From IMG/VR virus record IMGVR_UViG_3300025110_000013, positions 1-61,889 of that record: 61,889 nucleotides of DNA; one strand, written 5' to 3'. The translations under genes were made by a program, and so were the position numbers. Under the pieces are notes generated by a model. That model searched no databases. It had not been told where the DNA came from and saw only the letters and a list, made by a program, of their open reading frames with translations. Positions 1 to 61,889 of this stretch are shown here, one piece after another (within the stretch, counting starts at the first letter, position 1; every line of letters starts with the position of its first letter). This DNA comes from a virus (Duplodnaviria; Caudoviricetes).

Positions 1-203
1 CGATACACTTTATGTTTACCCTCATGGATAATTATGTATCGTAGATTCGCATCGCTAATAGCTTCGATCATCTCCATACCGTACTTCTCATCGCGCCCAT
101 TGGTACACGCTGTCGGTATGTTCGGATCAACTTCTCTACTACCGATCATGTATATACCTGTCATTGGCAGATACATCGGCTCTCCCATCACCTTAACAAC
201 GGC
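1..203. repeat. Terminal direct repeat, left copy (circular overlap)
   Basis: 1-203 matches 61687-61889 except at pos 3 (A vs G) and pos 77 (T vs C). It lies inside a CDS. Confidence 0.97.
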
Positions 204-248
204 CTTGGTCAACCGCTGTTGTGGTGTTAGTTGGTCAAATAACCCCAT
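1..248 (-). CDS. 5' part of the metallopeptidase-VWA (DUF2201-like) gene, continuing across the circular junction into 61686-60561
   Basis: AGGAG SD then ATG at 248. MGLFDQLTPQQRLTKAVVKVMGEPMY... is in frame with ORF 60561..61877, giving a ~457 aa protein. Confidence 0.85.
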   Translation of the reverse strand, partial: MGLFDQLTPQQRLTKAVVKVMGEPMYLPMTGIYMIGSREVDPNIPTACTNGRDEKYGMEMIEAISDANLRYIIIHEGKHKVY

Positions 249-257
249 CGTGATCTC

Positions 258-530
258 CTATAGTTTCGTTACGTTGTTAGTAACTGTTATGGTGTACCCT
301 AATAACTTAAGGTCATCCACAACCGATTGAGTTAGCGTCGGTCTATTGCCCTTGGTAGTCCCTGCTATCCTTGCGAATATCTTGGACTTCTCGCAATCAG
401 GGCGTATGTGAGTACACCCAAATGCGTAGGTCAGTTGAACTTTAAGCTCCATCGCTTCCTTGAACTCCGTTTTCGTGTACTCTAACTCTTGAAAAGAATC
501 CATCTCATATCCTTGTGTATCTACACTCAT
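258..530 (-). CDS. Hypothetical protein (90 aa) between the AAA ATPase and VWA genes
   Basis: GAGG SD; packed tightly in the operon, and its stop overlaps the SD of the next gene. Confidence 0.7.
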   Translation of the reverse strand: MSVDTQGYEMDSFQELEYTKTEFKEAMELKVQLTYAFGCTHIRPDCEKSKIFARIAGTTKGNRPTLTQSVVDDLKLLGYTITVTNNVTKL

Positions 531-540
531 ATCTGACCTC

Positions 541-1656
541 CTATTTCTGATCCGCTGTTGTTAAGTAGCTGTTCTTGATACACCATTCAGTGAACTTCTT
601 ATTGGTCATCACCAAGTGGTGTTCGGGGTAGTCCTTACTGCACGCACTCTGGGCAAACATCGCCTGTGCCTCTGTATCTAGCCGATCCACATAAGTCATC
701 CACGAGTCAATCAACTCTCGTGTCATTGCCCCTAAGACCTTAAACACAACCATACAAACTGCCGGTGCGTCAGGGGGTACTTTCGCACCGTTAGGATCTG
801 TCTTGATATCCTCCAGTGAGGGTAGCTGATCCGCTAACTGTACAAAGGTATTCAGATCTGCCGCTGCCCTTGCACCGATGGCACCGATGAGTAAGGCAAA
901 GATCGTATCGCTATCCAGTGAGTCTTGTTTCATCAAGATGTCGGATGCCGCGTGTAAAGATCTTGGTGTACAGAACTTCGCTCGCTCTTCCCTTGGATGG
1001 AAGATGTAAGGGTTTTCCGATGGATCTTTAACATCCTCGAAAGACTGAAAGACTTGTGGGTACTCCTTAACAAACCCCAATACCGAGGGGTGTAACTTAT
1101 TAGGGACACCGAAATCAACGATCCATTCTTCCCACGTAGGCTTACGTACCTGTATAGATATAACCGCGTTACGTTTGTGCGCTTCCATCAAGTCACCCAC
1201 GTTCTCTGCACCAAGGTTAGTTGTACAGAACACGATGCTTTCGGGATGTAACTCGTACGTACCGATCTTTCTTTCAAGCATCACTCGACGCAATGCCGAT
1301 TGAACCGCTCGGTTACACTTACCGATCTCATCCAACATTAGGATGATAGGTTGGTTGATGTGCGCTCCCAACTCTTCGTTAGTCAGGTAACGTATGAACT
1401 GACCCTCACCATCGATCATCTGTACGTTCGGGATCATAATGTCCCCTAAGTCCTTAGTCGTACAGTCGAAGTAACATAGCTGGTGCTTGGGTAATCTCTT
1501 ACCTAATACGGGTAACAGTGAGGACTTACCAGTACCCATGTGACCTTCCAGTATAATTGTCCTACCTTGCGTATCTTCAGTGCTTGGCCCTATGTGCTCA
1601 ATGGCATCGGCGCATTGTCGGAACCCTAGTGCGTATTGTGCTTCGTATGATTGCAT
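541..1656 (-). CDS. MoxR-like AAA+ ATPase
   Basis: Walker A GHMGTGKS, Walker B ILMLDE, sensor CTTN, TPRS motif; next to a VWA gene. Confidence 0.88.
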   Translation of the reverse strand: MQSYEAQYALGFRQCADAIEHIGPSTEDTQGRTIILEGHMGTGKSSLLPVLGKRLPKHQLCYFDCTTKDLGDIMIPNVQMIDGEGQFIRYLTNEELGAHINQPIILMLDEIGKCNRAVQSALRRVMLERKIGTYELHPESIVFCTTNLGAENVGDLMEAHKRNAVISIQVRKPTWEEWIVDFGVPNKLHPSVLGFVKEYPQVFQSFEDVKDPSENPYIFHPREERAKFCTPRSLHAASDILMKQDSLDSDTIFALLIGAIGARAAADLNTFVQLADQLPSLEDIKTDPNGAKVPPDAPAVCMVVFKVLGAMTRELIDSWMTYVDRLDTEAQAMFAQSACSKDYPEHHLVMTNKKFTEWCIKNSYLTTADQK

Positions 1657-1674
1657 TTTATCGATCTCCTTTTA

Positions 1675-2655
1675 TTAAATGTCTAGTGATGGCAAAGAAT
1701 TAAGTACGTCATTCAGTGCCTGTTTTGTTTGTGTTCTTACACCTTCGTTATGCTTAAGCATATCCGCGTTGATCCCACGTTCGGTTATCGCTTCACGTAA
1801 CTTCTTATGGGCAACTTGCATATCCGCATTACCGTCGAAGTTGAATCGTTCAAGCACTTCTATCATGCGCTCTACGTGTTCAACCGCTGAGTTATGGAAC
1901 ACATTCCTATCGGGGTTGTTCTTATACCCACCCGAAAAGTCTAGGTCTTTGGCTAATTTACTTATGTGCTTAATCGCTTCTTCCCACACACCTTTCGTAA
2001 ACCTATCAAACCGCTCTCGCTGTTGAGTGTCTATGTAGTTGGTCGCTACATCCACACCCTCTTGGGCTATCCTAGTGATGAAGTTATCGTCAATCACATC
2101 TATCTCAAAGTCGATGTAGAACTTGGCTATCATCTCCTCCTTTGGCGGGTAGTCGTTCGGGTTGAACAACCCACCGCGCAACGCCTGATCTCTAATAACC
2201 GCATCATCGTAACCATTAGCGAATGGCCCATTGAGACACTCTAACTGCTGTTGTTTAAAACCACTTATTGTCTCGACGTACTCATTAAGGTCATTTGATG
2301 GGATCACATACCCACCCCGCTTTGACCAAGGATAAGCTAACCGATAGTGCGTGTTTCTAGCTTGGCCTTTATGGAACAACACTTTGTCCAACGGCTCGAA
2401 CCCTACCAATAATCTCTTAAGGTAGCTGTCGCTCTTAACCGAATTTGAGGTGACGTTATTAATGTCTTGGACTTGTGCCTTAGCCTTAAGGTCTTTTACT
2501 GTGAGTTTAGGTTCGCCACAATGTAGCTGTACCATTGCCATGCTCGATTGAATCGATGGCACGTAGGCATCAGGGATCTCGATGCTTTGGGGTTGGTGAA
2601 TATCCGAAAAGCTCGGATAGTTGTTTGCCGTATTTTCTTGTGTAATTACACTCAT
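1675..2655 (-). CDS. Conserved phage protein, DUF3150-like (often linked to AAA/VWA)
   Basis: 326 aa with an LFNPNDYP motif. Family recalled from motif and context, not searched. Confidence 0.55.
   Translation of the reverse strand: MSVITQENTANNYPSFSDIHQPQSIEIPDAYVPSIQSSMAMVQLHCGEPKLTVKDLKAKAQVQDINNVTSNSVKSDSYLKRLLVGFEPLDKVLFHKGQARNTHYRLAYPWSKRGGYVIPSNDLNEYVETISGFKQQQLECLNGPFANGYDDAVIRDQALRGGLFNPNDYPPKEEMIAKFYIDFEIDVIDDNFITRIAQEGVDVATNYIDTQQRERFDRFTKGVWEEAIKHISKLAKDLDFSGGYKNNPDRNVFHNSAVEHVERMIEVLERFNFDGNADMQVAHKKLREAITERGINADMLKHNEGVRTQTKQALNDVLNSLPSLDI
2639..2652. promoter_or_regulatory. Palindromic operator-like site TGTGTAATTACACA (copy 1 of 7)
   Basis: Near-identical copies at 2639, 3150, 3196, 3727, 4314, 5254 and 57460. 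Confidence 0.65.
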
Positions 2656-2864
2656 TCTTTATCTCCAGTTTGGTTTTCGTTTTGATCTTTCTCTAACTCG
2701 GCGTTGATTCGTATATCTGTTTCGGCATTGAAACGATTACGCTTTATGCGTTCATACTCCTCCATCATTGCCTCGTGTAGCCCTTTGTGCCTCTTGATAA
2801 AGGCAATCTCTTTTTCTGTCAGATTAACTGCTTCTTCAAACTCTTTTTCTATCTCGTCTGTCAT
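2652..2864 (-). CDS. Hypothetical protein (70 aa)
   Basis: ATGA overlap with the downstream gene; charged helical sequence. Confidence 0.7.
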   Translation of the reverse strand: MTDEIEKEFEEAVNLTEKEIAFIKRHKGLHEAMMEEYERIKRNRFNAETDIRINAELEKDQNENQTGDKE

Positions 2865-2874
2865 TCTCTATTTC

Positions 2875-3150
2875 CTATTTACCAATGTGTTGAATGTCAT
2901 CTTTCGGGATGACCTGATATGCGCCTTTGTTGTACGCGGGCGCGATTGTGTAACCGTCACTCTTAGGGTAAGACTTTACTGATGTAGCGTGAGCCTTGCC
3001 TTTGTGTGATGGATACGTGTCTACCCTGTATGCCGCGGGTAACTCTCGTCGAACCAGAGGCTTATCGTCTCTGACTCGGTAAGATCTTTTGGTGAGCCTA
3101 CGCTTCTTTCGACCTGATAAATCGCAGCTCATATTTCCGTGAATAATCAT
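2875..3150 (-). CDS. Small basic phage protein
   Basis: C-terminal TIAPAYNKGAYQVI motif of a kind seen in marine phage proteins; lies downstream of the promoter at 3265-3293. Confidence 0.7.
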   Translation of the reverse strand: MIIHGNMSCDLSGRKKRRLTKRSYRVRDDKPLVRRELPAAYRVDTYPSHKGKAHATSVKSYPKSDGYTIAPAYNKGAYQVIPKDDIQHIGK

Positions 3151-3264
3151 GTGTAACTACACCCCCTTAGTGCCGATACCGTGTCTTGTAATTCTTGTGT
3201 CATTACACAAATTCTCCGTAAGTTATTGTCGTGAGAGCCACATATATCTCCCATTCATATATCT

Positions 3265-3293
3265 ATTATACCATACGTGTCAAGTAGTGTCAT
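3265..3293 (-). promoter_or_regulatory. Sigma70-type promoter for the early operon
   Basis: Minus strand reads ATGACA-17 nt-TATAAT, with an extended -10 TG (TGgTATAAT). Confidence 0.75.
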
Positions 3294-3320
3294 ATGGTGT
3301 TAGGTAATTGTAAGTAGTGT

Positions 3321-3689
3321 AATGTTCTATAATGTTCCATATTGTTCTAACAGGTGGGCGGGTAAGTGCTTGATAAATAAGTAATGTTCTAATGTTCGCT
3401 AAATGAGCGAAATTATGAGGGGAGGAAAATGTGCGAGAAGGGGAGAGAACATTCGTATCTTTTTTAAAGATTGAAAATGTAACCTCACTTTCTTTCTAAA
3501 AACGAACATTATAAAAATATTATATAAATATATAAATATATAAATAAATAAGAATAATACTTACCATTACTTACCATTACTTACCACTTCTACAATGTTC
3601 TTTTTTGCCTAAAAAAAAACGAACATTACGGAACATTACCCCCCATTTAGCGAACATTGCCGCCACACGGGCGTTTCGGGGCGAACATT
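3321..3689. repeat. Iteron-like AATGTTC/GAACATT cluster with an AT-rich core; candidate replication origin
   Basis: AATGTTC at 3321, 3331, 3383, 3391, 3594; GAACATT at 3447, 3504, 3621, 3631, 3652, 3683; AT-only tract ~3510-3550; TTACCATTAC tandem ~3561-3586. Confidence 0.6.
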
Positions 3690-3693
3690 ACCC

Positions 3694-3859
3694 GCGACGC
3701 TACGCAGAGAACTGGTTTCAGTTTCTTGTGTAATTACATAAATTTCTTAGGGAGACGCGCCACGCTGTGCGTAAGACCTTATGCAGGGGGCGACGCTACG
3801 CAGAGAACTGGTTTCGGAGCGGTGGTGTGTGGGGCGGAGCAGCGTAGAGAACTGGTTTC
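3694..3859. repeat. 26-bp direct repeat GCGACGCTACGCAGAGAACTGGTTTC x2 plus a partial third copy
   Basis: Exact copies at 3694-3719 and 3790-3815; AGAGAACTGGTTTC at 3846-3859. Confidence 0.9.
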
Positions 3860-3879
3860 AAAGGGAGCCGAAGCTCCCT
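3858..3879 (-). terminator. Hairpin with UUCG tetraloop; probable intrinsic terminator
   Basis: Minus strand AGGGAGC-TTCG-GCTCCCT followed by a short T run, just after the stop of 3885..4094. Confidence 0.65.
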
Positions 3880-3884
3880 GTTGG

Positions 3885-4094
3885 TTAAACTTTCCAAGTG
3901 CCGTGATCTGTGATCACTTTGGTGGAGACCCCGAAATAATTTGCGATCTTCTTTCGTAGGTTGTTTAGCCGGTTGTTGTACATGAGAGATCTTGTTTCTG
4001 CTTTTTTCCTTAACTTGATCTGAACTTCTAATTGCTGCTTAAGTAAACTTATTCGTATCTCGTATGCTTCCCGATCTGACATTATGTCGTTCAT
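3885..4094 (-). CDS. Hypothetical coiled-coil protein
   Basis: AAGGA SD; 69 aa. Confidence 0.65.
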   Translation of the reverse strand: MNDIMSDREAYEIRISLLKQQLEVQIKLRKKAETRSLMYNNRLNNLRKKIANYFGVSTKVITDHGTWKV

Positions 4095-4139
4095 AGTAAT
4101 TCCTTAGTGTGGGAATGCTCACGGCACTCCCGATTTGAT

Positions 4140-4295
4140 TTAGATGATGTTGTTGTACCAAGCTAGAAATAATGCAAACGCCGCCCAAAAGGTAAATGCA
4201 ATTGAACATACAATTTTGATGTGTTGGTTCCTAAAGAAGATCCTATCCTCTTCTTTCAATCTCGCGTGCGCGATCTGTCTCTCTGTCTCTGTCAT
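4140..4295 (-). CDS. Small membrane protein (51 aa, not in ORF track)
   Basis: MTETERQIAHARLKEEDRIFFRNQHIKIVCSIAFTFWAAFALFLAWYNNII; AAGGA SD; C-terminal hydrophobic helix. Confidence 0.6.
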   Translation of the reverse strand: MTETERQIAHARLKEEDRIFFRNQHIKIVCSIAFTFWAAFALFLAWYNNII

Positions 4296-4325
4296 TTTGT
4301 ATCCTTAAAAATTTGTGTAATTACA

Positions 4326-4355
4326 TAAAAAAGCGGGGATGCTCACGGCACCCCC
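4326..4355 (-). terminator. Intrinsic terminator; its hairpin is duplicated at 4111-4131
   Basis: Minus strand GGGGTGC-CGTGA-GCATCCCC-GC-TTTTTT directly after the stop of 4363..5220. Confidence 0.7.
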
Positions 4356-4362
4356 ATTTGCT

Positions 4363-5220
4363 TTACTCGTCTTCTGACTCTACTTCGTCGTCTGACTCTA
4401 TGTCGTCAGGATCTGAGCCTTCTGAATCTGCCCATACTTCCTGAGATCCACCAGCTGCTAGGAATAGAAACCGGAGACATTCGCCCATCTCCATTTGGTC
4501 AGCCCCTTCGTCAGGATCTATCTCGAATAATTCATCTCTGAATTTCAAGATTGCTTCCTTCTGAGTTAGTGCCTCAACCTCTGTCTCTACAGCATCCGGC
4601 TTAGGTTTGAACGGCTTAAGGAAGTTATGAACCATGTAGTTGGCATCCTTCCTTATGGTCTGTACAGCCGTCTTCGCGTACTCGCCGTAGGTGTTACCGA
4701 TCTTAGCCGGTGTCATAGTGCGGCAAGCTTGAAACACCTTATCGAGATCAAGACCGGAATTGATCTTGACATCGGATTGCATTGCCATTCCCAACTGAAT
4801 GGGATAGATGAAATCAGATCGGCGTTTTTCGTGCTTATCGATTTCAGCCGGTGTCATCGTTGCCTTTTGATCTGACGACAATTTGGTTAGCGCAGCATAC
4901 ATTGCGTCGCCATCGATCACCTTGATCGGCGTACCTTCTTCGTCAGTATCTTCGTATGAGAATGTACCGCGAACGGCTTCTTTCCAATCTTCTGAGGATT
5001 GGTCGAGCTTGCCTTTATCCATTCCCATCTTAAGCGCAGCATCGAGTACTTCGTCTGTTAGGACATCGATATTGCTTGTTCTAGCTAACGCGCTAGAGAG
5101 TCGGTCATTTACAGTTGACAACTGTTCGTTTGATTGCACTGTGGCAGATCTCCCGTTAGTTAATGAAATGCCGGTGACGTTCTCGCCGCCGACACCTATA
5201 CAATAACATAACACCGCCAC
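4363..5220 (-). CDS. Hypothetical early protein with an acidic C-terminal tail (true start probably downstream)
   Basis: Long ORF ending in a D/E-rich tail; a GGGAG SD precedes an internal GTG. Confidence 0.7.
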   Translation of the reverse strand: MAVLCYCIGVGGENVTGISLTNGRSATVQSNEQLSTVNDRLSSALARTSNIDVLTDEVLDAALKMGMDKGKLDQSSEDWKEAVRGTFSYEDTDEEGTPIKVIDGDAMYAALTKLSSDQKATMTPAEIDKHEKRRSDFIYPIQLGMAMQSDVKINSGLDLDKVFQACRTMTPAKIGNTYGEYAKTAVQTIRKDANYMVHNFLKPFKPKPDAVETEVEALTQKEAILKFRDELFEIDPDEGADQMEMGECLRFLFLAAGGSQEVWADSEGSDPDDIESDDEVESEDE

Positions 5221-5486
5221 GTATCAAGAAATGGCATTAGATACCACCAAAAATGTGTATTTACACAAATTAAGACCCTACCCGTACCCCATGCACCCGA
5301 TACTGATCTGGGACTCCGCAATCTCCTAGTATTATTAATCTGTATGAATAAATCGGTATTTTCTGAGTTTCGACCCCCCACCCCCTCATATATAGGGAAC
5401 ACCCCCCTTTGGAGTCCCATAAGTAGTTGTAAAAAATTATTTTTGGTATATATTCGCGTTAACGGCTAACAACCTGCGACACATAT

Positions 5487-6155
5487 ATGAGTTTAACGAT
5501 AGTCCCAGAATTGGGAGTTCCGTTTTCTCCAGAAGAATCTTACATGGACTTAAAGGTTCGCGCAGAAGCCGCTTGTAATACCGCATTAGAATTGGCAGAG
5601 CACGGATTGGATATAGAACCAACCAAAGAAGACAAGGACGTAGCGGCTAAATTGGCACTAGCCTACGCCGACGACCCCGAAAAAACCTCCAAGAAGGCGT
5701 CCTCTAAGAAGATTTCAACGCTCACGCCCGCCTCACTTATCCTAACTAACCAGATATTGAAGGAATTTGGACAGTCTGTGGTGGACAGTGCAGCCCAGAT
5801 ACGCCATTTGGTGACAAATAAGTTACTAATTGAGTCAGAAAACGCTGATCCCCGCATACGCGTGCGTGCATTAGAGCTATTAGGCAAGATTTCAGACGTT
5901 GGGTTGTTCTCGGAGAAGTCGGAAGTGACCATAACCCACCAATCTACGGACGATTTACGCGAAAAACTACGTAGTAAGCTCGAAAAACTCGTTAATCCGA
6001 CCGAATATGTGGAGGATGCGGTGATTTTAGAGGGGGAAGCCATAGATGTAGACGAGGAATTGGGCCTTCCTGACGAAGAAGAGGAAGAATACGACGACGA
6101 TGGGGATGATGACGAAGAATATGACGATGATGCAGAATGTCCGAGCCAGCCTTAG
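5487..6155 (+). CDS. Probable terminase small subunit
   Basis: Directly upstream of and overlapping TerL; RVRALELLGK motif; acidic tail. Confidence 0.65.
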   Translation: MSLTIVPELGVPFSPEESYMDLKVRAEAACNTALELAEHGLDIEPTKEDKDVAAKLALAYADDPEKTSKKASSKKISTLTPASLILTNQILKEFGQSVVDSAAQIRHLVTNKLLIESENADPRIRVRALELLGKISDVGLFSEKSEVTITHQSTDDLREKLRSKLEKLVNPTEYVEDAVILEGEAIDVDEELGLPDEEEEEYDDDGDDDEEYDDDAECPSQP

Positions 6156-7690
6156 ACTTTACTGAGGAAGAAGTCCAGCAAATGTTGGACAATTTGGACA
6201 TTTATACGCCAGAAGAGGTCGCAGAGATCAATACGCTGGTGGATGAGCTTGCGTCACGCAGAAAAAACCAAGCAGCGTACGATGATTTGATTGAATTTTG
6301 CAAAAGAATGCAGTCGGATTTCATTGTAGGTAAACATCACAGGCTGTTGGCCGATATGCTCATGGATATTGAGCAGGGGCAGAAGGATAGAATCTGTGTC
6401 AACATCCCGCCACGGCACGGTAAGTCTAATTTAGTGTCAATTATGTACCCAGCGTGGTTTTTAGGGCGAAATCCCAATAAAAAGGTGATGATGGTGTCCC
6501 ATACCACGGATTTGGCGGTAGATTTTGGCCGTAAAGTCCGTAATTTGATCGCTACAGACGAATATAAAGAGATATTCCCCACGGTTAGCCTAGCAATAGA
6601 CTCTAAGTCAGCGGGTAGGTGGAATACGAACGTGGGTGGCGAATACTACGCCTGTGGTATTGGTTCATCCATCGCGGGTCGTGGTGCGGATCTGTTGTTG
6701 GTAGATGACCCTCACTCGGAACAGGACGTAATTAACGGGAATTTTGAGGTATTTGCGAAAGCTTACGATTGGTTCACGTTCGGTGCCCGTACTCGTCTGA
6801 TGCCCGGAGGTCGTGTAGCGATTATCCAGACCCGTTGGCATATGGACGACCTGACAGGGCGTGTGACTAAAGACATGACGAACAATGAGCGGGCCGATCA
6901 GTATGAGGTGGTGGAGTTTCCCGCTATATTGGACACGACAGATAAGGAGAGTGGGGAGTCTATACAGAAACCCCTGTGGCCGGAGTTTTTTGATCTGGAC
7001 GCGTTATTAAGAACAAAAGCGTCTATGCCGGTCTTTCAATGGAACGCCCAGTATCAGCAGGAGCCTACCGCAGAAGAGGCTGCGTTGGTGAAAAGAGAGT
7101 GGTGGCAGATATGGACTCCTGAAGATCCGCCTTCCTGTGAGTATTTAATTATGTCTCTGGATGCCGCAGCCGAGACTCATAACCGTGCAGACTATACGGC
7201 CCTCACTACGTGGGGGGTGTTTATGAATGAAGAGACCGATTCGTATAATATTATCTTGCTAAATAGTATAAAAAAGCGTATGGAGTTCCCTGAGTTAAAA
7301 GAGCTGGCGATGGATGAGTACGCTGGGTGGGAGCCGGACGCGTTTATTGTGGAGAAAAAGAGTGCGGGAACAGCCCTTTATCAAGAGATGAGGCGCATGG
7401 GATTGCCTGTACAAGAGTATACCCCTCACAGGGGGTCTGGTGATAAACTAGCGCGGCTAAACTCAGTAGCAGACATCGTAGCGTCTGGTATATGCTGGGT
7501 TCCTGAAACGAGGTGGGCTGAAGAGGTAATTGAAGAGATTGCAGGATTCCCGTTTATGAGCCATGATGACTTGGTTGACTCCACGGTTATGGCATTAATG
7601 CGCTTCAGGCAGGGCGGCTTTATTCGTCTGCCAAGTGATGAACCGGAAGAAACGGTCTACTTTAAACAACGTAGAGGCGGGTATTACTAA
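6137..7690 (+). CDS. terL: Terminase large subunit
   Basis: Walker A PPRHGKS, Walker B LLLVDDP, TRWHMDDL, and C-terminal nuclease motif HDDLVDS. Confidence 0.95.
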   Translation: MSEPALDFTEEEVQQMLDNLDIYTPEEVAEINTLVDELASRRKNQAAYDDLIEFCKRMQSDFIVGKHHRLLADMLMDIEQGQKDRICVNIPPRHGKSNLVSIMYPAWFLGRNPNKKVMMVSHTTDLAVDFGRKVRNLIATDEYKEIFPTVSLAIDSKSAGRWNTNVGGEYYACGIGSSIAGRGADLLLVDDPHSEQDVINGNFEVFAKAYDWFTFGARTRLMPGGRVAIIQTRWHMDDLTGRVTKDMTNNERADQYEVVEFPAILDTTDKESGESIQKPLWPEFFDLDALLRTKASMPVFQWNAQYQQEPTAEEAALVKREWWQIWTPEDPPSCEYLIMSLDAAAETHNRADYTALTTWGVFMNEETDSYNIILLNSIKKRMEFPELKELAMDEYAGWEPDAFIVEKKSAGTALYQEMRRMGLPVQEYTPHRGSGDKLARLNSVADIVASGICWVPETRWAEEVIEEIAGFPFMSHDDLVDSTVMALMRFRQGGFIRLPSDEPEETVYFKQRRGGYY

Positions 7691-10152
7691 TGGCGATTGA
7701 GAAAGGATTATATGCGGCACCTGATGGGTTAGAGGGTGAGTTACTGTCTAGGGAAGAGCAAGAGCTAGAAATTGAGATCGTTAACCCTGACATGGTGACA
7801 CTCGATGATGGCAGTGTAGAGATCACGATAGTACCCGGTTCAGGGATGGAAGGAGAGATGTCCTTCGATATGAATCTAGCTGATGTGCTAGATGAAAGTG
7901 ACTTAAATGAGTTATCTCAAGAGATTCTTGGTTCTATAGACGCAGATATAGATAGCCGCAAAGATTGGGCGGATACGTTTGTTAAAGGACTAGATGTACT
8001 TGGGTTTAAGTACGAAGAAAGAACAGAACCGTGGGAAGGGGCTTGTGGAGTTTACTCTACGGTCTTAGCAGAAGCGGCCATACGTTTCCAAGCGGAGACA
8101 ATGAGTGAGACCTTTCCAGCAGCAGGGCCAGTACGGACTAAAATCCTTGGGGAAGAAACGAAGGACAAGGAAGATGCTTCGTTAAGAGTTAAGGCGGATA
8201 TGAACTATGAGCTAACTGAGCGCATGGTTGAGTACCGCCCTGAACATGAGCGTCTACTGTATAGCCTTGGTCTGGCAGGATCAGCATTTAAGAAAGTATA
8301 TTTTGATCCGAACTTGGGTAGACAGGTCGCTGTCTATATCCCTGCTGAAGATGTGATAATTCCTTACGGAGCGTCGAACATTGAGACAGCAGAGCGTGTC
8401 ACCCACGTTATGCGTAAGACTAAGAATGATCTTAAGAAACTACAGGTTAGTGGGTTCTACCGAGATTTTGATTTAGGTGATCCGCAGCCGTTTCATACTG
8501 ACATAGAGAAAGCCAAGGCAGAAGAAGGCGGATTCTCTTTAACTGATGATAATCGGTTTGCAGTTTACGAAATCCATGCAGATTTAATTATTGAAGGGTT
8601 GGATGACTCTGAAGATGAAATTGCAAAGCCTTACGTTGTTACGATAGAGAAAGGTTCAGGTGAAGTATTAGGCATCCGTAGAAATTGGAATCCTGACGAC
8701 CAACTTACTTTAAAACGCCAGCATTTCGTACATTATGTTTATGTCCCCGGCTTTGGATTCTACGGGTTAGGGTTGATACATATAATAGGGGGGTACGCGA
8801 AAGCGGGTACGTCTCTTATACGGCAGTTGGTGGATGCAGGGACACTATCTAATCTTCCGGGTGGTTTAAAGGCCCGTGGCTTACGTATTAAAGGGGATGA
8901 TACCCCGATAGAGCCGGGTGAGTTTAAAGATGTAGATGTCCCGTCAGGAAGTATCCGCGACAACATTATGACGCTTCCTTACAAGGAACCGAGTCAGACT
9001 CTACTAGCACTCCTTAATCAGATTACTACAGAAGGTAGACGGTTAGGGGCAATTAGTGACATGAATATCTCTGATATGTCAGCTAATGCGCCGGTAGGTA
9101 CGACTCTGGCGTTGTTAGAACGCACCCTCAAGCCTATGGCAGCGGTACAGGCACGCGTCCACTACGCGATGAAGCAAGAGTTTAAATTGCTTAAAGCGAT
9201 TATAGAGGAGTATGCGCCCGCAGAGTACGGGTATGAGCCGGTACGAGGGGAAGTTAGCGCACGACAGGCAGATTACGCGTTAGTGGATGTAATTCCTGTT
9301 AGTGATCCTAATAGTTCCACAATGGCACAGCGGGTAGTTCAGTATCAAGCTGTCCTACAAATGTCTCAATCTGCACCTCAGATATATGATTTGCCGCAGT
9401 TACACAGACAGATGATCGAGGTGTTAGGGGTTAAGAACGCGGATAAGTTAGTGCCCACGGAAGATGATGCCAAACCGACAGATCCTGTTAGTGAGAATAT
9501 GGACGCGTTGATTGGTAAACCGATGAAAGCGTTTATCTACCAAGACCATGACGCTCATATCGCAACTCACCAAGCGTTTATACAAGATCCTATGATTGCT
9601 CAAACCATTGGGCAGAACCCACAAGCGCAACAGATTATGGCGTCCTTACAGGCGCATATAGCAGAGCACCTTGGGTTTAGATACCGCAAGCAAATAGAAG
9701 AGAAGTTAGGTGTACCATTACCGGCACCCAACGAAGAGATGCCGGAAGATATGGAAGTTAATCTGGCAAGGTTGGTGGCTGATGCTGGTAAACAGCTTAC
9801 ACAGGCCCATCAACAAGCGGCAGCGCAGCAACAAGCCCAGCAGCAAGCACAAGATCCTTTGGTGCAGATGCAACAAGCTGAGTTGCAGCTTAAAGGTCAG
9901 GAAGCGCAACGCAAAGCGCAGAAAGATCAGGCAGATATACAACTTAAAGCAGCAGAACTGGAAAGGAAGACCAAGAAGGATCAGGCAGATGCTGCGGTAG
10001 ATATGGAACAACTTAAGTTGGACAGGGAAGAGCTGGTTATCGATGCGAAAAAATCAGGCGTGAAAATGGCGGCTGATCGACGTAGAGATAATACCAAATC
10101 GGATTTGGACTTACTTAAAGTAATGAATGAGGGCAAAAAAGGTAAAGAATAA
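7690..10152 (+). CDS. Portal protein with a long C-terminal coiled coil (P22-like)
   Basis: 820 aa, follows TerL; GSAFKKVY motif; Q-rich helical C-terminus. Confidence 0.88.
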   Translation: MAIEKGLYAAPDGLEGELLSREEQELEIEIVNPDMVTLDDGSVEITIVPGSGMEGEMSFDMNLADVLDESDLNELSQEILGSIDADIDSRKDWADTFVKGLDVLGFKYEERTEPWEGACGVYSTVLAEAAIRFQAETMSETFPAAGPVRTKILGEETKDKEDASLRVKADMNYELTERMVEYRPEHERLLYSLGLAGSAFKKVYFDPNLGRQVAVYIPAEDVIIPYGASNIETAERVTHVMRKTKNDLKKLQVSGFYRDFDLGDPQPFHTDIEKAKAEEGGFSLTDDNRFAVYEIHADLIIEGLDDSEDEIAKPYVVTIEKGSGEVLGIRRNWNPDDQLTLKRQHFVHYVYVPGFGFYGLGLIHIIGGYAKAGTSLIRQLVDAGTLSNLPGGLKARGLRIKGDDTPIEPGEFKDVDVPSGSIRDNIMTLPYKEPSQTLLALLNQITTEGRRLGAISDMNISDMSANAPVGTTLALLERTLKPMAAVQARVHYAMKQEFKLLKAIIEEYAPAEYGYEPVRGEVSARQADYALVDVIPVSDPNSSTMAQRVVQYQAVLQMSQSAPQIYDLPQLHRQMIEVLGVKNADKLVPTEDDAKPTDPVSENMDALIGKPMKAFIYQDHDAHIATHQAFIQDPMIAQTIGQNPQAQQIMASLQAHIAEHLGFRYRKQIEEKLGVPLPAPNEEMPEDMEVNLARLVADAGKQLTQAHQQAAAQQQAQQQAQDPLVQMQQAELQLKGQEAQRKAQKDQADIQLKAAELERKTKKDQADAAVDMEQLKLDREELVIDAKKSGVKMAADRRRDNTKSDLDLLKVMNEGKKGKE

Positions 10153-10154
10153 CT

Positions 10155-10352
10155 ATGGCAAAAACCATCTTTGATGTGCTTAAAGAAAAAATCGAGGAAG
10201 ATAAAGCCTCTGCATTAGAATTTCTTGGTGGTGGGGGAGCTAAAGACTACTCCCAGTACTCAGAAGTAACAGGTTTAATTCGGGGTCTACAAACCTGTTT
10301 AGGATACATAGATGACCTCTCGCGTAATTATTTGGAAGATGACGATGGCTAA
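10155..10352 (+). CDS. Small conserved head-module protein
   Basis: 65 aa between portal and GroES. Confidence 0.7.
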   Translation: MAKTIFDVLKEKIEEDKASALEFLGGGGAKDYSQYSEVTGLIRGLQTCLGYIDDLSRNYLEDDDG

Positions 10353-10725
10353 AGCAGCAAAATCAGTAGAGATGATGGAACAGGAACTTGAGGAACAACT
10401 ACCGAAACCTGTAGGTTATAGAGTGTTAGTAGCACTTCCCAATATCGAAGAGACTTTTGATGGTTCTGACCTGATAAAAGCAAACACGACCAAACACCAT
10501 GAGTACATTATGTCCATAATAGGGCTTGTAGTGGATATGGGTAGCGAGGCTTATGGAGATAAAGAAAGATTCTCCTCTGGGCCGTGGTGTAAACAAGGTG
10601 ATTATGTTATGTTTCGCGCCAATACGGGTACACGATTTACCGTAGGTGGGCAAGAATACCGTTTAATGAATGATGATTCTATCGAGGCAGTAGTAGCTGA
10701 TCCTCGTGGTGTACAGAGAGCATAG
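10345..10725 (+). CDS. groES: GroES-like co-chaperonin
   Basis: KPVGYRVLV, GLVVDMG, GDYVMF and YRLMNDDSIEAVV fit the Cpn10 pattern; probable ATG at 10345. Confidence 0.85.
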   Translation: MAKAAKSVEMMEQELEEQLPKPVGYRVLVALPNIEETFDGSDLIKANTTKHHEYIMSIIGLVVDMGSEAYGDKERFSSGPWCKQGDYVMFRANTGTRFTVGGQEYRLMNDDSIEAVVADPRGVQRA

Positions 10726-10735
10726 GAGGTAAAAC

Positions 10736-11755
10736 ATGGCATTTCAAAAAGTAGAATACTCATTTCCAGAGGGCGAAGAGAAAGAATCGGTGGACACAGA
10801 TATAGAAATAGAAGACTCTGGTGCTATTGAAGTAGACATTTCAGGTAAAGCGCCAGAACCTGAAGCAAAAGAAGAGACGGTTGAAGAAGCTGTAGATATA
10901 GAGGTGGTTGATGACACCCCTAAAGCGGATCGAAACCGTAAACCTTCAGATCCTCCGACAGAGGTTACAGACGAAGAATTAGAGGAGTATTCTGAAAAGG
11001 TACGTAATCGTATAAAGCATTTTAGTAAAGGCTACCATGATGAACGTCGTGCTAAAGAATCTGCCCAACGGGAGAAAGACGAATTAGAACGTCTTGCTCA
11101 ACGACTTGTTGATGAAAACAAGGAATTAAAAGGCAGTGTAACTAAAAACCAAAATGCGTTATTAGAGCAAGCCAAAAAGAATACGACCGCTGAATTAGAG
11201 CAAGCGAAACAAGAATACCGCAGCGCACATGAGGTAGGTGATACAGATGCGCTGCTTAATGCTCAAGAGAAACTAACTACTGCTAAATTAAGGGCAGACA
11301 AGTTAGATAATTTTGAAATACCTTCTTTACAGGAAGACGAAACTCCTGTACAACAAGGCGAATACGACACCCGTACGCAGAATGTCGAACGTGATGTAAA
11401 AGCCGAGGAGTGGGCAGAAGCTAACCCTTGGTTTAATACAGACGATGAGATGCGTGGATACGCATACGGGTTGCATACTAAACTCATTAAAGGAGGAGTT
11501 GATCCACAAAGTGACGAATACTATGAGACTATTGATTCTCGTATGCGAACGACATTCCCTGATTACTTTCAGGAAGAACCGGAAGTTGAGAAACCGAAGC
11601 GACAATCTAACGTGGTTGCACCCGCTACGCGGAGCACAGCACCTAAAAAGGTGAAACTAACGCAAACACAAGTGGCCCTCGCCAATAGGCTTGGAGTTCC
11701 ACTAGAAGAATACGCCAAACAGGCTGCACTTGAAGAGAGGAGACAAAATGGCTGA
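10736..11755 (+). CDS. Capsid scaffolding protein
   Basis: Acidic N-terminus, long coiled coil, C-terminal LTQTQVALANRLGVPLEEYAKQ; upstream of the capsid genes. Confidence 0.75.
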   Translation: MAFQKVEYSFPEGEEKESVDTDIEIEDSGAIEVDISGKAPEPEAKEETVEEAVDIEVVDDTPKADRNRKPSDPPTEVTDEELEEYSEKVRNRIKHFSKGYHDERRAKESAQREKDELERLAQRLVDENKELKGSVTKNQNALLEQAKKNTTAELEQAKQEYRSAHEVGDTDALLNAQEKLTTAKLRADKLDNFEIPSLQEDETPVQQGEYDTRTQNVERDVKAEEWAEANPWFNTDDEMRGYAYGLHTKLIKGGVDPQSDEYYETIDSRMRTTFPDYFQEEPEVEKPKRQSNVVAPATRSTAPKKVKLTQTQVALANRLGVPLEEYAKQAALEERRQNG

Positions 11756-12197
11756 GAACAGACTAAATCGTGAAAACACTACTCGGGAAAAGAATGTCCG
11801 AAAGCGAGCTTGGCAGCGTCCAGAGACGTTACCATCACCTACGCCACAAGACGGATATGAGTTTCACTGGGTTCGTGTTAGCACACAGGGACTGGTCGAT
11901 GCTACTAATGTTTCTTCTAAGTTACGTGAAGGTTGGGAACCCTGTTTAGCAAAGGATCACCCCGAGATTACGATGGTCACTGTAGAGCAAGAACGCTTTG
12001 CAGATAATGTTGTAATCGGTGGATTGATGCTTTGTAAGGCTCCAAGAGAATTGGTCGAAGAACGTAATGAGTACTTTGACCAGCAAACACAATCTCAAAT
12101 GGCCTCTGTGGATAACAACCTAATGCGCGAAAATGATGCTCGTATGCCTCTATTTAATGATAGGCAATCGAAAGTCACTTTCGGACAAGGCAATTAA
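11748..12197 (+). CDS. Conserved head-module protein
   Basis: GGAG SD and ATG at 11748; REGWEP and GGLMLCK motifs. Confidence 0.75.
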   Translation: MAENRLNRENTTREKNVRKRAWQRPETLPSPTPQDGYEFHWVRVSTQGLVDATNVSSKLREGWEPCLAKDHPEITMVTVEQERFADNVVIGGLMLCKAPRELVEERNEYFDQQTQSQMASVDNNLMRENDARMPLFNDRQSKVTFGQGN

Positions 12198-12222
12198 ACA
12201 TTTTAGTTTTTAGAGGTTAATT

Positions 12223-12822
12223 ATGGCATATCCTACTGTTGATGCCCCTTACGGACTAAAGCCGGTTAATTTAATCGGTGGGCAAGTTTTTGCTGGGTCT
12301 ACTCGTCAGATAAAAATCGCTTCCAACTACGGCACCGCTATTTTCTATGGTGATGTTGTTAAGTATGCAAACGATGGTACTCTGAACATTGACTCTGGCA
12401 CGACTACTGCCACTCCTATCGGGGTTTTTCTTGGGTGTACGTACACTGATCCTTCTACTAGTCAACTGACATTTAGGCAATCATATCCTGCAAGCACTGT
12501 TGCAAGTGATATTATGGCTTATGTGCTAGATGATCCTGACGCACTATTTAAAGTAGCTGCGGTATCAGGTACAACGACTGTAGCTGGTTACGGACGTACT
12601 ATCGTAAACAATAACGTATCATTGGTTCAAAATACTGGATCAAGTGTTACGGGTAATTCCAAAGTTGGTATTCTCGGTAGCTCCGCTGCAACTACTGCCA
12701 CTCTCCCTATCAGGATTGTTGATGTAGTTCCAGATACTGCTACCGCGTCAGATACCTTTGTTGAATTTATAGTTAAGTTCAACTTTGGGGATCACCAATA
12801 TTATAACGCTACTGGCGTATAG
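12223..12822 (+). CDS. Probable capsid decoration/cement protein
   Basis: Beta-rich, T/G-rich, 199 aa, directly before the MCP. Confidence 0.6.
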   Translation: MAYPTVDAPYGLKPVNLIGGQVFAGSTRQIKIASNYGTAIFYGDVVKYANDGTLNIDSGTTTATPIGVFLGCTYTDPSTSQLTFRQSYPASTVASDIMAYVLDDPDALFKVAAVSGTTTVAGYGRTIVNNNVSLVQNTGSSVTGNSKVGILGSSAATTATLPIRIVDVVPDTATASDTFVEFIVKFNFGDHQYYNATGV

Positions 12823-12834
12823 GAGTAATTTAAT

Positions 12835-13743
12835 ATGGCTATTTCTCGCGCCCAACTATTAAAGGAACTCCTACCCGGACTAAACGCTTTGTTTGGTATG
12901 GAGTACGCTAAGTATGGGGAAGAGCATAAGGAGATTTTTGAATCAGAATCTTCTGACCGTTCTTTTGAAGAAGAAACCAAACTGTCCGGTTTCTCTGCTG
13001 CACCTGTTAAGAACGAAGGCTCTGCCATCGAGTATGACAATGCACAGGAAGCATGGACTGCTAGGTACAATCACGAAACTGTGGCTATGGGCTTTAGTGT
13101 TACAGAAGAGGCTATCGAAGATAACCTTTATGACTCACTATCGTCTCGCTACACTAAAGCTTTGGCTCGCGCTATGGCGTACACCAAGCAAGTAAAAGGT
13201 GCTTCAATTTTGAACAACGCTTTTGCTGCTGGTACTACCTATGGTGATGGTCAGACTTTGTGTTCCACGGCTCACCCGTTAGTATCTGGAGGCACAAACT
13301 CTAATCGTCCTACTACAGCATCTGACCTTAACGAGACTTCATTAGAAGCCGCAGTTATTCAGATTGCCGGATGGACTGACGAAAGAAGCCTTCTTATCGC
13401 GGCACGACCCACTAAACTCATTATCCCACCCGCATTGCAATTCGTTGCGACTCGGTTGTTGGAGACTGAGGGTAGGGTTAGTACGGCAGATAATGACATC
13501 AACGCATTACGTAATAATGGTTCAATCCCAGAGGGATACGCAATTAACCATTATCTTACCGATACTGATGCGTGGTTTGTTATGACTGACATACCTAATG
13601 GTCTAAAGCACTTTACTCGTACACCAATGTCTACATCTATGGATGCTGACTTTGATACGGGTAATAGTCGTTACAAGGCCAGAGAGCGATACTCGTTTGG
13701 GGTAAGTGATCCACTTGGGATTTTTGGATCGCCCGGAGCGTAA
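12835..13743 (+). CDS. Major capsid protein (HK97 fold, Mu gpT-like family)
   Basis: MAISRAQLLKELLPGLNALFG...KARERYSFGVSDPLGIFGSPGA; strong SD; followed by a terminator. Confidence 0.9.
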   Translation: MAISRAQLLKELLPGLNALFGMEYAKYGEEHKEIFESESSDRSFEEETKLSGFSAAPVKNEGSAIEYDNAQEAWTARYNHETVAMGFSVTEEAIEDNLYDSLSSRYTKALARAMAYTKQVKGASILNNAFAAGTTYGDGQTLCSTAHPLVSGGTNSNRPTTASDLNETSLEAAVIQIAGWTDERSLLIAARPTKLIIPPALQFVATRLLETEGRVSTADNDINALRNNGSIPEGYAINHYLTDTDAWFVMTDIPNGLKHFTRTPMSTSMDADFDTGNSRYKARERYSFGVSDPLGIFGSPGA

Positions 13744-13759
13744 TACGCAGATCGAAGAT

Positions 13760-13786
13760 GGGGGTACTTGTTACCCCCTTTTTTTT
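13760..13786 (+). terminator. Rho-independent terminator after the MCP
   Basis: GGGGGTA-CTTGT-TACCCCC followed by T8. Confidence 0.9.
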
Positions 13787-13854
13787 GTTATAAGATCAGG
13801 TTTGCCCTGACAGTTACATACCGTAGCTGACACTAGCCAAGACAGGAGACAAAC

Positions 13855-14475
13855 ATGGCTGTTACTACCTTTTCAGGCCCAGTTCGCTCGCAGAACGGGT
13901 TCCAACAAATTTCTAAAAACGCTACTACTGGAGCCGTTACGGTTACTAGTGGTGATAAAATGGCAGTTGAAGCCACTTCGGATGCTGGTATTGAAGGCAC
14001 CGCAGGAGTTTATGTAACTCAAGTTAATCGCTTAAAGAGTGATGTTGACACTAACGTAAATGTCGTTAAGACAACAATTATGATTGATCTTACAGGTTTA
14101 CGAGATGGTGGTACTGCTGGTGATATCATCGGTAAAGATGGTGACGGTGTAGCCTTTATTGGACAGGTTACCACTGCTAACCAAGGTACTGTATTCGGTG
14201 TAACCATGACTTGTGTAGAAACTCCTGCTGGCGGTGGCACAGACATAGATCTGTATTCTGCTACTGAAGGCACAGGTGTTAACGACACAGCGATTGGCGA
14301 CTTAACTGAAACTCAGATTATCAACGCTGGTGCTGCTTCCGCAGGGACTATGGTTGCTGGCGGGGACATCGCAGCAGACCAATACTTGTATTTAGTAGGC
14401 CAAGGCACAGGTCATGCTGCTTATACAGCGGGCCGGTTCCTGATTGAGATCACTGGGTACGACGTAGCATCATAA
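13855..14475 (+). CDS. Virion structural protein (putative)
   Basis: G/T/A-rich beta protein; TTFSGPVRS N-terminus; late-operon position. Confidence 0.6.
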   Translation: MAVTTFSGPVRSQNGFQQISKNATTGAVTVTSGDKMAVEATSDAGIEGTAGVYVTQVNRLKSDVDTNVNVVKTTIMIDLTGLRDGGTAGDIIGKDGDGVAFIGQVTTANQGTVFGVTMTCVETPAGGGTDIDLYSATEGTGVNDTAIGDLTETQIINAGAASAGTMVAGGDIAADQYLYLVGQGTGHAAYTAGRFLIEITGYDVAS

Positions 14476-14485
14476 GGAGGTAAGT

Positions 14486-15091
14486 ATGTCTTCTGACATT
14501 CAATCGACCTTTATAGAGGCCGCTACGGCAGATGCTGACGGGGTTTGTACTTCACAGACTCCATCCGGGGCTGGTAACCTCACTATAAACGGTACGTTAG
14601 CAGATGGCGGGGCGGTTACATTTGACCAGCCTCGACAAATTACTGTTACAGGCGGTAGCGATGAGTCTGGTAAAACATTTACTGTTACAGGTACGGATGA
14701 AACAGGCACTGCTGTTTCAGAAGTAATTACAGGCCCAAATGCTACTACTGTCACTAGTACAGGTTATTTTGCAACCATTAGCCAGATTGCTGTATCAGCA
14801 GCAACTGCTGGGGCCATAACAGTGGGTTCTGCGGCTACCATAGCGGCTCCTATCTTTAGAGGTAGGCTACGGCTTCGTGGTATGTATGTGGTCAATACAG
14901 GTTCAGCAGGGACTATTACGTTCAGGCAGACCTCGGCTACAGGCGCAATTAAAATGCAATTTAATACGGTATCTTCAGCCAATACGACTCAGTATCCTGA
15001 TGTACCGGATGATGGGCTATTGTTTGTGAGTGGCGGGTATGTCTTGTACACACAAACACACTTGTCTTCTATGACGTTATTTTATTCGTAG
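14486..15091 (+). CDS. Virion structural protein (putative)
   Basis: T/G/A-rich; FTVTGTD motif; AGGAGG SD. Confidence 0.6.
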   Translation: MSSDIQSTFIEAATADADGVCTSQTPSGAGNLTINGTLADGGAVTFDQPRQITVTGGSDESGKTFTVTGTDETGTAVSEVITGPNATTVTSTGYFATISQIAVSAATAGAITVGSAATIAAPIFRGRLRLRGMYVVNTGSAGTITFRQTSATGAIKMQFNTVSSANTTQYPDVPDDGLLFVSGGYVLYTQTHLSSMTLFYS

Positions 15092-15094
15092 AAG

Positions 15095-15424
15095 ATGCGT
15101 AGCTATTACAGAACTGGCGGGCAGGTTAAGCGTAGGAAGGCTGCAAAACGCAAACCAGATGATATGCCCGCTAGGAACAAAAAGAATTTTCGTTCTACTA
15201 AAAGTGGAGCGGGGATGACTAAAAAAGGAGTCGCAGCTTACCGAAGGAAGAACCCCGGAAGTAAGCTACAGACTGCTGTGACGGAAGATAAACCGAAAGG
15301 TAAACGAGCAGCACGAAGAAAGTCTTATTGTGCTCGCTCTGCGGGTCAGATGAAAAAATTCCCTAAAGCAGCTAAAGATCCTAATTCTAGGTTGCGACAG
15401 GCGCGGAGACGGTGGAAATGTTAA
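15095..15424 (+). CDS. Small very basic protein (DUF6321-like)
   Basis: RRKSYCARS and RRRWKC motifs; K/R-rich. Confidence 0.7.
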   Translation: MRSYYRTGGQVKRRKAAKRKPDDMPARNKKNFRSTKSGAGMTKKGVAAYRRKNPGSKLQTAVTEDKPKGKRAARRKSYCARSAGQMKKFPKAAKDPNSRLRQARRRWKC

Positions 15425-15425
15425 T

Positions 15426-16100
15426 ATGGCATATTTACAGAGTAACATTCCGTACTTTAAATGTTGGGTACGGAAAGAATATACACACAACCATGAGAAG
15501 TATCATGGCGAGTTTATTCATGCGATGGCGATTGCTGTCACAACAATGCCGACAAGGTGTTTAAGTTTTCAGTTAATTTTTACTGGAGCAGAGACCTATG
15601 ACGACAAAAAGAAATCAAATACACATGGAGGGGCCATGTGGGCGCGTATGCCAATTACCGCCTTGGTCGGAGATACCCCTTTTGAAGAATGGCCTGAACC
15701 AATGCCGGTATGGGCTGCACAACCTTGGGACTGTAGTTCCAGAGATCATGCAGTCTATGTATTGGACAGAACAACGCCTTGTCCTTGGTTGGCAAAGATA
15801 GATAGTGAGTTTTATCCGGCTAAATATATGTTCACAGTAGATTATACAAACAATGAAATTGCTGACGATCCTGCTCAACATAAACAGAGTCATGTGCTTG
15901 AGCTTTTAGATGCAGGAGAGTGGACAGGTAATATCGTTGCTTTACCGAATAATCGAGTGCGGGTAACTCATCCAGCTTGGTTTGAAACAGGAGAAGGTGC
16001 GCCAGATTTTAAACCGTCTCAACACATTCACTACAGTAAATCAGATTTAGACTATACACTTGATGTAAATCAGGTGTTCAACAATTTATACGCGGAGTGA
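15426..16100 (+). CDS. Conserved hypothetical protein
   Basis: 224 aa; QPWDC, HKQSH and PNNR motifs. Confidence 0.75.
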   Translation: MAYLQSNIPYFKCWVRKEYTHNHEKYHGEFIHAMAIAVTTMPTRCLSFQLIFTGAETYDDKKKSNTHGGAMWARMPITALVGDTPFEEWPEPMPVWAAQPWDCSSRDHAVYVLDRTTPCPWLAKIDSEFYPAKYMFTVDYTNNEIADDPAQHKQSHVLELLDAGEWTGNIVALPNNRVRVTHPAWFETGEGAPDFKPSQHIHYSKSDLDYTLDVNQVFNNLYAE

Positions 16101-16104
16101 CGGC

Positions 16105-17019
16105 ATGGCTAATAGAGAATCAGCGGCAGAAAGACTAGAACGTAGGAGAAGGGAAGAAGGTACAGATGGTACGGCCCAAGACCTACGAAAAATGGGTAAG
16201 GCTATAAAAGGAGCTGGTAAGGCCATGTTTGGCATAGAAGGCAATTCCCCTTCGCAAAGATTAGAACGTGCGCGAAGAGAAGAAGCAGCGGCTAAACGTA
16301 GACCTACAAGTGACATGAAAGGCGTAAAGTTGAATCGTGAAAGAGGTATGTCTAGTAGACAGACTAGCCCTAAAACTATGACTGCTGCGGAAAGAAGGGC
16401 AGCAGGTAGGACTAAGCAAAGTCGAAGGGGCACAGTAGAGGTTAAGAAGGAACCTTCTGCTTTTACAAAGGTAGAACGTCCACCTAAAACTAACATTAAG
16501 CCTCCTAAATCTGATATGAAAACTGATATGTCCGAAGGGCGGTCACAAGTATCAGCAGATAGGGGTACAGGTACTGGGCTACCCAGAACTATTGGTTCAG
16601 CTAGGAAACAAGCTGAAAAGAAGGGCACAAAAGCTAAAACTTTCATGTCTAAATCAGGTAAGGCTAAAGCCGCTGTTACCGCAGAAGAGTTGGCTAAATT
16701 CCGTAAGAAAGCTGGCAATACCAATTTAACTTACAGAGGAGCGTTACGTAAGTTCCTTAATGAGCGAGATGGTTTAACTACTAAAAAAGCTTATGAAACG
16801 AAGAAGCCCAAGAAGATGATGGGTGGCGGTATGATGAAAACCAAAGGTATGAAAGCCGGTGGTAAGATGAAGACTAAAGGTATGAAAGCCGGTGGTAAGA
16901 TGAAGACTAAAGGTTATATGGCTGGCGGTAAGATGAAGTCCAAAGGATACAAGAAAGGCGGTAAGGTTCGTGGCGCAGGTATAGCTCGTAAGGGTGTAAG
17001 ACCTGCTAAGATGTATTAA
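16105..17019 (+). CDS. Lys/Arg-rich protein with KTKGMKAGGKM tandem repeats
   Basis: 33-nt tandem repeats at ~16830-16965; histone-like composition. Confidence 0.75.
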   Translation: MANRESAAERLERRRREEGTDGTAQDLRKMGKAIKGAGKAMFGIEGNSPSQRLERARREEAAAKRRPTSDMKGVKLNRERGMSSRQTSPKTMTAAERRAAGRTKQSRRGTVEVKKEPSAFTKVERPPKTNIKPPKSDMKTDMSEGRSQVSADRGTGTGLPRTIGSARKQAEKKGTKAKTFMSKSGKAKAAVTAEELAKFRKKAGNTNLTYRGALRKFLNERDGLTTKKAYETKKPKKMMGGGMMKTKGMKAGGKMKTKGMKAGGKMKTKGYMAGGKMKSKGYKKGGKVRGAGIARKGVRPAKMY

Positions 17020-17195
17020 TGCGTAGATACTATAAGTCAGGCGGGAAGATATGTGCAAAAGGTAAGGCTTGGGCTAAAAAAACCTTTGATACATATCCGT
17101 CTGCTTATGCGAATATGGCAGCATCTAAATACTGTAAAGATCCTAAGTATGGTAAGGGCAAAAAGAAAAAGACGAAGCGAAAAAAGGCAGCTTAG
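17019..17195 (+). CDS. Small basic protein (58 aa, YPSAYAN motif; not in ORF track)
   Basis: MRRYYKSGGKICAKGKAWAKKTFDTYPSAYANMAASKYCKDPKYGKGKKKKTKRKKAA; abuts both neighbouring genes. Confidence 0.75.
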   Translation: MRRYYKSGGKICAKGKAWAKKTFDTYPSAYANMAASKYCKDPKYGKGKKKKTKRKKAA

Positions 17196-17525
17196 ATGGG
17201 CCAGTTGAAAAAATGGCGGGATCAAAAATGGGTTCGTATTGGTACAGATGGTAAGATCAAAGGAGAATGTGGTACTTCTAAAGATAAAAAGAACCCAGAT
17301 AGGTGTCTGCCATTAGCTAAAGCTAGATCTTTAAGTCAAGCAGATAGGGCTACAACTGCTCGCAAAAAGAAAAAAGCGGGGGCCAAAGGACAAACAGTAG
17401 TATCGAATACTAAAAAGGCAAAGGTACGAACCGCAAAACGTGGTGGTTTAATGCAAGTACGCGAAAACCATAAAGGTTGTGGCGCGGTTATGCCGGGACG
17501 TAGGAAGAAAACTCTATATGTATAA
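17196..17525 (+). CDS. Basic protein (DUF5872-like)
   Basis: LKKWRDQKWV and CLP motifs. Confidence 0.65.
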   Translation: MGQLKKWRDQKWVRIGTDGKIKGECGTSKDKKNPDRCLPLAKARSLSQADRATTARKKKKAGAKGQTVVSNTKKAKVRTAKRGGLMQVRENHKGCGAVMPGRRKKTLYV

Positions 17526-17536
17526 CGGAGAACAGT

Positions 17537-17749
17537 ATGGACAAATTTGAAGTTTATCAAAACGGTAACTTTGTAGATGGTAGGCCCGTATTCCAAATTG
17601 GTGTTAAACAGGAAGACGGTTCTTACGCTATTGTAGATGGCGACTTAATGAGTGAGGAAGAAGCGAAAGTTAGGTTGGAAGAATTGCAGCCCTCTAAAAA
17701 AGCCACTGCCAAGAAAGAACCCGTTAAGAAAGCAGCTAAGAAGAAGTAG
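17537..17749 (+). CDS. Hypothetical protein
   Basis: GGAG SD; 70 aa with a K-rich tail. Confidence 0.7.
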   Translation: MDKFEVYQNGNFVDGRPVFQIGVKQEDGSYAIVDGDLMSEEEAKVRLEELQPSKKATAKKEPVKKAAKKK

Positions 17750-18436
17750 ATGGCTACCTCTGGTACAACCGCATTTAACCCCGACTTTACCGAAATAGCG
17801 GAAGAAGCGTGGGAACGTGCTGGGCGTGAAATGCGTTCAGGTTATGACTTACGAACCGCTCGTAGGTCTATGAATTTATTGACTATTGAATGGCAAAATA
17901 GAGGGATAAATTTATGGACTATAGAAGAAGGTTCAGTCACGTTAACTGAAGGTACGTCTGAATATGATCTACCTAATGATACGGTAGACTTGCTAGAGCA
18001 CACTATTCGTACAGACTCAGGAAATGCTACTACACAGCAAGATCTTACAATAAGCCGTATTAGTGTAAGCACTTATGCGTCTATCCCTAATAAGTTATCA
18101 GAAGGTAGGCCCATACAGGTTTATGTAGAACGCCTTCGTACAACTCCTAAGATTAATGTCTGGCCTGTACCCGATAAAAGTGGGTATGTGTTCTATTATT
18201 GGCGTATGCGACGGATAGAGGACGCAGGTAACGGTGTAGAAACCGCAGACATGAACTTTCGATTTTTACCTTGTTTGATGGCGGGATTGGCTTATTACAT
18301 TTCACAAAAAGATCCTGAGTTGATGCCGCGTGTCCCTATGTTAAAAGAAATTTATGAAGAACAGTTTGCATTGGCAGCAGGAGAAGATAGAGAAAAAACT
18401 TCTGCTAGATTTGTTCCTCGTATCGGGTATGTTTAG
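17750..18436 (+). CDS. Probable head-tail adaptor
   Basis: ARRSMNLL..EWQNRG and GRP..Y.ER...VWPVPD motifs typical of podovirus adaptors. Confidence 0.65.
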   Translation: MATSGTTAFNPDFTEIAEEAWERAGREMRSGYDLRTARRSMNLLTIEWQNRGINLWTIEEGSVTLTEGTSEYDLPNDTVDLLEHTIRTDSGNATTQQDLTISRISVSTYASIPNKLSEGRPIQVYVERLRTTPKINVWPVPDKSGYVFYYWRMRRIEDAGNGVETADMNFRFLPCLMAGLAYYISQKDPELMPRVPMLKEIYEEQFALAAGEDREKTSARFVPRIGYV

Positions 18437-18438
18437 TT

Positions 18439-18792
18439 ATGGCGAACCGTTTTGCATCAGCCCGAAAAGCATTAGGGATTTGTGATGTTTGCGGATTCCA
18501 ATACAAGTTAAGAGAACTTAAAGACTTAATTGAGAAGGGCAGAAATACACATATAAAAGCGTGTCCTGAATGTTGGAACCCAGACCAACCACAGTTAAAA
18601 CTAGGTGATTTTCCTGTTAATGATCCGCAAGCAATACGAGATCCACGTTCAGATAGTGCAGAACTAACAGAGAGTAGGGACACCCAATGGGGGTGGAACC
18701 CGGTGGGGGTAGGAAGAGACCCGTATGATTTAACGCCTAATGATTTAATAGGAACAGGTGAAGTAGGAACAGTAACTATAGTGACCTCATAG
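18439..18792 (+). CDS. Small Zn-ribbon protein
   Basis: CDVC...CPEC. Confidence 0.7.
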   Translation: MANRFASARKALGICDVCGFQYKLRELKDLIEKGRNTHIKACPECWNPDQPQLKLGDFPVNDPQAIRDPRSDSAELTESRDTQWGWNPVGVGRDPYDLTPNDLIGTGEVGTVTIVTS

Positions 18793-18801
18793 GAGCATAA
18801 G

Positions 18802-18969
18802 ATGAATGTATTTGGTATGGAAGAAGTTAAAGTCCACAAAAACAAAGGTGTGCAGCCTGTTAAAGGAGCACCTAAACCTGATATGAGCGGTGTAAAAACT
18901 TCTGGTATTAAGATGCGTGGTGCAGGTGCTGCGACTAAAGGCACGATGGTACGTGGTACGCTTGCATGA
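18802..18969 (+). CDS. Small basic protein (55 aa, not in ORF track)
   Basis: AGGAG SD; MNVFGMEE...KMRGAGAATKGTMVRGTLA; ATGA overlap with the next gene. Confidence 0.7.
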   Translation: MNVFGMEEVKVHKNKGVQPVKGAPKPDMSGVKTSGIKMRGAGAATKGTMVRGTLA

Positions 18970-19604
18970 GTATGACTTACGCCCAATTAACGGCGAATAT
19001 AGAGGATATCTGTGAGACTTCCTTTACAAGCGACCAGCTTGCTATGTTTACCCAACAGGCTGAACAGACTATTTATAATACTGTACAGCTTCCTTCGCTT
19101 CGTAAAAATGTGACAGGAGCGTTGACTTCGGGTGTTAAGTACTTATCAGTACCTACAGATTATCTCTATACATTTAGTTTAGCAGTGCTTGATTCGGATG
19201 GCGCGTTTACATACCTATTAAATAAAGATGTTAATTTTATACGAGAAGCGTACCCCAACCCTTCAACTACGGGAGCGCCGAAGCATTACGCTGTATTTGA
19301 TGATTCTTCTTTTATTCTAGGGCCAACCCCGAACAGTGGGTATACGATGGAGTTGCACTACGGGTACTATCCTGAATCCATTGTTACAGCAAGCACACTA
19401 CCTTGGTTAGGAGAGAACTTTGACTCCGCTCTATTAAATGGTGCTTTAGTAGAAGCAATCAGGTTTATGAAAGGCGAGCCAGATATAGTTCAGCTTTATA
19501 ACAATATGTATTTACAATCTATAGCCCTATTAAAGAATTTAGGAGATGGTAAATTACAACAAGATACGTATCGTTCAGGTCAGTTTAGTATGCCTGTAAC
19601 ATAA
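18966..19604 (+). CDS. Second adaptor / tail tubular-like protein
   Basis: GAPKHYA...LGPTPN motif; tail-module position. Confidence 0.6.
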   Translation: MSMTYAQLTANIEDICETSFTSDQLAMFTQQAEQTIYNTVQLPSLRKNVTGALTSGVKYLSVPTDYLYTFSLAVLDSDGAFTYLLNKDVNFIREAYPNPSTTGAPKHYAVFDDSSFILGPTPNSGYTMELHYGYYPESIVTASTLPWLGENFDSALLNGALVEAIRFMKGEPDIVQLYNNMYLQSIALLKNLGDGKLQQDTYRSGQFSMPVT

Positions 19605-19613
19605 AGAGGTATT

Positions 19614-19904
19614 ATGTTTAAGTTAGCAGTCGATTCAAGTATAGGGGATGTTGTTGTTAAAACGACTGAAAATAGAGGTTTGTCTCCTGAAGAACTAGCT
19701 GAACGGGCTGTTGAACAAATAGTCAGCGTTTCAGATTCGGTAGATCCTATAGTAAGGCAACAGGCAGAAGCATTTAAAAATCGCATTTATCATGTGGTTT
19801 TGGGTATTATTAAACAAGCGGTTAAGAGCGATAGAACAACGCTTGTTAACGAGTTTATTCAGCAGGGTCATTCAGATGTTGCTGATATTTTAAGGAGACT
19901 ATAA
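19614..19904 (+). CDS. Hypothetical protein
   Basis: GAGG SD; coupled to the next gene. Confidence 0.7.
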   Translation: MFKLAVDSSIGDVVVKTTENRGLSPEELAERAVEQIVSVSDSVDPIVRQQAEAFKNRIYHVVLGIIKQAVKSDRTTLVNEFIQQGHSDVADILRRL

Positions 19905-20380
19905 TGGCTATCACGACAGCTATGGCGACCTCGTTTAAATCCGAGCTTTTACAGGGAATTCATAATTTCCAGAACGGCTCTGGTGGAGGGACGACTACTA
20001 CTACGGGTACAGGCAATACCTTTAAGATTGCTTTGTATACTAGTAGTGCAACTATGTCAGCATCTACTACTGCTTATGCAACGACTAACGAGGTTTCTGC
20101 TACAGGCACAGGGTATACCGCTGGCGGCAATACACTTACTAATGTAACTCCAAGTTCATCAGGTACAACAGCATTAACCGATTTTGCCGACAGCACTTGG
20201 TCAAGCAGTTCAATCACGGCAAGGGGGGCGTTAATTTATAATTCCTCTACTACAGCCGGTTCTGCTAACAGGGCAGTAGCTATATTGGACTTTGGAGCGG
20301 ATAAGACATCCACAAGTGGTGACTTTACTATCCAGTTTCCAGCAGCAGACGCTAGTAACGCGATTATAAGAATCGCATAG
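19904..20380 (+). CDS. Tail-associated structural protein
   Basis: FKIALYT, GYTAGG and ARGALIYN motifs; T/S-rich. Confidence 0.65.
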   Translation: MAITTAMATSFKSELLQGIHNFQNGSGGGTTTTTGTGNTFKIALYTSSATMSASTTAYATTNEVSATGTGYTAGGNTLTNVTPSSSGTTALTDFADSTWSSSSITARGALIYNSSTTAGSANRAVAILDFGADKTSTSGDFTIQFPAADASNAIIRIA

Positions 20381-20390
20381 GATATAACGT

Positions 20391-21092
20391 GTGGCTGACA
20401 TTAAGGTTGCATTTAGCGGATGGAATTCGTCTTCTCATGGATGGGGTGACGGAACGTGGGGTAATGGTGAGGCAGTACCTGATGCGACAGGCACTCTTGG
20501 CACCGTCTCGATTAGCGCGGATGCGAATGTCAGCGTCACAGGAGTTGCAGGAACAGCGACCCTTGGATCGATTTCTATATCCGCTGATGCGAATGTTAGT
20601 CCTACTGGGGTATCAGGCACTGGTACTCTTGGTACGCTTACGGTCACGGGTACAGCAAATGTCACTCCCACAGGGGTGGCGGGTACAGGAACGCTTGGGT
20701 CAGTTTCAGTCTCGGCTGACGCAAATGTTTCACCCACGGGTGTTGCTGGTACAGGAGCTTTGGGATCGGTTACGGTTACGGGTACGGCGACAGTCTCTGT
20801 CACAGGCGTGGCAGGAACAACAGGGCTTGGAAGCGTCACCGCAATCACAAGCAACACAATCCCTGTTACAATGGACGCGCTTACAGGGTATATTGGAGCG
20901 GTTACGTTCGATGGAGATGCGAATGTCGTTCCAACAGGCGTTAGCGCGACAGGTGCAGTCGGTACGCCGAATATATGGAGTCTTATTGACGATGGACAAA
21001 CGCCCAATTGGGCCGCGATTAGTGATAGTCAGACACCGAATTGGTCAACTATTGATGACAGTCAAACACCGAATTGGGAAGAGGTAGCATAA
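20391..21092 (+). CDS. Tail-associated repeat protein (G/T/V-rich ~25-aa repeats)
   Basis: ADANVSPTGVAGTGTLG repeats; C-terminal QTPNW x3. Confidence 0.75.
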   Translation: MADIKVAFSGWNSSSHGWGDGTWGNGEAVPDATGTLGTVSISADANVSVTGVAGTATLGSISISADANVSPTGVSGTGTLGTLTVTGTANVTPTGVAGTGTLGSVSVSADANVSPTGVAGTGALGSVTVTGTATVSVTGVAGTTGLGSVTAITSNTIPVTMDALTGYIGAVTFDGDANVVPTGVSATGAVGTPNIWSLIDDGQTPNWAAISDSQTPNWSTIDDSQTPNWEEVA

Positions 21093-24000
21093 ATGGCAAC
21101 TTACGTTAATGATCTAAGATTGAAAGAAATCGCCACTGGCGACGAATCTGGAACTTGGGGAACAAGCACAAATACAAATTTGGAGCTAATCGCTGAAAAA
21201 TTCGGGGCGGCAAGCGAGGCTCTTTCGGACGCTAGTACTGCTACCATAACGATGGCGGATGGGACTAGTGATGCCTTTCGCTCAATGGCCCTTACCCTTA
21301 CAGGATCTCTCTCACAGGCTTGTACGGTCACGTTAGCTCCAAATACTCTTTCTAACGTATGGGTAGTTCAGAACTCCGCTGGCGATACAGTCACATTAAC
21401 CGCAGGAACAGGCGCAAATGTGGTCATACCAAATGGCGGTATCCGCATGGTCGCTAGTGATGGTGCTGGCGCTGGCGCAGCGGTCACAGATGTACTCGAC
21501 GTATTAGGCGGTACAGGCAACGTAGGGCTTGGTTCGGGTGCGTTTGGCACAGGGCTTACCACAGGTACAGATAACGTAGCGATAGGTGAAGCTGCGGGTG
21601 ATGCGTTGACTAGTGGTTCTGACAATACGTTTGTTGGTGACAATGCGGGTGGTGCGACAACTACGGGAGCGCAGAACACTGCGATGGGAGAAGGTTCTCT
21701 GTTAACTAACTCCACAGGAACTCACAACACAGCGTTGGGAAGATCGGCTTTATATAGCGCAACCACGGCTGATTATAATACAGCGGTGGGCAGTGGCGCG
21801 ATGTACGCTGCGACAACTGGGGCGCAAAATGTTGCGGTTGGCCGAAATGCGTTAAATGCTGTTACTACTGGTGCTTCTAACACCGCTGTTGGGTATGAAG
21901 CACTAGACTCGAACACCACCGCCTCAAACAGCACAGCGGTTGGACATGCGGCTTTAACGGCCAACACCACTGGAGCAGAAAACACGGCTATTGGCAAGAG
22001 TTCTCTTGCAGCTAATACCACAGGAACTCAAAATGTTGGGTTGGGCAGTTCTACTTTAGATGCAAACACAACAGGCAACTACAATGTAGCATTAGGAACT
22101 AGTGCTCTGGGAGCTAACACCACCGCTTCAAACAACACAGCGGTTGGACATAATGCTCTTACGGCTAACACCACTGGGACATCTAACACTGCTGTTGGGT
22201 ATGTAGCACTTACGTCAGCCACTACCGCAGACAATAACACAGCGGTGGGCTATGGTGCAGGAGATGCTTTGACAACTGGTGGAGACAACACGGCTGTAGG
22301 TACTGTTGCTTTAAGTGCAGCTACTACGGGAACTCTTAACGTGGCAGTGGGATCAAGCGCATTAGTTTCTCTCACAACCGCAGATATGAACACGGCGGTA
22401 GGATTTAACGCAGGTGGTTCAATAACGACAGGTGAACAAAACACAATTATGGGCCACAGGGCTGGAGATGCTCTGACCACTGGTACTTATAACACTGCAT
22501 TAGGTGACTATGCGTTAAGTGCAGCCACTACTTCAACCGCTAACGTAGCTGTTGGTAAAGATGCGTTGTTACGGGTCACTACTGGAAATGGTGCTAACGT
22601 AGCAGTGGGCTACCTTGCTGGAGATCATTTAACAACAGGTGAAACTAATGTATTAGTTGGAGCTAACTCTGGTGACGCATTAACCACGGGCGGCAACAAT
22701 ATAGCAATCGGTTATGGTGCGTTAGATGCTCAAACTACTGTAAGTGGTAACACAGCGGTGGGTCATGAGGCATTAAGTGGAAACACCACTGCTGATGCAA
22801 ACGTCGCAGTTGGTTATCGTGCTGGAAAAGCAATTACAACTGGTTCAAACAACACTGGAGTGGGTTATAGAGCATTAGAAGACACAACTACAGGTATTGG
22901 GAATACAGCAGTAGGACTTGATGCTTTATCGAATAACACCACAGGAGATAGCAACACCGCTCTGGGTGCGTCTGCTTTTAGGGATCTAACTGGAGGTGGA
23001 GCAAATGTATCGATTGGTGCATCAGCAGGTTTAAGTACAACAACAGGTAATTATAATGTGTTTATGGGGTATGAAGCTGGCGAGGCTAATACCACAGGAG
23101 CAAACAATGTAGCGGTTGGATTTAGAGCATTAGAAACTACCACGACCGCCACTGAAAGCACAGCTCTTGGTATGTATGCGTTAAATAACTCTCAGGTTGG
23201 AGGTAATACGGCGGTTGGGTATTCAGCGGCGGGGGCTAACACTACTGCTACTGGCCAAACTGCTGTTGGATATAGGGCGCAAGAAGATGCTACTACTGGG
23301 GGTAACAATACCTCGGTGGGGCATTATGCAGGTCACTCAATAACGACTGCCTCCCAGTGTACGTTTGTAGGTTCTGTAGCGGGGAATTCAACAGCAGCAA
23401 CCACAGGTATTTATAACACTGGAGTTGGTTACGGCGCGTTAAATCCTGTTAGTACAGGGCAATATAACGCAGCTTTTGGTGGGTTGGCTTGTCAAAGTAT
23501 AAGTACAGGTAGCTATAACACTGGGCTTGGTGGGTATATACCGGGGGGTGGTATAACAACTGGAGATGGTAACACGATTATTGGTTACGCGGCAGCATAC
23601 AACGGTGTAACACTTGTTACAGGTTCTTATAATATTTGTATTGGAATGAACGCGCATACAAGTGCAAATAATTCCGATGCAGAAATGGTTATGGGTTACA
23701 ACGTGACTGGTGTTGGGAATAGCAACTTTACATTTGGTTATAATACTACAGACAGTAATATTCAATTTGGTGCAACAACTATCACTGCTCCTTCTGATGA
23801 GCGACTTAAAGAAGACATTCAAAATGAAAAAGTAGGTCTTCAATTTATTAATGAACTAAGACCTGTCACCTATCTTTGGAGAAAAGCTAAAGATGTGCCT
23901 TCAGAAATGAAAGCGCACGATCCTGATTCTGAAGAACGAGTAATGAACGGTAAGTATAACCACGGATTTATTGCTCAAGAAGTCAAAGAAGTGATTGATC

Positions 24001-24167
24001 GGTATGACTTGAAAGATGGTTTTGATATGTGGATGGAAGACGGTGAGGATGGAAGGCAGAGAATTGGAGAAGCGGCTTTAATGCCAATAATGGTTAAAGC
24101 AGTTCAAGAGCTTTCTTCTAAAGTAGACGATTTGGCTGAAAAACTTAATAACTGCAATTGTGAATAG
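21093..24167 (+). CDS. Tail fibre/spike with ~14-aa NTAVG repeats and a C-terminal intramolecular chaperone (peptidase S74)
   Basis: Dozens of TTGxxNTAVGxxAL repeats; SDERLKEDI cleavage motif; GFIAQEV; terminal coiled coil. Confidence 0.9.
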   Translation: MATYVNDLRLKEIATGDESGTWGTSTNTNLELIAEKFGAASEALSDASTATITMADGTSDAFRSMALTLTGSLSQACTVTLAPNTLSNVWVVQNSAGDTVTLTAGTGANVVIPNGGIRMVASDGAGAGAAVTDVLDVLGGTGNVGLGSGAFGTGLTTGTDNVAIGEAAGDALTSGSDNTFVGDNAGGATTTGAQNTAMGEGSLLTNSTGTHNTALGRSALYSATTADYNTAVGSGAMYAATTGAQNVAVGRNALNAVTTGASNTAVGYEALDSNTTASNSTAVGHAALTANTTGAENTAIGKSSLAANTTGTQNVGLGSSTLDANTTGNYNVALGTSALGANTTASNNTAVGHNALTANTTGTSNTAVGYVALTSATTADNNTAVGYGAGDALTTGGDNTAVGTVALSAATTGTLNVAVGSSALVSLTTADMNTAVGFNAGGSITTGEQNTIMGHRAGDALTTGTYNTALGDYALSAATTSTANVAVGKDALLRVTTGNGANVAVGYLAGDHLTTGETNVLVGANSGDALTTGGNNIAIGYGALDAQTTVSGNTAVGHEALSGNTTADANVAVGYRAGKAITTGSNNTGVGYRALEDTTTGIGNTAVGLDALSNNTTGDSNTALGASAFRDLTGGGANVSIGASAGLSTTTGNYNVFMGYEAGEANTTGANNVAVGFRALETTTTATESTALGMYALNNSQVGGNTAVGYSAAGANTTATGQTAVGYRAQEDATTGGNNTSVGHYAGHSITTASQCTFVGSVAGNSTAATTGIYNTGVGYGALNPVSTGQYNAAFGGLACQSISTGSYNTGLGGYIPGGGITTGDGNTIIGYAAAYNGVTLVTGSYNICIGMNAHTSANNSDAEMVMGYNVTGVGNSNFTFGYNTTDSNIQFGATTITAPSDERLKEDIQNEKVGLQFINELRPVTYLWRKAKDVPSEMKAHDPDSEERVMNGKYNHGFIAQEVKEVIDRYDLKDGFDMWMEDGEDGRQRIGEAALMPIMVKAVQELSSKVDDLAEKLNNCNCE

Positions 24168-24179
24168 GAGACAAGAGCA

Positions 24180-24521
24180 ATGGCAATAAAGAAAACATTA
24201 ATACGAGCGGTTCCATCTAATGAAGACGGTAAGGTAGTTATCTGGAGTCTTACAATGAAGTACGAGCAGGGTACGGAAGGGAAAGATGATTATTATTCAA
24301 ATGAAAAAGTTGCTACTGTTCATGCGACAGAAACAAACCCAGATGAATCAACTACGACTAACTTTACAGCCAAAGCTGAAGGTGATTGGACTAAGAAAGA
24401 GCTTGAAGATCTTTGCCCAACGGCTACATGGGATGTGATATTTGCAAGTCAATATGATTCAATAATTACGAATCCCGCTAAAGAAGCTGTTTCTAATAAT
24501 GAGTTTGTGTTGCCCAGCTAA
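24180..24521 (+). CDS. Hypothetical protein, possibly a tail-fibre accessory
   Basis: AGGAG SD; directly after the fibre gene. Confidence 0.6.
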   Translation: MAIKKTLIRAVPSNEDGKVVIWSLTMKYEQGTEGKDDYYSNEKVATVHATETNPDESTTTNFTAKAEGDWTKKELEDLCPTATWDVIFASQYDSIITNPAKEAVSNNEFVLPS

Positions 24522-25225
24522 TGGAGCCGCAACCTTATCAATTTCATACGTTGCCAGCGGTATTTATGCTAGAAGCACAACTATCGGAAAGCATGGTAGG
24601 AACTCTTAACGACTACCTCGATAAGCTGATGGTAGATGAGGGCCGAATAGATCATTCGGGTACGCTCGTAGGACAGATAGGGCATGGTCAACAACTTACA
24701 ATGGATCATCTTTGTGAAGAGTTAAGTGATTTTAACATTCTAATCCAAGGGTTAGCGATGGATTACATTAAGCAGTTTTGCGCTGCGTCTGGTAATCCAT
24801 TAACAGGTAAAAGGGAGGTACTGACTGATGAGCTTTGGTCGGTACACAGCTACGAGCGAGACTACAACCCAATACACGATCATGGCACTAAAACCATTAT
24901 GGGTGTCTCTTGCACCACATGGACAAAAGTACCGCAACAAATCCTAGAGTTACCTACGGCGGGAAGCCCAGAGTACAGCTTATATAACTCTTCTGGTAAT
25001 GCAGATGGTTGTCTGGCCTTTAGCTATGGCCGTAATAGTTTATTAGATACAGAGCGGTTAGCGCCCCCGCAGAGCTTTATTATCAAGCCAGAAGTAGGAA
25101 AGCTATTGATGTTTCCTAGTTGGCTAACACACATGGTTTACCCTTTCGAGGGTGACGGAGAACGGCGCACGGTCGCTGCAAATTTAAATGTATGGAAGGT
25201 GGAAGAAGATGGAACAAGGCACTAA
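24521..25225 (+). CDS. 2OG-Fe(II) oxygenase superfamily protein
   Basis: HxH (HDH), FPSWLTHMVYP and RRTVAAN fit the DSBH iron/2OG motifs. Confidence 0.8.
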   Translation: MEPQPYQFHTLPAVFMLEAQLSESMVGTLNDYLDKLMVDEGRIDHSGTLVGQIGHGQQLTMDHLCEELSDFNILIQGLAMDYIKQFCAASGNPLTGKREVLTDELWSVHSYERDYNPIHDHGTKTIMGVSCTTWTKVPQQILELPTAGSPEYSLYNSSGNADGCLAFSYGRNSLLDTERLAPPQSFIIKPEVGKLLMFPSWLTHMVYPFEGDGERRTVAANLNVWKVEEDGTRH

Positions 25226-25454
25226 GGAAGACACAGTTACGGTTACGGCTCCAGAAGAAGTTATTGAAGAGTCTGAGGTTGTTGAGCTTCCTCCGAATAT
25301 CGAACAGATTAATGCTCGACTAAACGATCTAAGAGAAGAGGTTGCTCAGATTAGCCAAGTAATCACTTCTAACCAACGTGAATTAGATACTCGTATGGCG
25401 GCATTTAACTGGTATTCGCAGCAACTAGAAGCGGCTACTGCGGAGCAACAGTAA
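25209..25454 (+). CDS. Coiled-coil hypothetical protein
   Basis: Probable ATG at 25209. Confidence 0.6.
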   Translation: MEQGTKEDTVTVTAPEEVIEESEVVELPPNIEQINARLNDLREEVAQISQVITSNQRELDTRMAAFNWYSQQLEAATAEQQ

Positions 25455-25660
25455 TGGGCTTTATAGCTGATATCTTAATCTATGCGAGCCTCTTTGTAAC
25501 AGTGAGCAGTGCAATCTGTGCAGCTACTCCTACCCCTAAAGATAACGAGTTTATGGGCAAGTATATATACCCTATTCTTGAAACTATTGCTCTGAATATT
25601 GGTAAGGCTAAACAGGGTTCAACTGTTAATCCCATTCAGTTTACTAAAAAGACAGACTGA
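25454..25660 (+). CDS. Small membrane protein, holin candidate
   Basis: N-terminal TM helix followed by TPTPKDN; lysis region. Confidence 0.55.
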   Translation: MGFIADILIYASLFVTVSSAICAATPTPKDNEFMGKYIYPILETIALNIGKAKQGSTVNPIQFTKKTD

Positions 25661-25887
25661 TGGCCGCTAAAAAAGCTTCTGCAAAACCCAAATCAAAGGC
25701 GACTACTTCTAAGTCACAAGAAGCTTTATCGGAAATTAAAACCCATCAAAGGGAATGCGCTATAAGGTATGAGTATATTGAGAAGCGTCTTGACGAAGGT
25801 TCAGAAAAGTTCAAGCGTTTAGAGATGCTTATATGGGGAGTATACCCATTTATAGCTGCTAGTATTTTTGCCACCAAATTCCTATGA
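25660..25887 (+). CDS. Coiled-coil + C-terminal TM protein (XhlA-like)
   Basis: HQRECAIRY...RLEMLIWG followed by a TM segment. Confidence 0.6.
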   Translation: MAAKKASAKPKSKATTSKSQEALSEIKTHQRECAIRYEYIEKRLDEGSEKFKRLEMLIWGVYPFIAASIFATKFL

Positions 25888-25890
25888 CCG

Positions 25891-26118
25891 ATGAAAGGCG
25901 CAATTCTAGCATTTATGCTAATAACAGTCGTAGAGGGCAATGTTGTTGATGGTGCAGAGAGTATGTTGTTTAAAGACATTCATCGTTGCCAGCAGTTTGC
26001 TTACTGGATAGAACATAATTGCAGAGATGCTCTTTGCAGGGGCGGGATTAAACAGCAAAAAATAACAGCTTACTGTAAGCCGGTAATGGCTGGAGCTAAC
26101 CAAAAGTTTTGGGATTAA
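25891..26118 (+). CDS. Small Cys-containing secreted/membrane protein
   Basis: Hydrophobic N-terminus; 4 Cys. Confidence 0.6.
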   Translation: MKGAILAFMLITVVEGNVVDGAESMLFKDIHRCQQFAYWIEHNCRDALCRGGIKQQKITAYCKPVMAGANQKFWD

Positions 26119-26120
26119 GC

Positions 26121-26441
26121 ATGACTAAAAAGCTACAACAAGATTCGGTATGGGCTAAATACGATATAGATAATGATGGAACCGTTAGTGATGAAGAGCT
26201 AGAACGGGCCACTCAAATGATCGAATTAGACCTTAGAGAGGAAAAGCAAGACTCCCAGAGGCGTATAGCATGGGTAGCGATGGCTTCTATGGTCGCGTAT
26301 TCGTTACTTCCTTTAATGCCGTTTGTCCCAGAGGATAGGCTTTCGACCCTTTCGTCATTAAGCGATATGTTATTTCTTAGCCAAGCTTCAATTATAGGTC
26401 TTTATTTCGGTGCTACGGCTTATATGTCTCGCAAACCCTAA
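26121..26441 (+). CDS. EF-hand-like loop + 2 TM membrane protein (holin-like)
   Basis: DIDNDGTVSDEE loop; two hydrophobic helices; GLYFG. Confidence 0.6.
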   Translation: MTKKLQQDSVWAKYDIDNDGTVSDEELERATQMIELDLREEKQDSQRRIAWVAMASMVAYSLLPLMPFVPEDRLSTLSSLSDMLFLSQASIIGLYFGATAYMSRKP

Positions 26442-26454
26442 CTGAAGGTGAGCC

Positions 26455-26919
26455 ATGATCATCGAAAGCGTAGCTGCGGCTGCGGCAATTTTAAACCAGA
26501 TTGGCAAGTTAATAGAGTCTGCTAGTGAAGCTCAAGGCGGGGCGCAACGAGTCATGTCTGCGATCCTTGATTTTGGTCAGGGCTTGGATGATCTTGAGAG
26601 AAACGAAAGAGAAAAGTTTGTTAATGTCAGCCATAGTGATCTGCTCAAAATTTCTATGATGCGTCGGCAACAGGAAAGGTACGAGAAGGATCTTGAGAAT
26701 ATGCTCATAGTGGTCGATCCAGCCCTTCACACAACCTATGTGAAAGCCAAGGCGGATCAAGCTGCAAAACGCAAACGGCACATGGAAATGCTGGCCCAGC
26801 AGAAAAAACAACGGGCAGAGCTAGTCCAACGCATTATATTGATAACAGTGATTGTAATTACCGGTTTAGTCGCTGCTGGAATTGTAGTTGGCCTAGCTAT
26901 ATTAATGTTTAAAGCGTAG
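26455..26919 (+). CDS. Membrane-anchored coiled-coil protein
   Basis: Strong C-terminal TM segment. Confidence 0.65.
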   Translation: MIIESVAAAAAILNQIGKLIESASEAQGGAQRVMSAILDFGQGLDDLERNEREKFVNVSHSDLLKISMMRRQQERYEKDLENMLIVVDPALHTTYVKAKADQAAKRKRHMEMLAQQKKQRAELVQRIILITVIVITGLVAAGIVVGLAILMFKA

Positions 26920-26927
26920 GAGAAGTT

Positions 26928-27134
26928 ATGGACGTAGGAGCAACAAATCCTGCCAACCAGATAGCTTGGAGGCAGGTAGCAGAACAGAAGTACCAGAGGT
27001 TAATGGATGATCTTCAGGTTGAAGAACGCAAACAGAAAGTAGAGCAGTTAAACACTACACTGTATGTGGCTAAAAATAATAAGATACAACTTCAATCGGG
27101 GAAATCCCCGACAAACATTAATTTTTTGGTGTAA
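26928..27134 (+). CDS. Hypothetical protein
   Basis: AGGAG SD; 68 aa. Confidence 0.6.
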   Translation: MDVGATNPANQIAWRQVAEQKYQRLMDDLQVEERKQKVEQLNTTLYVAKNNKIQLQSGKSPTNINFLV

Positions 27135-27136
27135 GT

Positions 27137-27577
27137 ATGGGATTTAAGTTAAGTGCAGGACTAGGGTTGGCTTTAGTTATTCTGGCAGGATCTTTCAAAA
27201 TGTACTATGACAAGACTCAAGCAGAGATTGAAGCGTTTCATTTGCAGTTGGAGCAATCGATTCAGAACCAAAAGACCTTAGAGAGTACTATTGAGCAACA
27301 GAATGAGAACTTAAAGCAAGCTGTTGAAAACCAAGAGATGATGATTAGTCAGGTTGAAAGGCTTACAAAAGAGAACATGGTGGCGCAGAACGAGGTCACT
27401 GATATCAGAAAAAAGTTCTCACGGCATTCTATGGATGTGTTGTCCATCAGAAAGCCCAAACTAATAGAAAATATTATCAATCGGGGTACGAAGTCAGTAC
27501 TCAATGATCTTAAAGACATAACCGATGAAACACAATTTGATAAAAATACTGACATTCCTGATACTCCTGCTAGTTAG
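27137..27577 (+). CDS. Probable i-spanin (Rz-like)
   Basis: N-terminal TM plus long coiled coil; overlaps a lipoprotein gene. Confidence 0.65.
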   Translation: MGFKLSAGLGLALVILAGSFKMYYDKTQAEIEAFHLQLEQSIQNQKTLESTIEQQNENLKQAVENQEMMISQVERLTKENMVAQNEVTDIRKKFSRHSMDVLSIRKPKLIENIINRGTKSVLNDLKDITDETQFDKNTDIPDTPAS

Positions 27578-27920
27578 CGGATGTTCTATACTTGGTTCAA
27601 AACGGGATATTCCTGAAGTTAAGCCTGTGGAAGTGGTTACGATAGTTAAAAAAGCACCTACGTATCACCCTCCTCTTCCTAATCAAATTGACCCCGTTCC
27701 TGTTGAATGGACGGTGTTGAACGCAGAACTTATGCAAGAGTATCTGGATGACCTAAACGAGGGGAACGCACCAACAAACGTGTGGTATGCTTTAACCACC
27801 AAGGGATACGAGAATCTTTCTACCAATATGGCAGAAGTAAAAAGATATTTAAGGCAAACACTTAATATTTTAAAATACTATCGAGAATTGGATAAAGAGG
27901 AGCCTGAAGCTAATGAGTGA
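27525..27920 (+). CDS. Probable o-spanin (Rz1-like lipoprotein)
   Basis: Signal peptide with lipobox LVSGC; Pro-rich; implies a Gram-negative host. Confidence 0.7.
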   Translation: MKHNLIKILTFLILLLVSGCSILGSKRDIPEVKPVEVVTIVKKAPTYHPPLPNQIDPVPVEWTVLNAELMQEYLDDLNEGNAPTNVWYALTTKGYENLSTNMAEVKRYLRQTLNILKYYRELDKEEPEANE

Positions 27921-28335
27921 GCAGTTAAGAGAAATGCTAAGAAGGCATGAGGGTGTGCGGAACTTCGTTTATTTGTGCAGTGAAGGCTATGAAACAATAG
28001 GTGTGGGCCGAAATATTGCTGACTCTGGGTTAGGTCTTTCTGACGATGAAGTAGATTACCTATTGGACAACGATATAAAGCGTGTAAAAGACGAATTAAA
28101 TGATGAATATTATTGGTTTGGCGGGCTTAATGAAGCAAGACAACATGCCATGATAGACCTTTCCTTTAATCTTGGTCAGACCAGATTGAGAGGGTTTAAA
28201 AAGGCTCTTGATGCTATGGCTTCTGAAGACTTTGATACAGCCGCCGATGAGTTTATGGACAGTAGGTGGGCCGAACAAGTTAAAGGCCGCGCACCAGAAG
28301 TTACTGAAATGATTAGAACAGGGGAATATTCGTAA
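27913..28335 (+). CDS. Endolysin, phage lysozyme (GH24-like)
   Basis: HEG...YLCSEGYETIGVG catalytic region (E-x8-C-x5-T); FNLG; SRWAEQV. Confidence 0.88.
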   Translation: MSEQLREMLRRHEGVRNFVYLCSEGYETIGVGRNIADSGLGLSDDEVDYLLDNDIKRVKDELNDEYYWFGGLNEARQHAMIDLSFNLGQTRLRGFKKALDAMASEDFDTAADEFMDSRWAEQVKGRAPEVTEMIRTGEYS

Positions 28336-30188
28336 TGCCTCTTCAGAAGTTGTCCTTTAAACCCGGAGTTAATCGAGAAAACTCTCGCTATACGAGTGAG
28401 GGCGGGTGGTACGAGTGCGATAAAGTACGTTTTCGACAAGGTACGCCTGAGAAAATAGGGGGTTGGGAACGTATATCCTCTGAAACATTCCTTGGTATTT
28501 GCCGAAAGTTATTTGCATGGGTTACGTTAACTGGCGAAAAACTTTTAGGGATGGGGACTAACCTTAAATACTACATAGAAAAAGGGGGTTCCTATTACGA
28601 TATTACCCCTTTACGCGCTACTGTATCTCTCACTAACCCTTTTACCACAGTTTCTGGTTCGGCTGTGGTTACAGTAGCAGACGCTGCTGGAGGCTATATC
28701 GATGGGGATTTTGTTACTTTTAGTGGTAGTTCCGCAGTTGGTGGGTTAACTATTACAGGTGAGTTTCAGATTACTAAAGATACGAGTGCCAATACCTATA
28801 CGATCACCTTTACTTCTGCTGCCTCTTCTTCTGCTACTGGAGGAGGTTCTGTAACTGCTAAATATCAAATTAACACTGGCCCTGAAACTTGGTCACCGTT
28901 AGTTGGATGGGGAGCTTCTACATGGGGTATTGGTACTTGGGGTGTAGGTGGTACTTCTAGTGATTCATTTAGGCACTGGAGCCAAGGTAATTTTGGTGAG
29001 GATTTAATTTTTGGTGCTAGAGGTGGCAGTATCTACTATTGGGACAATAGCACTAAGACATTAGGGACAGACAGGGCTGTAGCGTTGTCTACCATCAGTG
29101 GTGCATCTAATGCACCTACAATTCAAAATTTTATTACTATTTCAGACGTTAATCGTTTTGTGTTTTGCATGGGGGTTAATCCATTAGGAAGTTCTACATT
29201 AGACCCTATGTTGGTTCGTTGGTCTGACCAAGAGGATGCGGGTAATTGGACACCTTCTGCTACCAATCAAGCAGGTAGTTTACGTTTATCGCAGGGAGCC
29301 GAAATTATTACGTCAATCCAAGGAAGGCAAGAAGTGCTTATTTGGACAGACACGGCTATGTATTCGCTTCAATATGTAGGTGCGCCTATTGTATGGGGAG
29401 CGCAGATGCTGGGTGATAACATATCAGTAGCCTCTCCTAACGCCTGTGTTTACGTCAATAATGTTGCTTATTGGATGGGTGTAGGGGGCTTTTATAAGTA
29501 CGATGGCCGAGTCCAACCCCTAAGATGTGATGTAAAGAAGTATGTATTTAATGACTTTAATGAAGAACAATACACACAGGTCTTCTCAGGAACTAACGAA
29601 GGTTATGGGGAAGTATGGTGGTTCTATTGTTCTAGCGACACAACTGCTATTGATCGTTACGTAATTTATAACTATGAGCAGGATATTTGGTATTACGGCA
29701 CAATGGCGCGTAGTGCGTGGTTAGACTCAGGGCTGCGGGATTACCCTATTGCTGCAACGTACACTAAAAACCTAGTAGACCAAGAAAGAGGGCTAGATGA
29801 TAAAGAAACAGCAACCACATCGGCTGTAGCTGCCCACATTCAGTCTGCTCAGTTTGACTTACAAGACGGCCATCAGTTTGCCTTTATACACCGCATACTG
29901 CCCGATGTGACGTTTGATGGGTCAACCGCAGATAGTCCTGTTGTTGATTTCTCGCTCCTACCTTTACAGAACTCAGGTTCAGGATACACATCCCCTGCTT
30001 CAGAAGGTGGTTCTAGTTCAGGTTCAGTAACACGCACGGCTACTTCTCCTATTGAAGCGTTTACTTCGCAGCTAAATGTAAGGGTAAGAGGGAGGCAAAT
30101 GGCAGTTAAAATAGAATCCAGCGCAGAAGGTGTAGCATGGCAGTGGGGTGCGCCACGGCTTGATATGCGCCCAGATGGGAGAAGATAA
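28335..30188 (+). CDS. Tail nozzle / DNA stabilisation protein (P22 gp10-like, beta-propeller)
   Basis: 617 aa; VRWSDQED motif; W-rich beta repeats; precedes the ejection proteins. Confidence 0.7.
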   Translation: MPLQKLSFKPGVNRENSRYTSEGGWYECDKVRFRQGTPEKIGGWERISSETFLGICRKLFAWVTLTGEKLLGMGTNLKYYIEKGGSYYDITPLRATVSLTNPFTTVSGSAVVTVADAAGGYIDGDFVTFSGSSAVGGLTITGEFQITKDTSANTYTITFTSAASSSATGGGSVTAKYQINTGPETWSPLVGWGASTWGIGTWGVGGTSSDSFRHWSQGNFGEDLIFGARGGSIYYWDNSTKTLGTDRAVALSTISGASNAPTIQNFITISDVNRFVFCMGVNPLGSSTLDPMLVRWSDQEDAGNWTPSATNQAGSLRLSQGAEIITSIQGRQEVLIWTDTAMYSLQYVGAPIVWGAQMLGDNISVASPNACVYVNNVAYWMGVGGFYKYDGRVQPLRCDVKKYVFNDFNEEQYTQVFSGTNEGYGEVWWFYCSSDTTAIDRYVIYNYEQDIWYYGTMARSAWLDSGLRDYPIAATYTKNLVDQERGLDDKETATTSAVAAHIQSAQFDLQDGHQFAFIHRILPDVTFDGSTADSPVVDFSLLPLQNSGSGYTSPASEGGSSSGSVTRTATSPIEAFTSQLNVRVRGRQMAVKIESSAEGVAWQWGAPRLDMRPDGRR

Positions 30189-30379
30189 TGGCTGATACAA
30201 CTAGGTATGATATAGATTTCGTTGCTCCACAGCTCCCGTTGCCCCCTATGCAGTACGATGTGAACGCTTTTAACCAGTTTAATGGTATACTTAGTATCTA
30301 CTTTAACCAGCTTGATAATGGCTTACGACAAGCCTCTACGTCCCCTCAAGCCGAAACAGCAGGGTGGTTTTTTAGCTAA
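30188..30379 (+). CDS. Small virion-module protein
   Basis: Coupled ORF; YFNQLD. Confidence 0.65.
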   Translation: MADTTRYDIDFVAPQLPLPPMQYDVNAFNQFNGILSIYFNQLDNGLRQASTSPQAETAGWFFS

Positions 30380-30702
30380 TGGCACATAACTACAAAAATG
30401 CAAAAGTAGATCTCACCGCTACTACAGTAACTACGTTGTACACTTGCCCTACAGCTACTACAGCTATTATTAAGTCAATATTGGTATCAGAGGATTCTGG
30501 TAACGCCGACACAATTACAGTAACACTTACTGATTCCTCTGCCGCTGTGTTTAGTTTGTTTAAGACTAAAGCCATAAGTGCCAATACTACTGTTGAACTA
30601 TTAACAGCACCGCTAGTAGTAGAAGAGTCTGAAATTGTAAAAGTCACCGCCGCCACCGCTAATCGTCTGCACGTAACCGCTAGTTTTCTGGAAGTTAGCT
30701 GA
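30379..30702 (+). CDS. Small beta-rich virion protein
   Basis: LYTCP...LVVEE; coupled ORF. Confidence 0.7.
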   Translation: MAHNYKNAKVDLTATTVTTLYTCPTATTAIIKSILVSEDSGNADTITVTLTDSSAAVFSLFKTKAISANTTVELLTAPLVVEESEIVKVTAATANRLHVTASFLEVS

Positions 30703-33700
30703 TGGCTGGAAGGCCAAGTATAAGTGAAACAGATAAACTTCTTATGAAGTATCTACAAAACCCTCCTGTACAACGATTCCAAGCGGGTGGTTTACCTATA
30801 CCTATTGCACCTGTCCCAACTAATCCTGACGCTAATAGACCTATAGATCTGCCAAAAGCCCAAAGTTATGGGGGTAGCCAACGTAAAACTATAGCCACTC
30901 TTAGAATGCTAAGTAAAGTTATGAAAGCGGTGGGTATGGGTAAAGAAATATGGAGTATATTAACAGCGCCGCCACCGCCCAACCCCGGCGGTGCTCCCGG
31001 TGGCACCCCTCCGTTTATAATGAATTTTGGTGCAAATACAGAGAATAAAGATGAATATGACCGCCAAGTACAAGGCGCAATACAAAGCATGGGCGAAAAC
31101 TCTGCGGCGGGGGGTTCGGCAATGGTGGGGGCTTCATTTACTAGTGGCGCTGGGTGGACGGCAGTAAACCCTGCTATAGCCGCCTTTCTTTATATCGGAG
31201 CTAAAGTAGTAGAAGGATTTATGCCCGACCAACGACCTTTTTCCTATCAAAAATTAGATTTTATGCGTGGAAGAGGTGGTGATCATGCGGCAACTTACGA
31301 AAAGTTAATAGCAGATGGGTATAACCCTAACGATAATTTATACAATATTTTTGTTAACCAGATAAAAACACCCCAAGATTATTATGAGTTTCGAGACAAG
31401 TATTTTGTAGGTGATTTTGAAACTGACACATTTAGAAAAGACTTTGGGCTTACCGATGATAACTTTTTCCCCGTAGAAGAACCGGAATACGTAGAGTTAG
31501 CAGGTACAAGAGTCTATAACACAACCGGTAATGAAGAAGCATTTGCAGGGGTAAAGGGTCTTGTAGATAAATTTAACGAATATAAAGACGAAGGATACTC
31601 TGAACTACGGGTATTAGAAGAACTGGGCGTTGAACTTGATCCTGAAGTTATGGAGTATTTTAAGCAAGCTGATTTAGCTGCATTAGAGGAGGCTAGAGAA
31701 GCGGGCGATAAAGAAGCTTATGCAAGACTTTTAGGGGGTATGAGCGCCGGAGTTGGCGAAGCCGCGGATCAACGAGCTTATGAGAAAGCGGCAGGTATAT
31801 TAACTCGGGAAGAAGCTCTTGAGAAAATATACGATATGCCCGGAGCACAGTGGCAAAGTAAAGAATGGATGGAAGAAGTTATAGACAACTTAATGTACGG
31901 AAACACAGACGAGAGTGTTAACCGAGACGACTTCAATCAATACGAAACTGCTAAAGAACAAATAGCGGGTAGAGATTCTGGCTACAAATATTCTGGTGAT
32001 GAAAGAGAAATATATGATTGGGCAGTCAAACATACTACTGATCTAGTAAAAGCAGGTAAATTAAAAAATTATGGGGGAGCAGAAGCTTATCTTAAAGATA
32101 TAGGGTTTGGTGATGCGGCTGAATTTATTCAAGATATAGCGGATGATGTGTTTGATAGTGTATATACATTAGATGAAGGTAGAAGAGACACAGTTCCTGA
32201 ACAATATTCTCAAGCTGAACTTACCGAATTACCGAAAGAAGAACCGCCAGAATCGGTTACAAACGCTGTAGATTTAGAAAAATTAAAAGAAGCAACTAAA
32301 GTAGAAGATACACCTGAAACAGGGTTAGAAGACCCTGACGCAGATTTAGAAGAAGTAGATGTTGTTACAGGAGATGATGACCCTGATAACACAGTAGATC
32401 CTGTTGTAGAACCTCCCCCAGATTTTGAAGACCCTAAAGAAGATGATGAGGAAGAAGACGGCGGTGGAGGAGGGGGCGAGGAAACTGAAAAAGTTGATAC
32501 AGACGGAGACGGTGTGCCTGATAGCGAAGACCCGTCACCTAAAAATCCTGATATAAAAACTCAAGAAGAACAAGATGCAGCGGAAAAGAAAGCGGCTGAA
32601 GATCTAGCAAAAGCAAATGCAGCGTGGGTAAAAGCTAAGATAGAGGCTAGAGAAAAAGCAGAAGCTAAAGAAAAAGCAGACAAAGAAGCGAAAGATGCGG
32701 CTGATGCTGAACGTAGGCGGGAAAAAGGATATGACGATCTAAATGCCGGTGAAAAGCGAATATTTGAAGCAATGGAAGAGATGGGGTGGGACCCCAAGGC
32801 AAATGATATCCGAAATCGGTATTCCCGAGACGGTAGGCCCGATTACAGACTAATCTCTCAATTTTGGACGCGTCATAGTAAGTGGAAATCCCAAGATGCT
32901 AGAGAAAAACAACAAGCTAAAACGGATGCAGAAACCGCAATACGTGCAGAGATAGGTGAAGGGCATCCTTTTTATCGGGTAACAGGTCAAAATGAAGACG
33001 GGTCACTTATTTTAGTAGACCCTTTTGGTAACGTATCTTCTGGACTTCCAAGTGAAGAAGACCCAACTTTAATAAACGGCGAAAGCTACGGAGACCTTCC
33101 CGCAGACACTAACAACTCCATGCTTCCTAAATGGTTGCAAACCTATTTAAGTACAGGTACTACAGACGGTGGTACTGATGGTGGTACTGACGGTGGTACT
33201 GAAACAGGTGGTGGTACTGATGGTGGTACTACTGGAGGCGGTACTGAAACAGGTGGTGGTACTGATGGTGGTACTACTGGAGGCGGTACTGAAACAGGTG
33301 GTGGTACTGACGGGGGTACTGACACAGGTGGTACAGACGGTGGTACAGACGGTGGTACTGATGGTGGAGATGATGGTGGTACAGATACTGGTACTACTGG
33401 AGGCGGTACTGACGGTGGTACAGACGGTGGTACTGATGGTGGAGATGATGGCGGTACTGATGGTGGTGGTACAGACACAGGTGGTGGTGACGGCGGAGAC
33501 GGTACAGGAGATGGTACAGGAGATGGTACAGGGGATGGTACAGGAACAGGAGATGGAAGCGGAGACGGTACAGGGACAGGAGATGGAAGCGGGGACGGTA
33601 GTGGGAGAGGAAGTGGAGCAGGAATGGGGATGGGGCTTTTACAGTTGTTGTCAGCCCCTGATGCGTTAGGTCAAAAAGTCGATGTAAAGCCGCCAGACCC

Positions 33701-33950
33701 TACAAAGATAGACTATTTTTATGATTTTGATAGTATATTTGCTACTCCTAAACAAGCTTCGTTGTTTCCTTCGCCTTATGGTAAGATAAAACAACCAAGA
33801 CAAACACCGTCAGGGCTACAGGGAGGATTGGGGTTAGGTAATCTTTTTGCTCCCCCTGCAAATATTCCGCAACAGCCTATTAGACGAGCTAAAGGTGGGT
33901 TAATAGATACAACAACTAATGATTTATTACGAATCGTTGGAGGTAAATAA
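30702..33950 (+). CDS. Large acidic internal virion/ejection protein with a TSP3-like Ca-binding motif and a G/T/D low-complexity tract
   Basis: DTDGDGVPDSEDP; GGTD repeats; position among the ejection genes. Confidence 0.7.
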   Translation: MAGRPSISETDKLLMKYLQNPPVQRFQAGGLPIPIAPVPTNPDANRPIDLPKAQSYGGSQRKTIATLRMLSKVMKAVGMGKEIWSILTAPPPPNPGGAPGGTPPFIMNFGANTENKDEYDRQVQGAIQSMGENSAAGGSAMVGASFTSGAGWTAVNPAIAAFLYIGAKVVEGFMPDQRPFSYQKLDFMRGRGGDHAATYEKLIADGYNPNDNLYNIFVNQIKTPQDYYEFRDKYFVGDFETDTFRKDFGLTDDNFFPVEEPEYVELAGTRVYNTTGNEEAFAGVKGLVDKFNEYKDEGYSELRVLEELGVELDPEVMEYFKQADLAALEEAREAGDKEAYARLLGGMSAGVGEAADQRAYEKAAGILTREEALEKIYDMPGAQWQSKEWMEEVIDNLMYGNTDESVNRDDFNQYETAKEQIAGRDSGYKYSGDEREIYDWAVKHTTDLVKAGKLKNYGGAEAYLKDIGFGDAAEFIQDIADDVFDSVYTLDEGRRDTVPEQYSQAELTELPKEEPPESVTNAVDLEKLKEATKVEDTPETGLEDPDADLEEVDVVTGDDDPDNTVDPVVEPPPDFEDPKEDDEEEDGGGGGGEETEKVDTDGDGVPDSEDPSPKNPDIKTQEEQDAAEKKAAEDLAKANAAWVKAKIEAREKAEAKEKADKEAKDAADAERRREKGYDDLNAGEKRIFEAMEEMGWDPKANDIRNRYSRDGRPDYRLISQFWTRHSKWKSQDAREKQQAKTDAETAIRAEIGEGHPFYRVTGQNEDGSLILVDPFGNVSSGLPSEEDPTLINGESYGDLPADTNNSMLPKWLQTYLSTGTTDGGTDGGTDGGTETGGGTDGGTTGGGTETGGGTDGGTTGGGTETGGGTDGGTDTGGTDGGTDGGTDGGDDGGTDTGTTGGGTDGGTDGGTDGGDDGGTDGGGTDTGGGDGGDGTGDGTGDGTGDGTGTGDGSGDGTGTGDGSGDGSGRGSGAGMGMGLLQLLSAPDALGQKVDVKPPDPTKIDYFYDFDSIFATPKQASLFPSPYGKIKQPRQTPSGLQGGLGLGNLFAPPANIPQQPIRRAKGGLIDTTTNDLLRIVGGK
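33157..33610 (+). repeat. Coding low-complexity tandem repeats (GGT ACT GAY / GAY GGT ACA GGA)
   Basis: Triplet-periodic and in frame within 30702..33950. Confidence 0.9.
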
Positions 33951-33952
33951 CA

Positions 33953-34762
33953 ATGTCATGGTGGGATAATTTAATTGATTTTGGGGGCGACCTTTTTGAC
34001 ACAGGGTTAGATTTCTTTACTAGCCCTAAAGGTCTAGCTTATTTAGGCGGTATGGGCCTTAGTATGGGTAGTTTTGGAGAGACTAAAATACCTCAAGTAG
34101 GCTACCAAGGTGGTATACCCAGCTACCAAGTTGTAAGAGATCGTGTCCCTATGGAGTACGATTCTGAAAGAAGGCCCGGAAGTATGGGGCAGCGTTATTT
34201 TTCAGATGCTATTTTTGCCGAAGGCCCGAAAGATAGAAAGCCTATGTCTGTTGAAGAAGCCCGTGCAAAATCAGCAGAACAATTAGCCGGTTTGGCCGCT
34301 TTAAACGCGGGTAATCAAGAAGCTACACGCCGCCCCGTGTACGCTGATAGTACTATGGCTTCTTCTAATCCTGCCTCTTCTGTAATTAACACCACACCTG
34401 TCGATACAGGGGAAGAAGACGAAGATGAAAACGCAATACAATTAACGGGGAATCAGACAGGCGGGGTTGCAGGAGGTATGCGAGGTGGGGGCATAGCCTA
34501 TCTAAATAAAGGGCGTTATCTTAATGGTATGACAGATGGTATGGCCGATAGAATCCCTGCTAGTATTAATGGAACCCAACCCGCCGCATTAAGCGATGGA
34601 GAGTTTGTAATCCCTGCGGATGTAGTAAGTCATTTAGGTAATGGCAATTCTAATGCAGGAGCTAAAGAACTAGACCAAATGATGAGTCGAATACGTAAAA
34701 CACGTACCGGCAACAAAAAACAAGGTAAACAAATTAAACCCAATAACTTCTTACCTGTGTGA
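33953..34762 (+). CDS. Internal virion protein
   Basis: GMTDGMADRIPA...LSDGEFVIPADVV motif. Confidence 0.7.
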   Translation: MSWWDNLIDFGGDLFDTGLDFFTSPKGLAYLGGMGLSMGSFGETKIPQVGYQGGIPSYQVVRDRVPMEYDSERRPGSMGQRYFSDAIFAEGPKDRKPMSVEEARAKSAEQLAGLAALNAGNQEATRRPVYADSTMASSNPASSVINTTPVDTGEEDEDENAIQLTGNQTGGVAGGMRGGGIAYLNKGRYLNGMTDGMADRIPASINGTQPAALSDGEFVIPADVVSHLGNGNSNAGAKELDQMMSRIRKTRTGNKKQGKQIKPNNFLPV

Positions 34763-34770
34763 GGTAGATT

Positions 34771-35634
34771 ATGAGTAATGGCACAACAACAGTTCCTACA
34801 GATCCAGTAGCCGGAAAAGCAACGGGTAGCGAGTCTTCCCTTTCTAATTGGGCTGGCCCCTATGTTACCGATATGTTGGGTAAAGGTTGGGCTGCGGCTG
34901 ACATGGGGTATCAGGGATATCAAGGCCCATTAACAGCGGGAACTTCTAATTTACAAGACACTGCGTTTCAAGGTATTGGTAATTTAGCCGTACCCACTGG
35001 CGCTATGGGTGCTTTTGATGCTACTGCGGCTCAAAACTACATGAACCCTTATTTACAAGCCGCTTTACAGCCTCAATTAGCTGAAATGAGAAGACAATCA
35101 GAAATTAGTGGTCTAGCAGATACCTCCAGATTAACTAAAGCAGGGGCTTATGGCGGCACTCGTCAAGCTGTTATGGATGCAGAAAGAGACCGTGCGTTAC
35201 AAGCTAATATTGGGGCAGCAGCAGGTGCTGGGTACGCTAAAGCATTTGATAAAGCATCTGATTTATTTGGTAAAGATAGAGGGTATGGGCTTCAAGCACT
35301 AGCTGCACAACAAGCAGCGGGTAGAGAAGAACGTGCTATTGAACAAGAAGGTATAGCCGCAGATCGCGCTCAGTTTGAAGAAGAAAGAGATTTCCCATAT
35401 AAACAAGCACAGTATATGCAGTCGCTACTACAAGGTCTTCCTGTCGCTGCTCAATCCGTTTCTTACGCTCAACCTAGCAATTTAAGTAAGCTGTTAAGTG
35501 AAAGCGGCGGTATTCTTAAGTTCCTTGAGTCATTAGGTCTTGGTGGTGGCGGTGGTGGCGATGAGGCTGACCCCGGTGGTGACGCTGCGGAGACTTATGA
35601 TGCAGCGGGTAATCCTACTTATGGAGGAGGCTAA
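34771..35634 (+). CDS. Internal virion / DNA pilot-like protein
   Basis: YMNPY and GAYGGTRQ motifs; A/G/Q-rich helical. Confidence 0.7.
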   Translation: MSNGTTTVPTDPVAGKATGSESSLSNWAGPYVTDMLGKGWAAADMGYQGYQGPLTAGTSNLQDTAFQGIGNLAVPTGAMGAFDATAAQNYMNPYLQAALQPQLAEMRRQSEISGLADTSRLTKAGAYGGTRQAVMDAERDRALQANIGAAAGAGYAKAFDKASDLFGKDRGYGLQALAAQQAAGREERAIEQEGIAADRAQFEEERDFPYKQAQYMQSLLQGLPVAAQSVSYAQPSNLSKLLSESGGILKFLESLGLGGGGGGDEADPGGDAAETYDAAGNPTYGGG

Positions 35635-35636
35635 AC

Positions 35637-37538
35637 ATGATCCCTATAGATAGACAAGTACAACAGACTATGGGTGCTTTTAGGGGTCAACCTGACAAGC
35701 TTATGCAGCGTTATAAGCAGGGTAATGACTTAATAGACCTTCTTGCTTTACAACAAATGAAGTCCGATATGGATGCGGTTAAGCAGCAGATGGTGCTGTC
35801 TCAACAGCAAATGCCGGGGACTATCAAAGACCAACGCGAACAAGAAGTACTTGCTGGATACAAAGAAAAAGCAGGGCGACAAGTCGGTGATGTCGCAAAG
35901 AATACGGCTGGACTACTTGCTCAAAGGCAAGCCTCCGCTAATGCTAATATGCAACGCCAAGGTATTATGCAGCCCACTCAAACTGCTAATAATGGTGGTT
36001 TAATGAAGATGGCGGGTGGCGGTATTGTTGGGTTTGCTAAAGGTGGTATTACTCAAGAAGAACTTATAGAACTTGGTATAACTCCAGATGGCTGGAGGAG
36101 AATGTCTGACGCAGAAAAACAAAAAGTAATAAGTGTTTTAGAAGACAGAAAAACTGCAAGCGGCGTTTTATCTACCATTACTGATATACCGGCTGAAATA
36201 TCAGATTCTTTTTCGGCAATACCGGAATATTTTTCAGATCTTGGGGGCGCTATAAGTACTACTAGAGTGGGTAAAGCTTTAGGGCTTTCTACTCCTACTG
36301 AAGAAGATACTGATTTTGGAGATGTAGTAGATGCTTTAGCAGGTAAAGGGGTAAGTAGTCCAGCAGTAGAAGCAAGAGAAGCAGAAAGAGCTAAACCTGT
36401 CCCCACTATAGAAGATATTGAAACTACAATAAGTAAAATAGATGAAGCAGAAGATAAAAAGCTAGAAGAAAGCTATCAAATGCCTCCCGGTTTAGAAGGA
36501 TTAGAGTTTCAAAAAGAACAACAACAGAAAGCAGCTCAAGCGGCAAGATTAGCCGCAGAAAACAAAGAAAAAGCAGATACCGCAAAAGCAGCGGGGGTAG
36601 CGGCTCTTACCCCACCAATACCCGCAAAAGGAATTTTTGATCCTGAAGCAGTAAAAACAATAGCAGATCCAATAATGGAAAAATACGGACTAGCAGATGT
36701 TGGAGGTAAGACATTTGCTGGGGTACGTGATGAAGCTAGAGCAGAATCTGATAGGTATTTAGATCGAGAGGGCGCAAAACAAATAAGACAAACGCAAATT
36801 GACGAACTTGACAAACTTAAACAAAAACAACTAGATCCTGAAACTTTAAAAAGAGATAACATATTACGAGGCTTAATATCAGCAGCAGGGGGCGGTAATT
36901 TTGCTGCGGTTGGGCAAGGTATATTTAATGCTGAAGATGCTCAGAATGTACAAGAACGAAATTTCTTAAAAGAAAAATTTGGTATACAAGATAACCTTTT
37001 AGATACAGATTTAGAAATAGCTGTAAAAGGTATTGATTCTGGAAATCAAGCTGTAGATATACTAGATAAACAAAAACGTGCCGCAGCAGAGATTGTACAA
37101 AATTTTAGTGTCGAACAATTAAAAGATATAAGAGAAAGATCTAAACAAGAATTTGAATCGGGGCAAAGTGCTATTGCTAATAGGCTTAAGCAAGATGAAA
37201 TAAATGCGGTTAGAGAGTATAGAAAGGCGGTTACAGACAATCAAAAATTAAATGTATTAATAGATAAAACAGCCGATATATCTACCACTATATCTGATAC
37301 TTTATCAGCAGATCCCCAACTTGCCGCTTTAAGAGCCGAAATGGAAAATGATCCTGATGATCAATCTCTTAAAGAGGAATACAAACTTTTATTAGAGCAA
37401 AAACAAGTTGAACTGCTTGATATGATTAACTTATCAGGTCTTTTCGATCTTGTAGAACAAATCCGATCTGATCTAGGACTTAGTGCTCAAAGTGGAATGC
37501 AGCCAAATCAATTTGGCCCAATGCAAGTAACACCATAA
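35637..37538 (+). CDS. Internal virion/ejection protein
   Basis: 633 aa helical protein; MAGGGIVGFAKGG. Confidence 0.65.
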   Translation: MIPIDRQVQQTMGAFRGQPDKLMQRYKQGNDLIDLLALQQMKSDMDAVKQQMVLSQQQMPGTIKDQREQEVLAGYKEKAGRQVGDVAKNTAGLLAQRQASANANMQRQGIMQPTQTANNGGLMKMAGGGIVGFAKGGITQEELIELGITPDGWRRMSDAEKQKVISVLEDRKTASGVLSTITDIPAEISDSFSAIPEYFSDLGGAISTTRVGKALGLSTPTEEDTDFGDVVDALAGKGVSSPAVEAREAERAKPVPTIEDIETTISKIDEAEDKKLEESYQMPPGLEGLEFQKEQQQKAAQAARLAAENKEKADTAKAAGVAALTPPIPAKGIFDPEAVKTIADPIMEKYGLADVGGKTFAGVRDEARAESDRYLDREGAKQIRQTQIDELDKLKQKQLDPETLKRDNILRGLISAAGGGNFAAVGQGIFNAEDAQNVQERNFLKEKFGIQDNLLDTDLEIAVKGIDSGNQAVDILDKQKRAAAEIVQNFSVEQLKDIRERSKQEFESGQSAIANRLKQDEINAVREYRKAVTDNQKLNVLIDKTADISTTISDTLSADPQLAALRAEMENDPDDQSLKEEYKLLLEQKQVELLDMINLSGLFDLVEQIRSDLGLSAQSGMQPNQFGPMQVTP

Positions 37539-37547
37539 GATATCACT

Positions 37548-40500
37548 ATGCCTATATATTCTGTTGCTGGGCCGGAAGGAGAAACTTATAGCATAGAAGG
37601 GCCGGAAGGAGCTACTCGGGATCAAATAGTTGGTGAAATAATAAGGCAGCTACAAGCCCAAGAGAAAGAAGAACAAGATAAACAAAGACAGGAACAATTA
37701 GCTGGTATTAGAGAAAGTAGACGAGGTTCTGTATCTCGCGGTCTTGATATCGGTACAGATCTTATTGCTCAAGCTACAGGCTCAAGCTTAGAAGGTATTG
37801 GTAGCCTTTTAGGACTTGAAGGGCTTGAAGAATATGGTGCTGACGTTGCACTAGAAAACGAAGCTGACATCCAACGTAAGTCACTTTACCAAACCCGTTT
37901 TGATGATATCGAAGGTGTAGGAGACTTTGGCTCTTACTTAGGCGGTATTGCTGCGGAAAGTGCCCCTCAAATGGGTGCTGGCTTAACAGGTGCTGCAATA
38001 GGTACAGCAATACTTCCCGGTCTCGGTACAGTAGTAGGTGGTATAGCCGGTGCTACGCTTGCTAACCTTCCTTTCTTCTATGGTATGAACCGTGAACGCC
38101 AAAAAGAAGCTATTGATTTAGGGATTAAAACTGAAGTAGATGAAGGAGCGGCTTTCTTAACCGCTTTACCACAAGCCTTACTTGATGGTGTTGTAGATAA
38201 GTTATTACTAGGGGCGGGAAAAGGTTTTGGGTTTACTGATAAAGCAATTCGTAGTGGAGGATTGTTTACCAGAGGCGCTAAAGGCATAGGCACAGGTGTA
38301 ATTACTGAAGCTCCTACTGAAGTAGGTCAGCAAATGTTAGAACGTGCTCAAGCTGGGCTATCGTTAGACAGTGATGAAGCAATAGCAGAATACAGAGAAG
38401 CCGCAATTGCAGGTGGTTTATTAGGTGGTGCAGTTAGTGGAACAATTAATGTTGGTCGAGGAAGAATCCAACAAGAAGATACGAATGTTATAGATAAAGA
38501 TGGGGAAGATGCTACACCTATACCCACAAAAACAGCACCTGTAGGGGCAGCAGGGTTAGGTGCGCTTGCGGATGCAGAACAAGGTGACCTTACCGATGCA
38601 GATGTAGCCGAGGCTAGAAAAGAGTTAGATACGGTTAGTCAGGTACGGGATACTGATAAAAAACTAAAAGAAATAGTAACTGATGAAGACGTAGACAAAA
38701 TATTAAGTGACGCGGGTAGAGCAGAAGAAGAAACAGACAGAATAATAAATGCTACTGCGGATGCACAAGAAAAAGCTTTTGAACAAGACTATGGTATTGC
38801 GGAAACCCGCGGTGCTACTGAAACTGGAGACGAAAGGACAGTAGATCCTACAGAAGGTGTGGCAGTAGTAGAAAGGGCAGCAGATGAAGCAGTAGTAGAA
38901 GCAGAAACCCGCGGTGCTACTGACACTGGAGACGTTGAACGCGCAGATACACAAACAGAAGACGAAGCAAGAAGATTAAAAGATGAACAAACAACTGATG
39001 CGTTAGGCGTATTAGCTGAAGAACAAAGTGATTTTACCACTATATTTGCCAAAGTAGACGAAAAGTTAAACAGGCGACCTAAAGTAGTTACTGAGGAAAA
39101 AACTACCGGCGTAGAAACCGGAGCAGAAGTAGAAACCGGAGCAGAAGTAGAAACGGAAACGGAAACGGAAACGGAAACGGAAACGGAAACGGAAACGGAA
39201 ACGGAAACGGAAGTAGAGCCAGCGATAGAACCAGCAATAGAACCAACAGATAGACTTGGAACCATCGCTGAAGCAGCCGAGGCAGTAAAAGAAGAAGCGC
39301 AAGAACAAGTAGATGTAGTAGGTCAGGTAGAAGAACAAGCCATAGAAGACGCGGAGGCGTTAGTAAGGACAAAAGGTTTTAGAGACAAAAAAGCTGAAGA
39401 CTTTACAGACGAAGAGATTAGTACCTTTGCTACGGCAATACCCGCGCTAGAAAGAAATAAGATGTCTATGAAGGAGAAATCTAACTACATAGAAATGGTT
39501 TCTACCAACGACCAAGCGGATTTTACTGCTAGAGAAGGGCGGGAACCGACTAACCAAGAAAGAAATGACATATTTAATAAAGCCAAAAATGAGATAAATA
39601 ACGAACAGAGGTTAATCTCTAAACGATTAAGTAAGCTCAAAAACGATACTAAACCAATACGAACTAAGATCGAAGACGAAGCCGCTGCCATTGAAGCCGC
39701 AAAAGATAAAAAGCCTATAAGAGAAAGACTCGATACTACGACTAAGGTTAAAGAAGCAGAGGTAGGTGCGTTAGAGGCTAGAGAAGAAATAGAAGAAGGT
39801 AAAGTTGAAACCGTTGAAAAGAAGATAGAAGGCCAGAAAAAACCAATAGTTACTTCTAAAAAAGAACAAAAAGCAATACAAAAATTAAATGAAGCAATAG
39901 ACGAAAATTGGGAACAAACCCAATCTGAAGCGTATAAAGCTTATGTAGATAGTGGTAAGCAAAAAGTAAATGCCCCTAAACTACCTTCAAACCTTAGTGA
40001 CTCAGAAGCTGTAACAGAGCTTTTCTTAGGAGAAGGGAAGCTAACCGAGCAAGAACAGGATGCGCTTACTTATTTAACTGCACATCCAACCTTAGAACGT
40101 AATTTATTCGATCTAGCTTACGAGGATGCAGTAGATGCCCCTGCATATCAAGCATCAGAAGACGCTTCCCCTGCGGAAAAAGAATTTTTTGCTGGTAGGG
40201 GCGGGAAACACAGGAAAAATGCTCTTGCTTGGGTTAGAGATAACCTATCTGCTGAAGCAAATATGTGGGTAGTCAACGCAACGAAAAGTGAAATTGCTAG
40301 GCTTGATCGGAATCCGCCCCTTACCGCAGATTATTACGATGTGAATACAAAAGCATCTCCATCGCCTTTCGGGCTTGAAAAATCTGTTAACACGCCACAA
40401 GTATACGATGGTTATTTTAATGCAGCCGAAAACTTGGCTAGGATGAATGTAGCGAATGACCCTAAATTTTTAGAGTGGTTAAATAAACAACCTCAAAAAG

Positions 40501-43500
40501 AGCAGAAAAGGATAAAAGCAGAGATAAAACAGAGTATAGATAAAGCAAGGGAGATAGAAAAACAAAGTCTAGCATTGCCCAAAGACTCTGAGCTTAATCT
40601 TGATATACCAATGCACCCCATCGTTATGACTCAGTTACGTAATGGTGATCTAGCGGGTGCGCTTCGATCCTTAGCAACCACTTCATCTAACCCCCGTATA
40701 AAGAACATGGCTAAGAATCTAGCTAAAGTGGCGGGGGAAACCAAACTAGAAACTTCTAAGAACTTAAAAGCTGAAAGCGGTAAGGCGGCTAACGGTCTGT
40801 TTGACCCAGAAACTAATACAATAAAACTAGACGCTGACACAGGGTTAAATACGCATACCCTACTGCATGAGATGACCCACGCGGTTACTTCAGCACAGTT
40901 GGCAGAAGGTAAGTCTGCGGCTGCTAAACAACTTACCAAGCTCTTTAATGAAATAAAAGATCAATTAGGCACTGCATACGGTTCGCTTTCTGTAGATGAG
41001 TTTGTAGCAGAAGCTTTTGGTAACCCTACGTTCCAACAAGAGTTAGCTTCAATAACTGTCCCTAATACCTTTAAAACAGCGTGGCATAGGTTCGCAACCA
41101 TAGTATCTAACATATTAAATATAATAACAGGTCGTCCACGTATACCACTTGCGGGTAAAGGTACCACTGTAGATGCGTTTACTGACCGACTTACCACTGC
41201 ACTGTTAGCTCCAGCCCCTTCATCGCGCTTCTCTGGTGAGTTATTGATGTCGTTTAAAGAAGGCGATGCCGCTAGTACTGTAAGAAACTATGGGAGAAAT
41301 GTTGTAGAGGCAGTAAAAGACATTGACGAAAAAGTATTAGAAGAAGGGGCGGGTAAACTTTTTGATGGCGCTAAAAAAGCAGCAAAAGTAGTTGGTCTTG
41401 CAGCTCTTAATTCTCAAGCTTTAGCAGATGTGCTGACTAAAACACTAGGTGTTAAGGGTGCCTATAAGATACATCAATTAATAGAAAGGCAGTCAGGGTT
41501 AATAGATAAAGAAAACGCCATACTAGACGGTACTGCTACACAAATAGAAAGTTTTTTTAGTGCCAACCCAGATAAGAAAGAAACTTTTGACCAGCTTGTA
41601 GGTAAGAGCACAATAGAACAAGTTGATCCTTCTAAAACTAAAAGTGAAGCTGAAGCAGCTTATGATGCGGAGAAGCTTGCTGTATGGAAAGGTATGCAGC
41701 CAGATTGGAACTCTCTTGGAAAAGAAGGGCAAATTGAATATAAACGGTTAAGGGACTCGTATAAAAAGTTATTTACTAAACTTAAAGACGCTTTAGCAGC
41801 TAGATTTAATGTAATAGAAAAAGAAAACCCTAATAACGAAGCTGTTAAAGAGTTAAAGAACACACTGTACCAACGATTGATGGAGGCAGCTACGATTGAA
41901 CCTTACTTCCCATTGACTCGTACGGGGGAGCATTGGTTACGTTATACAGCAACTCCAACGGACAGTAACGGTAATCCTACGGGAGAGCCGGAAGTTACAG
42001 TGCAAGCGTTTGATACCCTAGACGCACGGACTAGACGCATACGTTATTTAAATACACTTACCCCTCAAGAAGATAATGCTTCAATAACTGAAATAGAAGA
42101 GTTTGCAAACTTAGATAGCGTAAACTTTAATAATGTAGCGCCGACTTCTTTTGTCGCTGAAATGTTAAAGGTATTAGAAACCGCAAAAGTAGAAAAAGAT
42201 GTTCAGTTACAAATAGCTAGAAACTTTATTGACGCTGTACCTGAATCTTCTTTCCTTAAGTCTCTACATAAGAGAAAAGGGGTCGCGGGGTACAACGTAG
42301 ATGCTATGGATGCGTACAGGCAAAAAGCTTATAGCATAGCTAGGCAAGCGGTGAATATAAGAATAACAGAAGAGTTGTATAGCACTCGTAATGATCTACA
42401 AAAAGAACTTAATGAAAAATTACAGCGTTCTGGAACCCTTACAGCTAAATTAGCTAATGCAAAAAGGCCCGCTGATGAGACTCGTACGCCTAGCCAAAGA
42501 GCAAAAGAAATTGCGGAGATAGAAAGACAGTTAGAAGAAGTAGGTTCTAATAGATACATTACTAAAGAAAACGTAGATACTGCCGTAAATGAGTTAACGC
42601 AACGTATCCTACAAACTACCTCCCCCGCCGATAATTGGGTAGAAAGCACAGCAAAAATAGCTAATCGTTTAGCGTTTTTAGGGACTATCGGATTCAGTGC
42701 GGCGTCTACTTTAGTTAATACTGTGCAAGTCCCTATGGTGGTAATTCCTTTCTTAGCCGGTAAAACTAACATGGCGACCGCTATGGCTGCTGCACGGATG
42801 GGTATGAATTTGTTTGGGGGAAGCGGTTTTAACCGTAAGTTACCCGTGTTAGATAGTGACAATAAGCAGAAAGATATAGAAGTTAAAGGGATGCCTTCTA
42901 TCGATAATTTCTATACCGCAGACAATGACGGTAATCTAATACTACGTGAAGACCTAGAAGACGTTAAAAATTATTACGCAATGCCTATAGATAACAAAGG
43001 CAACACTAAGATGTTATCTAAAAAGGAACTTTTAACTATCCTTAAGCCCCTAATAACAGAAGCAGGGGATAGGTCGTTACTTAATCGGTCTTTATATGCG
43101 GATACCATAGGTGTAGAACTATCAGGCAAAAAGAAAGGGAGTAAAGCTAAAAACGCATGGGATAAATTTAATCTATGGAGCGCATTACCCTTTCATACCG
43201 CCGAACGTATGAACAGGCAAGTTACTTTGGTCGCCGCTTATTTAAATGAAGTAGCAAGGTTAAACACAAACCCTAATAAAGCTAAAGGGGAAAATAATCT
43301 TAGTGAGCAACAGATATTTGAAACCGCCATAGAAACAGCTTTATATGACACACAGCAAACCAACGGTGGAGCTACGTTAGCTACTTCACCTCGTATCGCG
43401 CAAAAACATCTAGGCCGCGTTGCTATGATGTTTAAGACTTATGGCTTTACGATGTACTACCATCAGTTAAAGATGGCCCTCACTGCACTGCAACAAGCAA

Positions 43501-44441
43501 AAGAAAATGGTTTAGACGACTACACTATACGCCAAGCGAGGCGACAAGTAGTGGCAAGTTTAGGGACAACAGCGGTACTGTCAGGGTTACAAGGACTTAC
43601 TCTTGTTGGTATATTTGAAGGTTTAGCTAATCTTTTCTTAGACGATGAAGACGAAGATGCGGAAACTTATATACGAAAGTTCCTTGGTGAACCCTTGTAC
43701 AGTGGTGGGTTACAGTATTTGACCATGTTTGCGGGAGATGTTTTTGGGGAAAATACAGAACTAGATATTGCTTCTCGTATAGGTCTATCCCATTTAATAC
43801 TAGGTAACAATAAATACGATTTTAATGAGTCTGCTAAAGAAGAATTTGTGAATATATTAGGTGGCCCCGCGTTAAGTTATGGGTCATCAATAGCAAGAGG
43901 TGTAAACGATATATACAACGGTGAGTTGCAACGGGGTATAGAGAGCATTGCTCCTTCTGCCCTTCGTAATACATTAAAGACCTTTAGGTATTCTGATTTT
44001 GATGAAGGTACGGCTCGCACTAGACGCGGCGATCCTATAGTAGATGATTTGAATCTAGTACAAATGACCGCTCAATTCTTAGGGTTTGCCCCCGCAGAAT
44101 ACTCTAGGGCGCAAGAAATAAACCAAGACATCAAACGTATAGATAGGTCAGTTAACCAGAAACGTACTAAGTTGATGAAAAAATATTACGTTGCTAGGCG
44201 TATGGGGGACGCAGACGGTATAAGAGATGCAGCGGAAGAAATAAGAGACTTTAATAAACGTCATAGAAATAAAGGGCCAAAGGTAGTAATTAGCCCTGAT
44301 AGTTTAACGCGGTCTATGAAAATGCACGCAAAGACAACCGCTAAAATGTATAACGGGGTTACACTAAGTCCTAATATAAGATTGTACGCGGAAGAATTGG
44401 CTAATGAATACGACAGGTCAGGGATATTCAATGTTTTATAA
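37548..44441 (+). CDS. Giant (2297 aa) ejection / polyvalent protein with a zincin-like metallopeptidase motif
   Basis: TLLHEMTHA...EFVAEA; Gly/Ala-rich N-terminal membrane-like helices; last gene of the late operon. Confidence 0.75.
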   Translation: MPIYSVAGPEGETYSIEGPEGATRDQIVGEIIRQLQAQEKEEQDKQRQEQLAGIRESRRGSVSRGLDIGTDLIAQATGSSLEGIGSLLGLEGLEEYGADVALENEADIQRKSLYQTRFDDIEGVGDFGSYLGGIAAESAPQMGAGLTGAAIGTAILPGLGTVVGGIAGATLANLPFFYGMNRERQKEAIDLGIKTEVDEGAAFLTALPQALLDGVVDKLLLGAGKGFGFTDKAIRSGGLFTRGAKGIGTGVITEAPTEVGQQMLERAQAGLSLDSDEAIAEYREAAIAGGLLGGAVSGTINVGRGRIQQEDTNVIDKDGEDATPIPTKTAPVGAAGLGALADAEQGDLTDADVAEARKELDTVSQVRDTDKKLKEIVTDEDVDKILSDAGRAEEETDRIINATADAQEKAFEQDYGIAETRGATETGDERTVDPTEGVAVVERAADEAVVEAETRGATDTGDVERADTQTEDEARRLKDEQTTDALGVLAEEQSDFTTIFAKVDEKLNRRPKVVTEEKTTGVETGAEVETGAEVETETETETETETETETETETEVEPAIEPAIEPTDRLGTIAEAAEAVKEEAQEQVDVVGQVEEQAIEDAEALVRTKGFRDKKAEDFTDEEISTFATAIPALERNKMSMKEKSNYIEMVSTNDQADFTAREGREPTNQERNDIFNKAKNEINNEQRLISKRLSKLKNDTKPIRTKIEDEAAAIEAAKDKKPIRERLDTTTKVKEAEVGALEAREEIEEGKVETVEKKIEGQKKPIVTSKKEQKAIQKLNEAIDENWEQTQSEAYKAYVDSGKQKVNAPKLPSNLSDSEAVTELFLGEGKLTEQEQDALTYLTAHPTLERNLFDLAYEDAVDAPAYQASEDASPAEKEFFAGRGGKHRKNALAWVRDNLSAEANMWVVNATKSEIARLDRNPPLTADYYDVNTKASPSPFGLEKSVNTPQVYDGYFNAAENLARMNVANDPKFLEWLNKQPQKEQKRIKAEIKQSIDKAREIEKQSLALPKDSELNLDIPMHPIVMTQLRNGDLAGALRSLATTSSNPRIKNMAKNLAKVAGETKLETSKNLKAESGKAANGLFDPETNTIKLDADTGLNTHTLLHEMTHAVTSAQLAEGKSAAAKQLTKLFNEIKDQLGTAYGSLSVDEFVAEAFGNPTFQQELASITVPNTFKTAWHRFATIVSNILNIITGRPRIPLAGKGTTVDAFTDRLTTALLAPAPSSRFSGELLMSFKEGDAASTVRNYGRNVVEAVKDIDEKVLEEGAGKLFDGAKKAAKVVGLAALNSQALADVLTKTLGVKGAYKIHQLIERQSGLIDKENAILDGTATQIESFFSANPDKKETFDQLVGKSTIEQVDPSKTKSEAEAAYDAEKLAVWKGMQPDWNSLGKEGQIEYKRLRDSYKKLFTKLKDALAARFNVIEKENPNNEAVKELKNTLYQRLMEAATIEPYFPLTRTGEHWLRYTATPTDSNGNPTGEPEVTVQAFDTLDARTRRIRYLNTLTPQEDNASITEIEEFANLDSVNFNNVAPTSFVAEMLKVLETAKVEKDVQLQIARNFIDAVPESSFLKSLHKRKGVAGYNVDAMDAYRQKAYSIARQAVNIRITEELYSTRNDLQKELNEKLQRSGTLTAKLANAKRPADETRTPSQRAKEIAEIERQLEEVGSNRYITKENVDTAVNELTQRILQTTSPADNWVESTAKIANRLAFLGTIGFSAASTLVNTVQVPMVVIPFLAGKTNMATAMAAARMGMNLFGGSGFNRKLPVLDSDNKQKDIEVKGMPSIDNFYTADNDGNLILREDLEDVKNYYAMPIDNKGNTKMLSKKELLTILKPLITEAGDRSLLNRSLYADTIGVELSGKKKGSKAKNAWDKFNLWSALPFHTAERMNRQVTLVAAYLNEVARLNTNPNKAKGENNLSEQQIFETAIETALYDTQQTNGGATLATSPRIAQKHLGRVAMMFKTYGFTMYYHQLKMALTALQQAKENGLDDYTIRQARRQVVASLGTTAVLSGLQGLTLVGIFEGLANLFLDDEDEDAETYIRKFLGEPLYSGGLQYLTMFAGDVFGENTELDIASRIGLSHLILGNNKYDFNESAKEEFVNILGGPALSYGSSIARGVNDIYNGELQRGIESIAPSALRNTLKTFRYSDFDEGTARTRRGDPIVDDLNLVQMTAQFLGFAPAEYSRAQEINQDIKRIDRSVNQKRTKLMKKYYVARRMGDADGIRDAAEEIRDFNKRHRNKGPKVVISPDSLTRSMKMHAKTTAKMYNGVTLSPNIRLYAEELANEYDRSGIFNVL
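39150..39209 (+). repeat. Perfect (GAAACG)10 in-frame microsatellite encoding (ET)10
   Basis: Ten identical hexamers counted directly. Confidence 0.95.
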
Positions 44442-44447
44442 GATAGT

Positions 44448-44477
44448 CCCCTTACCGCTTGGTTATACGATAAGGGG
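44448..44477. terminator. Hairpin between convergent operons
   Basis: CCCCTTA (44448-44454) pairs with TAAGGGG (44471-44477); no clear U-tract. Confidence 0.45.
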
Positions 44478-44528
44478 TACTATGCTAGGGAGTAAAGTGC
44501 AAGGATAGGACTCTACCCTTAAATTCTA

Positions 44529-44747
44529 TCATACGGTTCTCCAGAAACGCACACCCAATTTGCCTTTTTCTATACGAACCTTATGCTCCAAAGTCATGCC
44601 TTTAGTATGGCCTATTTGTGTAATTTCTGTTAAGACCTTATCAGTATTAATACAAGGAATGAATATGGACGCCCCAACTACCATATCCGTCCATTTAATA
44701 ACTACCCGTACGCCATCCGGTGCAACGTCATCAATCTTCCGCATCAA
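44529..44747 (-). CDS. Small hypothetical protein
   Basis: Overlaps the primase stop; ends GVRFWRTV. Confidence 0.7.
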   Translation of the reverse strand: MMRKIDDVAPDGVRVVIKWTDMVVGASIFIPCINTDKVLTEITQIGHTKGMTLEHKVRIEKGKLGVRFWRTV

Positions 44748-47544
44748 AGTCTACACCAGAGCAATCCACGGATATAACATCAGTAGATGGTAGCCGCATA
44801 TGTGTACCTTTACCTAAACGAATCTTGTCCTTCTTCCCTTTTAACTTCTCCATTAAGTCTTGTACGAAAGAAGCGTAGTTAATCTGCTGCGCCCCACACC
44901 AAATACGTAATGGTTTAGGTAGCAGATAGGCGCGTTTTGTATCCGTCTCGTACCGTGCGACCAAAGCCCCTCTTGGTAAGGCATCAGGGACAACCAACTG
45001 ATCTAACCCGTTACCCTTATTCTGCTTACGTAAGTCATCAGTACTTTTGATCTGTAATATGTTGTTCCAGTTCTCGTTAATATACTCGTTTAAAGTCTGC
45101 TCCACAGACGCGTTCATATCGTCAAAGGAATTCTTGTTACGCTTAAGAACTGTGCGTATCCACTTATAAACTTTCTTAGTATTGTAGGGTAATAATTCAA
45201 TACGTTTACATAGTATAAGGGCCGTCAATGAACACGCAGCACCCGCAGACCAGAAGCGGTTTTCCGCTGCAAGCTCTGCCTCCTTATCTATCTTCTTCTG
45301 TACGGACTCTAATAGCTCCCTAACCTCATCTAAATTGTTAATAACGTACTGTACGAACGGTAATCCCGCGTGACCCCAATTATTAAATATGTTTTTACTG
45401 AATTCGTCAGTCTTCTCTTTATCAGTAGGGGACTTAAACATCTTATCTACTTTGTATTCTAAAATACGCTGTGCTTCTGCTTTAGGAGCGTCTTTATATA
45501 ACCCAATACGCTCTATCATACTAACATTGCCTGTGGATACAGAGTTGAAACTCCAAGCATCACCGTTATACCGCTCTGCATTGACGCTACCTGTCATCCT
45601 TCTTCTCTGCCTACCACTTACGTACTGGTAGGCTAAGTTACTCAGCTCTTTAGCACTAAGATTAGTAATCTCGTCTAAGAAGAAAGGTAGGCTGTGATAC
45701 ACCTCACCCCGATTCATCTTAGTAGCATAGGTGTCTTCTTTCTCCATTAGTAATTCTTTGGGGTTACCCCACGGAGTTAATGCTGCGTATAGTGCGGTTG
45801 TTTTGCCGTACCCTGTGTCCTTACTGTAAATATGTAAAGAGGCGCACGCTACCGGCATAAGTTCCATAAGAATAGAACCAAAAGAAGCTCCAACAACATA
45901 TTGGTAAGCCTCTTGCCCTTCTTCATTAAAAAACCCGATCATCTCCTTCCACGCATCCATAGTGCCCTTTGGTTCAAAGGCGTGGAACAACCCTGCTGTA
46001 TTAGTGGAAGGCGGGTTAAACTCTATACGATCTCCAAAGACCTCCATGTTACCTAATACAAAGGACTTCATTTCTTCGCTAGTCCAACCGAACTGCCTGT
46101 GTGCTTCATCAGCGGTTACAGTCGCCTGTAATTCATTAACCCAAGTGGTTGTATACTGCATAAGTTCATCCATTCTACCAATCGCAACGCCGTGCATTGA
46201 CATATATTTACGGAATTCTTCCTTAGAAGTGGCCGCAGTAAGAGGCACCGTAAACTCCCTTACCCCATCTTTGGGTAGGTGAAGCCGCATCACGATAGCC
46301 TCGCCTATCTCTGCATCACGTATGCGTTTAACTACATATAGGTCATTATGGTACACCATCTTTTCTTCTATCTCGCCATCCGCATCGCTAGAGCGTACAT
46401 ATATACCCCCCGTAGCCCCTCTAAAATAAGGGCGTGGGTAGTCAGGTATTACATAAGTCTGAGCAGGGGCGTTGGGTCGGTTCGCAGAGAGGGCTTCTAC
46501 TATATTATCCTCCTCTTCCGCTTCTTTTATGGCCTTACCAAGCACTATTGGGGACTTTATCTTCCCCCAATGTTTACATTCGGTACATACGTTCGGGTTA
46601 TATTCGTCAAAAGTACTGCACAGGTACGGCCCTTTTATAAGGTCTACCTTCTCCATTGTCTCTTGCTCAGAAAACTCTGGGTGCCGTTTCGATATATTCA
46701 TTATGGCTTTGTCAGAGTCTACGCAAAATTTGGCGATTGATAGCCCCGCCCTCCACATAGGTTCGCTACATTCTTCTTGTTTACCTATGATCGTACCTAG
46801 CTGCCTACAACCGTTACCCTCTCCCGTCTTGACAATTATGTCCTTAAACTTAGTTTCCATGTTGCCCATTAGCGCATCCATCATTGCGCTTGAGGGGGCG
46901 GGGGTAAATTTCTTAGGAACTGGTATCGATTCTCCACCGAGTATTTCCGCAAACTCTTCAAAGTCCACAAGTTCTGGTATCTCTACGCCCATAGGGAGTA
47001 CAGGAGTAGGCGGATCGTCTTTATGGTTATGGGTGTACGGCACACGAAGTACTCGCGCTCCATCAGAAGTTACCGCTGGATCTGGTAAGAACTTATGGAG
47101 ACCACAATAACGCTTCAGTTGTTCCGCTACAGGTAACCACTTCTCGTAGGAAACCGCCTCTGACAAAATCCAGTAAACGTGTATACCTCTGCCAGAACTA
47201 ACTATTAGAGGTTTAGGCAAGCCCACTTCTTTAGTGAACTTACGAAGTGCTTTTAGTCCTTCCGTCTGGTTTATATAATCTTTACTAGGGCCGCAATCAA
47301 TATCAAAAAAGAACGCTTTTAAGTCCTTAACATTAACTGCTTTACGGGAACCTTCTTCTTTAAAAGTTCCTAAAGCAAAATACGTATCGAATCCATTCTG
47401 GTCTAGGTTTGTTGCTGTGTGTATTAAGTCATCTATCGTTGTAAAAAATTTCTGTGTTATTTGTTCTTCTAAAAGTTTTGAAGCGAAGAGGCAATAATAA
47501 CCATCCCCGCTAAGTACCCTCTGTAGAAATGTTTTTGAATCCAT
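44731..47544 (-). CDS. Bifunctional AEP primase / helicase (DUF927-like)
   Basis: AEP motifs DIDC, SSGRGIHVYW and RVLRVP; Cys cluster; Walker A DTGYGKTT; Walker B FFLDE. Confidence 0.85.
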   Translation of the reverse strand: MDSKTFLQRVLSGDGYYCLFASKLLEEQITQKFFTTIDDLIHTATNLDQNGFDTYFALGTFKEEGSRKAVNVKDLKAFFFDIDCGPSKDYINQTEGLKALRKFTKEVGLPKPLIVSSGRGIHVYWILSEAVSYEKWLPVAEQLKRYCGLHKFLPDPAVTSDGARVLRVPYTHNHKDDPPTPVLPMGVEIPELVDFEEFAEILGGESIPVPKKFTPAPSSAMMDALMGNMETKFKDIIVKTGEGNGCRQLGTIIGKQEECSEPMWRAGLSIAKFCVDSDKAIMNISKRHPEFSEQETMEKVDLIKGPYLCSTFDEYNPNVCTECKHWGKIKSPIVLGKAIKEAEEEDNIVEALSANRPNAPAQTYVIPDYPRPYFRGATGGIYVRSSDADGEIEEKMVYHNDLYVVKRIRDAEIGEAIVMRLHLPKDGVREFTVPLTAATSKEEFRKYMSMHGVAIGRMDELMQYTTTWVNELQATVTADEAHRQFGWTSEEMKSFVLGNMEVFGDRIEFNPPSTNTAGLFHAFEPKGTMDAWKEMIGFFNEEGQEAYQYVVGASFGSILMELMPVACASLHIYSKDTGYGKTTALYAALTPWGNPKELLMEKEDTYATKMNRGEVYHSLPFFLDEITNLSAKELSNLAYQYVSGRQRRRMTGSVNAERYNGDAWSFNSVSTGNVSMIERIGLYKDAPKAEAQRILEYKVDKMFKSPTDKEKTDEFSKNIFNNWGHAGLPFVQYVINNLDEVRELLESVQKKIDKEAELAAENRFWSAGAACSLTALILCKRIELLPYNTKKVYKWIRTVLKRNKNSFDDMNASVEQTLNEYINENWNNILQIKSTDDLRKQNKGNGLDQLVVPDALPRGALVARYETDTKRAYLLPKPLRIWCGAQQINYASFVQDLMEKLKGKKDKIRLGKGTHMRLPSTDVISVDCSGVDFDAED

Positions 47545-47577
47545 ACCCTTTTACCCATTTTACCCAATGTACGAAGA

Positions 47578-47651
47578 CACTACGGCAGGGGTAGGAAGTT
47601 ATTGGCCGTAGAACCTACCCTTTTTGACCCTACCGAGGTCTAGCCGTAGTG
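47578..47651 (-). ncRNA. Candidate three-way-junction cis element upstream of the primase
   Basis: CACTACGGC/GCCGTAGTG (9 bp) encloses GGGTAGG/CCTACCC and GACC/GGTC stems. Confidence 0.5.
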
Positions 47652-47664
47652 AAACTGTGAGGAG

Positions 47665-48372
47665 TTAGTCGTCCCACTCAGAGAGAACGTCAGCTATTTC
47701 AGACTTCTCTTCTTTAGGAGCCGCTGATTTCTTAGACATCTTCTTAGGTTCTTCGACCTCAAAAGTATCCTCTTCCTCGGAAGCAGTATCGGCAACAACT
47801 TCTTCAAACGGATTATCATCTGAAGAGTCATCCGATGCAAACCCATCAACCGCTTTAAACGGCGAGATGGACTTTCTTGGAACGTAATCTGTAACTTGCA
47901 CCCCTTTTAGACGCAGAGAAACCCCTGTTCTCTCTTTATCGATAGAGTACGGTACAAAAACAACCGCTACGTTCACTGTGCTCCCAGTAGTAAGCTCAAA
48001 ACTTTCGTCTAGTTGCTTATTCTTCGCATCGTATTGCGCGGGCGCGGGTGTCGCATTGCCATTATAGGCAGCGGCAAGTTTAGACTTAAAGGTAAACGTA
48101 CCACCTTCCTCGTCTTTCTTAAAAGGATTCTTTATCTTCTCAGGCCAAGAGTCCTCTTTCTGGCTTGCGTAGGCACCAGACATTGCCTTCCAAAGATCTT
48201 GCGCCTGACCTTTGTTCATACGAAAATCTATTTCGTACTTCGCTTGGTCATCAGTAGCGTCACAAGGTACGCTGCGCTTCTCTTTGTTGTCGAATCGGTA
48301 GGGGCGATTGATCTTAGGCCACAATGCCTCTACGTCCTCAACGATATACTGTAGGTTTTGGTTCTTATCCAT
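47665..48372 (-). CDS. Single-stranded DNA-binding protein (T7 gp2.5-like)
   Basis: GVSLRLKGVQV motif; acidic tail ending in EWDD. Confidence 0.75.
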   Translation of the reverse strand: MDKNQNLQYIVEDVEALWPKINRPYRFDNKEKRSVPCDATDDQAKYEIDFRMNKGQAQDLWKAMSGAYASQKEDSWPEKIKNPFKKDEEGGTFTFKSKLAAAYNGNATPAPAQYDAKNKQLDESFELTTGSTVNVAVVFVPYSIDKERTGVSLRLKGVQVTDYVPRKSISPFKAVDGFASDDSSDDNPFEEVVADTASEEEDTFEVEEPKKMSKKSAAPKEEKSEIADVLSEWDD

Positions 48373-48431
48373 TGCGTTCTCCTAAACGTCTTACTGTAAA
48401 CTTACTGAATAGAATGAATCTATCAACGAAG

Positions 48432-49103
48432 CTATCGAAGATAACTTGTATGATCAAACCCCTCTACCTCTTCAAACGGAGATACAACTCGATCTCCCCC
48501 TTGGACTAATGTAATAGCCTGTAAGGTACTAGGGTGCGATTCTAATTCAGCGGCTTTTTGTAGCTCTTCTTCACCTAGCACTCGCATCGGGCGAAAACGA
48601 AGCCTCGGAATGTAACCGTCCTTTTCAAAACCCATTCGGGTTACAACCGCTATGGCCGAGGTATTATGGTTGTTCAAGTGCCTAGCATAGTTTTGCATTG
48701 ACATCCATCCACTACCCGCAGGGCCAAATAGGCTCGTAGCAGGTAACTGGATTTGGTATACCTCTTCCAAGTTATCCTCCAATACAACTGCAATACGCTG
48801 TGAATATTTACAAGCTCTTGCATTATTACCACCAGATCCTTTTATGTTATGTGGACAATCGATACAACGTCCAGACTGCCTATGTGCATCAGCCACATCT
48901 GGGTCAGGTCTTTGTGTATCGGATGACCAACAAACAGGTGCTGTTGGTTTATTAGGGTCATATTGATTTGCATAATATATTCTGGAAACTCTACCCGCGT
49001 TTACGATCACCGCATCTAAAGTATCTGAATCAAATATATGCGTTTCAGTCCCGTCGATAACTTTACGGAACTTACCTTCTCTTAATGAGATACGTGCAAC
49101 CAT
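48432..49103 (-). CDS. Conserved Cys-containing replication-module protein
   Basis: CWS..CIDCPHN...RACK motifs. Confidence 0.65.
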   Translation of the reverse strand: MVARISLREGKFRKVIDGTETHIFDSDTLDAVIVNAGRVSRIYYANQYDPNKPTAPVCWSSDTQRPDPDVADAHRQSGRCIDCPHNIKGSGGNNARACKYSQRIAVVLEDNLEEVYQIQLPATSLFGPAGSGWMSMQNYARHLNNHNTSAIAVVTRMGFEKDGYIPRLRFRPMRVLGEEELQKAAELESHPSTLQAITLVQGGDRVVSPFEEVEGFDHTSYLR

Positions 49104-49366
49104 TAGAAGTCTTCGTCTAAATCCGCTAGTACGTCTTTAGGATCAACTTCCTCTTGCGTAAGTGACTCTCTTGGTTTTGATTTTGGTTGCTCACCTAACA
49201 GTGCATCTGATATGAGATTTAACTCAAACCTAAAGGTCTTACCCACTTTTATGTAAGTATTCTCTGGTATGCTACCGTTTCGTATCCATGCTCTGACAGT
49301 GGACTCAGATACTTTAAAGTGATCTGCTACCTTCCTCAGTTCAACAAATTCCCGTTCTTCGGACAT
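49103..49366 (-). CDS. MerR/excisionase-like HTH protein
   Basis: KVADHFKVSESTVRAWIRNGSIP...KVGKTFRF. Confidence 0.8.
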   Translation of the reverse strand: MSEEREFVELRKVADHFKVSESTVRAWIRNGSIPENTYIKVGKTFRFELNLISDALLGEQPKSKPRESLTQEEVDPKDVLADLDEDF

Positions 49367-49770
49367 TATGCCCCCTTGGCTTTTCGTACGTTAATCGAGT
49401 ATTCAGAATTAGACTGTACACCCTTGATTACCGTATCTGGGTTATCTACAAAGAACTGTTCTAAATTAGCTTGGTGGAGTCGTCCTTGTAAGAGTTCGGG
49501 ATTGCTATTTTCTTTAATAAAGTCATATACACTTCCCCAATCTGTAACAAAGTAATTGCTCTTCACCGAACGATAGAAAGTCCCCGCTTCTGTTTTAACG
49601 CTCTTAGCCCCCGTCTCGTCGCAATGAGTAAGTAACGCCTTCTTTATAACATCCTGTTGATGTTTAAGTTTATCGTCCTTATCTTCCCATTCCTTTTTGA
49701 GCTTCGCTCGTTCGTCGCGTATCTTGATAAAGACTTCAGTAGCCTTCGTTAGATAGTTCGTATCTTGCAC
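49366..49770 (-). CDS. Conserved coiled-coil phage protein (probable GTG start at 49770)
   Basis: GGAG SD before the GTG; KTEAGT...DW motif. Confidence 0.65.
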   Translation of the reverse strand: MQDTNYLTKATEVFIKIRDERAKLKKEWEDKDDKLKHQQDVIKKALLTHCDETGAKSVKTEAGTFYRSVKSNYFVTDWGSVYDFIKENSNPELLQGRLHQANLEQFFVDNPDTVIKGVQSNSEYSINVRKAKGA

Positions 49771-49801
49771 ACAAATCTCCGTACTTTGTGGTTGGGAACC
49801 G

Positions 49802-49830
49802 AGTATAGTGGTATCCAATATGTTATACAA
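49802..49830 (-). promoter_or_regulatory. Sigma70-like promoter
   Basis: Minus strand TTGTAT-17 nt-TATACT; the spacer contains TGGATACCAC, also present at 51390-51400. Confidence 0.5.
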
Positions 49831-51358
49831 GTATTTCTTTGTATAAATCTATCATTTTTGTGTGTACGTCAATTCTATTATCAAGTAATGAGTAGACACG
49901 CTTTTCTATGAAGGAACCTTCTAGTTGTACTACCGTACATTTATGGTCTTGCCCTGCCCTATGCACCCTAGCATTGGCTTGCGCGTAGGTTTCTAAAGAG
50001 CTAGTCGGCCCCCACCACACCACTGTATTAGCAGCGGTTAATGTAATACCGTGGGCAGCAGCTTGCGGCTGTATGACAAGTACTTGAGGAAAGTCAGTTT
50101 CTTGAAATCTTTTGAATATATCGGTGCGTTTATTGACGGATACATCCCCCCTGATTACCTCCGTAGGTATACCGTCTTGTATTAATTTATCAGTGAGCAC
50201 ATCAATAACGTGCTTAAACGGGACAAAGACTAGGACTTTCTTACTAGACTCATCGATTACTTCCCGTAGCACCTTATACCTATGTTTAATGTCGAACTCT
50301 AATGCTTCTCCGTCATCCGTATAGATAGCCCCAGACGCAATCTGTAGGAGTTTATTCATTTCAACGGCAGCATTAACAGCGGTAATCCGTTCTCCCCCTG
50401 CTTGCACTACCATTTTACTCTTTAATTCGTTGTAATATTTCTTCTGTTGCCGTGTCATTTCTACAGTTCGTTTGGTGTAAACCATATCGGGTAGGTCAAG
50501 GCACTCTTCTTTTGTAAAACGTATAGCGGGCTGCAAAGCATTAAACACCCGATCAGTTGCGTCAGGTTTCGGAATCCATTTAAAGTTGGTTAGTTTGTAC
50601 ATAACTGAATCTCTAAACGCGCTAAAGAATCTAGGGACTGAGTATGGGTTGACCAATTTGGCTAGACCAAATGCGTCTAAGGGGGACTGTGCAGCGGGTG
50701 TACCTGTCATCATCCATAACCATGTGTTTGGGGTGACTAAACTGTTAAGGATTTTCCACCGTTTAGTTTGGACGTTTTTATAATGTGTCGCTTCGTCTGC
50801 AATAATCAAATCAAAGCCACCGTTTGCTATTGCATCAGCTACTATCTCCACTCCGTCATAATTAATTATGATGAACTCCGCTCCCCCCTCTATTATCTGT
50901 TTACGTTTAGCAGGTGCTCCATAAGCAACGTCTACTGAACGGTGCATTGCAAAAGTAAATAAATCTTCCCGCCACGCTGAATCCATAATAGATAAAGGAC
51001 ATATCACCAATACGCGTTTTATACGCCCTTGGTTTATTAGGTAATCAGCCGCCCATATGGCACTAGCGGTTTTGCCTGTACCCTGCTCATTAAAGCAAAA
51101 GGCTCGCTTGTTCATGGTTAGAAAAGAAGAAGTGGTTTTTTGGTGGTCGAAGGGTTTGTACTTACCCGTCCATTGATACTGCCCTTCGATTGGGGATGGG
51201 ACTTTAATATTAAGGTTTTTTAATACGTGCGACTCGTCAACCCCCCAGTTAACTAGTACTTTGTTTCCTGATAATCTCTTACTCTTAGGTATAATATCTG
51301 TTACTTTTTCGGGGTCACGTAGGTTTAATAGTATTGCTCTGTTATCTATTACCCGCAT
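49823..51358 (-). CDS. SNF2-family (SF2) helicase
   Basis: NEQGTGKT, IIADEATH, MTGTP, HGITLTAA, QANARVHRAGQ. Confidence 0.9.
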   Translation of the reverse strand: MRVIDNRAILLNLRDPEKVTDIIPKSKRLSGNKVLVNWGVDESHVLKNLNIKVPSPIEGQYQWTGKYKPFDHQKTTSSFLTMNKRAFCFNEQGTGKTASAIWAADYLINQGRIKRVLVICPLSIMDSAWREDLFTFAMHRSVDVAYGAPAKRKQIIEGGAEFIIINYDGVEIVADAIANGGFDLIIADEATHYKNVQTKRWKILNSLVTPNTWLWMMTGTPAAQSPLDAFGLAKLVNPYSVPRFFSAFRDSVMYKLTNFKWIPKPDATDRVFNALQPAIRFTKEECLDLPDMVYTKRTVEMTRQQKKYYNELKSKMVVQAGGERITAVNAAVEMNKLLQIASGAIYTDDGEALEFDIKHRYKVLREVIDESSKKVLVFVPFKHVIDVLTDKLIQDGIPTEVIRGDVSVNKRTDIFKRFQETDFPQVLVIQPQAAAHGITLTAANTVVWWGPTSSLETYAQANARVHRAGQDHKCTVVQLEGSFIEKRVYSLLDNRIDVHTKMIDLYKEILV

Positions 51359-51480
51359 TTACTTCTCCGTCCACAAAAATACATCGTAAAGTGGTATCCA
51401 CAATACGAACTAAATGCCGTCTCTCGTACCCACGGACGGCGCGTGGTGGGTTCGCCCTGAAGGGGTAGGTGGGCTTTGTA

Positions 51481-51795
51481 CTAAGCTTTCCTCGTAGTAC
51501 GCTTCTTCGGTGACTTACCGTTGCGACTACGATTCTTACTTTTACTTTCTATCTTGTACCCATCGGCATTTGTGCCGCCCTTACTTAACATCCTCTTATG
51601 GCTAACGTCCTTCCCCTCTCGCTTGTCAGCCTTACCATTTTTATTTCTATCGCCGCCTGATTCCTTAGCGGTCTTATCTAATTCTCGTCTGGCGCGTTGC
51701 CGCTCCATGCGGTCTTCGTGCTCTCCGCGTTGCAACTGGAGTTGATACTCTCGTTTGTAAGGTCTTCTCTTACCTTTACCTGTTCTTTTATACAT
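51481..51795 (-). CDS. Small basic HNH-like protein
   Basis: GKDVSHKRMLSKGGTN...NRSRN. Confidence 0.55.
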   Translation of the reverse strand: MYKRTGKGKRRPYKREYQLQLQRGEHEDRMERQRARRELDKTAKESGGDRNKNGKADKREGKDVSHKRMLSKGGTNADGYKIESKSKNRSRNGKSPKKRTTRKA

Positions 51796-51798
51796 TCG

Positions 51799-52470
51799 TT
51801 AGTTCCTCCCGTTGTGAGGACATTCTACCACTACGCAATGGTTTCGGCATAACCCACTTGGTTTGGGGTTCCATACGTCATTATCATACGCCAACTGCAT
51901 GGTTGTAAAATCAGAAAGCCATTTTTCCCACATATTTTCAGCATTATCTGAACTATATGTGTCTTTTATGAAGGCTTCCGCTATCACGAATAGTAAACCC
52001 GCCCTAACTTCTTCTACAAAAGGGAAGTGTTTAAAGGTAGCTAATGCCATTAATTCTAGCTGCCCCTTGTCTGCATACCTAGCAGACTTACCTGTCTTAT
52101 AGTCTACAACCCAAGCTATCTTCTTATCGACATCTAGTATAAGAAGATCTACTATTCCGCGCCACCATACGCCTCTCGCTTTAAATCCACAAGGGTCTAG
52201 GCTTTCAGTCAGCCCCATCTTATATTCGCAAAGCTTACTCCCTTCTTTCTCATTCAAGACATCCAATGCGGCCTTGGCGAATAGAAACTTCTTGGGTAAG
52301 TCCTTACTGTCGCGTACGTATTCTTCTGCGGCTTTGTGGAATTCGTTGCCGTAGTTCATCGCAAAACTAATAGGTTCTTTGTAATCTTTAGCTACCTTCA
52401 AGTGGTAAAACTGTTTAGGGCATTGCTCAAAAGACTTTATCCTACTGTATGACCAAGGGGATGCGCTCAT
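51799..52470 (-). CDS. PD-(D/E)XK exonuclease, Cas4/AddB-like with a 4-Cys cluster
   Basis: WSYSRIKSFEQCP, GIVDL, VVDYKTG, LCRNHC...CPHN. Confidence 0.85.
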   Translation of the reverse strand: MSASPWSYSRIKSFEQCPKQFYHLKVAKDYKEPISFAMNYGNEFHKAAEEYVRDSKDLPKKFLFAKAALDVLNEKEGSKLCEYKMGLTESLDPCGFKARGVWWRGIVDLLILDVDKKIAWVVDYKTGKSARYADKGQLELMALATFKHFPFVEEVRAGLLFVIAEAFIKDTYSSDNAENMWEKWLSDFTTMQLAYDNDVWNPKPSGLCRNHCVVVECPHNGRN

Positions 52471-52613
52471 ATGTGTATCTTATTCATAACAATTATGTAG
52501 TCTTGCGGAGGTATTTGTAGCTGACTACACACACGAAGCTGTTTTGGAGTCATCTTCTCCACCGCACTCCTCACCTGTCTCCGCCTCTTTTTATCGTGCA
52601 TCTCGTTAGTCAT
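52467..52613 (-). CDS. Small protein (48 aa, not in ORF track)
   Basis: MTNEMHDKKRRRQVRSAVEKMTPKQLRVCSQLQIPPQDYIIVMNKIHI; AAGGAG SD; overlaps both neighbours. Confidence 0.65.
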   Translation of the reverse strand: MTNEMHDKKRRRQVRSAVEKMTPKQLRVCSQLQIPPQDYIIVMNKIHI

Positions 52614-52855
52614 TATATCTCCTTACTTTCCGAGGGAGTTCTGCCCTTATTAAACGCTTCTATCTCAGCTTTATTAGGAATCCAGAATATGTTCTTCTCT
52701 AACCTAATCTCATGGATGGTCTTCACTATAGCGAAATCTATATTAGGAAAGTTCTTTACGTGCGTTTCTTTAGCTTCGTAAGCATCCTGTACTGAATCGT
52801 AATGCCCATCTATAAAAGGCGTCCCTAAAAATAATATGTCGTATTTACCGTTCAT
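52613..52855 (-). CDS. Hypothetical protein
   Basis: ATGA overlap with the PolA stop. Confidence 0.65.
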   Translation of the reverse strand: MNGKYDILFLGTPFIDGHYDSVQDAYEAKETHVKNFPNIDFAIVKTIHEIRLEKNIFWIPNKAEIEAFNKGRTPSESKEI

Positions 52856-54678
52856 TCACATTCTCCATAAGACCTTCCCACAAAAGCCTCGCAATCCAAA
52901 GGTAACCCTTCGGCCCAATCTGGAACCCAACGCATATACATCTCTATGTCTTGCTTCGCTTGTTCTACATCGTCCTCCTTGACGCAGCATACAATCGAGT
53001 CATGTACAGTCAGTGCTACACGATGTTTCTTTGATATCTTTAGCATCTGTTCTGCAATAATGCAACGGGCTAACGCTTGACACGCGTTCTCCACAAATTT
53101 CCCACCGTATATCTTGGCGCGTCCGTTCCTTCTTTTATATGTATACTCCATACCTTTAGAATCATTGACCCCCTTAAGATCGTCATACCGCATAAGTAAT
53201 CCAGAGGGAAGGCGCACTGCTGATAAATCACCAACCGGCTCCAGTACTTGAGGTACACCGATTGACTTCTCTTTACCTTTAGCTAACTCACGGATCATAA
53301 GCTGTGCTTCTTGCCACAAACCACTTATCTCTGCATTAGCTTCTCGATAAACCTGTATAACCCGCCGCGCTTCCTCGATGTCTATTTCAAATCCGAAAGT
53401 ACCCATCTGCGCTTGGAACTTAACCGCGCCCATGCCGTAACCACTGCCTAATATTGTGGTCTTACCAACAAACCGTTCGTCTTTAGTAACCTCTGACTCA
53501 TCTTTATTGTAGATACGGGAAGCCATCTTTACATAGACATCCTCTCCGTTGCGGAAAGAACTAACCAAATCCTCTTGCCCCGCCAACCATGCAAGTACTC
53601 TTGCCTCTATTTGAGCAGAGTCACAGTCAATCAAAACATAGCCGTCGGGAGCTATGATACTTCTCTTTAAGGTCTTACCATCAGGCCCACGACTAGGAAG
53701 GTTTTGTAAGTTAATCTTGTCATCACCACCCCATCGACCTGTATGGGCAGCGTAATATCTTACAGGCACAGGCAGTATGCCGCGTCTGGATATGTCGATA
53801 AATCGTTGGGTTCGGGTTTCTTCTAGGGTGCTTTTGTTACCAAGCCGCGCCGCTACTAAAGCTTGGATACTAATAGATGGATGTTCTTGCAGTGCTTTGA
53901 ACCCTTCATCTGTCTTAGCGAAAGCATACGTTTCTTTTCCAGTGGTAGGGCTTATCTTAGTAGGGGGAATAACGCCGTTCTTCTTTAGCAGTTCAGCAAA
54001 CTTATCGTTACTCATCAGGGATTCTTTACTAACCCCCGCCTCTATGAGTAGATCATCCTTTCTATCTCGTATCGCTATAAGGTGTTGCTCTAGCAGACCC
54101 ATATCCAAATCTAGTATGGGTTCTATAAACATACGAAGTGTAGTATCAATCACCTTAAGTTCTTGTCTGGGATAACCCGCCGCCATTATTGAAAACAATT
54201 TGTAGGTCAGTTCGACATCGTTAATACAGTAGTCGCCATACTTATCAAGGCTTACTTCGCTAAACTCTTCTCGACGCTTACCCATTGCATCGACTACTTC
54301 AGTACCCTTCTCACCAATATTATAACGCTGCGCTAATGCAGCTAGACTACCGCCAACCTCTACACCATGCAGACTTCTAGCCATACATAATGTATCGGCC
54401 CAAACCTTCGGGTGTATGTCGAACAGCCAAGACAGTATTGCGCCATCAAACATGGTGTTATGTGCAAGCACCATGCTGTTAGCCCAATCGAATTCATGTA
54501 GGTATTCTTTAGTTTGTTCAAACGTGCCGCTCGCCCACTCTGCGTACCCATCGTTTACTTTTATGCTAACGCCCACCACTTCAAAACGAGGGTCGCGTAC
54601 GTATTCTTCTGTAGTAAGTTTACTCAGTGAGAAGTCCTTACTGTAAAAGGTCTCAAAGTCTATTGTTATTAAGTCCAC
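52852..54678 (-). CDS. polA: DNA polymerase family A with 3'-5' exonuclease
   Basis: Exo DFET, HNTMFD, YCINDV; motif A DSAQIEAR; motif B RFVGKTTILGSGYG; motif C VHDS. Confidence 0.93.
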   Translation of the reverse strand: MDLITIDFETFYSKDFSLSKLTTEEYVRDPRFEVVGVSIKVNDGYAEWASGTFEQTKEYLHEFDWANSMVLAHNTMFDGAILSWLFDIHPKVWADTLCMARSLHGVEVGGSLAALAQRYNIGEKGTEVVDAMGKRREEFSEVSLDKYGDYCINDVELTYKLFSIMAAGYPRQELKVIDTTLRMFIEPILDLDMGLLEQHLIAIRDRKDDLLIEAGVSKESLMSNDKFAELLKKNGVIPPTKISPTTGKETYAFAKTDEGFKALQEHPSISIQALVAARLGNKSTLEETRTQRFIDISRRGILPVPVRYYAAHTGRWGGDDKINLQNLPSRGPDGKTLKRSIIAPDGYVLIDCDSAQIEARVLAWLAGQEDLVSSFRNGEDVYVKMASRIYNKDESEVTKDERFVGKTTILGSGYGMGAVKFQAQMGTFGFEIDIEEARRVIQVYREANAEISGLWQEAQLMIRELAKGKEKSIGVPQVLEPVGDLSAVRLPSGLLMRYDDLKGVNDSKGMEYTYKRRNGRAKIYGGKFVENACQALARCIIAEQMLKISKKHRVALTVHDSIVCCVKEDDVEQAKQDIEMYMRWVPDWAEGLPLDCEAFVGRSYGECE

Positions 54679-54705
54679 GTTATTAGTTCCAGTAGTATTT
54701 GCATT

Positions 54706-54867
54706 TTAAGATTTAGTGAGTACGATTTTTTCTCTGTGGAAACCCCTACGTATACCCACCGCTTTAGTCATACCAATAGGTACTTGTTTAATCTCCCCTC
54801 CTTTACTCAAGAATTCTGTAACTTTATCGTTAAGTTCTTTACTTTCTTCTGCCTTCGTTTTATTCAT
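54706..54867 (-). CDS. Small SutA-like RNA-polymerase-binding protein (53 aa)
   Basis: ELNDKVTEFLSKGGEIKQV resembles the SutA core (EEFLxRGGKVQEI). True ATG at 54867; the longer ORF merely runs through the array. Confidence 0.55.
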   Translation of the reverse strand: MNKTKAEESKELNDKVTEFLSKGGEIKQVPIGMTKAVGIRRGFHREKIVLTKS

Positions 54868-54872
54868 TTTTA

Positions 54873-55343
54873 ATAACCACACCTGCCAAACCACACACCA
54901 CCTTGACCCGCCGTAATCCACCTGATCCCAACCCGCCATACCTGCCAAACCCCAACCGAATCTACCGGACCTCTGCATAACTCAACTTGCCGCAACGCAC
55001 CTGACCTGCCTTACCGGAACCCAACAAAACTTAACGTAAACCACCTTAACTGAACATATCCTACCTGCCTTACCACACCCCATCTTGGCCCACCACAACC
55101 CATCTAAATAAACCACACCTGACCTGCCATACCGCATCGTGCCTTATCTCAACATACCCCGAGCCACCATACCTGCCTTACCTTACCTCGCCAAACCTAA
55201 CCTCGCCGCATCCAAACGCATCTGACCATGTCATAACTCGCCTTACCTGCCAAATCATGCCCCAGCCTAACCCACCAAAACCTTACAAATCCAAACCGAC
55301 CTGACCACACCTGCCAAACCAAACCGCATCCAGACCAAGCCAA
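54873..55343 (-). ncRNA. Non-coding pentamer-register array (GGCA + n x G-N-Y-N-N); candidate guide-RNA array
   Basis: GGCAGGT (plus-strand ACCTGCC) at 54881, 54940, 55004, 55063, 55122, 55171, 55245, 55309. Spacings 59, 64, 59, 59, 49, 74, 64 are all 5n+4. Of 80 pentamers, 74 start with G, 78 have a pyrimidine at position 3, and 40 are GGY. Confidence 0.85.
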
Positions 55344-55344
55344 T

Positions 55345-55845
55345 TTATTTTTTAAGAAACAAACTGATTGGTTCCAAGACATCCGATAACTCGGACAAGG
55401 CTTTGTATTTGTTTGTAAATGCCTCTAGCTCCTTCTTTGCGTTGTCAACTAACTGTTGTCTGCCTTCGGGATCTTTCAACATATCAAACGTGTTAAGCCA
55501 GATTCTTTGGGGCTTGCCGCCGCACTCAATCTTTGCTCGTTGAAACAAACGAATCTCTGTAGGTTCGATCTGATCCTCGTTTAACTTCTCAGTCACTACT
55601 ACTAAAGACCTTTTGATATTTTTCTCTGTTATCAATCGGAATTTATTACCCGCTATTTCGTCGTTCCATTCAAAGTCGTTATGCAAAACAGACTTTGGGC
55701 TACGAGCGTGTTCTACTAAAGAACCATCGGGGGCATAACCCCCGTGGCGTTTATTCAGAGCCTCTATTTCCTTTAGAGCAGCGTTCGCATCTGCCTTGAA
55801 AAAAGACCCCTTTCTCCATTTAACTTCGGTGTAAACAGGTTTCAT
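55345..55845 (-). CDS. Partner protein of the RAMP cassette (166 aa)
   Basis: LVEHARSPKSVLHNDFEWNDEIAG motif; ATGA overlap with the RAMP gene; the array starts 3 nt after its stop. Confidence 0.8.
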   Translation of the reverse strand: MKPVYTEVKWRKGSFFKADANAALKEIEALNKRHGGYAPDGSLVEHARSPKSVLHNDFEWNDEIAGNKFRLITEKNIKRSLVVVTEKLNEDQIEPTEIRLFQRAKIECGGKPQRIWLNTFDMLKDPEGRQQLVDNAKKELEAFTNKYKALSELSDVLEPISLFLKK

Positions 55846-56489
55846 GCTGCTGTTTCCGATTCAAAGTCTATGAAGGTTTCCTTCAGTTCAATTTGATGCT
55901 TGAACTCCCTGTCAACCTCAAACCGACCATACTCACCGCCCTTTTCTGGGCGCATTTCACCTAGTCCAACACCGAAACCGGCCCTTTGTATTAGATTTAA
56001 GATGGTATTTTGTGTCAGCGATTGAGAGTCAAACTCCATCCGAACGATCATCGACCAGTTACGAAACTCAGGACGATAACGCAAATCAGTAGAACCCATG
56101 CCTACCCGAACTATGTCTTCCCGCATCAGAGGGTCTTCTGATTCAAAAGCACACAGATTGTTGACCGTATCATCAGGAATAATGAACAGGGACTTTCTAA
56201 GTAAAGTCTTTTCAAGTCCGATGTCTTTGTGAGCAGCATTGATAAAACACCTTTTCAATCCCCCTGCCGGAAACCCAAAGCGTCCATCCTCACAAACATA
56301 AGCAGCATCCCTAAACTCTTGCTCTGGGTCTCTGACATCTCGGTTCTTCACCTTCACCCCTTGGTGCTTGTCCTTCATCATCTTTATTGCTTTCATACTC
56401 CACTTATGCTCGATCAAAGCAGAGATCCCCTTGATGCGCGTGGTCAAAATCGACTGCTGCATCTCTTCAAGTTGTATTACGTTACTCAT
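55842..56489 (-). CDS. Stand-alone RAMP/Cas7-like RNA-binding protein (215 aa)
   Basis: N-terminal strand RIKGISALIEH; FPAGGLKRCF (cf. RAMP PgSslKG); YRPEF..W; C-terminal Gly-rich loop GFGVGLGEMRPEKGGEYGRFEV; AGGA SD before the ATG at 56489. Confidence 0.8.
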   Translation of the reverse strand: MSNVIQLEEMQQSILTTRIKGISALIEHKWSMKAIKMMKDKHQGVKVKNRDVRDPEQEFRDAAYVCEDGRFGFPAGGLKRCFINAAHKDIGLEKTLLRKSLFIIPDDTVNNLCAFESEDPLMREDIVRVGMGSTDLRYRPEFRNWSMIVRMEFDSQSLTQNTILNLIQRAGFGVGLGEMRPEKGGEYGRFEVDREFKHQIELKETFIDFESETAA

Positions 56490-56521
56490 TCTATCTTCCT
56501 TAGCGGCTATGCCGCGCTTTT

Positions 56522-56956
56522 TTAGTTTAGAAAGTTTCCTTTCTCTAGTCGTTTGATTTCTGCGTCTATATAAAACTTGATCTTCTTGGCATCCCGAAGT
56601 TTGTCGCTGTGCGAAGCGATGCCGTACCGATAGCATGATCTGAACACCTCACCGATCTGTGCGTTCATATCTCTATGTGAGATCAAGTCCTGTAATTCTT
56701 TAGCCCCCTTTGGAAGTTCATAGTAAGCCGCGGTGCTACCGTCCGATAAGGTCTTATCAGGAAGTTCCCAACTCAACCCCGTACCTGCTGGAGGGTGACC
56801 AACAGCAACATTATTGTCACCCGTTGTAATGTCACCACGCGCACTTCTTACTTTGTATACATAAGAAGCTGACACTCCAACCCGCGCCGCTATTTCTTTG
56901 TTAGATTTCTTAGGAGATCGGATTAATGCCTTTGCTATTTTCTCGTACTTATTCAA
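56522..56956 (-). CDS. HTH + DUF3310-like protein (probable TTG start at 56956)
   Basis: HTH SNKEIAARVGVSASYVYKVR; C-terminal YYELP...GEVFRSCYRYG...DAKKIKFY. Confidence 0.65.
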   Translation of the reverse strand: MNKYEKIAKALIRSPKKSNKEIAARVGVSASYVYKVRSARGDITTGDNNVAVGHPPAGTGLSWELPDKTLSDGSTAAYYELPKGAKELQDLISHRDMNAQIGEVFRSCYRYGIASHSDKLRDAKKIKFYIDAEIKRLEKGNFLN

Positions 56957-57269
56957 AATCAAGCTCCAGTTGTTTATCGTTTGCATCGGATGGGTTAAGA
57001 ATGTCTTGGATACTGTGCATATTCTTCTCGTTAACGATTAACGCTATGCCTTTTTGTTTCTCAATATCTTCTAGGTTTATTTGTTGGAGGGGGGTAGGAG
57101 TGTTCTTACCCGCTTTACATTCGATGCCGAAGAACTTGCCTTGGTAACATCCTACTATGTCTGGCACGCCGCTACGTCCGTACCCGCCTGTCACTGGGTA
57201 GAAGTAGTAAGCACCAAGGGCGCGTAGCTGCTTGACTACAACCTTTTTTACTTTAGCTTCGGGAGTCAT
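56949..57269 (-). CDS. VRR-NUC domain nuclease (Holliday-junction resolvase-like)
   Basis: TPEAKVK, GVPD, GIECKA, PTPLQ. Confidence 0.88.
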   Translation of the reverse strand: MTPEAKVKKVVVKQLRALGAYYFYPVTGGYGRSGVPDIVGCYQGKFFGIECKAGKNTPTPLQQINLEDIEKQKGIALIVNEKNMHSIQDILNPSDANDKQLELDFE

Positions 57270-57429
57270 CCTTTTTCCTTCTTACCTTTTTTTCGGGTTC
57301 TTTGTTCGCTATGGAATGGTTGGCCGTTAAGGTCTTTTCGACGCGAATCAACGTATCTTTTATTTCCGTTAGCGTAGACATCACCTCCATAAAGTCCTGT
57401 TCTTCTAATTCTATTATTACTTTTGCCAT
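57253..57429 (-). CDS. Hypothetical protein (58 aa; probable start 57429)
   Basis: AAGG SD; MAKVIIELEEQ... Confidence 0.6.
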   Translation of the reverse strand: MAKVIIELEEQDFMEVMSTLTEIKDTLIRVEKTLTANHSIANKEPEKKVRRKKDDSRS

Positions 57430-57456
57430 AAATACCTTGCAGAAACTGGTATCAAA

Positions 57457-57476
57457 ATTTGTGTAATTACACAAAT
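57457..57476. promoter_or_regulatory. Perfect 20-bp palindrome ATTTGTGTAATTACACAAAT (operator-like)
   Basis: Self-complementary; best copy of the 7-member family; upstream of the replication operon. Confidence 0.7.
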
Positions 57477-57486
57477 CTTTAGTGTT

Positions 57487-57740
57487 AAAAAAGAGGGGCA
57501 GGGCAGTCACGTACTAGCCGACTCCGAGCGTGCGGTTGAGGCTCCCCATCTCTGAAGAGCCGTACCCCTAAAGCTACATCGTGATAGTCGATGCGATTGG
57601 CCTAATGAACCTCATTAGCAGAGGCGTGTGGAGGCACTTCATCACATCCATTCTTTAACCTTGTACGGCACGTAAACATGAACAAACGCGGTACGAGGCG
57701 GAAATCCGTCGGACGCTATCACTCCCCCGACTTCCCTACC
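57487..57740 (-). ncRNA. Candidate ~250-nt multi-stem structured RNA ending in a U-tract
   Basis: 57729-57740 pairs with 57497-57508; inner stems at 57716-22/57581-87, 57602-08/57612-18, 57659-66/57691-98 and 57540-47/57554-61; no credible ORF. Confidence 0.55.
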
Positions 57741-57760
57741 ACACAATCAAATTATGTACT

Positions 57761-58099
57761 CTATGGGAGTATCCAAAAACTATCGATGCTCCCCTCGATA
57801 TCTGGTTCGTAGGCGGTAAACCTAGATCCTACATCCTTGACCTGTGGCTCCCTTGTCGGGTGATTATCAAGATGGCATGGTTCCCAATTCTTGAGAACGG
57901 CTACCTTGCCTTTCACCCACTCAGGCAACGTATTGAATGAATCATACAACCCATCAATATTCGAGTCAACACAATCCATACCAACACACGTTATTTCGTA
58001 CTTACCTGTATCAGGCATTTCCATTACTAGGTAATGTGTATCTTTCCCTATTAAGGTCTTACCTTCTGTTACTTCTTCTTTGTTGTTATTCGTATACAT
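57761..58099 (-). CDS. Hypothetical protein
   Basis: LPEWVKGKVAVL motif; overlaps the upstream stop. Confidence 0.65.
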   Translation of the reverse strand: MYTNNNKEEVTEGKTLIGKDTHYLVMEMPDTGKYEITCVGMDCVDSNIDGLYDSFNTLPEWVKGKVAVLKNWEPCHLDNHPTREPQVKDVGSRFTAYEPDIEGSIDSFWILP

Positions 58100-58979
58100 A
58101 GTAAACCCCTTCTCCTACGCGCACGCCCACATCAGGGATGTACGTCTCCTGTTCTACATTATGTAAGACTGACATCTTACCCATAAGGTCTTGTGGTATG
58201 CCATCCAAAGGGTACGTCTTGTGCCCACGACCTGCTATGTACCCCCACGAATCGTTGCTGTCCATTGTAGCGGTCTGCAACTCATTCCGTTCAACCCATG
58301 CCATGACCATATCATAGTCAGTCCTGTTGAGTATACTGCTGTTCTTTCTACGTAACTCAAAGTACTTATGTAGATCCCTACCCAATGAATCGTTAAGCCA
58401 TTTGTAAGGCGAACTGCGCCCAACCGCTGTAACTAGATTCTCCAACTCATCCAATAGCGGCTTAAACCCATCCATATTGTAACTGTAGGCGCTATTAAGG
58501 TATGGGCTAATTATCTTGTGGGATTCATCAAGCAGCCGATCTTCTTCCACCCTACGTGCGGTTCTCATCTTATCCCAAGTCATCTGCCCGATCTCCGCCA
58601 TAGTCCAAGGACTCAAAGCCGTAGCGGCAATCTGCACCGCTTTGTCTAACTTCTTACTGTTACGCATGAACTGCCCATCCCCCCAACCATATCGGTTGTT
58701 CTGGATGGTACGAGAGAAGATCCAATACGTATCAATCCTAGTCTCAGGATCTTGGCGAAAGTCCCCGTACCCAATAAACCCACGCATATATGTCTCGTCT
58801 GGATGGTAGACCCACACCCTATTACTAGCCGCAACTTGCGTTACCTTAAGTCTAGGCATCTTATGTAGTAGAGCTTCCGCAAATCTTTTCAGTCCATTAG
58901 GGATATCGCCCCCTAAGATGTACGCCTTCTGGCCTTCGGATAGCTCACTAACCTTTAGGTTGTTGTTTGGTAATCCCAT
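58086..58979 (-). CDS. Hypothetical protein (probable start 58979)
   Basis: AGGAG SD. Its C-terminal IPQDLMGKMSVL...DVG resembles LPEWVKGKVAVL...DVG in the downstream gene. Confidence 0.7.
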   Translation of the reverse strand: MGLPNNNLKVSELSEGQKAYILGGDIPNGLKRFAEALLHKMPRLKVTQVAASNRVWVYHPDETYMRGFIGYGDFRQDPETRIDTYWIFSRTIQNNRYGWGDGQFMRNSKKLDKAVQIAATALSPWTMAEIGQMTWDKMRTARRVEEDRLLDESHKIISPYLNSAYSYNMDGFKPLLDELENLVTAVGRSSPYKWLNDSLGRDLHKYFELRRKNSSILNRTDYDMVMAWVERNELQTATMDSNDSWGYIAGRGHKTYPLDGIPQDLMGKMSVLHNVEQETYIPDVGVRVGEGVYYVYE

Positions 58980-59442
58980 TACTGATCTCCTTGTTATAGT
59001 CTGATACAAAATTGTTTTCGTTGTAAATGCGCTCCAGATAAATCTTATTGGTGCGGCACTTATTCCTTCCTTCCGGTGTCATGTTCAACGTCCCATAGTT
59101 GTGGGTATTGGCATGGCAATCTAGGCAAATCACCGTTACGTTTTCACGTAAGTTATTACGGTCATTGCCATCGTGGTGATGTAGCTCTAGTTGTTTTATT
59201 GGTTTACTTACACCACACTCTTCGCACGTTGTGCCGTGTCGACGAAAGAATATCTTCCGCATAGACCCTGACTTATAAGTAGAGTCTGGCTTGATCCTCG
59301 CCTCTACAGATACGTGCGCCCCTTGGCAATCGTTGGAGCAATAGATCCCTCGCTTCTGAGAGTATCGGTACATAAATATCTTACGACACTCTTCGTTCTT
59401 GCAGATGGATGTACCCCAATATTCAGGATTCTTTCTGCTCAT
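58948..59442 (-). CDS. HNH endonuclease with Zn-binding motifs
   Basis: CEECG...LELHHHDGNDRNN..EN...ICLDCH; YCSNDC; ATG at 59442. Confidence 0.85.
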   Translation of the reverse strand: MSRKNPEYWGTSICKNEECRKIFMYRYSQKRGIYCSNDCQGAHVSVEARIKPDSTYKSGSMRKIFFRRHGTTCEECGVSKPIKQLELHHHDGNDRNNLRENVTVICLDCHANTHNYGTLNMTPEGRNKCRTNKIYLERIYNENNFVSDYNKEISNGITKQQPKG

Positions 59443-60503
59443 CGGATCACCTCCCCTACTGGCTCTTCCCACTTATGAACCAAGCCACATGACCGATTGA
59501 TAAATTGGTTGAACTTAGCGCGGAATGTCTTAAGGTCTTCTGGAGAAGTAGCCTGTTTAATCTCTGTCTCTGCCAAGAAACATACGAGTAGGGCTAACCC
59601 TTCTGGCGATTCTGAACCCCCTTTCGATACACTCTTTAATACCCTCCTAACTTCATGTCCATCCCAATTAGCGGTGCCATACAACCCCCCAATATTATTA
59701 GCATCACGCAAAACAGAAATAACACCGCAATCAATTAACACTTGCCTATGGGTGCGTACATACTCAGGATCATCTGCTGGTAAGATCGTACCCAACGCGC
59801 AGGCCCAATCCCAGAAGTTATCAATCCAAGGTTTAAGCTCTTCCTTGGCCCCCGAATCCACCCTGCTTCGCTTCTTTATTGGTGTGAATACATGACCAAT
59901 ATTGCACCAGAATTCTGTACCTTCCTCGCGCATAAGTATGATCTGTTTGTTGTCATCGCTACGATCAAACCCACGCTGCTGTAGAGTCTGGCTTTGATCC
60001 CACGTTGTCGCACCAACGTAATTACTCTTTGGTAGAAAGAACTTCTCACGCACTTTCTTATCCGTCCACGCGTATATGAACTGCTTACCGTTCTGTATAT
60101 CAAACCCAATACTTCTTGGTAAGTACTCCTCAAGAAACACATACCTACTGTTGTGCGCTCCATTACCTGTACCGTTGCGGATCTTAATTACCTCGTTACT
60201 GATCCGATCCCCTGCCTCATTCCTACCCACTACACGCTCCCACACAATAGGCGCAAGCGCATGGATTTCTCTTGACGTAGGGGTTGCGTTTGGTGTACCC
60301 CACCACTTGAATACGTCATCCCCAAAACTGTACCCATCAAGAAACGCATAGCAATTATCACTTAGCATCTTGATCCTCTGTACCTTATACCTACGATTCC
60401 CTATGGGGCGTACGTCTTGCTCCAATGTATGATTCTTACTTATCATAGGCTTCGTATTGTGATACTTAGCCCTTACTGCTTTAAAGTTATCTAAAGATTC
60501 CAT
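59439..60503 (-). CDS. Hypothetical early protein (354 aa)
   Basis: Long ORF with an AAGGA SD. Confidence 0.75.
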   Translation of the reverse strand: MESLDNFKAVRAKYHNTKPMISKNHTLEQDVRPIGNRRYKVQRIKMLSDNCYAFLDGYSFGDDVFKWWGTPNATPTSREIHALAPIVWERVVGRNEAGDRISNEVIKIRNGTGNGAHNSRYVFLEEYLPRSIGFDIQNGKQFIYAWTDKKVREKFFLPKSNYVGATTWDQSQTLQQRGFDRSDDNKQIILMREEGTEFWCNIGHVFTPIKKRSRVDSGAKEELKPWIDNFWDWACALGTILPADDPEYVRTHRQVLIDCGVISVLRDANNIGGLYGTANWDGHEVRRVLKSVSKGGSESPEGLALLVCFLAETEIKQATSPEDLKTFRAKFNQFINRSCGLVHKWEEPVGEVIR

Positions 60504-60560
60504 TTGTATTTCCTTGTGTTTATATACAACGCGCTTTAACCGAAAGCCTTGTTGTAAAAA

Positions 60561-61889
60561 TTAAATGTCTCCACTACTTACGTGTAAGACCTTACCGTTA
60601 TCGGGTGTAGCACCCTCGTTATCCACGATGCACCACAGTACTGGATGATCCCAAGTCCCCCACTCGTACACGTATCCATCAGTGAACACGATACTTGCGT
60701 TGGGTGTGATCTTATTATCCGCAAGATACTTTGGTACACACGTAACATCCGTACCACCCCCACCTGTGGGCTGTGTCTTCTTAGCCACATCATCAAGCTC
60801 ATCCAAGCTATACTTCTCCGCTCGGGCTACTTGTGTATCCCAATACAGAACGTGTAACTCTTTTGGCTTGACCATCTTGGCAATGTCTACCACTTCGGAT
60901 AGTTGCCGCCGCGCTTCCTCAATGCCAATCGAACCCGACATATCTATCTCGACACATAGAACCTCTACTGTCTCGGATATCGCGCTAGGGAAGTAATACC
61001 CTGCTCCTAAATACTTACGGTTAGGGGTCTTGTATGTAGACATATCATTCCCCCGACAATTGGTAACCATGAAGTCACGCATCACATCAAGCCAATTGAC
61101 CTGTGGTTTAAGTAGTGCGTCGAGATTAGTCACATCACCACCCGCACCCGCCTTACCCGCTGTCATACATCCTTGGCGTACCGCTGTATCGATGGCTTTC
61201 TCTAAGTCCTTCTTCTCCTCATCGGACATATCTTGTGCGCCTTCCCAATCATGGTCATCAAACCCTACTGCTGTGTTTTGTGAACCTGTAGTACCGCCGT
61301 CGTCGGGTTGTCCTTCTTGTGGTAAGTCCTCACCACAACCATCGCCACCTTGCCCGGTCCCCGGATCATCTATACGATCCTCATCGTCACATTCTTCACC
61401 ACCCTGACCACCTTCGCCCTCGTTATCATCGTCCTTATCTTCCTGATACAAGATGTCGAACACTTGCTTGGCGTTCATGCCTCGGAACTTCTCATCGACT
61501 AGCCCTTGGTAATCACCCGTAGGCATCTCGGCAAAGGGTACGTTCCAATCGGCCTTACCCTCCTTACGCTTACGCTCCATAATCGATTTGATCTCATCCT
61601 CGATCTCAAGATTAATCACGTAGTCGCACGCCATGTTTGCAATCCTTCCATTCTTCTCGTACAAGACCTTCCAGATTTTAAGGTGTCGGTACACTTTATG
61701 TTTACCCTCATGGATAATTATGTATCGTAGATTCGCATCGCTAATAGCTTCGATCATCTCCACACCGTACTTCTCATCGCGCCCATTGGTACACGCTGTC
61801 GGTATGTTCGGATCAACTTCTCTACTACCGATCATGTATATACCTGTCATTGGCAGATACATCGGCTCTCCCATCACCTTAACAACGGC
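60561..61889 (-). CDS. Metallopeptidase-VWA protein (DUF2201-like), 3' part
   Basis: HEGKH (HExxH), NMACDYVIN, acidic linker, MIDAS DMSGS, GGGGTD, VFTDG. Confidence 0.85.
   Translation of the reverse strand, partial: AVVKVMGEPMYLPMTGIYMIGSREVDPNIPTACTNGRDEKYGVEMIEAISDANLRYIIIHEGKHKVYRHLKIWKVLYEKNGRIANMACDYVINLEIEDEIKSIMERKRKEGKADWNVPFAEMPTGDYQGLVDEKFRGMNAKQVFDILYQEDKDDDNEGEGGQGGEECDDEDRIDDPGTGQGGDGCGEDLPQEGQPDDGGTTGSQNTAVGFDDHDWEGAQDMSDEEKKDLEKAIDTAVRQGCMTAGKAGAGGDVTNLDALLKPQVNWLDVMRDFMVTNCRGNDMSTYKTPNRKYLGAGYYFPSAISETVEVLCVEIDMSGSIGIEEARRQLSEVVDIAKMVKPKELHVLYWDTQVARAEKYSLDELDDVAKKTQPTGGGGTDVTCVPKYLADNKITPNASIVFTDGYVYEWGTWDHPVLWCIVDNEGATPDNGKVLHVSSGDI
61687..61889. repeat. Terminal direct repeat, right copy
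   Basis: Matches 1-203 with 2 mismatches. Confidence 0.97.

What the first reader, a model, noticed from the sequence alone, without database searches (positions are those of the whole stretch)
54873..56489. Phage-encoded RAMP/Cas7-like protein + partner + pentamer-coded array: candidate RNA-guided interference system
Seen: a compact cassette on the minus strand, inserted in the replication operon between the HTH/DUF3310 gene and PolA. It comprises a 215-aa protein with RAMP hallmarks (FPAGGLK segment, C-terminal Gly-rich loop GFGVGLGEMRPEKGGEYGRF), a translationally coupled 166-aa gene, and a ~470-nt non-coding array starting 3 nt after that gene's stop. Established: RAMP/Cas7 proteins polymerise on guide RNA with a fixed nucleotide step and flip out bases at regular intervals. 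Inference: each subunit grips a constant G-N-Y triplet and displays the NN pair, giving a non-contiguous guide. No cas1/2/3/5/6/10 or canonical CRISPR repeats are present, so this is not a standard CRISPR-Cas locus. With no linked nuclease, it may act by binding or silencing. I recall recently reported viral RAMP + GGY/NN RNA systems (named VIPR) that this would match, but I cannot verify that here, so novelty must be checked.
Basis: partly seen in the sequence, partly recalled or inferred. Interest (0 to 1): 0.97.

Follow-up and report, generated by a model that had tools for sequence, protein, structure and literature searches.

The report
Marine phage VIPR guide-RNA system
This marine phage carries a VIPR system, a CRISPR-related RNA-guided DNA silencer first described in 2026, and two of its seven guides appear aimed at small integrating elements in bacterial chromosomes, so it is a well-supported new example of a known kind.

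Summary
On the minus strand lie a 215-aa gene (55842..56489), an overlapping 166-aa gene (55345..55845) and a 477-nt G/T-rich array (54868..55344).

The 215-aa protein is a sequence homologue of the solved SUSP1 Vipr protein (PDB 36pp, E 4e-7). It folds as a Cas7/Csm3-like RAMP (pLDDT 95).

The array holds seven abutting units of 9-14 pentamers. The pentamer consensus is Y-N-N-G-K (Y 78/80, G 74/80). Units are joined by a 4-nt CAGG, so every unit is 5n+4 nt long. This matches the "staggered" vrRNA arrays named in the VIPR preprint.

Relatives with 97-100% identical Vipr carry different unit sets. Of 42 loci with the partner gene, 40 have Vipr and 40 have arrays.

Under the published 1-nt-skip rule, guide u2 spells K[E/D]MMQxWADYL. 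It matched 66 sites, all wobble-aligned in the C-terminus of integrase ORFs. Eleven of them match 24/24. Guide u1 spells the first 11 codons of a small gene in an integrase-AlpA-primase element. No target was found for the other five guides.

The kind has been published (four 2026 preprints), and this scan has noted it in other genomes. This is a new member, not a new system.

The parts
55842..56489 (-). vipr: 215-aa stand-alone RAMP (Cas7-like) protein. Thumb Arg R139, G-loop 171-188 (GFGVGLGEMRPEKGGEYG), RRM-sheet His H27.
   Evidence: phrog_4652, E 9e-30. PDB 36pp_D 'SUSP1 Vipr protein', E 4.2e-7. BLASTP to SUSP1 ALH47069, E 2e-11. AF2 pLDDT 95.1. Foldseek Csm3/Cas7, E 1e-6. Residue equivalences from the alignment.
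55345..55845 (-). vap-like accessory gene, 166 aa, overlapping vipr by ATGA. Function unknown.
   Evidence: phrog_15946, E 3e-14, the same family as the gene next to vipr in Mycobacterium phage Quico. No similarity to SUSP1 vap1. 40 of 42 IMG/VR loci with a relative also encode Vipr.
55314..55344 (-). Constant 31-nt leader of the array (six pentamers with one extra base).
   Evidence: Identical in 3 relatives (L009-L011) whose arrays otherwise differ; L012 differs by 1 base and L013, L014 by 3-4 bases.
55250..55313 (-). Guide unit u1: CAGG joint plus 12 pentamers. Predicted target is the first 11 codons of a 93-aa gene in an integrase-AlpA-primase element.
   Evidence: Unit shared with L009 and L010 arrays. 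Single metagenome hit L121, 22/24. A 96-nt metatranscriptome contig at depth 474 covers 55241-55312.
55176..55249 (-). Guide unit u2: CAGG plus 14 pentamers. Predicted target is the K[E/D]MMQAWADYL[D/E] coding motif of P4-type tyrosine integrases.
   Evidence: 66 sites, 66 in frame with the skipped base at wobble. Eleven match 24/24 over 12 units.
55127..55175 (-). Guide unit u3: CAGG plus 9 pentamers. Target unknown.
   Evidence: Register. Shared with L009. Hits in 5 genomes were no better than the backward control.
55068..55126 (-). Guide unit u4: CAGG plus 11 pentamers. Target unknown.
   Evidence: No hit in 5 genomes.
55009..55067 (-). Guide unit u5: CAGG plus 11 pentamers. Target unknown.
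   Evidence: No hit in 5 genomes.
54945..55008 (-). Guide unit u6: CAGG plus 12 pentamers. Target unknown.
   Evidence: Shared with L009. 0 hits in viral contigs and in 5 genomes.
54886..54944 (-). Guide unit u7: CAGG plus 11 pentamers. Target unknown.
   Evidence: Variants in L009 and L010 differ at NN positions. 0 hits.
54868..54885 (-). Array end: a last CAGG, one pentamer and TTATTAAAA, running into the next gene's ATG.
   Evidence: The GGTTATT ending recurs in L009-L012.

Best explanation
This is a VIPR (Viral Interference Programmable Repeat) system of a marine tailed phage. It consists of a Vipr protein, an accessory gene and a 'staggered' array of seven vrRNA units.

Mechanism, by homology with the SUSP1 system. 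One Vipr protomer binds each pentamer and the protomers form a filament. The G (position 4), the loosely specified next base and the following pyrimidine are held by the protein. The two free bases of each pentamer pair with double-stranded DNA, and every third target base is skipped. Binding silences transcription; no nuclease is linked.

Inferred here. The 4-nt CAGG joint, a one-base phase slip, marks where one guide ends and the next starts. Guide u2 reads the conserved K[E/D]MMQAWADYL[D/E] codons of P4-type tyrosine integrases, which sit beside tRNA or tmRNA genes. Guide u1 reads the start of a small gene in an integrase-AlpA-primase element. The phage therefore probably uses the system to keep resident integrating elements (satellite-like parasites or islands) from excising and interfering with infection.

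Shown: homology, fold, array grammar, array turnover among relatives and the sequence matches. Inferred: transcription and processing of the array, binding, silencing and the biological benefit.

The confidence of 0.88 is for membership and mechanism by homology. For the integrase/island targeting I put about 0.65.
For: Protein.
- Sequence match to PDB 36pp 'SUSP1 Vipr protein', E 4.2e-7.
- BLASTP E 2e-11 to the SUSP1 gene, which lies in the same vipr-vap-intergenic layout.
- Both proteins fall in phrog_4652.
- AF2 pLDDT 95.1. 122 PDB chains at E<=0.001, headed by Csm3/Cas7.
- SUSP1 contact residues named in 10.64898/2026.04.26.720927 (Results part 1 read) align as H17=H27, R138=R139, D177=E178 and R179=R180.

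Array.
- Y1 78/80, G4 74/80, free NN. All 7 spacings are 5n+4. The array is unique in the genome.
- The 5n+4 rule equals the '1 nt overlapping' staggered arrays of the fig. S18 legend.

Comparative.
- Quico and UmaThurman homologues have CNNGG arrays.
- Of 42 vap-relative loci, 40 have Vipr and 40 have arrays.
- A relative with identical Vipr shares 4 of the window's 7 units. A 97% relative shares none.
- Within the u2 guide family the NN stay fixed while position 5 drifts.

Targets.
- The u2 pattern (22 fixed bases) gave 61 loci in genome contigs. My arithmetic expects about 0.07 under uniform composition.
- It also gave 5 loci in viral contigs, where three other guides with 20 fixed bases gave 0.
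- 66/66 sites are in frame in the C-terminus of integrase ORFs (about 400 aa where the locus holds the whole gene), with the skipped base at wobble.
- Five of 5 genomes with a 24/24 site have exactly one site and 0 in the backward control.
- Seven of 9 loci checked carry a tRNA or tmRNA gene; in the 5 whose layout I worked out it lies next to the integrase gene.
- Guide variants GC/CG/TC at unit 6 correspond to Ala/Arg/Ser codons at the variable residue. Ala and Arg codons are each seen in 11 sites.
- u1 matches 22/24 at codons 1-11 of a 93-aa ORF in an integrase-AlpA-primase element. A second guide family of relatives hits the same ORF (18/22, 0 of 200 shuffles reach it).
- u2 has the sense-strand sequence and u1 the antisense. 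This fits DNA targeting, not mRNA targeting.
- No self-target was found.

RNA hint. A 96-nt metatranscriptome contig at depth 474 covers u1, against depth 2 for the vap contig of the same run.
Against: - Nothing here shows transcription, processing, RNP formation or DNA binding for this locus. The RNA evidence is from assembled contigs, which cannot give strand, ends or level. The high-depth contig diverges from the window at both ends, so it comes from a relative's array.
- Five of 7 guides have no predicted target.
- The u1 target rests on one metagenome hit.
- The 1-nt-skip rule was established for SUSP1 and P. fulva (type II) and is only assumed for this clade.
- W178 of SUSP1, which stacks on the second G, is M179 here. 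The second G is only 41/80, so recognition differs in detail.
- The accessory protein is unrelated in sequence to vap1 and could not be modelled (pLDDT 56).
- The host is unknown, and the elements carrying the integrase are not shown to be satellites of this phage.
- The integrase motif is very widespread (61 species genomes across several phyla), so a match does not identify a specific opponent.
Confidence: 0.88

Rival explanations
1. It is a genuine VIPR system, but its guides regulate something other than integrating elements, such as host genes or other phages. On this view the integrase matches exist because the guide happens to encode a very common protein motif.
For: Five of 7 guides have no target. 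The u2 motif occurs in 61 species genomes of many lineages, so it is not specific. The published P. fulva clade mostly targets prophage regulators.
Against: A chance origin of a 24/24 wobble-aligned match to one gene family is very unlikely: about 0.07 hits expected, 61 found, and 66/66 in frame. Relatives carry further guides spelling the catalytic-Tyr motif VKDPNGRAYNR of the same integrases (20/22) and motifs of a small gene in the same kind of island. u1 falls in an integrase-AlpA-primase element.
Confidence: 0.15
2. The complex targets RNA (mRNA silencing or cleavage, as Cas7 backbones do in type III CRISPR) rather than DNA.
For: The closest solved folds in the library are the RNA-targeting Csm3/Cmr4/Cas7-11. 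SUSP1 Vipr can pair with ssRNA in vitro.
Against: u2 has the same sequence as the integrase coding strand, so it cannot pair with the mRNA, while u1 is antisense. Use of both strands fits DNA targeting. The published work shows dsDNA binding and strand-independent repression, and incomplete filaments on ssRNA.
Confidence: 0.05
3. The G/T-rich stretch is not a guide array. It would instead be a degenerate coding region, a G-quadruplex or regulatory tract, or an origin with iterons, and the RAMP gene would be a stray Cas7 relic.
For: Short ORFs of 41-90 aa can be drawn across it. The equivalent stretch in Gordonia phage UmaThurman is annotated as a CDS. TRF does not call it a tandem repeat.
Against: Units are gained and lost in 5n+4 blocks between near-identical phages, which breaks any reading frame. 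Conservation is at pentamer positions 1 and 4, not at codon positions. Arrays accompany Vipr homologues from actinophages to marine phages. Two units spell conserved codons of foreign genes.
Confidence: 0.02

Closest known systems
Type II VIPR of Escherichia phage SUSP1 (vipr ALH47069, vap1 ALH47068, four vrRNAs). Sources: bioRxiv 10.64898/2026.04.26.720920 and 10.64898/2026.04.26.720927; PDB 36pp.
   Same: Homologous Vipr (E 4e-7 to 2e-11; same PHROG). Same gene order, vipr-vap-array. Pentamer guides with free NN. No nuclease. Phage-borne. Predicted wobble-aligned targets in a recombinase gene of an integrated element, as shown for SUSP1 in 10.64898/2026.10.15.759431 (section 6 read).
   Different: Only about 24-34% identity, confined to the C-terminal half. 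The accessory gene is from another family (phrog_15946 against phrog_5926). There is no ~100-nt vrRNA with a 3' pseudoknot tail: units of 49-74 nt abut through a CAGG joint. The second G is relaxed (41/80 against 26/27 in SUSP1 arrays), and W178 is M179. The target here is a tyrosine integrase, whereas the SUSP1 satellite recombinase has a catalytic serine.
VIPR systems with 'staggered' vrRNA arrays (fig. S18 legend of 10.64898/2026.04.26.720920; legend text only, figure and supplements not seen).
   Same: Adjacent vrRNAs overlap by 1 nt, which is what a 5n+4 unit length means. The end of one guide marks the start of the next.
   Different: I could not see which VIPR type or clade the figure shows, so I cannot say whether this marine clade is the one depicted.
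Unannotated loci in actinophages: Mycobacterium phage Quico gp57-gp58 (Cheoctovirus) and Gordonia phage UmaThurman gp39.
   Same: These are the closest cultured-phage Vipr homologues (35-39% identity). Quico gp58 belongs to the same accessory family. Their CNNGG arrays contain GGCAGG joints.
   Different: The array lies upstream of vipr in Quico. These are temperate phages, with the locus next to the immunity region. The GG is stricter (about 0.8).
Class 1 CRISPR backbone subunits (Csm3/Cmr4/Cas7).
   Same: RRM core, thumb hairpin and glycine-rich loop. Polymerises on guide RNA with periodic base flipping. Best structural matches in the library.
   Different: No CRISPR repeats, and Cas1 was searched for and not found; other cas genes were not searched for. 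Period of 5 with 3 bases sequestered, giving a gapped guide. Acts as a single protein species.

Membership tests
VIPR system | A Vipr protein homologous to the characterised Vipr (SUSP1). | tested here: met
   phmmer against PDB 36pp_D, E 4.2e-7. tblastn on the SUSP1 genome, E 3.5e-9. BLASTP, E 2e-11. Both are in phrog_4652.
VIPR system | Minimal RAMP fold: single RRM core, thumb and glycine-rich loop. | tested here: met
   AF2 pLDDT 95.1 and pTM 0.88. Foldseek gives 122 chains at E<=0.001, with Csm3/Cas7 on top. The hairpin at 121-142 carries R139, and the G-loop is 171-188.
VIPR system | Conservation of the residues that hold GGY in SUSP1 (H17, R138, D177, W178, R179). | tested here: inconclusive
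   H27, R139, E178 and R180 align with H17, R138, D177 and R179. W178 is M179 here, and that column varies in the family (W/G/D/N/M). N-terminal bundle residues (K33, R39) could not be aligned reliably.
VIPR system | Adjacent tandem 5-nt repeats with a fixed trinucleotide (GGY or a related consensus) alternating with variable NN, 9-16 units per vrRNA. | tested here: met
   Seven units of 9-14 pentamers. Y 78/80, first G 74/80, second G 41/80, NN near-uniform. Relaxed consensuses are reported in print.
VIPR system | A vipr-accessory (vap) gene beside vipr. | tested here: met
   A 166-aa gene overlaps vipr by ATGA and is syntenic with Vipr in 40 of 42 loci. Which of vap1-6 it is could not be told. 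It is not vap1.
VIPR system | No CRISPR array and no cas adaptation genes in the locus. | tested here: met
   No CRISPR-like repeat family in the whole genome. No Cas1 match. Other cas families were not searched individually.
VIPR system | vrRNAs are expressed and co-purify with Vipr. | not testable with these tools
   Only a hint: a metatranscriptome contig of 96 nt at depth 474 over u1, against depth 2 for vap. Contigs show neither strand nor ends.
VIPR system | Targets follow the 1-nt-skip (NNx) rule, are typically wobble-aligned in coding sequence, and there is no self-targeting. | tested here: met
   u2: 66/66 sites wobble-aligned in integrase genes, 11 at 24/24. u1: 22/24 at a gene start. 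No self-match above shuffled guides. Other skip lengths were not tested.
VIPR type II (SUSP1 / P. fulva) | vap1 accessory gene, and ~100-nt vrRNAs each ending in a conserved structured 3' tail. | tested here: not met
   The accessory gene is unrelated to vap1 (BLASTP E 42; hhalign probability 0.5%). Units abut with only a CAGG joint and have no tail.
CRISPR-Cas class 1 | CRISPR repeat-spacer array, several RAMPs, and Cas1/Cas2 or an effector nuclease. | tested here: not met
   A single RAMP gene.

The most novel reading that the evidence does not exclude
In this marine clade the guide array needs no tail, ribozyme or dedicated nuclease. A one-base phase slip (the 4-nt CAGG joint) by itself ends one Vipr filament and starts the next, so the protein lattice defines the guide boundaries. 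The identical joints also act as recombination points. Whole guides are swapped between phages through them, giving a Cas1-free route to repertoire turnover. The repertoire is aimed at two weak points of P4-like islands, the integrase C-terminus and a small Cys-rich 'HGG' gene. That would make tyrosine-integrase islands, and not only serine-recombinase satellites, a general VIPR target in the sea.
Probability: 0.3. Interest if true: 0.6.

Novelty: new member of a known kind. Interest (0 to 1): 0.4.

Why it matters
It adds a complete, uncultivated marine phage to a family so far tested only in an E. coli phage and a Pseudomonas prophage. It offers a compact 1.6-kb cassette with seven natural guides for testing two things: whether the gapped code and silencing hold in a distant clade, and how 'staggered' arrays are cut.

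The predicted integrase and island targets extend the published phage-versus-satellite picture to tyrosine integrases of tRNA/tmRNA islands in marine Pseudomonadota. The 24/24 sites also give candidate hosts or opponents to look at.

It does not change what is known about the kind of system.

Tried and rejected
- **Whole-array Fourier analysis** was a poor test (8.4, with one shuffle reaching 9.8). A strict GG-run caller found only short runs. The register became clear only after the GGCAGGT joints were found.
- **Databases with no match.** Rfam: none at E<=1 over 54600-56700, so there are no hammerhead-interspersed units. Megablast of the cassette against GenBank phages: none. Pfam: nothing for the 215-aa protein, and only a weak DUF7602 hit (E 0.14) for the 166-aa protein.
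- **Promoter and terminator scan** gave nothing usable on the minus strand.
- **Accessory protein.** The AF2 model was too poor to search (pLDDT 56.2). hhalign to SUSP1 vap1 gave probability 0.5%. The ESM Atlas returned only viral hypothetical clusters. Its function is left open.
- **Targets of the other guides.**
  - u1, u6 and u7: 10-unit patterns gave 0 hits in viral contigs.
  - u1 and u3-u7 were searched with up to 2-3 mismatches in five genomes that carry the 24/24 u2 site. There was nothing above the backward control; the 4 hits for u3 compare with 2 control hits.
  - All 39 distinct guides of the clade were scanned against the window and the loci then in hand (L002-L050). Nothing exceeded shuffled guides.
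- **W178-to-M179 and the relaxed second G.** I considered that the substitution explains the relaxation. The W-bearing sister clade is nearly as relaxed (0.55-0.62 against 0.45-0.52), so I do not claim it.
- **VIPR type (I-VII)** could not be assigned. The main text names no vap2-6 and gives no clade membership. The figures and supplementary tables that would show it were not available to me. They may also show whether this clade is among the 664 loci.
- **RNA runs.** Parts of the stretch without contig cover in the four RNA runs say nothing. Small shares in X16-X20 are no evidence of habitat.
Full report
**What is there.** The window is a whole IMG/VR virus record of 61,889 bp, which CheckV rates complete. 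On the minus strand, between an HTH-type gene (56522..56986) and PolA (52852..54678), the following lie in order:
- a 215-aa ORF, from ATG 56489 to the stop at 55842-55844;
- a 166-aa ORF (55345..55845) that overlaps it by ATGA;
- a 477-nt G/T-rich non-coding stretch (55344..54868);
- a 53-aa ORF (54706..54867).

**The array grammar.** A plain period-5 spectrum over the whole stretch is weak (8.4 against a shuffle mean of 1.0), because the phase slips repeatedly. The key is a motif, GGCAGGT, found eight times on this strand inside the stretch and nowhere else on it. The seven spacings are 64, 74, 49, 59, 59, 64 and 59 nt, and all are 4 mod 5.

Read from each joint, the stretch is a 4-nt CAGG followed by 12, 14, 9, 11, 11, 12 and 11 pentamers. 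Of these 80 pentamers:
- 78 start with a pyrimidine;
- 74 have G at position 4;
- 41 have G at position 5;
- positions 2-3 are close to uniform.

No other place in the genome, on either strand, has 7 of 9 consecutive Y..G. pentamers. Shuffles of the array's own composition give essentially none.

**The protein.**
- Pfam has no model for it. It belongs to phrog_4652 (E 9e-30).
- It matches one PDB sequence, 36pp 'SUSP1 Vipr protein' (E 4.2e-7).
- I fetched the SUSP1 genome. Its homologue, ALH47069, gives BLASTP E 2e-11 and is in the same PHROG. It lies in the same layout: vipr, a small second gene, then a ~530-nt intergenic region.
- An exhaustive HMMER search found 3,529 cluster representatives at E<=0.001.
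- With a 67-sequence alignment, AlphaFold2 gave pLDDT 95.1.
- Foldseek against the PDB gave 122 chains at E<=0.001. The top hits are Csm3, Cmr4, type VII Cas7 and Cas7-11, at TM about 0.5.
- The cryo-EM preprint (10.64898/2026.04.26.720927, Results part 1 read) names H17, D177, R138, W178 and R179 as the GGY contacts. In my alignment these are H27, E178, R139, M179 and R180. R139 and R180 are invariant. The W column varies across the family.

**What is known.** Four 2026 preprints describe VIPR.

- 10.64898/2026.04.26.720920 (Results and four Methods sections read). It defines Vipr + vap + vrRNAs of 9-16 YNNGG repeats. It establishes the 1-nt-skip rule, dsDNA binding and transcriptional silencing, and describes seven types. 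[quoted passage not shown] S18 legend), and alternative consensuses.
- 10.64898/2026.04.26.720927. It gives the structures.
- 10.64898/2026.10.15.759431 (section 6 and Methods section 17 read, plus passages). It shows that SUSP1 VIPR immobilises a satellite by silencing its recombinase at wobble-aligned, near-invariant codon positions.
- 10.64898/2026.10.21.760802 (passages only). It reports 99 VIPR-like period-5 clusters, some with trinucleotides degenerate at one position.

A unit length of 5n+4 is exactly a 1-nt overlap of successive pentamer guides. I therefore file the array under the staggered architecture. I could not see the figures or supplements, so the VIPR type is not assigned. It is not type II, for two reasons. 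The accessory gene (phrog_15946) is unrelated to vap1 (phrog_5926), and there is no 3' tail.

**Relatives.**
- tblastn against GenBank phages found 153 records. The best hits are Gordonia and Mycobacterium phages (35-39% identity), then a cyanophage, then Felixounavirus-type phages at about 24%.
- Quico has a CNNGG array with GGCAGG joints upstream of its homologue. UmaThurman has one downstream, annotated as a CDS.
- An alignment of accessory-protein homologues pulled 42 IMG/VR loci.
  - 40 encode Vipr. One of the other two is cut by the contig end.
  - 40 have same-strand pentamer arrays. L021 and L049 have none at my threshold.
- In the close clade the order is vipr-vap-array. In a distant clade (vap about 28% identical) the array lies between the two genes.
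- Arrays turn over by whole units.
  - The relative with identical Vipr (L002/L009) shares u1, u3, u6 and u7 (u7 with one NN change). It lacks u2, u4 and u5 and has two other units.
  - The 97%-identical relative (L003/L012) shares none.
  - The 31-nt leader and the GGTTATT end stay constant.
- In the u2 guide family (window, L011, L013, L014) the NN are the same except at unit 6 (GC, CG, TC). Position 5 of several pentamers differs. This is what is expected if NN carry the information and position 5 does not.

**Targets.** No guide matches the phage itself or the relatives' loci better than shuffled guides do.

*Guide u2.*
- I wrote the u2 family as NNx with unit 6 free. Five IMG/VR contigs matched, and 61 contigs of the species-representative genome set matched with one more unit.
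- For 22 fixed bases in 596 Gb, my arithmetic expects about 0.07 hits under uniform composition.
- All 66 sites lie 15-53 codons before the stop of an integrase ORF (about 400 aa where the locus holds the whole gene), in the frame that puts NN at codon positions 1-2. They read K[E/D]MMQxWADYL[D/E].
- Eleven have GC (Ala) at unit 6 and so match the window's own guide at 24 of 24 positions over 12 units. The records are labelled Cellvibrio, Gilvimarinus, Arsukibacterium, Methylobacillus (three), two marine gammaproteobacterial MAGs, and MAGs labelled Bdellovibrionales, Deltaproteobacteria and Klebsiella.
- Eleven have CG (Arg), which matches the L011 variant.
- Five such genomes each have exactly one site and none in the backward control.
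- Seven of 9 loci checked carry a tRNA or tmRNA gene; in L063, L076, L092, L106 and L110 it lies next to the integrase gene.
- One integrase has Arm-DNA-bind_3, Phage_int_M and Phage_integrase domains, with an AlpA gene beside it.

*Guide u1.*
- Eleven units gave one metagenome hit. It covers the first 11 codons (MPLPNLKQRCT) of a 93-aa Cys-rich ORF, on the opposite strand.
- The ORF lies in a contig that reads integrase, AlpA/excisionase, PriCT_2+AAA_25 primase-helicase, then the 93-aa ORF.
- The first unit of two relatives' arrays hits the same ORF (18/22 and 17/22; 0 of 200 shuffles reach either score).

*Guides of relatives.*
- One spells VKDPNGRAYNR, the catalytic-tyrosine motif (20/22).
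- Another spells FHGGASTGPKTSE in a 108-aa Cys-rich protein of another integrase island (22/26).

*Guides without a target.* Three other window guides gave 0 hits in viral contigs. None of u1 or u3-u7 matched five candidate genomes above control. Five of the 7 guides therefore remain unexplained.

**Expression.** The stretch is held by many marine metagenome runs. Four RNA-library runs were laid on it.
- In one run, a 96-nt contig at depth 474 matches 55241-55312 (u1 and the next joint) without a mismatch. The only other contig of that run lies on vap at depth 2.
- In another run, a contig at depth 36.8 touches the array, against depths of 3-4 for the genes.
- Both contigs diverge from the window outside the match, so they come from relatives' arrays.
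- Contigs cannot show strand, ends or level. I count this as a hint only.

**Verdict.** This is a VIPR system with high confidence. It is a new member in a marine phage, with a staggered, relaxed-consensus array and a non-vap1 accessory gene. It probably silences integrase and a small island gene of tRNA/tmRNA-inserted elements.

The idea of targeting a recombinase at wobble-aligned conserved codons is already published for SUSP1. The difference here is the recombinase class: tyrosine here, serine there.

Earlier notes of this scan report the same kind, including integrase-reading guides, in at least 14 other genomes. I saw those notes only after my own target result, and I did not test their loci.

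Noticed in passing
window 54706..54867 (-): A 53-aa ORF directly after the array matches Pfam SutA-RBD (the RNA-polymerase-binding domain of SutA), E 1.8e-9, above the curated cut-off. It follows the array in L002/L009. In L003 a homologue lies further downstream, after about 470 nt of other sequence. L013 and L014 have other sequence directly after the array and were not searched further. It is therefore probably a neighbour rather than a fixed part of the system. A phage RNAP-binding protein next to a transcription silencer may still be worth a look.
   Followed up: partly
L004:3607-3937 (Gordonia phage UmaThurman, NC_031249.1 gp40): The annotated 'hypothetical protein' gp40 lies over a strict pentamer (YNNGG) array just downstream of the Vipr homologue gp39. 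The CDS call is probably a misannotated vrRNA array.
   Followed up: partly
L005:2598-2853 (Mycobacterium phage Quico, NC_028751.1): A CNNGG array with the same GGCAGG 4-nt joints lies in the 400-nt gap upstream of gp57 (Vipr homologue) and gp58 (same accessory family as the window). The locus is next to the immunity/Cro/antirepressor region of a temperate phage.
   Followed up: partly
L022-L050 (IMG/VR loci, accessory protein about 28% identical): In this distant clade the array lies between vipr and the accessory gene, not after both. Most of these contigs share one sample-number prefix, so they may be close variants of one population.
   Followed up: no
L121:4326-4607 and L091:3211-3537: Small Cys-rich proteins (93 and 108 aa, with a C...C...C..HG(G) pattern) have no Pfam or PHROG family. 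They lie at the far end of integrase-AlpA(-primase) islands. Guides of three different phage arrays hit them, so they may be a second recurrent VIPR target besides the integrase. That the two proteins are related is my reading of the motifs; it was not tested by alignment.
   Followed up: partly
window 56487..55953 (residue 179 of the 215-aa protein) and arrays of L008, L004, L005, L015-L020: G frequency at pentamer position 5 falls from 0.96 (SUSP1) through about 0.8 (actinophages) and 0.55-0.62 (marine sister clade, G-loop GEWRP) to 0.45-0.52 (window clade, G-loop GEMRP). The Trp that stacks on the second G in SUSP1 is Met here. The trend is suggestive, but the Trp/Met change alone does not explain it.
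   Followed up: partly
window 33128..33602 and 38853..39245: Long in-frame coding repeats: 12-nt GGTGGTACTGAT-type units (Gly-Gly-Thr-Asp-like, about 24 copies), and GAAACG x10.5 with 18-nt GTAGAAACCGGAGCAGAA units. They are probably in structural or fibre genes and are unrelated to the finding.
   Followed up: no
window 55241..55312, run X18: A 96-nt contig in a marine metatranscriptome run, at depth 474, matches one guide unit exactly. It has different flanks on both sides, so the same guide sits in another array context in that sample.
   Followed up: partly

What the first reader, a model, noticed from the sequence alone, without database searches (positions are those of the whole stretch)
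54873..55343. Array grammar: GGCA punctuation and a strict 5-nt register with variable dinucleotides
Minus-strand parse. U1 (55315-55252): GGCA GGTGT GGTCA GGTCG GTTTG GATTT GTAAG GTTTT GGTGG GTTAG GCTGG GGCAT GATTT. U2: GGCA GGTAA GGCGA GTTAT GACAT GGTCA GATGC GTTTG GATGC GGCGA GGTTA GGTTT GGCGA GGTAA GGTAA. U3: GGCA GGTAT GGTGG CTCGG GGTAT GTTGA GATAA GGCAC GATGC GGTAT. U4: GGCA GGTCA GGTGT GGTTT ATTTA GATGG GTTGT GGTGG GCCAA GATGG GGTGT GGTAA. U5: GGCA GGTAG GATAT GTTCA GTTAA GGTGG TTTAC GTTAA GTTTT GTTGG GTTCC GGTAA. U6: GGCA GGTCA GGTGC GTTGC GGCAA GTTGA GTTAT GCAGA GGTCC GGTAG ATTCG GTTGG GGTTT. U7: GGCA GGTAT GGCGG GTTGG GATCA GGTGG ATTAC GGCGG GTCAA GGTGG TGTGT GGTTT. Every unit is 5n+4 nt long (n = 12, 14, 9, 11, 11, 12, 11). 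Every boundary reads G(G/A)T-WW-GGCA-GGT, a plausible processing site. Positions 1 and 3 are constrained (74/80 G, 78/80 Y) while positions 4-5 vary freely. That pattern fits information storage better than a decaying satellite, and 5-nt periodicity does not fit protein coding.
Basis: seen in the sequence. Interest (0 to 1): 0.92.

Follow-up and report, generated by a model that had tools for sequence, protein, structure and literature searches.

The report
Phage VIPR guide-RNA array
The five-base rhythm is real and is the guide-RNA array of a VIPR system, a CRISPR-related RNA-guided DNA silencer of phages first described in 2026, so it is a good new example of a known kind.

Summary
On the minus strand, 54873-55343 is a non-coding run of G-N-Y-N-N pentamers, cut into seven units of 9-14 pentamers by eight GGCA(GGT) four-base steps.

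It is the "staggered" vrRNA array of a VIPR system (bioRxiv 10.64898/2026.04.26.720920).
- The gene two places upstream (55842-56489) is a Vipr protein. Its family profile hits the PDB chain named "SUSP1 Vipr protein" at E 9.8e-13, and its model matches Csm3/Cas7 at Z 11.5.
- In 76 of 80 viral contigs carrying a homologue, the same pentamer grammar lies beside the gene.
- Under the published rule (NN paired, every third target base skipped), unit 2 spells the C-terminal motif of P4-type integrases. That gave 42 exact hits against 0 for a reversed-order control.
- Unit 7 spells a primase-helicase Walker A motif.
- Unit 1 spells the first codons of a small gene in a P4-like element that four other phages' arrays also hit.
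- Units 4 and 6 gave no exact hit. Units 3 and 5 had no collection scan.

This is a new member of a known kind. This scan has already noted such loci in at least 46 other genomes.

The parts
55842..56489 (-). vipr gene: a stand-alone RAMP (Cas7/Csm3-like) protein of 215 aa. The open frame runs up to 56636, but homologues start at the Met at 56489.
   Evidence: phrog_4652, E 1.5e-29. 965 homologues, none named. AF2 model with pLDDT 84.4 and pTM 0.77. Foldseek top hits are Csm3 chains, E 4.8e-6, prob 1.00. VIA-align Z 11.5 to Csm3 9g9a_D (rmsd 4.4, 157 aligned) and to Cmr4 6s6b_I. The A1 profile hits PDB 36pp_D 'SUSP1 Vipr protein' at E 9.8e-13 and the SUSP1 genome ORF at 28495-29061 at E 5e-15. 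hhalign gives 98.1%.
55345..55845 (-). vap-like accessory gene of 166 aa. Its start overlaps the vipr stop (ATGA).
   Evidence: phrog_15946, E 2.7e-14. An ORF of about 157-185 aa starts at the vipr stop in most of the 80 loci and follows the first array in most of the rest. 20 such proteins align at 17-58% identity to the window's copy. AF2 model with pLDDT 89.5. No fold was assigned. BLASTP finds no similarity to the SUSP1 gene next to vipr.
55316..55343 (-). Array leader: five in-register pentamers directly after the vap stop codon.
55252..55315 (-). Unit 1 (GGCA + 12 pentamers). The predicted guide matches the first codons of a 93-aa ORF of a P4-like element.
   Evidence: 11 of 12 NN on L218, antisense, with the skipped bases on codon position 3. 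The identical unit is present in L001 and L081.
55178..55251 (-). Unit 2 (GGCA + 14 pentamers). The predicted guide matches the C-terminal motif of P4-type tyrosine integrases.
   Evidence: the 10-NN core gave 42 exact matches in viral contigs. The 41 I could read all encode MMQAWADYL(D/E) in frame, with 10-12 of 14 NN matching. The reversed-order control gave 0.
55129..55177 (-). Unit 3 (GGCA + 9 pentamers). Target not sought in the collections.
   Evidence: The identical unit is in L081. No match of 80% or more in the loci held.
55070..55128 (-). Unit 4 (GGCA + 11 pentamers). No target found.
   Evidence: The pattern of NN 2-11 gave 0 exact matches in viral contigs.
55011..55069 (-). Unit 5 (GGCA + 11 pentamers). 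Target not sought in the collections.
54947..55010 (-). Unit 6 (GGCA + 12 pentamers). No target found.
   Evidence: The pattern of NN 1-11 gave 0 exact matches in viral contigs. The identical unit is in L081.
54888..54946 (-). Unit 7 (GGCA + 11 pentamers). The predicted guide matches the Walker A motif of a primase-helicase family.
   Evidence: 2 viral and 4 genome contigs encode (R/K/L)GGQGTGKGVF in long frames, with 10 of 11 NN matching. 3 further genome hits lie in short frames and are probably chance.
54874..54887 (-). Closing GGCA-GGTGT-GGTTA, 6 bases before the ATG of the next gene.
   Evidence: The same end is seen in L001 and L081.

Best explanation
This is the guide-RNA (vrRNA) array of a VIPR system (Viral Interference Programmable Repeat).

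Shown here:
- A Vipr RAMP gene and a conserved partner gene lie directly upstream on the same strand.
- The array has the GGY/NN grammar, relaxed here to G-N-Y/NN.
- The grammar travels with the vipr gene across many phages.
- The NN dinucleotides of three units, read with one skipped base between pairs, spell conserved codons of an integrase, a primase-helicase and a small ORF of P4-like integrative elements.

Taken from the preprints on Escherichia phage SUSP1 and inferred for this phage:
- The array is transcribed and cut into single guides of 49-74 nt. In 'staggered' arrays these guides abut with a 1-nt overlap, which here is the GGCA four-base step.
- One Vipr protomer binds each pentamer, burying G1, G2 and Y3 and presenting N4 and N5.
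- The filament pairs these NN with double-stranded DNA, skipping every third base. The skipped bases fall on wobble positions, so synonymous changes do not allow escape.
- Binding represses transcription.

The likely purpose is to silence a satellite or other integrative element that would parasitise this marine phage.
For: Protein. The A1 profile matches 'SUSP1 Vipr protein' (PDB 36pp_D) at E 9.8e-13 and the SUSP1 genome at E 5e-15. hhalign gives 98.1%, with the G-loop and thumb motifs aligned. The fold matches Csm3/Cmr4 at Z 11.5.

Linkage.
- Of 80 PolA-related loci, only L001 and L021 have an array, and they are the only two with a vipr homologue.
- Of 80 loci fetched with the Vipr profile, 76 have a stretch passing the 7-of-8 G-N-Y test on the gene's strand.
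- 88 arrays in 71 loci parse into 5077 steps of five, 442 steps of four (nearly all GGCA) and 18 other steps.

Code.
- Unit 2 core: 42 exact hits, and the 41 I could read all lie in integrase ORFs in frame. The same dinucleotides in reverse order gave 0 hits.
- Unit 7: 6 of 9 hits lie in one primase-helicase Walker A motif.
- Unit 1: 11 of 12 NN match at the start of ORF93 on L218. That contig carries Phage_integrase, AlpA and PriCT_2/AAA_25 genes.
- Five units from five other loci (four distinct contigs) also match L218 at 80% or more, at four sites. At three of these sites (four units) the skipped base is on codon position 3. The fifth unit (L138) skips codon position 1.
- On L218 there were 0 hits with reversed order, five shuffles, or 0-, 2- or 3-nt skips.

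Other.
- No self-target in the window. The best match is 7 of 14.
- The array RNA folds no better than shuffles, z = -0.68.
- SUSP1 itself shows the GGY/NN runs the preprint describes beside its vipr gene.
Against: - Nothing here shows that the array is transcribed or cut. RNA-library contigs cover unit 1, but contigs cannot show ends or strand, and DNA may be present in such libraries.
- Units 4 and 6 gave no exact match in viral contigs. Units 3 and 5 were not searched in any collection.
- The unit 2 and unit 7 hits are to widely conserved protein motifs. The real target element of this phage, with all guides on one contig, was not found. L218 is hit by only one of the window's own units.
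- Position 2 is G in only 41 of 80 pentamers, unlike the GGY of SUSP1.
- There is no structured 3' tail like that of SUSP1 vrRNAs.
- The partner protein has no detectable similarity to the SUSP1 partner and no assigned fold.
- Three of the seven unit 7 hits in genome contigs look like chance.
Confidence: 0.92

Rival explanations
1. The array is a decoy or sponge rather than a set of guides. Its RNA would soak up the Vipr protein of rival phages, or the phage's own, without directing it to any DNA.
For: The third preprint's abstract reports satellites and phages that carry stand-alone vrRNAs used to redirect a rival's VIPR. Units 4 and 6 have no target in the collection I searched.
Against: The array sits in one operon-like block with its own vipr and partner gene. 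Three of the five units searched spell conserved codons of mobile-element genes, with the skipped base on the wobble position. A sponge would not need that.
Confidence: 0.04
2. It is a fast-evolving pentanucleotide satellite kept in register only by replication slippage, with no function of its own.
For: Units come and go between close relatives. Slippage on five-base repeats would keep multiples of five.
Against: G1 and Y3 are held at 74 and 78 of 80, while positions 4 and 5 carry 0.16 and 0.07 bits. The grammar and the GGCA step persist beside vipr genes down to 38% identity. The NN strings match real genes and order-shuffled ones do not.
Confidence: 0.01
3. It is a G-rich replication or recombination element, such as an R-loop origin, a primase-site cluster or a G-quadruplex tract, placed upstream of the DNA polymerase gene.
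For: GC skew is about -0.6 on the plus strand across the stretch. It lies in the replication module, next to PolA.
Against: PolA relatives without vipr lack the stretch altogether and have the HTH gene directly before pol. In other phages the arrays sit beside vipr whatever the neighbours are, sometimes two or three per locus. None of these models explains the strict register, the GGCA step or the codon-matched NN strings.
Confidence: 0.01
4. It is a leader RNA wrapped by a ring-shaped RNA-binding protein, in the manner of TRAP (triplets with 2-nt spacers), to regulate the downstream SutA-like and polymerase genes.
For: A triplet plus two-base spacer, in blocks of about 11-12, resembles the TRAP binding site. 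That resemblance is recalled, not tested.
Against: No TRAP-like gene was seen in the six neighbouring proteins scanned. The partner protein is a RAMP homologous to a protein shown to form a helical filament on such repeats. Block length varies from 9 to 14.
Confidence: 0.01

Closest known systems
VIPR systems with 'staggered' vrRNA arrays (bioRxiv 10.64898/2026.04.26.720920, Results and legend of fig. S18)
   Same: A stand-alone Vipr RAMP gene plus one accessory gene. Arrays of pentamer repeats with a fixed triplet and free NN. Guides abut with a one-base overlap, seen here as the four-base GGCA step. The system is phage-borne.
   Different: I could read only the legend, not the figure or the data tables. 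So I cannot say whether this marine clade, its GGCA mark or its VIPR type is among the 667 systems listed. Position 2 is relaxed here (G 41, T 25, A 11, C 3 of 80).
Type II VIPR of Escherichia phage SUSP1 (same preprint; structures in 10.64898/2026.04.26.720927; PDB 36pp)
   Same: The Vipr protein is homologous (E about 1e-13 by profile). Guides have 9-16 repeats. The 1-nt-skip reading hits coding DNA at codon positions 1-2. Targets are genes of an integrative satellite, including its recombinase.
   Different: SUSP1 vrRNAs are separate transcripts of about 100 nt, each with a structured 3' tail of about 40 nt, one upstream and three downstream of the genes. Here seven guides abut without tails, and the RNA folds no better than shuffles. 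The partner proteins are not detectably alike.
Type III CRISPR-Cas backbone (Csm3/Cmr4, Cas7 family) on crRNA
   Same: The fold is shared (Z 9-11.5). One protomer binds per RNA repeat step, and a thumb flips bases out of the guide, as the preprints state.
   Different: The step is 5 nt with three buried bases, against 6 nt with one flipped base (the latter as stated in the preprint). There is no long direct repeat, no spacer taken from a target, and no cas1/cas2 or Cas10 seen near the locus. The guide is a designed-looking periodic string, and the target is read with gaps.

Membership tests
VIPR system | A Vipr protein: a minimal RAMP with RRM core, G-loop and thumb, homologous to SUSP1 Vipr | tested here: met
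   Profile against PDB 36pp_D 'SUSP1 Vipr protein', E 9.8e-13. hhalign 98.1% over 171 columns, with the ...G.G(D/E)(W/M)RP...GRF G-loop and the RYRP.F..W thumb aligned. Csm3/Cmr4 fold at Z 11.5.
VIPR system | vrRNA region of tandem pentamers with a conserved GGY (or related) triplet alternating with hypervariable NN, 9-16 repeats per guide | tested here: met
   Seven units of 9-14 pentamers. G1 in 74 of 80 and Y3 in 78 of 80. Positions 4 and 5 carry 0.16 and 0.07 bits. Position 2 is only 41 of 80 G, so this falls under the preprint's 'related consensus'.
VIPR system | Minimal locus: vipr plus one accessory (vap) gene, flanked by the non-coding RNA region | tested here: met
   vipr 55842-56489, a 166-aa partner overlapping its stop, then the array. 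The partner family is conserved beside vipr. It was not shown to be one of the six named vap families: BLASTP finds no similarity to the SUSP1 partner.
VIPR system | NN dinucleotides specify DNA targets by the 1-nt-skip rule, typically coding sequence with the skip on the wobble base | tested here: met
   Units 1, 2 and 7 match in frame. Controls: reversed order gave 0 hits in viral contigs. On L218 there were 0 hits for reversed order, 5 shuffles and 0-, 2- and 3-nt skips, against 6 units in true order. Units 4 and 6 gave no exact hit. Units 3 and 5 were not scanned.
VIPR system | No self-targeting at 80% NN match or more | tested here: met
   The best matches in the window's own 61,889 bases are 5-7 NN of 9-14.
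VIPR system | The array is transcribed and processed, and the RNA co-purifies with Vipr | not testable with these tools
   Only contigs of RNA libraries were available. One 96-nt contig lies on unit 1. That shows neither strand, nor ends, nor binding.
VIPR type II (SUSP1-like) | Each vrRNA ends in a conserved structured 3' tail of about 40 nt | tested here: not met
   Units abut with only GGCA between them. The array RNA has z = -0.68 against shuffles. SUSP1's own spacers with hairpins were seen for comparison.
CRISPR-Cas | Array of near-identical direct repeats of over 20 nt separated by unrelated spacers | tested here: not met
   The only recurring word is the 7-nt GGCAGGT. Tandem Repeats Finder reports no such repeat here. 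The 'spacers' themselves are periodic.

The most novel reading that the evidence does not exclude
In this marine clade the code itself is altered. The Vipr residue aligned with SUSP1 W178, which the structural preprint says stacks on G2, is Met here, and position 2 of the pentamer has become largely free. These Viprs would then read a G-N-Y triplet and leave a third base per repeat open to variation, possibly to a role in targeting or in filament dynamics. Separately, the guides point to a so far undescribed helper-satellite conflict in the sea, between this PolA phage group and P4-like elements such as L218.
Probability: 0.3. Interest if true: 0.5.

Novelty: new member of a known kind. Interest (0 to 1): 0.3.

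Why it matters
It adds a well-documented marine example to a class of RNA-guided systems that is only months old in print.
- It shows that the class can be recognised from raw sequence by its five-base rhythm.
- It gives concrete, testable target predictions: a P4-type integrase, a primase-helicase and a small ORF of an integrative element.
- The vipr-vap-array block is absent from PolA relatives that lack vipr. In them the HTH gene lies directly before pol, so the block looks like an inserted cassette.
- It offers a natural series in which a G-loop residue and repeat position 2 change together. That series could be used to dissect how Vipr reads its repeats.

It does not open a new category.

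Tried and rejected
Searches that gave nothing:
- Rfam on 54300-55900 at E up to 10.
- blastn of 54000-56500 against GenBank phages.
- tRNA scan of the window.

Ideas held before the literature search and then dropped. All of these resemblances were recalled, none tested:
- A TRAP-like ring wrapping triplet-plus-spacer RNA.
- A primase-site cluster.
- A switch-region-like R-loop former.
- A G-quadruplex tract.
- A sigma-54 promoter at TGGCA.

Dead ends and weak results:
- A Fourier test at exactly period 5 was a poor detector because the four-base steps shift the phase. I replaced it with a 7-of-8 G-N-Y test. That test also flagged four short 40-45-nt stretches, apparently inside coding sequence, in L036, L049, L066 and L068. 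I take these as chance.
- GNT-only patterns were too insensitive for collection scans.
- The vap fold search gave no Foldseek match at E 0.001 or better. The best rows were weak winged-helix regulators at E 0.24-1.7. VIA-align rows (Z 5.7 or less) covered only the C-terminal long helix. The PDB sequence search found nothing meaningful.
- Unit 6 and unit 4 patterns gave 0 exact matches in viral contigs.
- Four of the five unit 1 metagenome hits (L217, L219-L221, nearly one sequence) lie in short frames, and I could not interpret them.
- The unit of L138 matches L218 at 9 of 9, but with the skip on codon position 1 inside an M4 peptidase gene. This is unexplained and may be chance.
- RNA runs: four metatranscriptome runs hold pieces of the stretch as contigs. 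In X4 the contig on unit 1 has word depth 474, against 2 for a contig on the vap gene. The tool warns that such depths cannot rank genes, so I draw no conclusion on expression.
- The promoter scan found no sigma-70-like site on the minus strand in 54500-57400. This says little for an unknown host.
- Supplementary tables and figures of the preprints (types, target lists, fig. S17-S18 images) could not be seen. They may already list this clade.

Full report
**Observation.** On the minus strand, 54873-55343 fills the gap between a 166-aa ORF (55345-55845) and a 53-aa ORF (54706-54867) that precedes a family A DNA polymerase gene. The word GGCAGGT occurs eight times on that strand of the window, and all eight are here. 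The spacings are 64, 74, 49, 59, 59, 64 and 59. Cutting each unit into GGCA plus pentamers gives 80 pentamers, with G at position 1 in 74 and a pyrimidine at position 3 in 78. Positions 4 and 5 are nearly free, at 0.16 and 0.07 bits. Lag-5 identity is 8 standard deviations above shuffles. Rfam, a blastn of GenBank phages and a tRNA scan gave nothing.

**Relatives.** I fetched 80 viral contigs through the polymerase. Only two carried such a stretch: L001 (polymerase 93% identical) and L021 (69%). They were also the only two with a homologue of the 215-aa protein encoded at 55842-56489. Other polymerase relatives have the gene homologous to 56522-56986 directly before pol. This suggests that vipr, its partner, the array and the small downstream gene form an inserted cassette.

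Two more close relatives came from that protein itself (L081, L082). Among the four closest genomes the arrays start and end alike but differ by whole units. The window's units 1, 3, 6 and 7 recur in L081, the first three identical and unit 7 with one change, beside two units the window lacks. Unit 1 recurs in L001. L082 shares none. Unit lengths are 49, 54, 59, 64, 69 or 74, with one 60-nt exception in L001. L021 keeps the register with a GGCG step.

**The protein.** The protein has 965 unnamed homologues. Its AlphaFold model (pLDDT 84.4) matches Csm3/Cmr4 backbone subunits of type III CRISPR complexes. Foldseek gives E 4.8e-6. VIA-align gives Z 11.5, rmsd 4.4 and 157 residues aligned to 9g9a_D.

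A profile of 22 homologues (A1) fetched 80 further viral loci at 38-100% identity. Of these, 76 of 80 have a stretch on the gene's strand that passes the 7-of-8 G-N-Y test. Two of the four without one (L136, L159) end about 100 bases after the gene. Three of the 80 are contigs already held.

A dynamic-programming parse of 88 arrays in 71 loci gave 5077 steps of five, 442 of four and 18 others. The parser favours steps of five by a penalty of 3. The four-base steps are almost always GGCA. The fixed triplet differs by lineage: GGT, GGC, GTT or GCT. The median is 10 pentamers between steps. Some loci have two or three arrays around the genes.

[quoted passage not shown] I read its abstract, its Results, three methods sections and some legend passages. 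It describes VIPR systems as follows:
- a stand-alone RAMP (Vipr) and an accessory gene (vap);
- vrRNAs made of 9-16 YNNGG repeats;
- the NN pair with double-stranded DNA while every third target base is skipped;
- natural targets are genes of satellites and rival phages;
- array forms include 'staggered arrays' whose vrRNAs overlap by 1 nt.

A structural companion preprint (10.64898/2026.04.26.720927; abstract and section 5 read) shows one Vipr protomer per repeat, with G1, G2 and Y3 buried. A third preprint (10.64898/2026.10.15.759431; abstract and section 6 read) shows silencing of a satellite's excision recombinase. A fourth paper appeared only in the search listing.

**Membership tested here.**
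- The A1 profile hits the PDB chain named 'SUSP1 Vipr protein' at E 9.8e-13. It hits one ORF of the SUSP1 genome at E 5e-15. hhalign gives 98.1%.
- That SUSP1 ORF is flanked by GGY/NN runs, one upstream and three downstream, each followed by a hairpin-bearing spacer. This agrees with the preprint.
- The window's array has no such tails, and as RNA it folds no better than shuffles (z = -0.68). It therefore fits the staggered form, the four-base GGCA step being the one-base overlap.
- The 166-aa partner is a conserved companion of vipr. It shows no similarity to the SUSP1 partner, and its confident model (pLDDT 89.5) found no clear fold match.

**The code tested here.** I joined the NN of each unit with one free base between them.
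- Unit 2. Its ten central NN matched 42 viral contigs exactly. In the 41 I could read, the site encodes MMQAWADYL(D/E) in frame. In most of them it lies near the C-terminus of an open frame of about 390-420 aa, and the frame I read in full carries tyrosine-integrase motifs. Between 10 and 12 of the 14 NN match. The same dinucleotides in reverse order matched nothing.
- Unit 7. It matched two viral and seven genome contigs. Six of the nine encode GGQGTGKGVF in long primase-helicase-like frames. Three lie in short frames and look like chance.
- Units 6 and 4 matched nothing in viral contigs.
- Unit 1. It matched five metagenome contigs. One of them, L218, carries a Phage_integrase gene, an AlpA gene, a PriCT_2/AAA_25 primase-helicase gene and a 93-aa ORF. 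Unit 1 covers that ORF's first codons on the opposite strand, at 11 of 12 NN.

I then took 380 distinct units from all arrays held and scanned the fetched target loci. Six units hit L218 at 80% or more. Five of them were not used to fetch it. They lie at four sites, three of which have the skipped base on the wobble position. Reversed order, five shuffles and 0-, 2- and 3-nt skips each gave no hit on L218. No unit matches the window itself above 7 of 14.

**Limits.**
- Transcription, cutting at GGCA and binding by Vipr are not shown for this phage.
- RNA-library contigs lie on unit 1 and on the genes, but they cannot show strand or ends.
- The element this phage really meets, carrying several of its targets together, was not found.
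- The preprints' supplementary tables were closed, so the VIPR type of this clade is not assigned.

**Verdict.** The thing is a VIPR staggered guide array with its vipr and partner genes. It is a new member of a kind described in 2026 preprints. This scan has already noted it, under the words I searched, in 57 findings from at least 46 genomes. I reached the identification before reading those notes.

Noticed in passing
window 54706-54867 (-): The 53-aa ORF that starts 6 bases after the array matches the SutA RNA-polymerase-binding domain (PF20661, E 1.8e-9, above the curated cut-off). It recurs after the array in L001, L081 and L082. A small RNAP-binding protein directly behind a transcription-silencing system may or may not be a coincidence.
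   Followed up: partly
window 54700-56500 compared with L009, L016, L024, L073, L075: Polymerase relatives without vipr have the homologue of the 56522-56986 gene (HTH N-terminus) directly before pol. So vipr, partner, array and the SutA-like gene look like one inserted cassette.
   Followed up: partly
Vipr G-loop (window protein residues about 175-180) and loci L083-L162: The residue before the conserved RP aligns with SUSP1 W178, which is said to stack on G2. It is W in 52 loci (mean G at repeat position 2 of 0.83, minimum 0.55), M in 13 loci (mean 0.50, range 0.07-0.97) and G in the one GCT-type locus (0.04). The window has M, and G2 is 41 of 80. The loci are not independent, and there are exceptions (L118, L138).
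   Followed up: partly
L218 (whole contig, 8268 bases): A P4-like integrative element: integrase, ORF170, AlpA, ORF152, a 731-aa primase-helicase and ORF93, followed by an M4 peptidase gene. Guides from the window and from L090, L103, L105, L109 and L138 match it at five sites. It is a candidate natural target of this Vipr clade.
   Followed up: yes
L218 7239-7264: A unit of L138 matches 9 of 9 NN inside the peptidase gene, but with the skipped base on codon position 1. The string is A/T-rich. This is chance or a different kind of target.
   Followed up: no
window 54957-55410 (RNA-library run X8): One contig joins unit 6 to unit 1 with 63 other letters in place of 230. This is a different unit order or content in a relative present in that sample (tables 5 and 8).
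   Followed up: no
window 55842-56636 (-): The open frame of the vipr gene extends 49 codons upstream of the Met at which all 21 aligned homologues begin or align. The annotated start should probably be 56489.
   Followed up: partly
window 33168-33600 (+): A long imperfect tandem repeat of period 12 to 75 (consensus GGTGGTACTGAT and variants), G/T-rich. It also tripped my composition filter. It is probably a Gly/Thr/Asp-rich repeat in a structural protein.
   Followed up: no
L207, L208, L209, L213: The primase-helicase family carrying the unit 7 motif turns up in contigs labelled as very different organisms: Methanosarcinales, Endozoicomonas, Planctomycetota and Comamonadaceae MAGs. It is therefore a widely travelling mobile-element gene.
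   Followed up: no

Follow-up and report, generated by a model that had tools for sequence, protein, structure and literature searches.

Between the genes of the replication module of an uncultured phage lies a tract of five-base repeats, and the question raised by this locus is what the last repeat unit of that tract encodes. The window, that is the whole stretch of DNA analysed here, is a complete phage record of 61,889 bases. On its minus strand, positions 54946..54888 read as a GGCAGGT head followed by eleven variable dinucleotides (NN), which are set in pentamers of the form NN-G-[G/A/T]-[T/C] (ATGGC, GGGTT, GGGAT, CAGGT, GGATT, ACGGC, GGGTC, AAGGT, GGTGT, GTGGT), with a final TT that runs into the next head. 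The dinucleotides of this stretch, hereafter unit 7, form the string AT, GG, GG, CA, GG, AC, GG, AA, GG, GT, TT. When one base is skipped after each NN, the string reads IGGQGTGKGVF, which is GxxxxGK followed by G, with the canonical S/T absent after the K. The original prediction, made from the letters alone, had given the same NN string, and re-reading the reverse complement of 54888-54946 reproduced it exactly.

[quoted passage not shown] As described there, Vipr is a phage-encoded ancestral RAMP protein, which polymerises on vrRNAs composed of alternating GGY and NN (10.64898/2026.04.26.720920, 10.64898/2026.04.26.720927, 10.64898/2026.10.15.759431). The NN are reported to pair with double-stranded DNA, and every third base of the target, mostly the wobble base of a codon, is skipped (10.64898/2026.04.26.720920). 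The "wobble-skipping code" that had been proposed for unit 7 is this published one-base skip rule of VIPR (10.64898/2026.04.26.720920). The system itself is known in print (the 2026 preprints), and the locus described here adds a further VIPR case. Judged by its sequence and by analogy, unit 7 is very probably one vrRNA guide of the VIPR system of this uncultured phage of about 62 kb, directed against the Walker A loop of a primase-helicase that is encoded on small islands. The earlier reading of unit 7 is, overall, supported.

The pentamer array and its associated genes

The array is situated in a minus-strand replication module, between a gene of 166 aa and a gene with a SutA domain, after which the DNA polymerase A gene follows (Table 1). 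Its units hold 9-14 pentamers each and are 49-74 nt long, and only GGCAGGT is common between them. Eight copies of GGCAGGT are present on the minus strand genome-wide, all of them inside the array. Every unit has a length equal to 4 modulo 5 (7/7), which shifts the pentamer register by one base at every head. Eighty pentamers lie between the eight heads. Position 3 is G in 74 of these 80, and position 5 is a pyrimidine in 78 (T in 59, C in 19). Position 4 is more variable (G in 41, T in 25, A in 11 and C in 3), i.e., the second G of the filler is relaxed to G/T/A, and positions 1-2 are mixed.

Table 1. Predicted features of the array locus and its surroundings (positions in the window)
Feature	Position	Strand	Description
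vrRNA array	54881..55340	-	leader of 6 pentamers, 7 full units and a terminal GGCAGGT head; "staggered" type
Unit 1	55252..55315	-	predicted guide, 12 NN
Unit 2	55178..55251	-	predicted guide, 14 NN
Units 3-6	54947..55177	-	predicted guides without a target in the sequences examined
Unit 7	54888..54946	-	predicted guide, 11 NN dinucleotides
vipr	55842..56489	-	215 aa from the ATG common to relatives; open frame extends to 56636; RAMP/Cas7-like
candidate vipr-accessory (vap-like) gene	55345..55845	-	166 aa; between vipr and the array
SutA RNA-polymerase-binding-domain gene	54706..54873	-	55 aa; PF20661, E 2e-9; start 8 nt past the last head
DNA polymerase A of the phage	52852..54678	-	genomic context

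The pentamer register is no artefact. Of all 200-nt windows in the genome, the seven strongest in period-5 power fall within 54801-55450; their values (2.99-4.41) compare with 0.65 for the genome median and 2.41 for the 99th percentile. No second pentamer array was found elsewhere in the genome. An Rfam search of 54500-55600 with E up to 10 returned two chance lncRNA rows only, and no phage record matched 54700-55400 in a blastn search. Within units of 49-74 nt there is no room for a long conserved 3' tail or pseudoknot of the kind present in the SUSP1 vrRNA. Unit 1 is represented by a 96-nt metatranscriptome contig, at a depth of 474 compared with 2 on the neighbouring gene, and such contigs show neither RNA ends nor RNA levels. 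None of the RNA-derived contigs spans an intact unit 7; the uncovered parts of the array (runs X1, X3 and X4) are uninformative on expression, as is the contig of run X2, an array variant that carries other units in place of unit 7 and of units 2-4.

The second gene upstream of the array has no Pfam domain in its 215-aa product. A profile built from 19 homologues found 36pp_D, the "SUSP1 Vipr protein", in the PDB with an E of 3.9e-12, and the single sequence aligned with SUSP1 Vipr over residues 107-193 (E 4.2e-7). The AF2 model of the protein has a pLDDT of 85.8, and its best Foldseek matches are Csm3/Cas7 chains, with E values of about 3e-6 to 1e-4. A G-rich loop, GFGVGLGExRPEKGG, is conserved across the 19 aligned homologues, and the family has 965 members. 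Sequence and predicted structure together identify the 215-aa protein as a probable Vipr, a minimal RAMP composed of an RRM core, a G-loop and a thumb. As a RAMP/Cas7-like protein, it would be expected to polymerise on the guide RNA.

Less can be said of the 166-aa partner, whose AF2 model has a pLDDT of 93.5. Six families of VIPR accessory genes, vap1-6, are published. It has no Pfam match, Foldseek against the pdb set returned nothing at an E of 0.001 or better, and the best result of a wide VIA-align comparison (Z 4.4) covered a helical hairpin only, with no convincing fold match. Homologues were not found in E. coli phages. A homologue directly downstream of vipr is present in five Gordonia phage records as well.

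The relation between protein and array was followed in 80 viral loci fetched with the DNA polymerase as query and in 80 more fetched with the Vipr profile. Pentamer arrays occur in two of the 80 polymerase relatives, L009 (polymerase 93% identical) and L029 (69%), and these two are the only ones of the 80 with a vipr homologue. Among the 80 Vipr loci, 72 have at least ten in-phase pentamers on the strand of the gene and none has them on the opposite strand; in 73, the gene that immediately follows vipr is a homologue of the 166-aa gene. The layout of vipr, the 166-aa gene and a same-strand array is that of a minimal VIPR locus, and the array is a guide RNA gene of VIPR type, built from pentamers with variable NN; its units of 9-14 pentamers fall in the range of 9-16 given for VIPR guides. 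The array at 54881-55340 is, by its sequence, part of a VIPR system.

The arrays of related phages also show which positions of a unit are kept. Three relatives (L089, L091 and L092) have a homologue of unit 7 as the final unit of their arrays. The copy in L089 differs in one NN base, by which the residue T of the encoded loop becomes A, that in L091 differs in three and reads R for the second G of the loop, and that in L092 keeps 21 of 22 NN bases compared with 21 of 33 filler bases. Because L092 has kept the NN and not the filler, the NN positions are the conserved information. Between phages with polymerases of 93% identity, the remaining units show wholesale differences.

These observations bear on an alternative in which the G/T-rich pentamer tract holds no guides and acts as an element of structure or regulation, for example an R-loop-forming replication origin, a cluster of primase sites or a site for a TRAP-like ring protein. 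The tract adjoins replication genes, and G exceeds C on the sense strand of the array (202 vs. 47), as would suit such an element. Its units have about 11 triplets with 2-nt spacers and resemble TRAP sites, which consist of about 11 triplets separated by 2-nt spacers. However, a structural role leaves three things unexplained: the strict co-occurrence with a Vipr homologue, the turnover of units between those close relatives, and the in-frame one-base-skip matches of three units to a single family of elements, which are described in the next section. It is therefore regarded as extremely improbable. Given the association of protein and array together with the targets, the candidates considered under this heading (TRAP-like site, R-loop origin, primase-site cluster and packaging site) were dropped in favour of a guide array.

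Targets of unit 7 and of the other guides

Unit 7 was searched as ATnGGnGGnCAnGGnACnGGnAAnGGnGT, a 20-base pattern of which the eleventh NN (TT) is not part. Metagenome contigs gave 29 matches, and in 29/29 the NN coincide with codon positions 1-2. All 29 read IGGQGTGKGV, in open reading frames of up to 799 aa. They comprise 18 distinct target strings, which vary at all 10 skipped positions, and the eleventh NN is matched in 13 of the 18. Most of the matches (25/29) fall in homologues of one primase-helicase family, which are 47-100% identical to one another; of the other four, three belong to a distant relative of 550 aa and the last is a fragment. Viral contigs gave no match to the pattern. 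A 596-Gb genome collection gave one, in a 57-aa open reading frame reading GNG, and this lone match looks like chance.

Some care is needed with these numbers. The 29 matches are homologous and so amount to one or two independent events, and by our own estimate about one chance match is expected for a 20-base pattern (4^20 is about 1.1e12, with the size of the collection not given). The weight of the database match comes from the reading frame, from the eleventh NN, which was outside the search pattern, and from two further guides that match the same contigs. With all eleven NN counted, a skip of one base gives 22/22, skips of 0, 2 and 3 give 15-16/22 and no shuffle exceeds 17, in a set that was chosen with the pattern itself. 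In about 1.1 Mb of sequence from relatives' loci, a local scan gave no one-base-skip target above the shuffles; the perfect three-base-skip matches seen in those loci are homologous guide units.

The phage itself appears to be spared by unit 7. There is no self-target of unit 7 in its genome at three or fewer mismatches, and the best self score of this unit is 16/22 (73%), below the level of 80% NN. The genome encodes Walker A motifs of its own, namely GHMGTGKS in 541-1656(-), PPRHGKS in 6137-7690(+), DTGYGKTT in 44731-47544(-) and NEQGTGKT in 49823-51358(-). Unit 7 had been described as unlike any of these, and its score at NEQGTGKT is 13/22.

The protein that carries the matched motif is, by its family assignments, an SF3-type primase-helicase, that is a P-loop NTPase of the DUF5906/VapE/D5 kind together with a primase domain. 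Pfam assigns it to DUF5906 (E 2e-21), with a model that starts exactly at the motif, to a VapE-like family (4e-10) and, weakly, to PriCT_2. PHROG families annotated as DNA primase match it with E down to 6e-44. A contig designated L180 encodes Prim-Pol and PriCT_2 in the open reading frame upstream of the helicase. The motif is GGQGTGKG, and a canonical GxxxxGK[ST] was not found in the target. In the PDB entry 6k9e, "Primase" (E 1.6e-11), GKQGTGKG is aligned at the same place, and because this solved homologue carries the same form, GKG is considered a family variant of the Walker A loop. Both parts of the earlier claim, that the string of unit 7 spells a P-loop and that this P-loop is of the primase-helicase kind, are borne out by the in-frame metagenome matches and by these family assignments, with the GKG variant as a refinement.

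The 29 target loci were further scanned with every unit of the array at skips of 0-3, along with shuffles. Unit 2 matches in frame with 24/28 NN bases in L179, 23/28 in L193 and 22/28 in L180; its target is a C-terminal motif, KEMMQxWADYLD, of a P4-type integrase of 397-432 aa. The score of 24 was reached by 0/1000 order shuffles and by 0/1000 random draws. Unit 1 matches with 20/24 NN bases, in antisense and with the wobble base skipped, at the start of an open reading frame of about 100 aa downstream of the helicase; as much was reached by 0/1000 order shuffles and 1/1000 random draws. For units 3-6, the best scores in the 29 loci stayed within the range of the shuffles. L179, L193 and L180 carry the matches of both unit 2 and unit 7, which fits the expectation that the two would point to shared elements. 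Unit 7 had likewise been offered as a second, independent unit in support of the wobble-skipping code, and both units support it, unit 2 in frame at 24/28 and unit 7 in frame in 29/29.

Guides of other phages behave in a similar way. From all the arrays fetched, 897 windows of eight pentamers were taken. With a skip of one base, 24 of them score at least 15/16 in the islands, compared with 6, 3 and 3 for skips of 0, 2 and 3, and the matches fall in the islands' integrase and small open reading frame. Taken together, the natural targets appear to follow a one-base skip with at least 80% of the NN matched and mostly the wobble base skipped.

It might be argued that the VIPR array is real but that the P-loop match of unit 7 is a coincidence between a GG-rich guide and the glycine-rich motif that is commonest in proteomes, the true target being elsewhere. 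GG is indeed the commonest NN of the array (15/80 pentamers) and makes up 5/11 of unit 7; in addition, the matches are homologues of one family and viral contigs have none. Yet 22/22 bases match, including the non-glycine dinucleotides AT, CA, AC, AA, GT and TT, and two more units have matches in other genes of these contigs that score higher than 1000 shuffles. Moreover, the guides of other Vipr loci strike the same elements, preferentially with a skip of one, whereas the far larger genome collection yielded a single match, outside the family. We consider a coincidence very improbable, and the primase-helicase loop is retained as the predicted target of unit 7.

The targeted islands and a proposed mode of action

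The contigs matched by unit 7 appear to represent small integrated elements that carry an integrase and a primase or replicase of their own. An integrase homologue is present in 11/29 target loci, the other contigs being short, and in four loci (L174, L179, L180 and L193) the integrase is next to a tRNA gene. In the compact arrangement, the tRNA is followed by a P4-type integrase, small genes, Prim-Pol/PriCT and the SF3 helicase, and in L179 and L193 this occupies about 4.5 kb. Such a layout corresponds to the core genes of P4-like and PICI-like satellites. The earlier reading had put forward an integrase and a primase-helicase as joint targets, and both genes indeed lie on the same tRNA-flanked elements.

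Their layout suggests that the islands may be satellites parasitising this phage. A different possibility is that the elements are targeted as described but are ordinary integrative islands, defective prophages or integrative plasmids, so that the array would serve general competition among mobile elements or manipulation of the host. No structural, capsid or packaging gene common to the islands and the phage was found, and nothing else phage-like is shared; the sole similarity between the two is a weak one, to the phage's 937-aa primase. Some of the target contigs also carry cargo, namely a Schlafen/AlbA_2 protein and a MalT/LuxR regulator. The protein-atlas matches of the islands come from mixed taxa only. 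Guides that target prophages or other VIPR systems are also reported (10.64898/2026.04.26.720920), as a broader role would lead one to expect. On the other side stand the compact tRNA-integrase-primase-helicase arrangement of L179 and L193, and the published case of SUSP1, in which VIPR targets the recombinase of a satellite (10.64898/2026.10.15.759431). The non-satellite alternative is, on balance, unlikely, though it deserves to be taken seriously, and the islands are discussed below as putative satellites. Guide-like arrays of at least ten pentamers were found inside 0/30 target loci, and there is thus no sign of satellite-borne decoy guides in them.

The action of unit 7 can be outlined by analogy. 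The array would be transcribed together with vipr and the vap-like gene, as in the SUSP1 complex. Each Vipr protomer would then bind one pentamer, burying the G-D-Y triplet and presenting the NN, and the 11 NN of unit 7 would pair with double-stranded DNA, leaving one target base in three unread. With the wobble base as the skipped one, the guide would read only the codon-defining bases of I-G-G-Q-G-T-G-K-G-V-F. A guide in the sense of the mRNA is expected to pair with the template strand, and such pairing would keep the element's replication gene from being transcribed. In turn, units 2 and 1 would strike two other genes of these elements, the integrase and the small gene, respectively. By this analogy, the unit 7 system would be expressed, processed, assembled into filaments and able to silence its target.

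The locus has several implications. The VIPR code, which comes from phages of E. coli and Pseudomonas, is readable in raw sequence from an uncultured environmental phage and leads from there to concrete targets in nature. Of the seven guides, three point to a single family of tRNA-integrated elements, which provides a testable case of conflict between phage and satellite outside the enterobacteria, and the ATP-binding loop of an element's replication helicase is added as a predicted target class. The vipr gene, the 166-aa partner and guides of 49-74 nt are compact parts for a staggered and tail-less architecture, useful for asking how guides are cut and capped. We further suggest, as a tentative reading, that this tail-less staggered array of an abundant, uncultured aquatic phage lineage may confer immunity at the level of a protein motif. 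Each guide would then read nothing but the invariant codon positions of a catalytic or structural motif, such as the Walker A loop of the helicase and the C-terminal motif of the integrase, so that one guide of 11 repeats covers a family down to 47% protein identity and synonymous drift offers no escape. Were that so, processing at GGCAGGT without a pseudoknot cap would be a mechanism not yet characterised.

Comparison with published VIPR systems and with CRISPR

An anti-satellite role for VIPR, as proposed for unit 7, is already published for phage SUSP1 (10.64898/2026.04.26.720920; 10.64898/2026.10.15.759431). The type II system of SUSP1, as published, shares much with the locus described here. 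Both are encoded by a phage and arranged as vipr, an accessory gene and a downstream array, and both have pentamer guides in which a buried G-rich triplet alternates with a variable NN. The targets likewise obey a one-base skip at the wobble position, lie in an integrated element including its integrase, and do not extend to the phage itself (here for unit 7). The Walker A loop of a primase-helicase is a target class unnamed in two of the main texts: the words primase, Walker and P-loop are absent from the main text of 10.64898/2026.10.15.759431, and the word primase is absent from that of 10.64898/2026.04.26.720920.

Several features set the two apart. The Vipr proteins are only distantly related (E 4.2e-7 for the single-sequence comparison), and the accessory gene here lacks a homologue in E. 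coli phages. The second base of the triplet is G in only 41/80 pentamers, which is looser than the published GGY. In SUSP1 Vipr, W178 stacks on this second G (10.64898/2026.04.26.720927), whereas the aligned residue here is Met. D177 of SUSP1 is aligned with E here, while R179 and R138 are kept (10.64898/2026.04.26.720927). If the motif-level reading were true, the relaxed G-D-Y filler and the change from Trp to Met would point to a lineage of Vipr proteins that recognise RNA through a different pocket.

The published guides of VIPR type II are about 100 nt long and end in an invariable structured 3' tail with a pseudoknot, in contrast to the tail-less units of 49-74 nt found here. Because its guides are short and lack a conserved 3' tail or pseudoknot, the locus was not filed as type II. 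It is closer to the staggered vrRNA arrays, in which vrRNAs overlap by 1 nt and the end of one guide is the start of the next (10.64898/2026.04.26.720920, legend of fig. S18). The slip of the register by one base at each GGCAGGT fits the overlap described in that legend. Small-RNA sequencing confirmed the ribozyme-interspersed and single-guide architectures, and staggered arrays are not named in that passage of the preprint (10.64898/2026.04.26.720920).

The Cas7/Csm3 proteins of Class 1 CRISPR systems provide a more distant comparison. They belong to the same class of RRM/G-loop/thumb folds as the predicted Vipr, and a protomer per guide repeat and periodic base flipping are further likenesses. 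Unlike a CRISPR locus, the array described here has neither CRISPR repeats nor cas genes, and the system is encoded by a phage of lytic type. The two also differ in how much of the guide is read, since pairing would involve 2/5 of the guide bases and 2/3 of the target bases here, compared with 5/6 in CRISPR.

Array-matching contigs from sequencing runs

Contigs from sequencing runs match parts of the guide array. In the metatranscriptome run X4, a 96-nt contig covers unit 1 without mismatches (window 55241-55312) at a depth of 474, whereas the contig of the same run on the adjoining 166-aa gene has a depth of 2. This difference hints at a stable small RNA from unit 1, of which contigs can give no proof. 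A 511-nt contig of run X2 (window 54774-55315) retains units 1, 5 and 6 together with the sequences that flank the array, and has 113 other letters in place of unit 7 and 56 letters in place of units 2-4. This variant looks like the product of a cassette-like swapping of guides between strains.

Genes matched by the guides

A small Cys- and Arg-rich ORF of the tRNA-flanked islands, positioned downstream of their helicase (see the table), is matched by unit 1 of the window and also by guides of several other Vipr loci (L090, L094-097, L111, L114, L115 and L117). Another protein, 550 aa long and identical in loci L183, L185 and L186, bears the IGGQGTGKGV loop that unit 7 spells and matches this unit at 20 of 22 NN bases. 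Compared with the main helicase family, it has just 25% identity over 101 aa, and searches of Pfam and PHROG gave no match for it. This protein may represent a second element class reachable by the unit 7 guide.

Location of the island ORF and of the gene beside the array
Feature	Location	Strand	Domain match
~100-aa ORF	L174:1616-1945	-	
~100-aa ORF	L181:739-1038	-	
~100-aa ORF	L188:2030-2320	+	
55-aa SutA-domain gene	window 54706-54873	-	PF20661, E 2e-9

Neighboring gene and other repeats of the window

The SutA-domain gene starts 8 nt past the final head of the array. SutA, which binds RNA polymerase, is a factor of the host type and unusual in a phage, and the gene may give a hint at the host group.

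Elsewhere, the gene-poor stretch 3320-3640, near the point where two transcription modules diverge, contains several short direct repeats (the 10-mers TAATGTTCTA and TACTTACCAT and a run of the 8-mer TATATAAA) and may be an origin or promoter cluster. Structural genes of 1082 and 2297 aa contain in-frame tandem repeats at 33168-33600 and 39105-39254, among them 10.5 perfect copies of GAAACG at 39150-39212. They are probably variable repeats of fibres or internal proteins.

Comparison with other Vipr loci and SUSP1 Vipr

Among the VIPR loci examined, L132 is the most expanded. At locus coordinates 4117-6775 it has a tandem pair of vap-like ORFs and three large arrays, whose runs comprise 143, 51 and 128 pentamers. 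In L029, whose polymerase is 69% identical to that of the window, the array (1796-2100) directly follows vipr and precedes a 167-aa gene. The junction motif is GGCGGTC in L029 and GGCAGGT in the window; therefore, array punctuation varies between lineages.

HMMER alignment of the window Vipr (55842-56489, minus strand) to SUSP1 Vipr (PDB 36pp_D) placed E-M-R opposite D177-W178-R179, with the YRP-motif arginine (R138) kept. In the published SUSP1 structure, W178 stacks on the second G of GGY (10.64898/2026.04.26.720927). The window Vipr has M at this position, and the loss of W178 parallels the relaxed second filler base of its array, which is G in 41 of 80 pentamers.

Follow-up and report, generated by a model that had tools for sequence, protein, structure and literature searches.

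The DNA analysed here (the window) is a complete virus record of 61,889 nt. The minus strand carries the replication genes, which code for a family A DNA polymerase, an SNF2 helicase, a primase-helicase, a gp2.5-like SSB and exonucleases. Within this replication module we found an array of seven repetitive units, bounded on one side by a gene for a 166-residue protein (vap-like) and on the other by a gene for a 55-residue protein (54706-54873). The vap-like gene is accompanied by a larger gene, vipr (Table 1). The open frame of vipr extends to 56636; its start is likely at 56489, because homologous proteins are 200-215 residues long. No minus-strand site was detected ahead of the array in a scan for sigma-70-like promoters. 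The short leader is the same, from a poly-A run onward, in two related phages, L001 and L004, and in L004 one base differs just past the stop codon. A blastn search with positions 52000-58000 gave no match among cultured phages, and no cas families were present among 18 neighbouring proteins.

Table 1. Features of the locus, numbered from the first base of the window.
Feature	Position	Strand	Length or content
vipr gene	55842..56489	minus	215 aa + stop, PHROG 4652
vap-like accessory gene	55345..55845	minus	166 aa, PHROG 15946
Short leader	55316..55344	minus	from vap-like stop to first GGCAGGT
Whole guide array	54881..55315	minus	seven units
U1	55315..55252	minus	64 nt
U2	55251..55178	minus	74 nt; GGCA + 14 pentamers; the interval of the preliminary description is exactly this unit
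U2, NN 1-13			AA GA AT AT CA GC TG GC GA TA TT GA AA; sense strand of K-E-M-M-Q-A-W-A-D-Y-L-[DE]-[KN]
U3	55177..55129	minus	49 nt
U4	55128..55070	minus	59 nt
U5	55069..55011	minus	59 nt
U6	55010..54947	minus	64 nt
U7	54946..54888	minus	59 nt
Closing GGCAGGT	54887..54881	minus	

On the plus strand the array stretch is rich in C, and on the minus strand in G and T; its G/C skew is strong. Between 54870 and 55350 it has a period of five bases, as assessed by autocorrelation (0.41-0.47 at lags 5 to 25 versus 0.21-0.26 at lags 2, 3, 7 and 8). Each unit consists of GGCA followed by 9-14 pentamers (mode, 11) of the form G-N-Y-N-N and opens with GGCAGGT, which is the only constant element between units; the "spacers" are themselves periodic at 5 nt. 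Unit lengths equal 5k-1 nt, so that the pentamer register shifts by one base at every boundary. By our own count, the 80 scaffolds of the window have G at the first base in 74 cases and Y at the third in 78, and 40 are GGY. The array was not reported by Tandem Repeats Finder, and a search of Rfam returned two chance-level rows and nothing else. A pentapeptide-repeat ORF is excluded by stop codons and by the unit lengths of 49-74 nt, none a multiple of 3.

After its GGCA, the second unit (U2) reads GGTAA GGCGA GTTAT GACAT GGTCA GATGC GTTTG GATGC GGCGA GGTTA GGTTT GGCGA GGTAA GGTAA. Nine of its 14 scaffolds are GGY and five are G[T/A]Y. The dinucleotides at pentamer positions 4-5 (hereafter NN) form the string AA GA AT AT CA GC TG GC GA TA TT GA AA AA, and the string given in the preliminary description agrees exactly with the minus strand.

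No Pfam family was found for the larger of the two array-adjoining proteins, the product of vipr. A profile of its family, however, matched the PDB entry 36pp_D, "SUSP1 Vipr protein" (E 1.2e-14, residues 18-197), and the window protein as a single sequence matched SUSP1 Vipr with an E of 4.2e-7, a distant relationship only. An AF2 model of the protein (pLDDT 86.5) found its best Foldseek matches in Csm3/Cas7 RAMPs (E about 1e-6), and a glycine-rich stretch, GFGVGLGE.RPEKGG, holds the invariant residues G171, G175, R180, P181 and G188. Among cultured phages there were 153 homologue matches, all below 60% identity. Its sequence and its predicted fold both identify the window protein as a minimal RAMP protein homologous to SUSP1 Vipr. 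Characterized Vipr is a RAMP protein of this kind, with an RRM core, a G-loop and a thumb. Since the gene adjacent to the array is homologous to that of SUSP1 Vipr and has a predicted Cas7/Csm3-like fold, we conclude that positions 54881-56489 (minus strand) form a VIPR (Viral Interference Programmable Repeat) locus, composed of vipr, the vap-like gene and the guide array. On the same homology we dropped several other readings of the repeats, namely a sponge for a TRAP-like ring protein, G-quadruplex repeats, a Rho or SD-like decoy, a replication origin or array of primase sites, and telomere-like synthesis. The vap-like protein, which may be one of the published accessory proteins vap1-6, also has no Pfam family. 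Its fold is confidently predicted; no Foldseek match in the PDB reached E <=0.001, and only weak winged-helix rows appeared. Homologues of this protein are limited to Gordonia phages, with none detectable in Escherichia phages.

The VIPR family was introduced in three 2026 preprints, each available in part (bioRxiv 10.64898/2026.04.26.720920, 10.64898/2026.04.26.720927 and 10.64898/2026.10.15.759431). Vipr protomers are described as binding the GGY of YNNGG repeats in vrRNAs, thereby exposing NN, and the NN as pairing with DNA under a "1 nt skip rule", by which one target base per repeat is skipped (10.64898/2026.04.26.720920, 10.64898/2026.04.26.720927). The skipped bases are mostly wobble positions (10.64898/2026.04.26.720920, 10.64898/2026.04.26.720927, 10.64898/2026.10.15.759431). 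According to the available text, vrRNAs are built of 9-16 pentamers in tandem, a conserved GGY alternating with a hypervariable NN, and the natural targets are rival phages and satellites. In E. coli, vrRNA4 of phage SUSP1 silences a satellite serine recombinase gene at codon positions 1-2 (10.64898/2026.10.15.759431); both the codon-register argument and recombinase targeting were put forward for this phage in October 2026 (10.64898/2026.10.15.759431). The locus described here adds a new case to a kind of system already published, together with its code, its targeting of recombinases and the argument from wobble bases.

SUSP1 units carry an invariable 3′ tail/pseudoknot of about 40 nt in the published portions available, whereas the window units abut without any long 3′ tail between them. 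As they are parted by GGCA alone, the array falls outside the SUSP1-type architecture, yet within VIPR, for which other architectures have been published, such as "staggered" arrays with a 1-nt overlap. Units are likewise consecutive and have no spacer element in fig. S18 of the first VIPR paper ("staggered vrRNA arrays", as far as available), and the window array probably represents this architecture.

The array occupies the same place in L004, whose polymerase is 99% identical to that of the window, and in L001 (93%). U1 is identical letter for letter, NN included, in all three phages, the flanking genes of which differ. U3 and U6 are common to the window and L004, and L004 also has U7 with one base changed. 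The remaining units are wholly different among the three, a pattern of cassette-like turnover. A scan of viral contigs for three GGCAGGT at unit spacing gave 121 stretches; after a stricter filter, and with the loci found earlier included, 32 loci contained true 5-periodic arrays. In 120 unique units, taken from loci that passed the filter before it was made stricter, G occupies position 1 of the pentamer in 94% and position 2 in 82%, and T or C occupies position 3 in 97%, while positions 4-5 are near uniform and use all 16 dinucleotides. A vap-like gene (150-176 codons' worth of protein, in residues) directly adjoins the array on the same strand in 25 of the 32 loci, and in 21 of them a vipr homologue (a gene for about 200-260 residues) lies beside the array, again on the same strand.

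The preliminary description had read U2 as codon positions 1-2, a reading that allows K-E-M-M-Q-A-W-A-D-Y-L-D, and had recognized in it the conserved C-terminal motif of P4-type integrases. We reproduced the reading, and the end of the P4 integrase, ...ERRLMMQWWADYLDM..., agrees with the motif. The C-terminus of that protein is RRLMMQWWADYLD, and U2 compared with P4 itself agrees at 19 of 26 bases. When the gapped pattern of 12 NN (24 specified bases) was searched in 596 Gb of prokaryote genomes, with one genome per species, 11 exact matches were found; about 0.004 would be expected by chance (our own arithmetic, 2 x 596e9 / 4^24). The 13-NN pattern had nine exact matches in metagenome contigs, where the next residue is K or N. 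In all 20 exact matches the NN fall on codon positions 1-2 of the reading frame, 15-29 codons from the integrase C-terminus; those of the genome set are 17-29 codons before the stop, in frames of 289-445 codons. They translate as RKEMMQAWADYL[DE], and the candidate target site of U2 in duplex DNA is AAnGAnATnATnCAnGCnTGnGCnGAnTAnTTnGAnAA. Thus, the search proposed in the preliminary description led to integrase ORFs with the gap on codon position 3.

Both Phage_int_M and Phage_integrase are present in 11 of 11 genome ORFs, which are homologous to the P4 integrase (35.9% identity, E 4e-55), as expected if the target is an integrase of P4 type. Arm-DNA-bind_3 was found in nine of the 11, eight above the cut-off and one at 26.6 versus 27 bits; the other two ORFs are truncated by contig ends. 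Five of the nine metagenome ORFs align over their full length with the Pfam-confirmed genome ORFs. We conclude that NN 1-13 of U2 reproduce, base for base, the first two positions of successive codons in the coding strand for (R)KEMMQAWADYL[DE][KN]. Judged by sequence, this is the conserved C-terminal motif that comes right after the catalytic tyrosine in one subfamily of P4-type tyrosine integrases. The 14th NN of U2 (AA) is matched in none of the 20 exact target sites, and it is probably part of the unit boundary and not of the guide, because the last pentamers of units are A/T-biased (AA, TT or AT in 66 of 117 units).

That the gapped target ignores synonymous positions, as had been suggested from the letters of U2, is borne out by the targets themselves. 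The 20 sites comprise 18 distinct 36-nt sequences, and the skipped base varies at nine of the 12 codons; the three codons at which it is invariant are ATG, ATG and TGG. Skip 1 was also the sole productive spacing. In 80 integrase loci from viral contigs, picked by protein similarity with halves of the motif itself as locator peptides, U2 reached at least 21/26 in 19 loci at skip 1 and in none at skips 0, 2 and 3. On these same 80 loci, 100 order-shuffled guides, a control that the preliminary description had called for, scored 19 at most, none attaining 21/26. The best viral-contig integrase agreed with U2 at 22/26 and none exactly, and the exact 12-NN pattern had no match in 2.9 million viral contigs.

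With up to two mismatches allowed, the pattern occurred at 12 places in 11 of 401 genomes belonging to the class of one hit genome, or at 11 places in 10 of 400 genomes when the centre genome was left out. All 12 places have codons for MMQ[A/D]WADY[L/F], with variable flanking codons, and the pattern read backward had no match in the same 401 genomes. The phage had been described as lacking an integrase, the target being therefore non-self; neither PF00589 nor PF13356 was found in the whole record, and no unit scored above shuffled guides when scanned against its own genome. Around the 20 target integrase loci, within 3-5 kb, U1 and U3-U7 gave nothing above shuffled guides, and the exact gapped patterns of U1 and U7 each had no match in viral contigs.

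When the 117 collected units were screened against integrase loci, two more guides were found. One, in the sister phage L001, reads V-K-[DE]-P-T-G-R-A-Y-[KN] and matches VKDP[NT]GRAYN, a segment that includes the catalytic Tyr and lies 18 codons upstream of where U2 matches. This guide scored 19/20 in the loci L211 and L217 and at 40 places among 82 further integrase loci, against a shuffle maximum of 15, and Stenotrophomonas phage S1 is among its 19/20 matches. The other, shared by L150 and L160, corresponds to [NR]IPAxRMKM on the opposite strand, in codon register, and scored 16/18 in 20 of 80 loci; its best site fell on the same codon in 66 of the 80. With two further guides on the same integrase family, integrase targeting thus appears to be recurrent in this clade.

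By the published mechanism, the array would be co-transcribed with vipr and the vap-like gene and cut into unit-length vrRNAs. One Vipr protomer would occupy each G-N-Y scaffold and present the next NN, and the NN would pair with one DNA strand, every third base being skipped. Because the NN of U2 run in the sense of the integrase mRNA, they should not pair with the mRNA but with the template DNA strand, which fits DNA targeting. The exact match extends across five G[T/A]Y scaffolds, suggesting that such scaffolds are kept in register and are usable in this clade. During infection, the U2 complex may bind an integrase gene that belongs to an integrative element, resident or competing (a satellite, island or prophage); transcription of the integrase would be blocked, and with it excision or integration. 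Synonymous mutation would offer the target no escape, because the skipped bases are the wobble bases.

RNA evidence came from four RNA-library runs in the form of assembled contigs, which give neither level nor strand. In one run (X3), a 96-nt contig on U1 (55241-55312) had a depth of 474 versus 2 for a vap contig, and in another (X2) a contig of depth 37 shares with the window only 55190-55220, the 31 nt of the W-A-D-Y-L core of U2, between other flanks. Most of the array was without cover in the four runs. The contigs hint, faintly, at abundant small RNAs and at a variant guide for the same motif.

Taken together, we consider it probable that the locus is a VIPR locus whose U2 guide targets the P4-type integrase gene of a rival element. 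That element may be a satellite or a prophage of the phage's host, silenced by binding. Genes beside the exact-match integrases code for AlpA, PriCT_2/Toprim primases, DUF3987, AAA_25, Sir2 and D12 methylase proteins and, in one case, a ClpP-capsid fusion. Of these, AlpA, PriCT_2/Toprim primases and DUF3987 are what small islands and P4-like satellites typically carry. Sources of the exact matches include Cellvibrio, Gilvimarinus, Arsukibacterium, Methylobacillus, a Klebsiella MAG and a Bdellovibrionales MAG; being drawn from so many lineages, they cannot all be hosts.

A possible but doubtful alternative is that the match is functional and that the target is not a satellite parasitising the phage but resident temperate prophages or generic islands. 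The guide would then freeze these elements in place, or stop a co-infecting temperate rival from integrating. Integrases of this P4-type family occur in 250 phage records and at the ends of many viral contigs of 40-55 kb, and the ClpP-capsid fusion gene at one exact-match locus points the same way. So does the apparent lack of proteins common to the phage and the exact-match loci, as 79 ORFs from 10 target integrase loci had no tblastn match in the window at E <=1e-3. In the available part of the first VIPR paper, moreover, the vrRNAs of P. fulva are reported to target mostly resident prophages. Against this alternative, several of the exact-match integrases have the satellite-like neighbours named above, and the integrases of viral contigs reach at most 22/26, none of them exact.

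It also seems conceivable, although we regard it as unlikely, that the clade keeps a fast-turning library of guides against invariant P4-type integrase motifs by means of an adaptation-like step, still unknown, which would write codon positions 1-2 of a rival into G-N-Y-spaced units and so go beyond mere recombination of existing arrays. Three phages cover at least three motifs, IPAxRMKM, the catalytic-Tyr GRAYN and the C-terminal MMQAWADYL. Whole units differ between phages whose polymerases are 99% identical, whereas the units they share are essentially copies letter for letter, which leaves room for a dedicated writing step.

Less probable still is that U2 is a relic or a decoy, that is, a unit that once matched the integrase and is now inactive, or one that misleads the Vipr of a rival. 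Such a reading could account for the five of 14 scaffolds in U2 that are not GGY. It would also suit the distribution of U2, which among the arrays collected is present in the window alone: neither the 99% relative nor the 93% one has it, and it does not occur among the 117 units screened. The published portions available describe solo vrRNAs, carried by satellites, that divert VIPR to decoys. However, the array that contains U2 adjoins its own intact vipr and vap-like genes, and 13 of 13 informative NN, including those that follow non-GGY scaffolds, are intact against nine independent targets, which is unexpected for a decaying unit. The contig from the second RNA sample, with the same 31-nt core in another unit context, also argues against it.

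We give virtually no credence to the view that the array is no guide but a G/U-rich element that binds protein or has a structural role (a TRAP-like ring sponge, two-quartet G-quadruplexes or a replication origin) and the integrase reading pareidolia: the 5-nt period, the mode of 11 pentamers, the G/C skew, the position in the replication module and the post hoc recognition of the motif would agree with it, but it is opposed by 20 exact in-frame matches where far fewer than one is expected, by backward, shuffled and other-skip controls that gave zero, by a neighbouring protein that is homologous to a solved Vipr, and by the identity of U1, NN included, in relatives with differing flanking genes.

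The window locus shares with the type II VIPR of SUSP1 a Vipr RAMP protein beside a putative accessory gene and GGY/NN pentamer arrays. In the available portions of the SUSP1 work, it also shares the one-base skip on the wobble position and a guide against the recombinase gene of an integrated rival element, so placed that silent mutation would give no escape. The two differ in the target, a P4-type tyrosine integrase in the window and a catalytic-serine recombinase for SUSP1, and in the footprint, 38 nt versus 18 bp for vrRNA4. The window scaffolds are relaxed to G-N-Y compared with the GGY of SUSP1. That only half of the window scaffolds are canonical GGY, whereas silencing by the SUSP1 system is reported to be lost when GGY is perturbed, counts against the explanation that we favour. 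The closest cultured homologues are found in the Gordonia phages Ecliptus, ODay, UmaThurman and Pipp (38-39% identity for Vipr and 29% for the vap-like protein). In Ecliptus, a gap of about 260 nt between the vipr and vap-like genes is filled by GGY/NN pentamers with GGCAGG boundaries. The genes of this Gordonia module are annotated as hypothetical; its phages, unrelated to that of the window, infect an actinobacterium.

Likenesses to Class 1 CRISPR-Cas extend from the predicted fold of the window Vipr, similar to Csm3/Cas7, to the cassette-by-cassette turnover of arrays between near-identical phages. As far as the VIPR sources available describe it, they also include one protomer per short RNA segment and a periodically interrupted pairing of guide and target. 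In contrast to CRISPR arrays, with direct repeats of about 23-50 nt, the window array has no long direct repeats and no cas genes nearby. Its period is 5 nt with two paired bases versus 6 nt with five paired in CRISPR, and its target register is 3 versus 6.

In the VIPR literature we found no vrRNA reported to be aimed at a tyrosine integrase of P4 type, although the target tables of data S3 may bear on this point. The word "integrase" has no occurrence in the first VIPR paper and one supplementary file. In the available part of the competition paper (10.64898/2026.10.15.759431), "tyrosine" does not occur and "integrase" occurs eight times; none of the passages displayed for it deals with a tyrosine-integrase target.

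Natural VIPR targets had previously been worked out for phages of E. coli and Pseudomonas, and the same code is now seen in an uncultured marine phage, where guide and target are both specified in full, 13 dinucleotides facing 38 nt. In place of the serine recombinase of SUSP1, the target here is a tyrosine integrase, and three of the clade's phages have guides that converge on one integrase family, at three of its conserved motifs. The exact match of U2 through five non-GGY scaffolds suggests that the Vipr of this clade tolerates G-N-Y, which would widen the grammar by which vrRNAs are found. One guide corresponds to 18 different synonymous targets from many bacterial lineages, as would a gapped code that is aimed at a protein motif and not at a DNA sequence.

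Unit U2 of the window's guide array, whose NN dinucleotides spell codon positions 1 and 2 of the C-terminal W-A-D-Y-L motif of P4-type integrases, has counterparts elsewhere. Two guides from other phages of the clade match further conserved motifs of the same integrases, both in codon register. The guide at L001:3408-3466, also found in a second locus (L173), matches VKDP[NT]GRAYN, the site of the catalytic Tyr, at 19 of 20 positions. The other, from the array of L150/L160, scores 16/18 against [NR]IPAxRMKM, whose match is with the opposite strand.

The RNA-library runs X2 and X3 yielded short, high-depth contigs on single units (window 55190-55220 and 55241-55312), with a contig depth of 474 on U1 and 37 on the U2 core, as compared to 2-4 in these runs for the genes next to the array. 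Beyond the U2 core, the X2 contig runs on into pentamers that differ from those flanking it in the window, which suggests a variant guide against the same W-A-D-Y-L site.

We also compared arrays between close relatives. The polymerases of L004 and L001 are 99% and 93% identical to that of the window phage, and their arrays differ from the window's by entire units. U1 is letter-identical in the window, L001 and L004, and U3 and U6 are so in the window and L004; the L004 copy of U7 carries one base change. Direct copying of units from a target is impossible, because the scaffold triplets need to be interleaved.

U4 and U7 end in a common NN run, GG AA GG GT, or G-[KN]-G-V, preceded by GG GT in U4 but by GG AC in U7. 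The two units may target variants of a single glycine-rich protein motif. The exact pattern of U7 had no match in the viral contigs, and no target was found for U4 or U7.

L052, a relative (polymerase 69% identical), has an array in which the boundary motif is GGCGGTC-like, without GGCAGGT. The array lies between vipr, the RAMP-protein gene, and the accessory vap-like gene in loci such as L087, L097 and L104, after the vap-like gene in the window, and on both sides of it in L091; thus, the order of the three elements is variable. Directly after the window array, before the DNA polymerase gene, is a SutA-like ORF, whose expected ribosome-binding-site position coincides with the final GGCAGGTGTGG of the array.

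Coordinates of the arrays, units and ORF compared
Feature	Location	Strand	Remarks
Window array	54881-55315	minus	compared with L001, L004
L001 array	L001:3408-3770
L004 array	L004:3428-3798
U4	window 55070-55128
U7	window 54888-54946
55-aa ORF	window 54706-54873	minus	SutA RNA-polymerase-binding domain match, PF20661, E 2e-9
5-periodic G-rich array	L052:1780-2085		upstream of polymerase region
Two arrays, one contig	L091:418-620 and 1402-1700		flank vap-like gene
GGY/NN pentamer gap	L304:769-1029		intergenic region of genes 19 and 20 in Ecliptus, a Gordonia phage

Finally, the same module as in the window is present in a cultured actinophage, Ecliptus. Genes 19 and 20, homologues of vipr and the vap-like gene that are annotated as hypothetical, enclose an intergenic gap of about 260 nt that is filled by GGY/NN pentamers and has GGCAGG as its boundary motif. 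Ecliptus could be a laboratory model of the window's type of VIPR.
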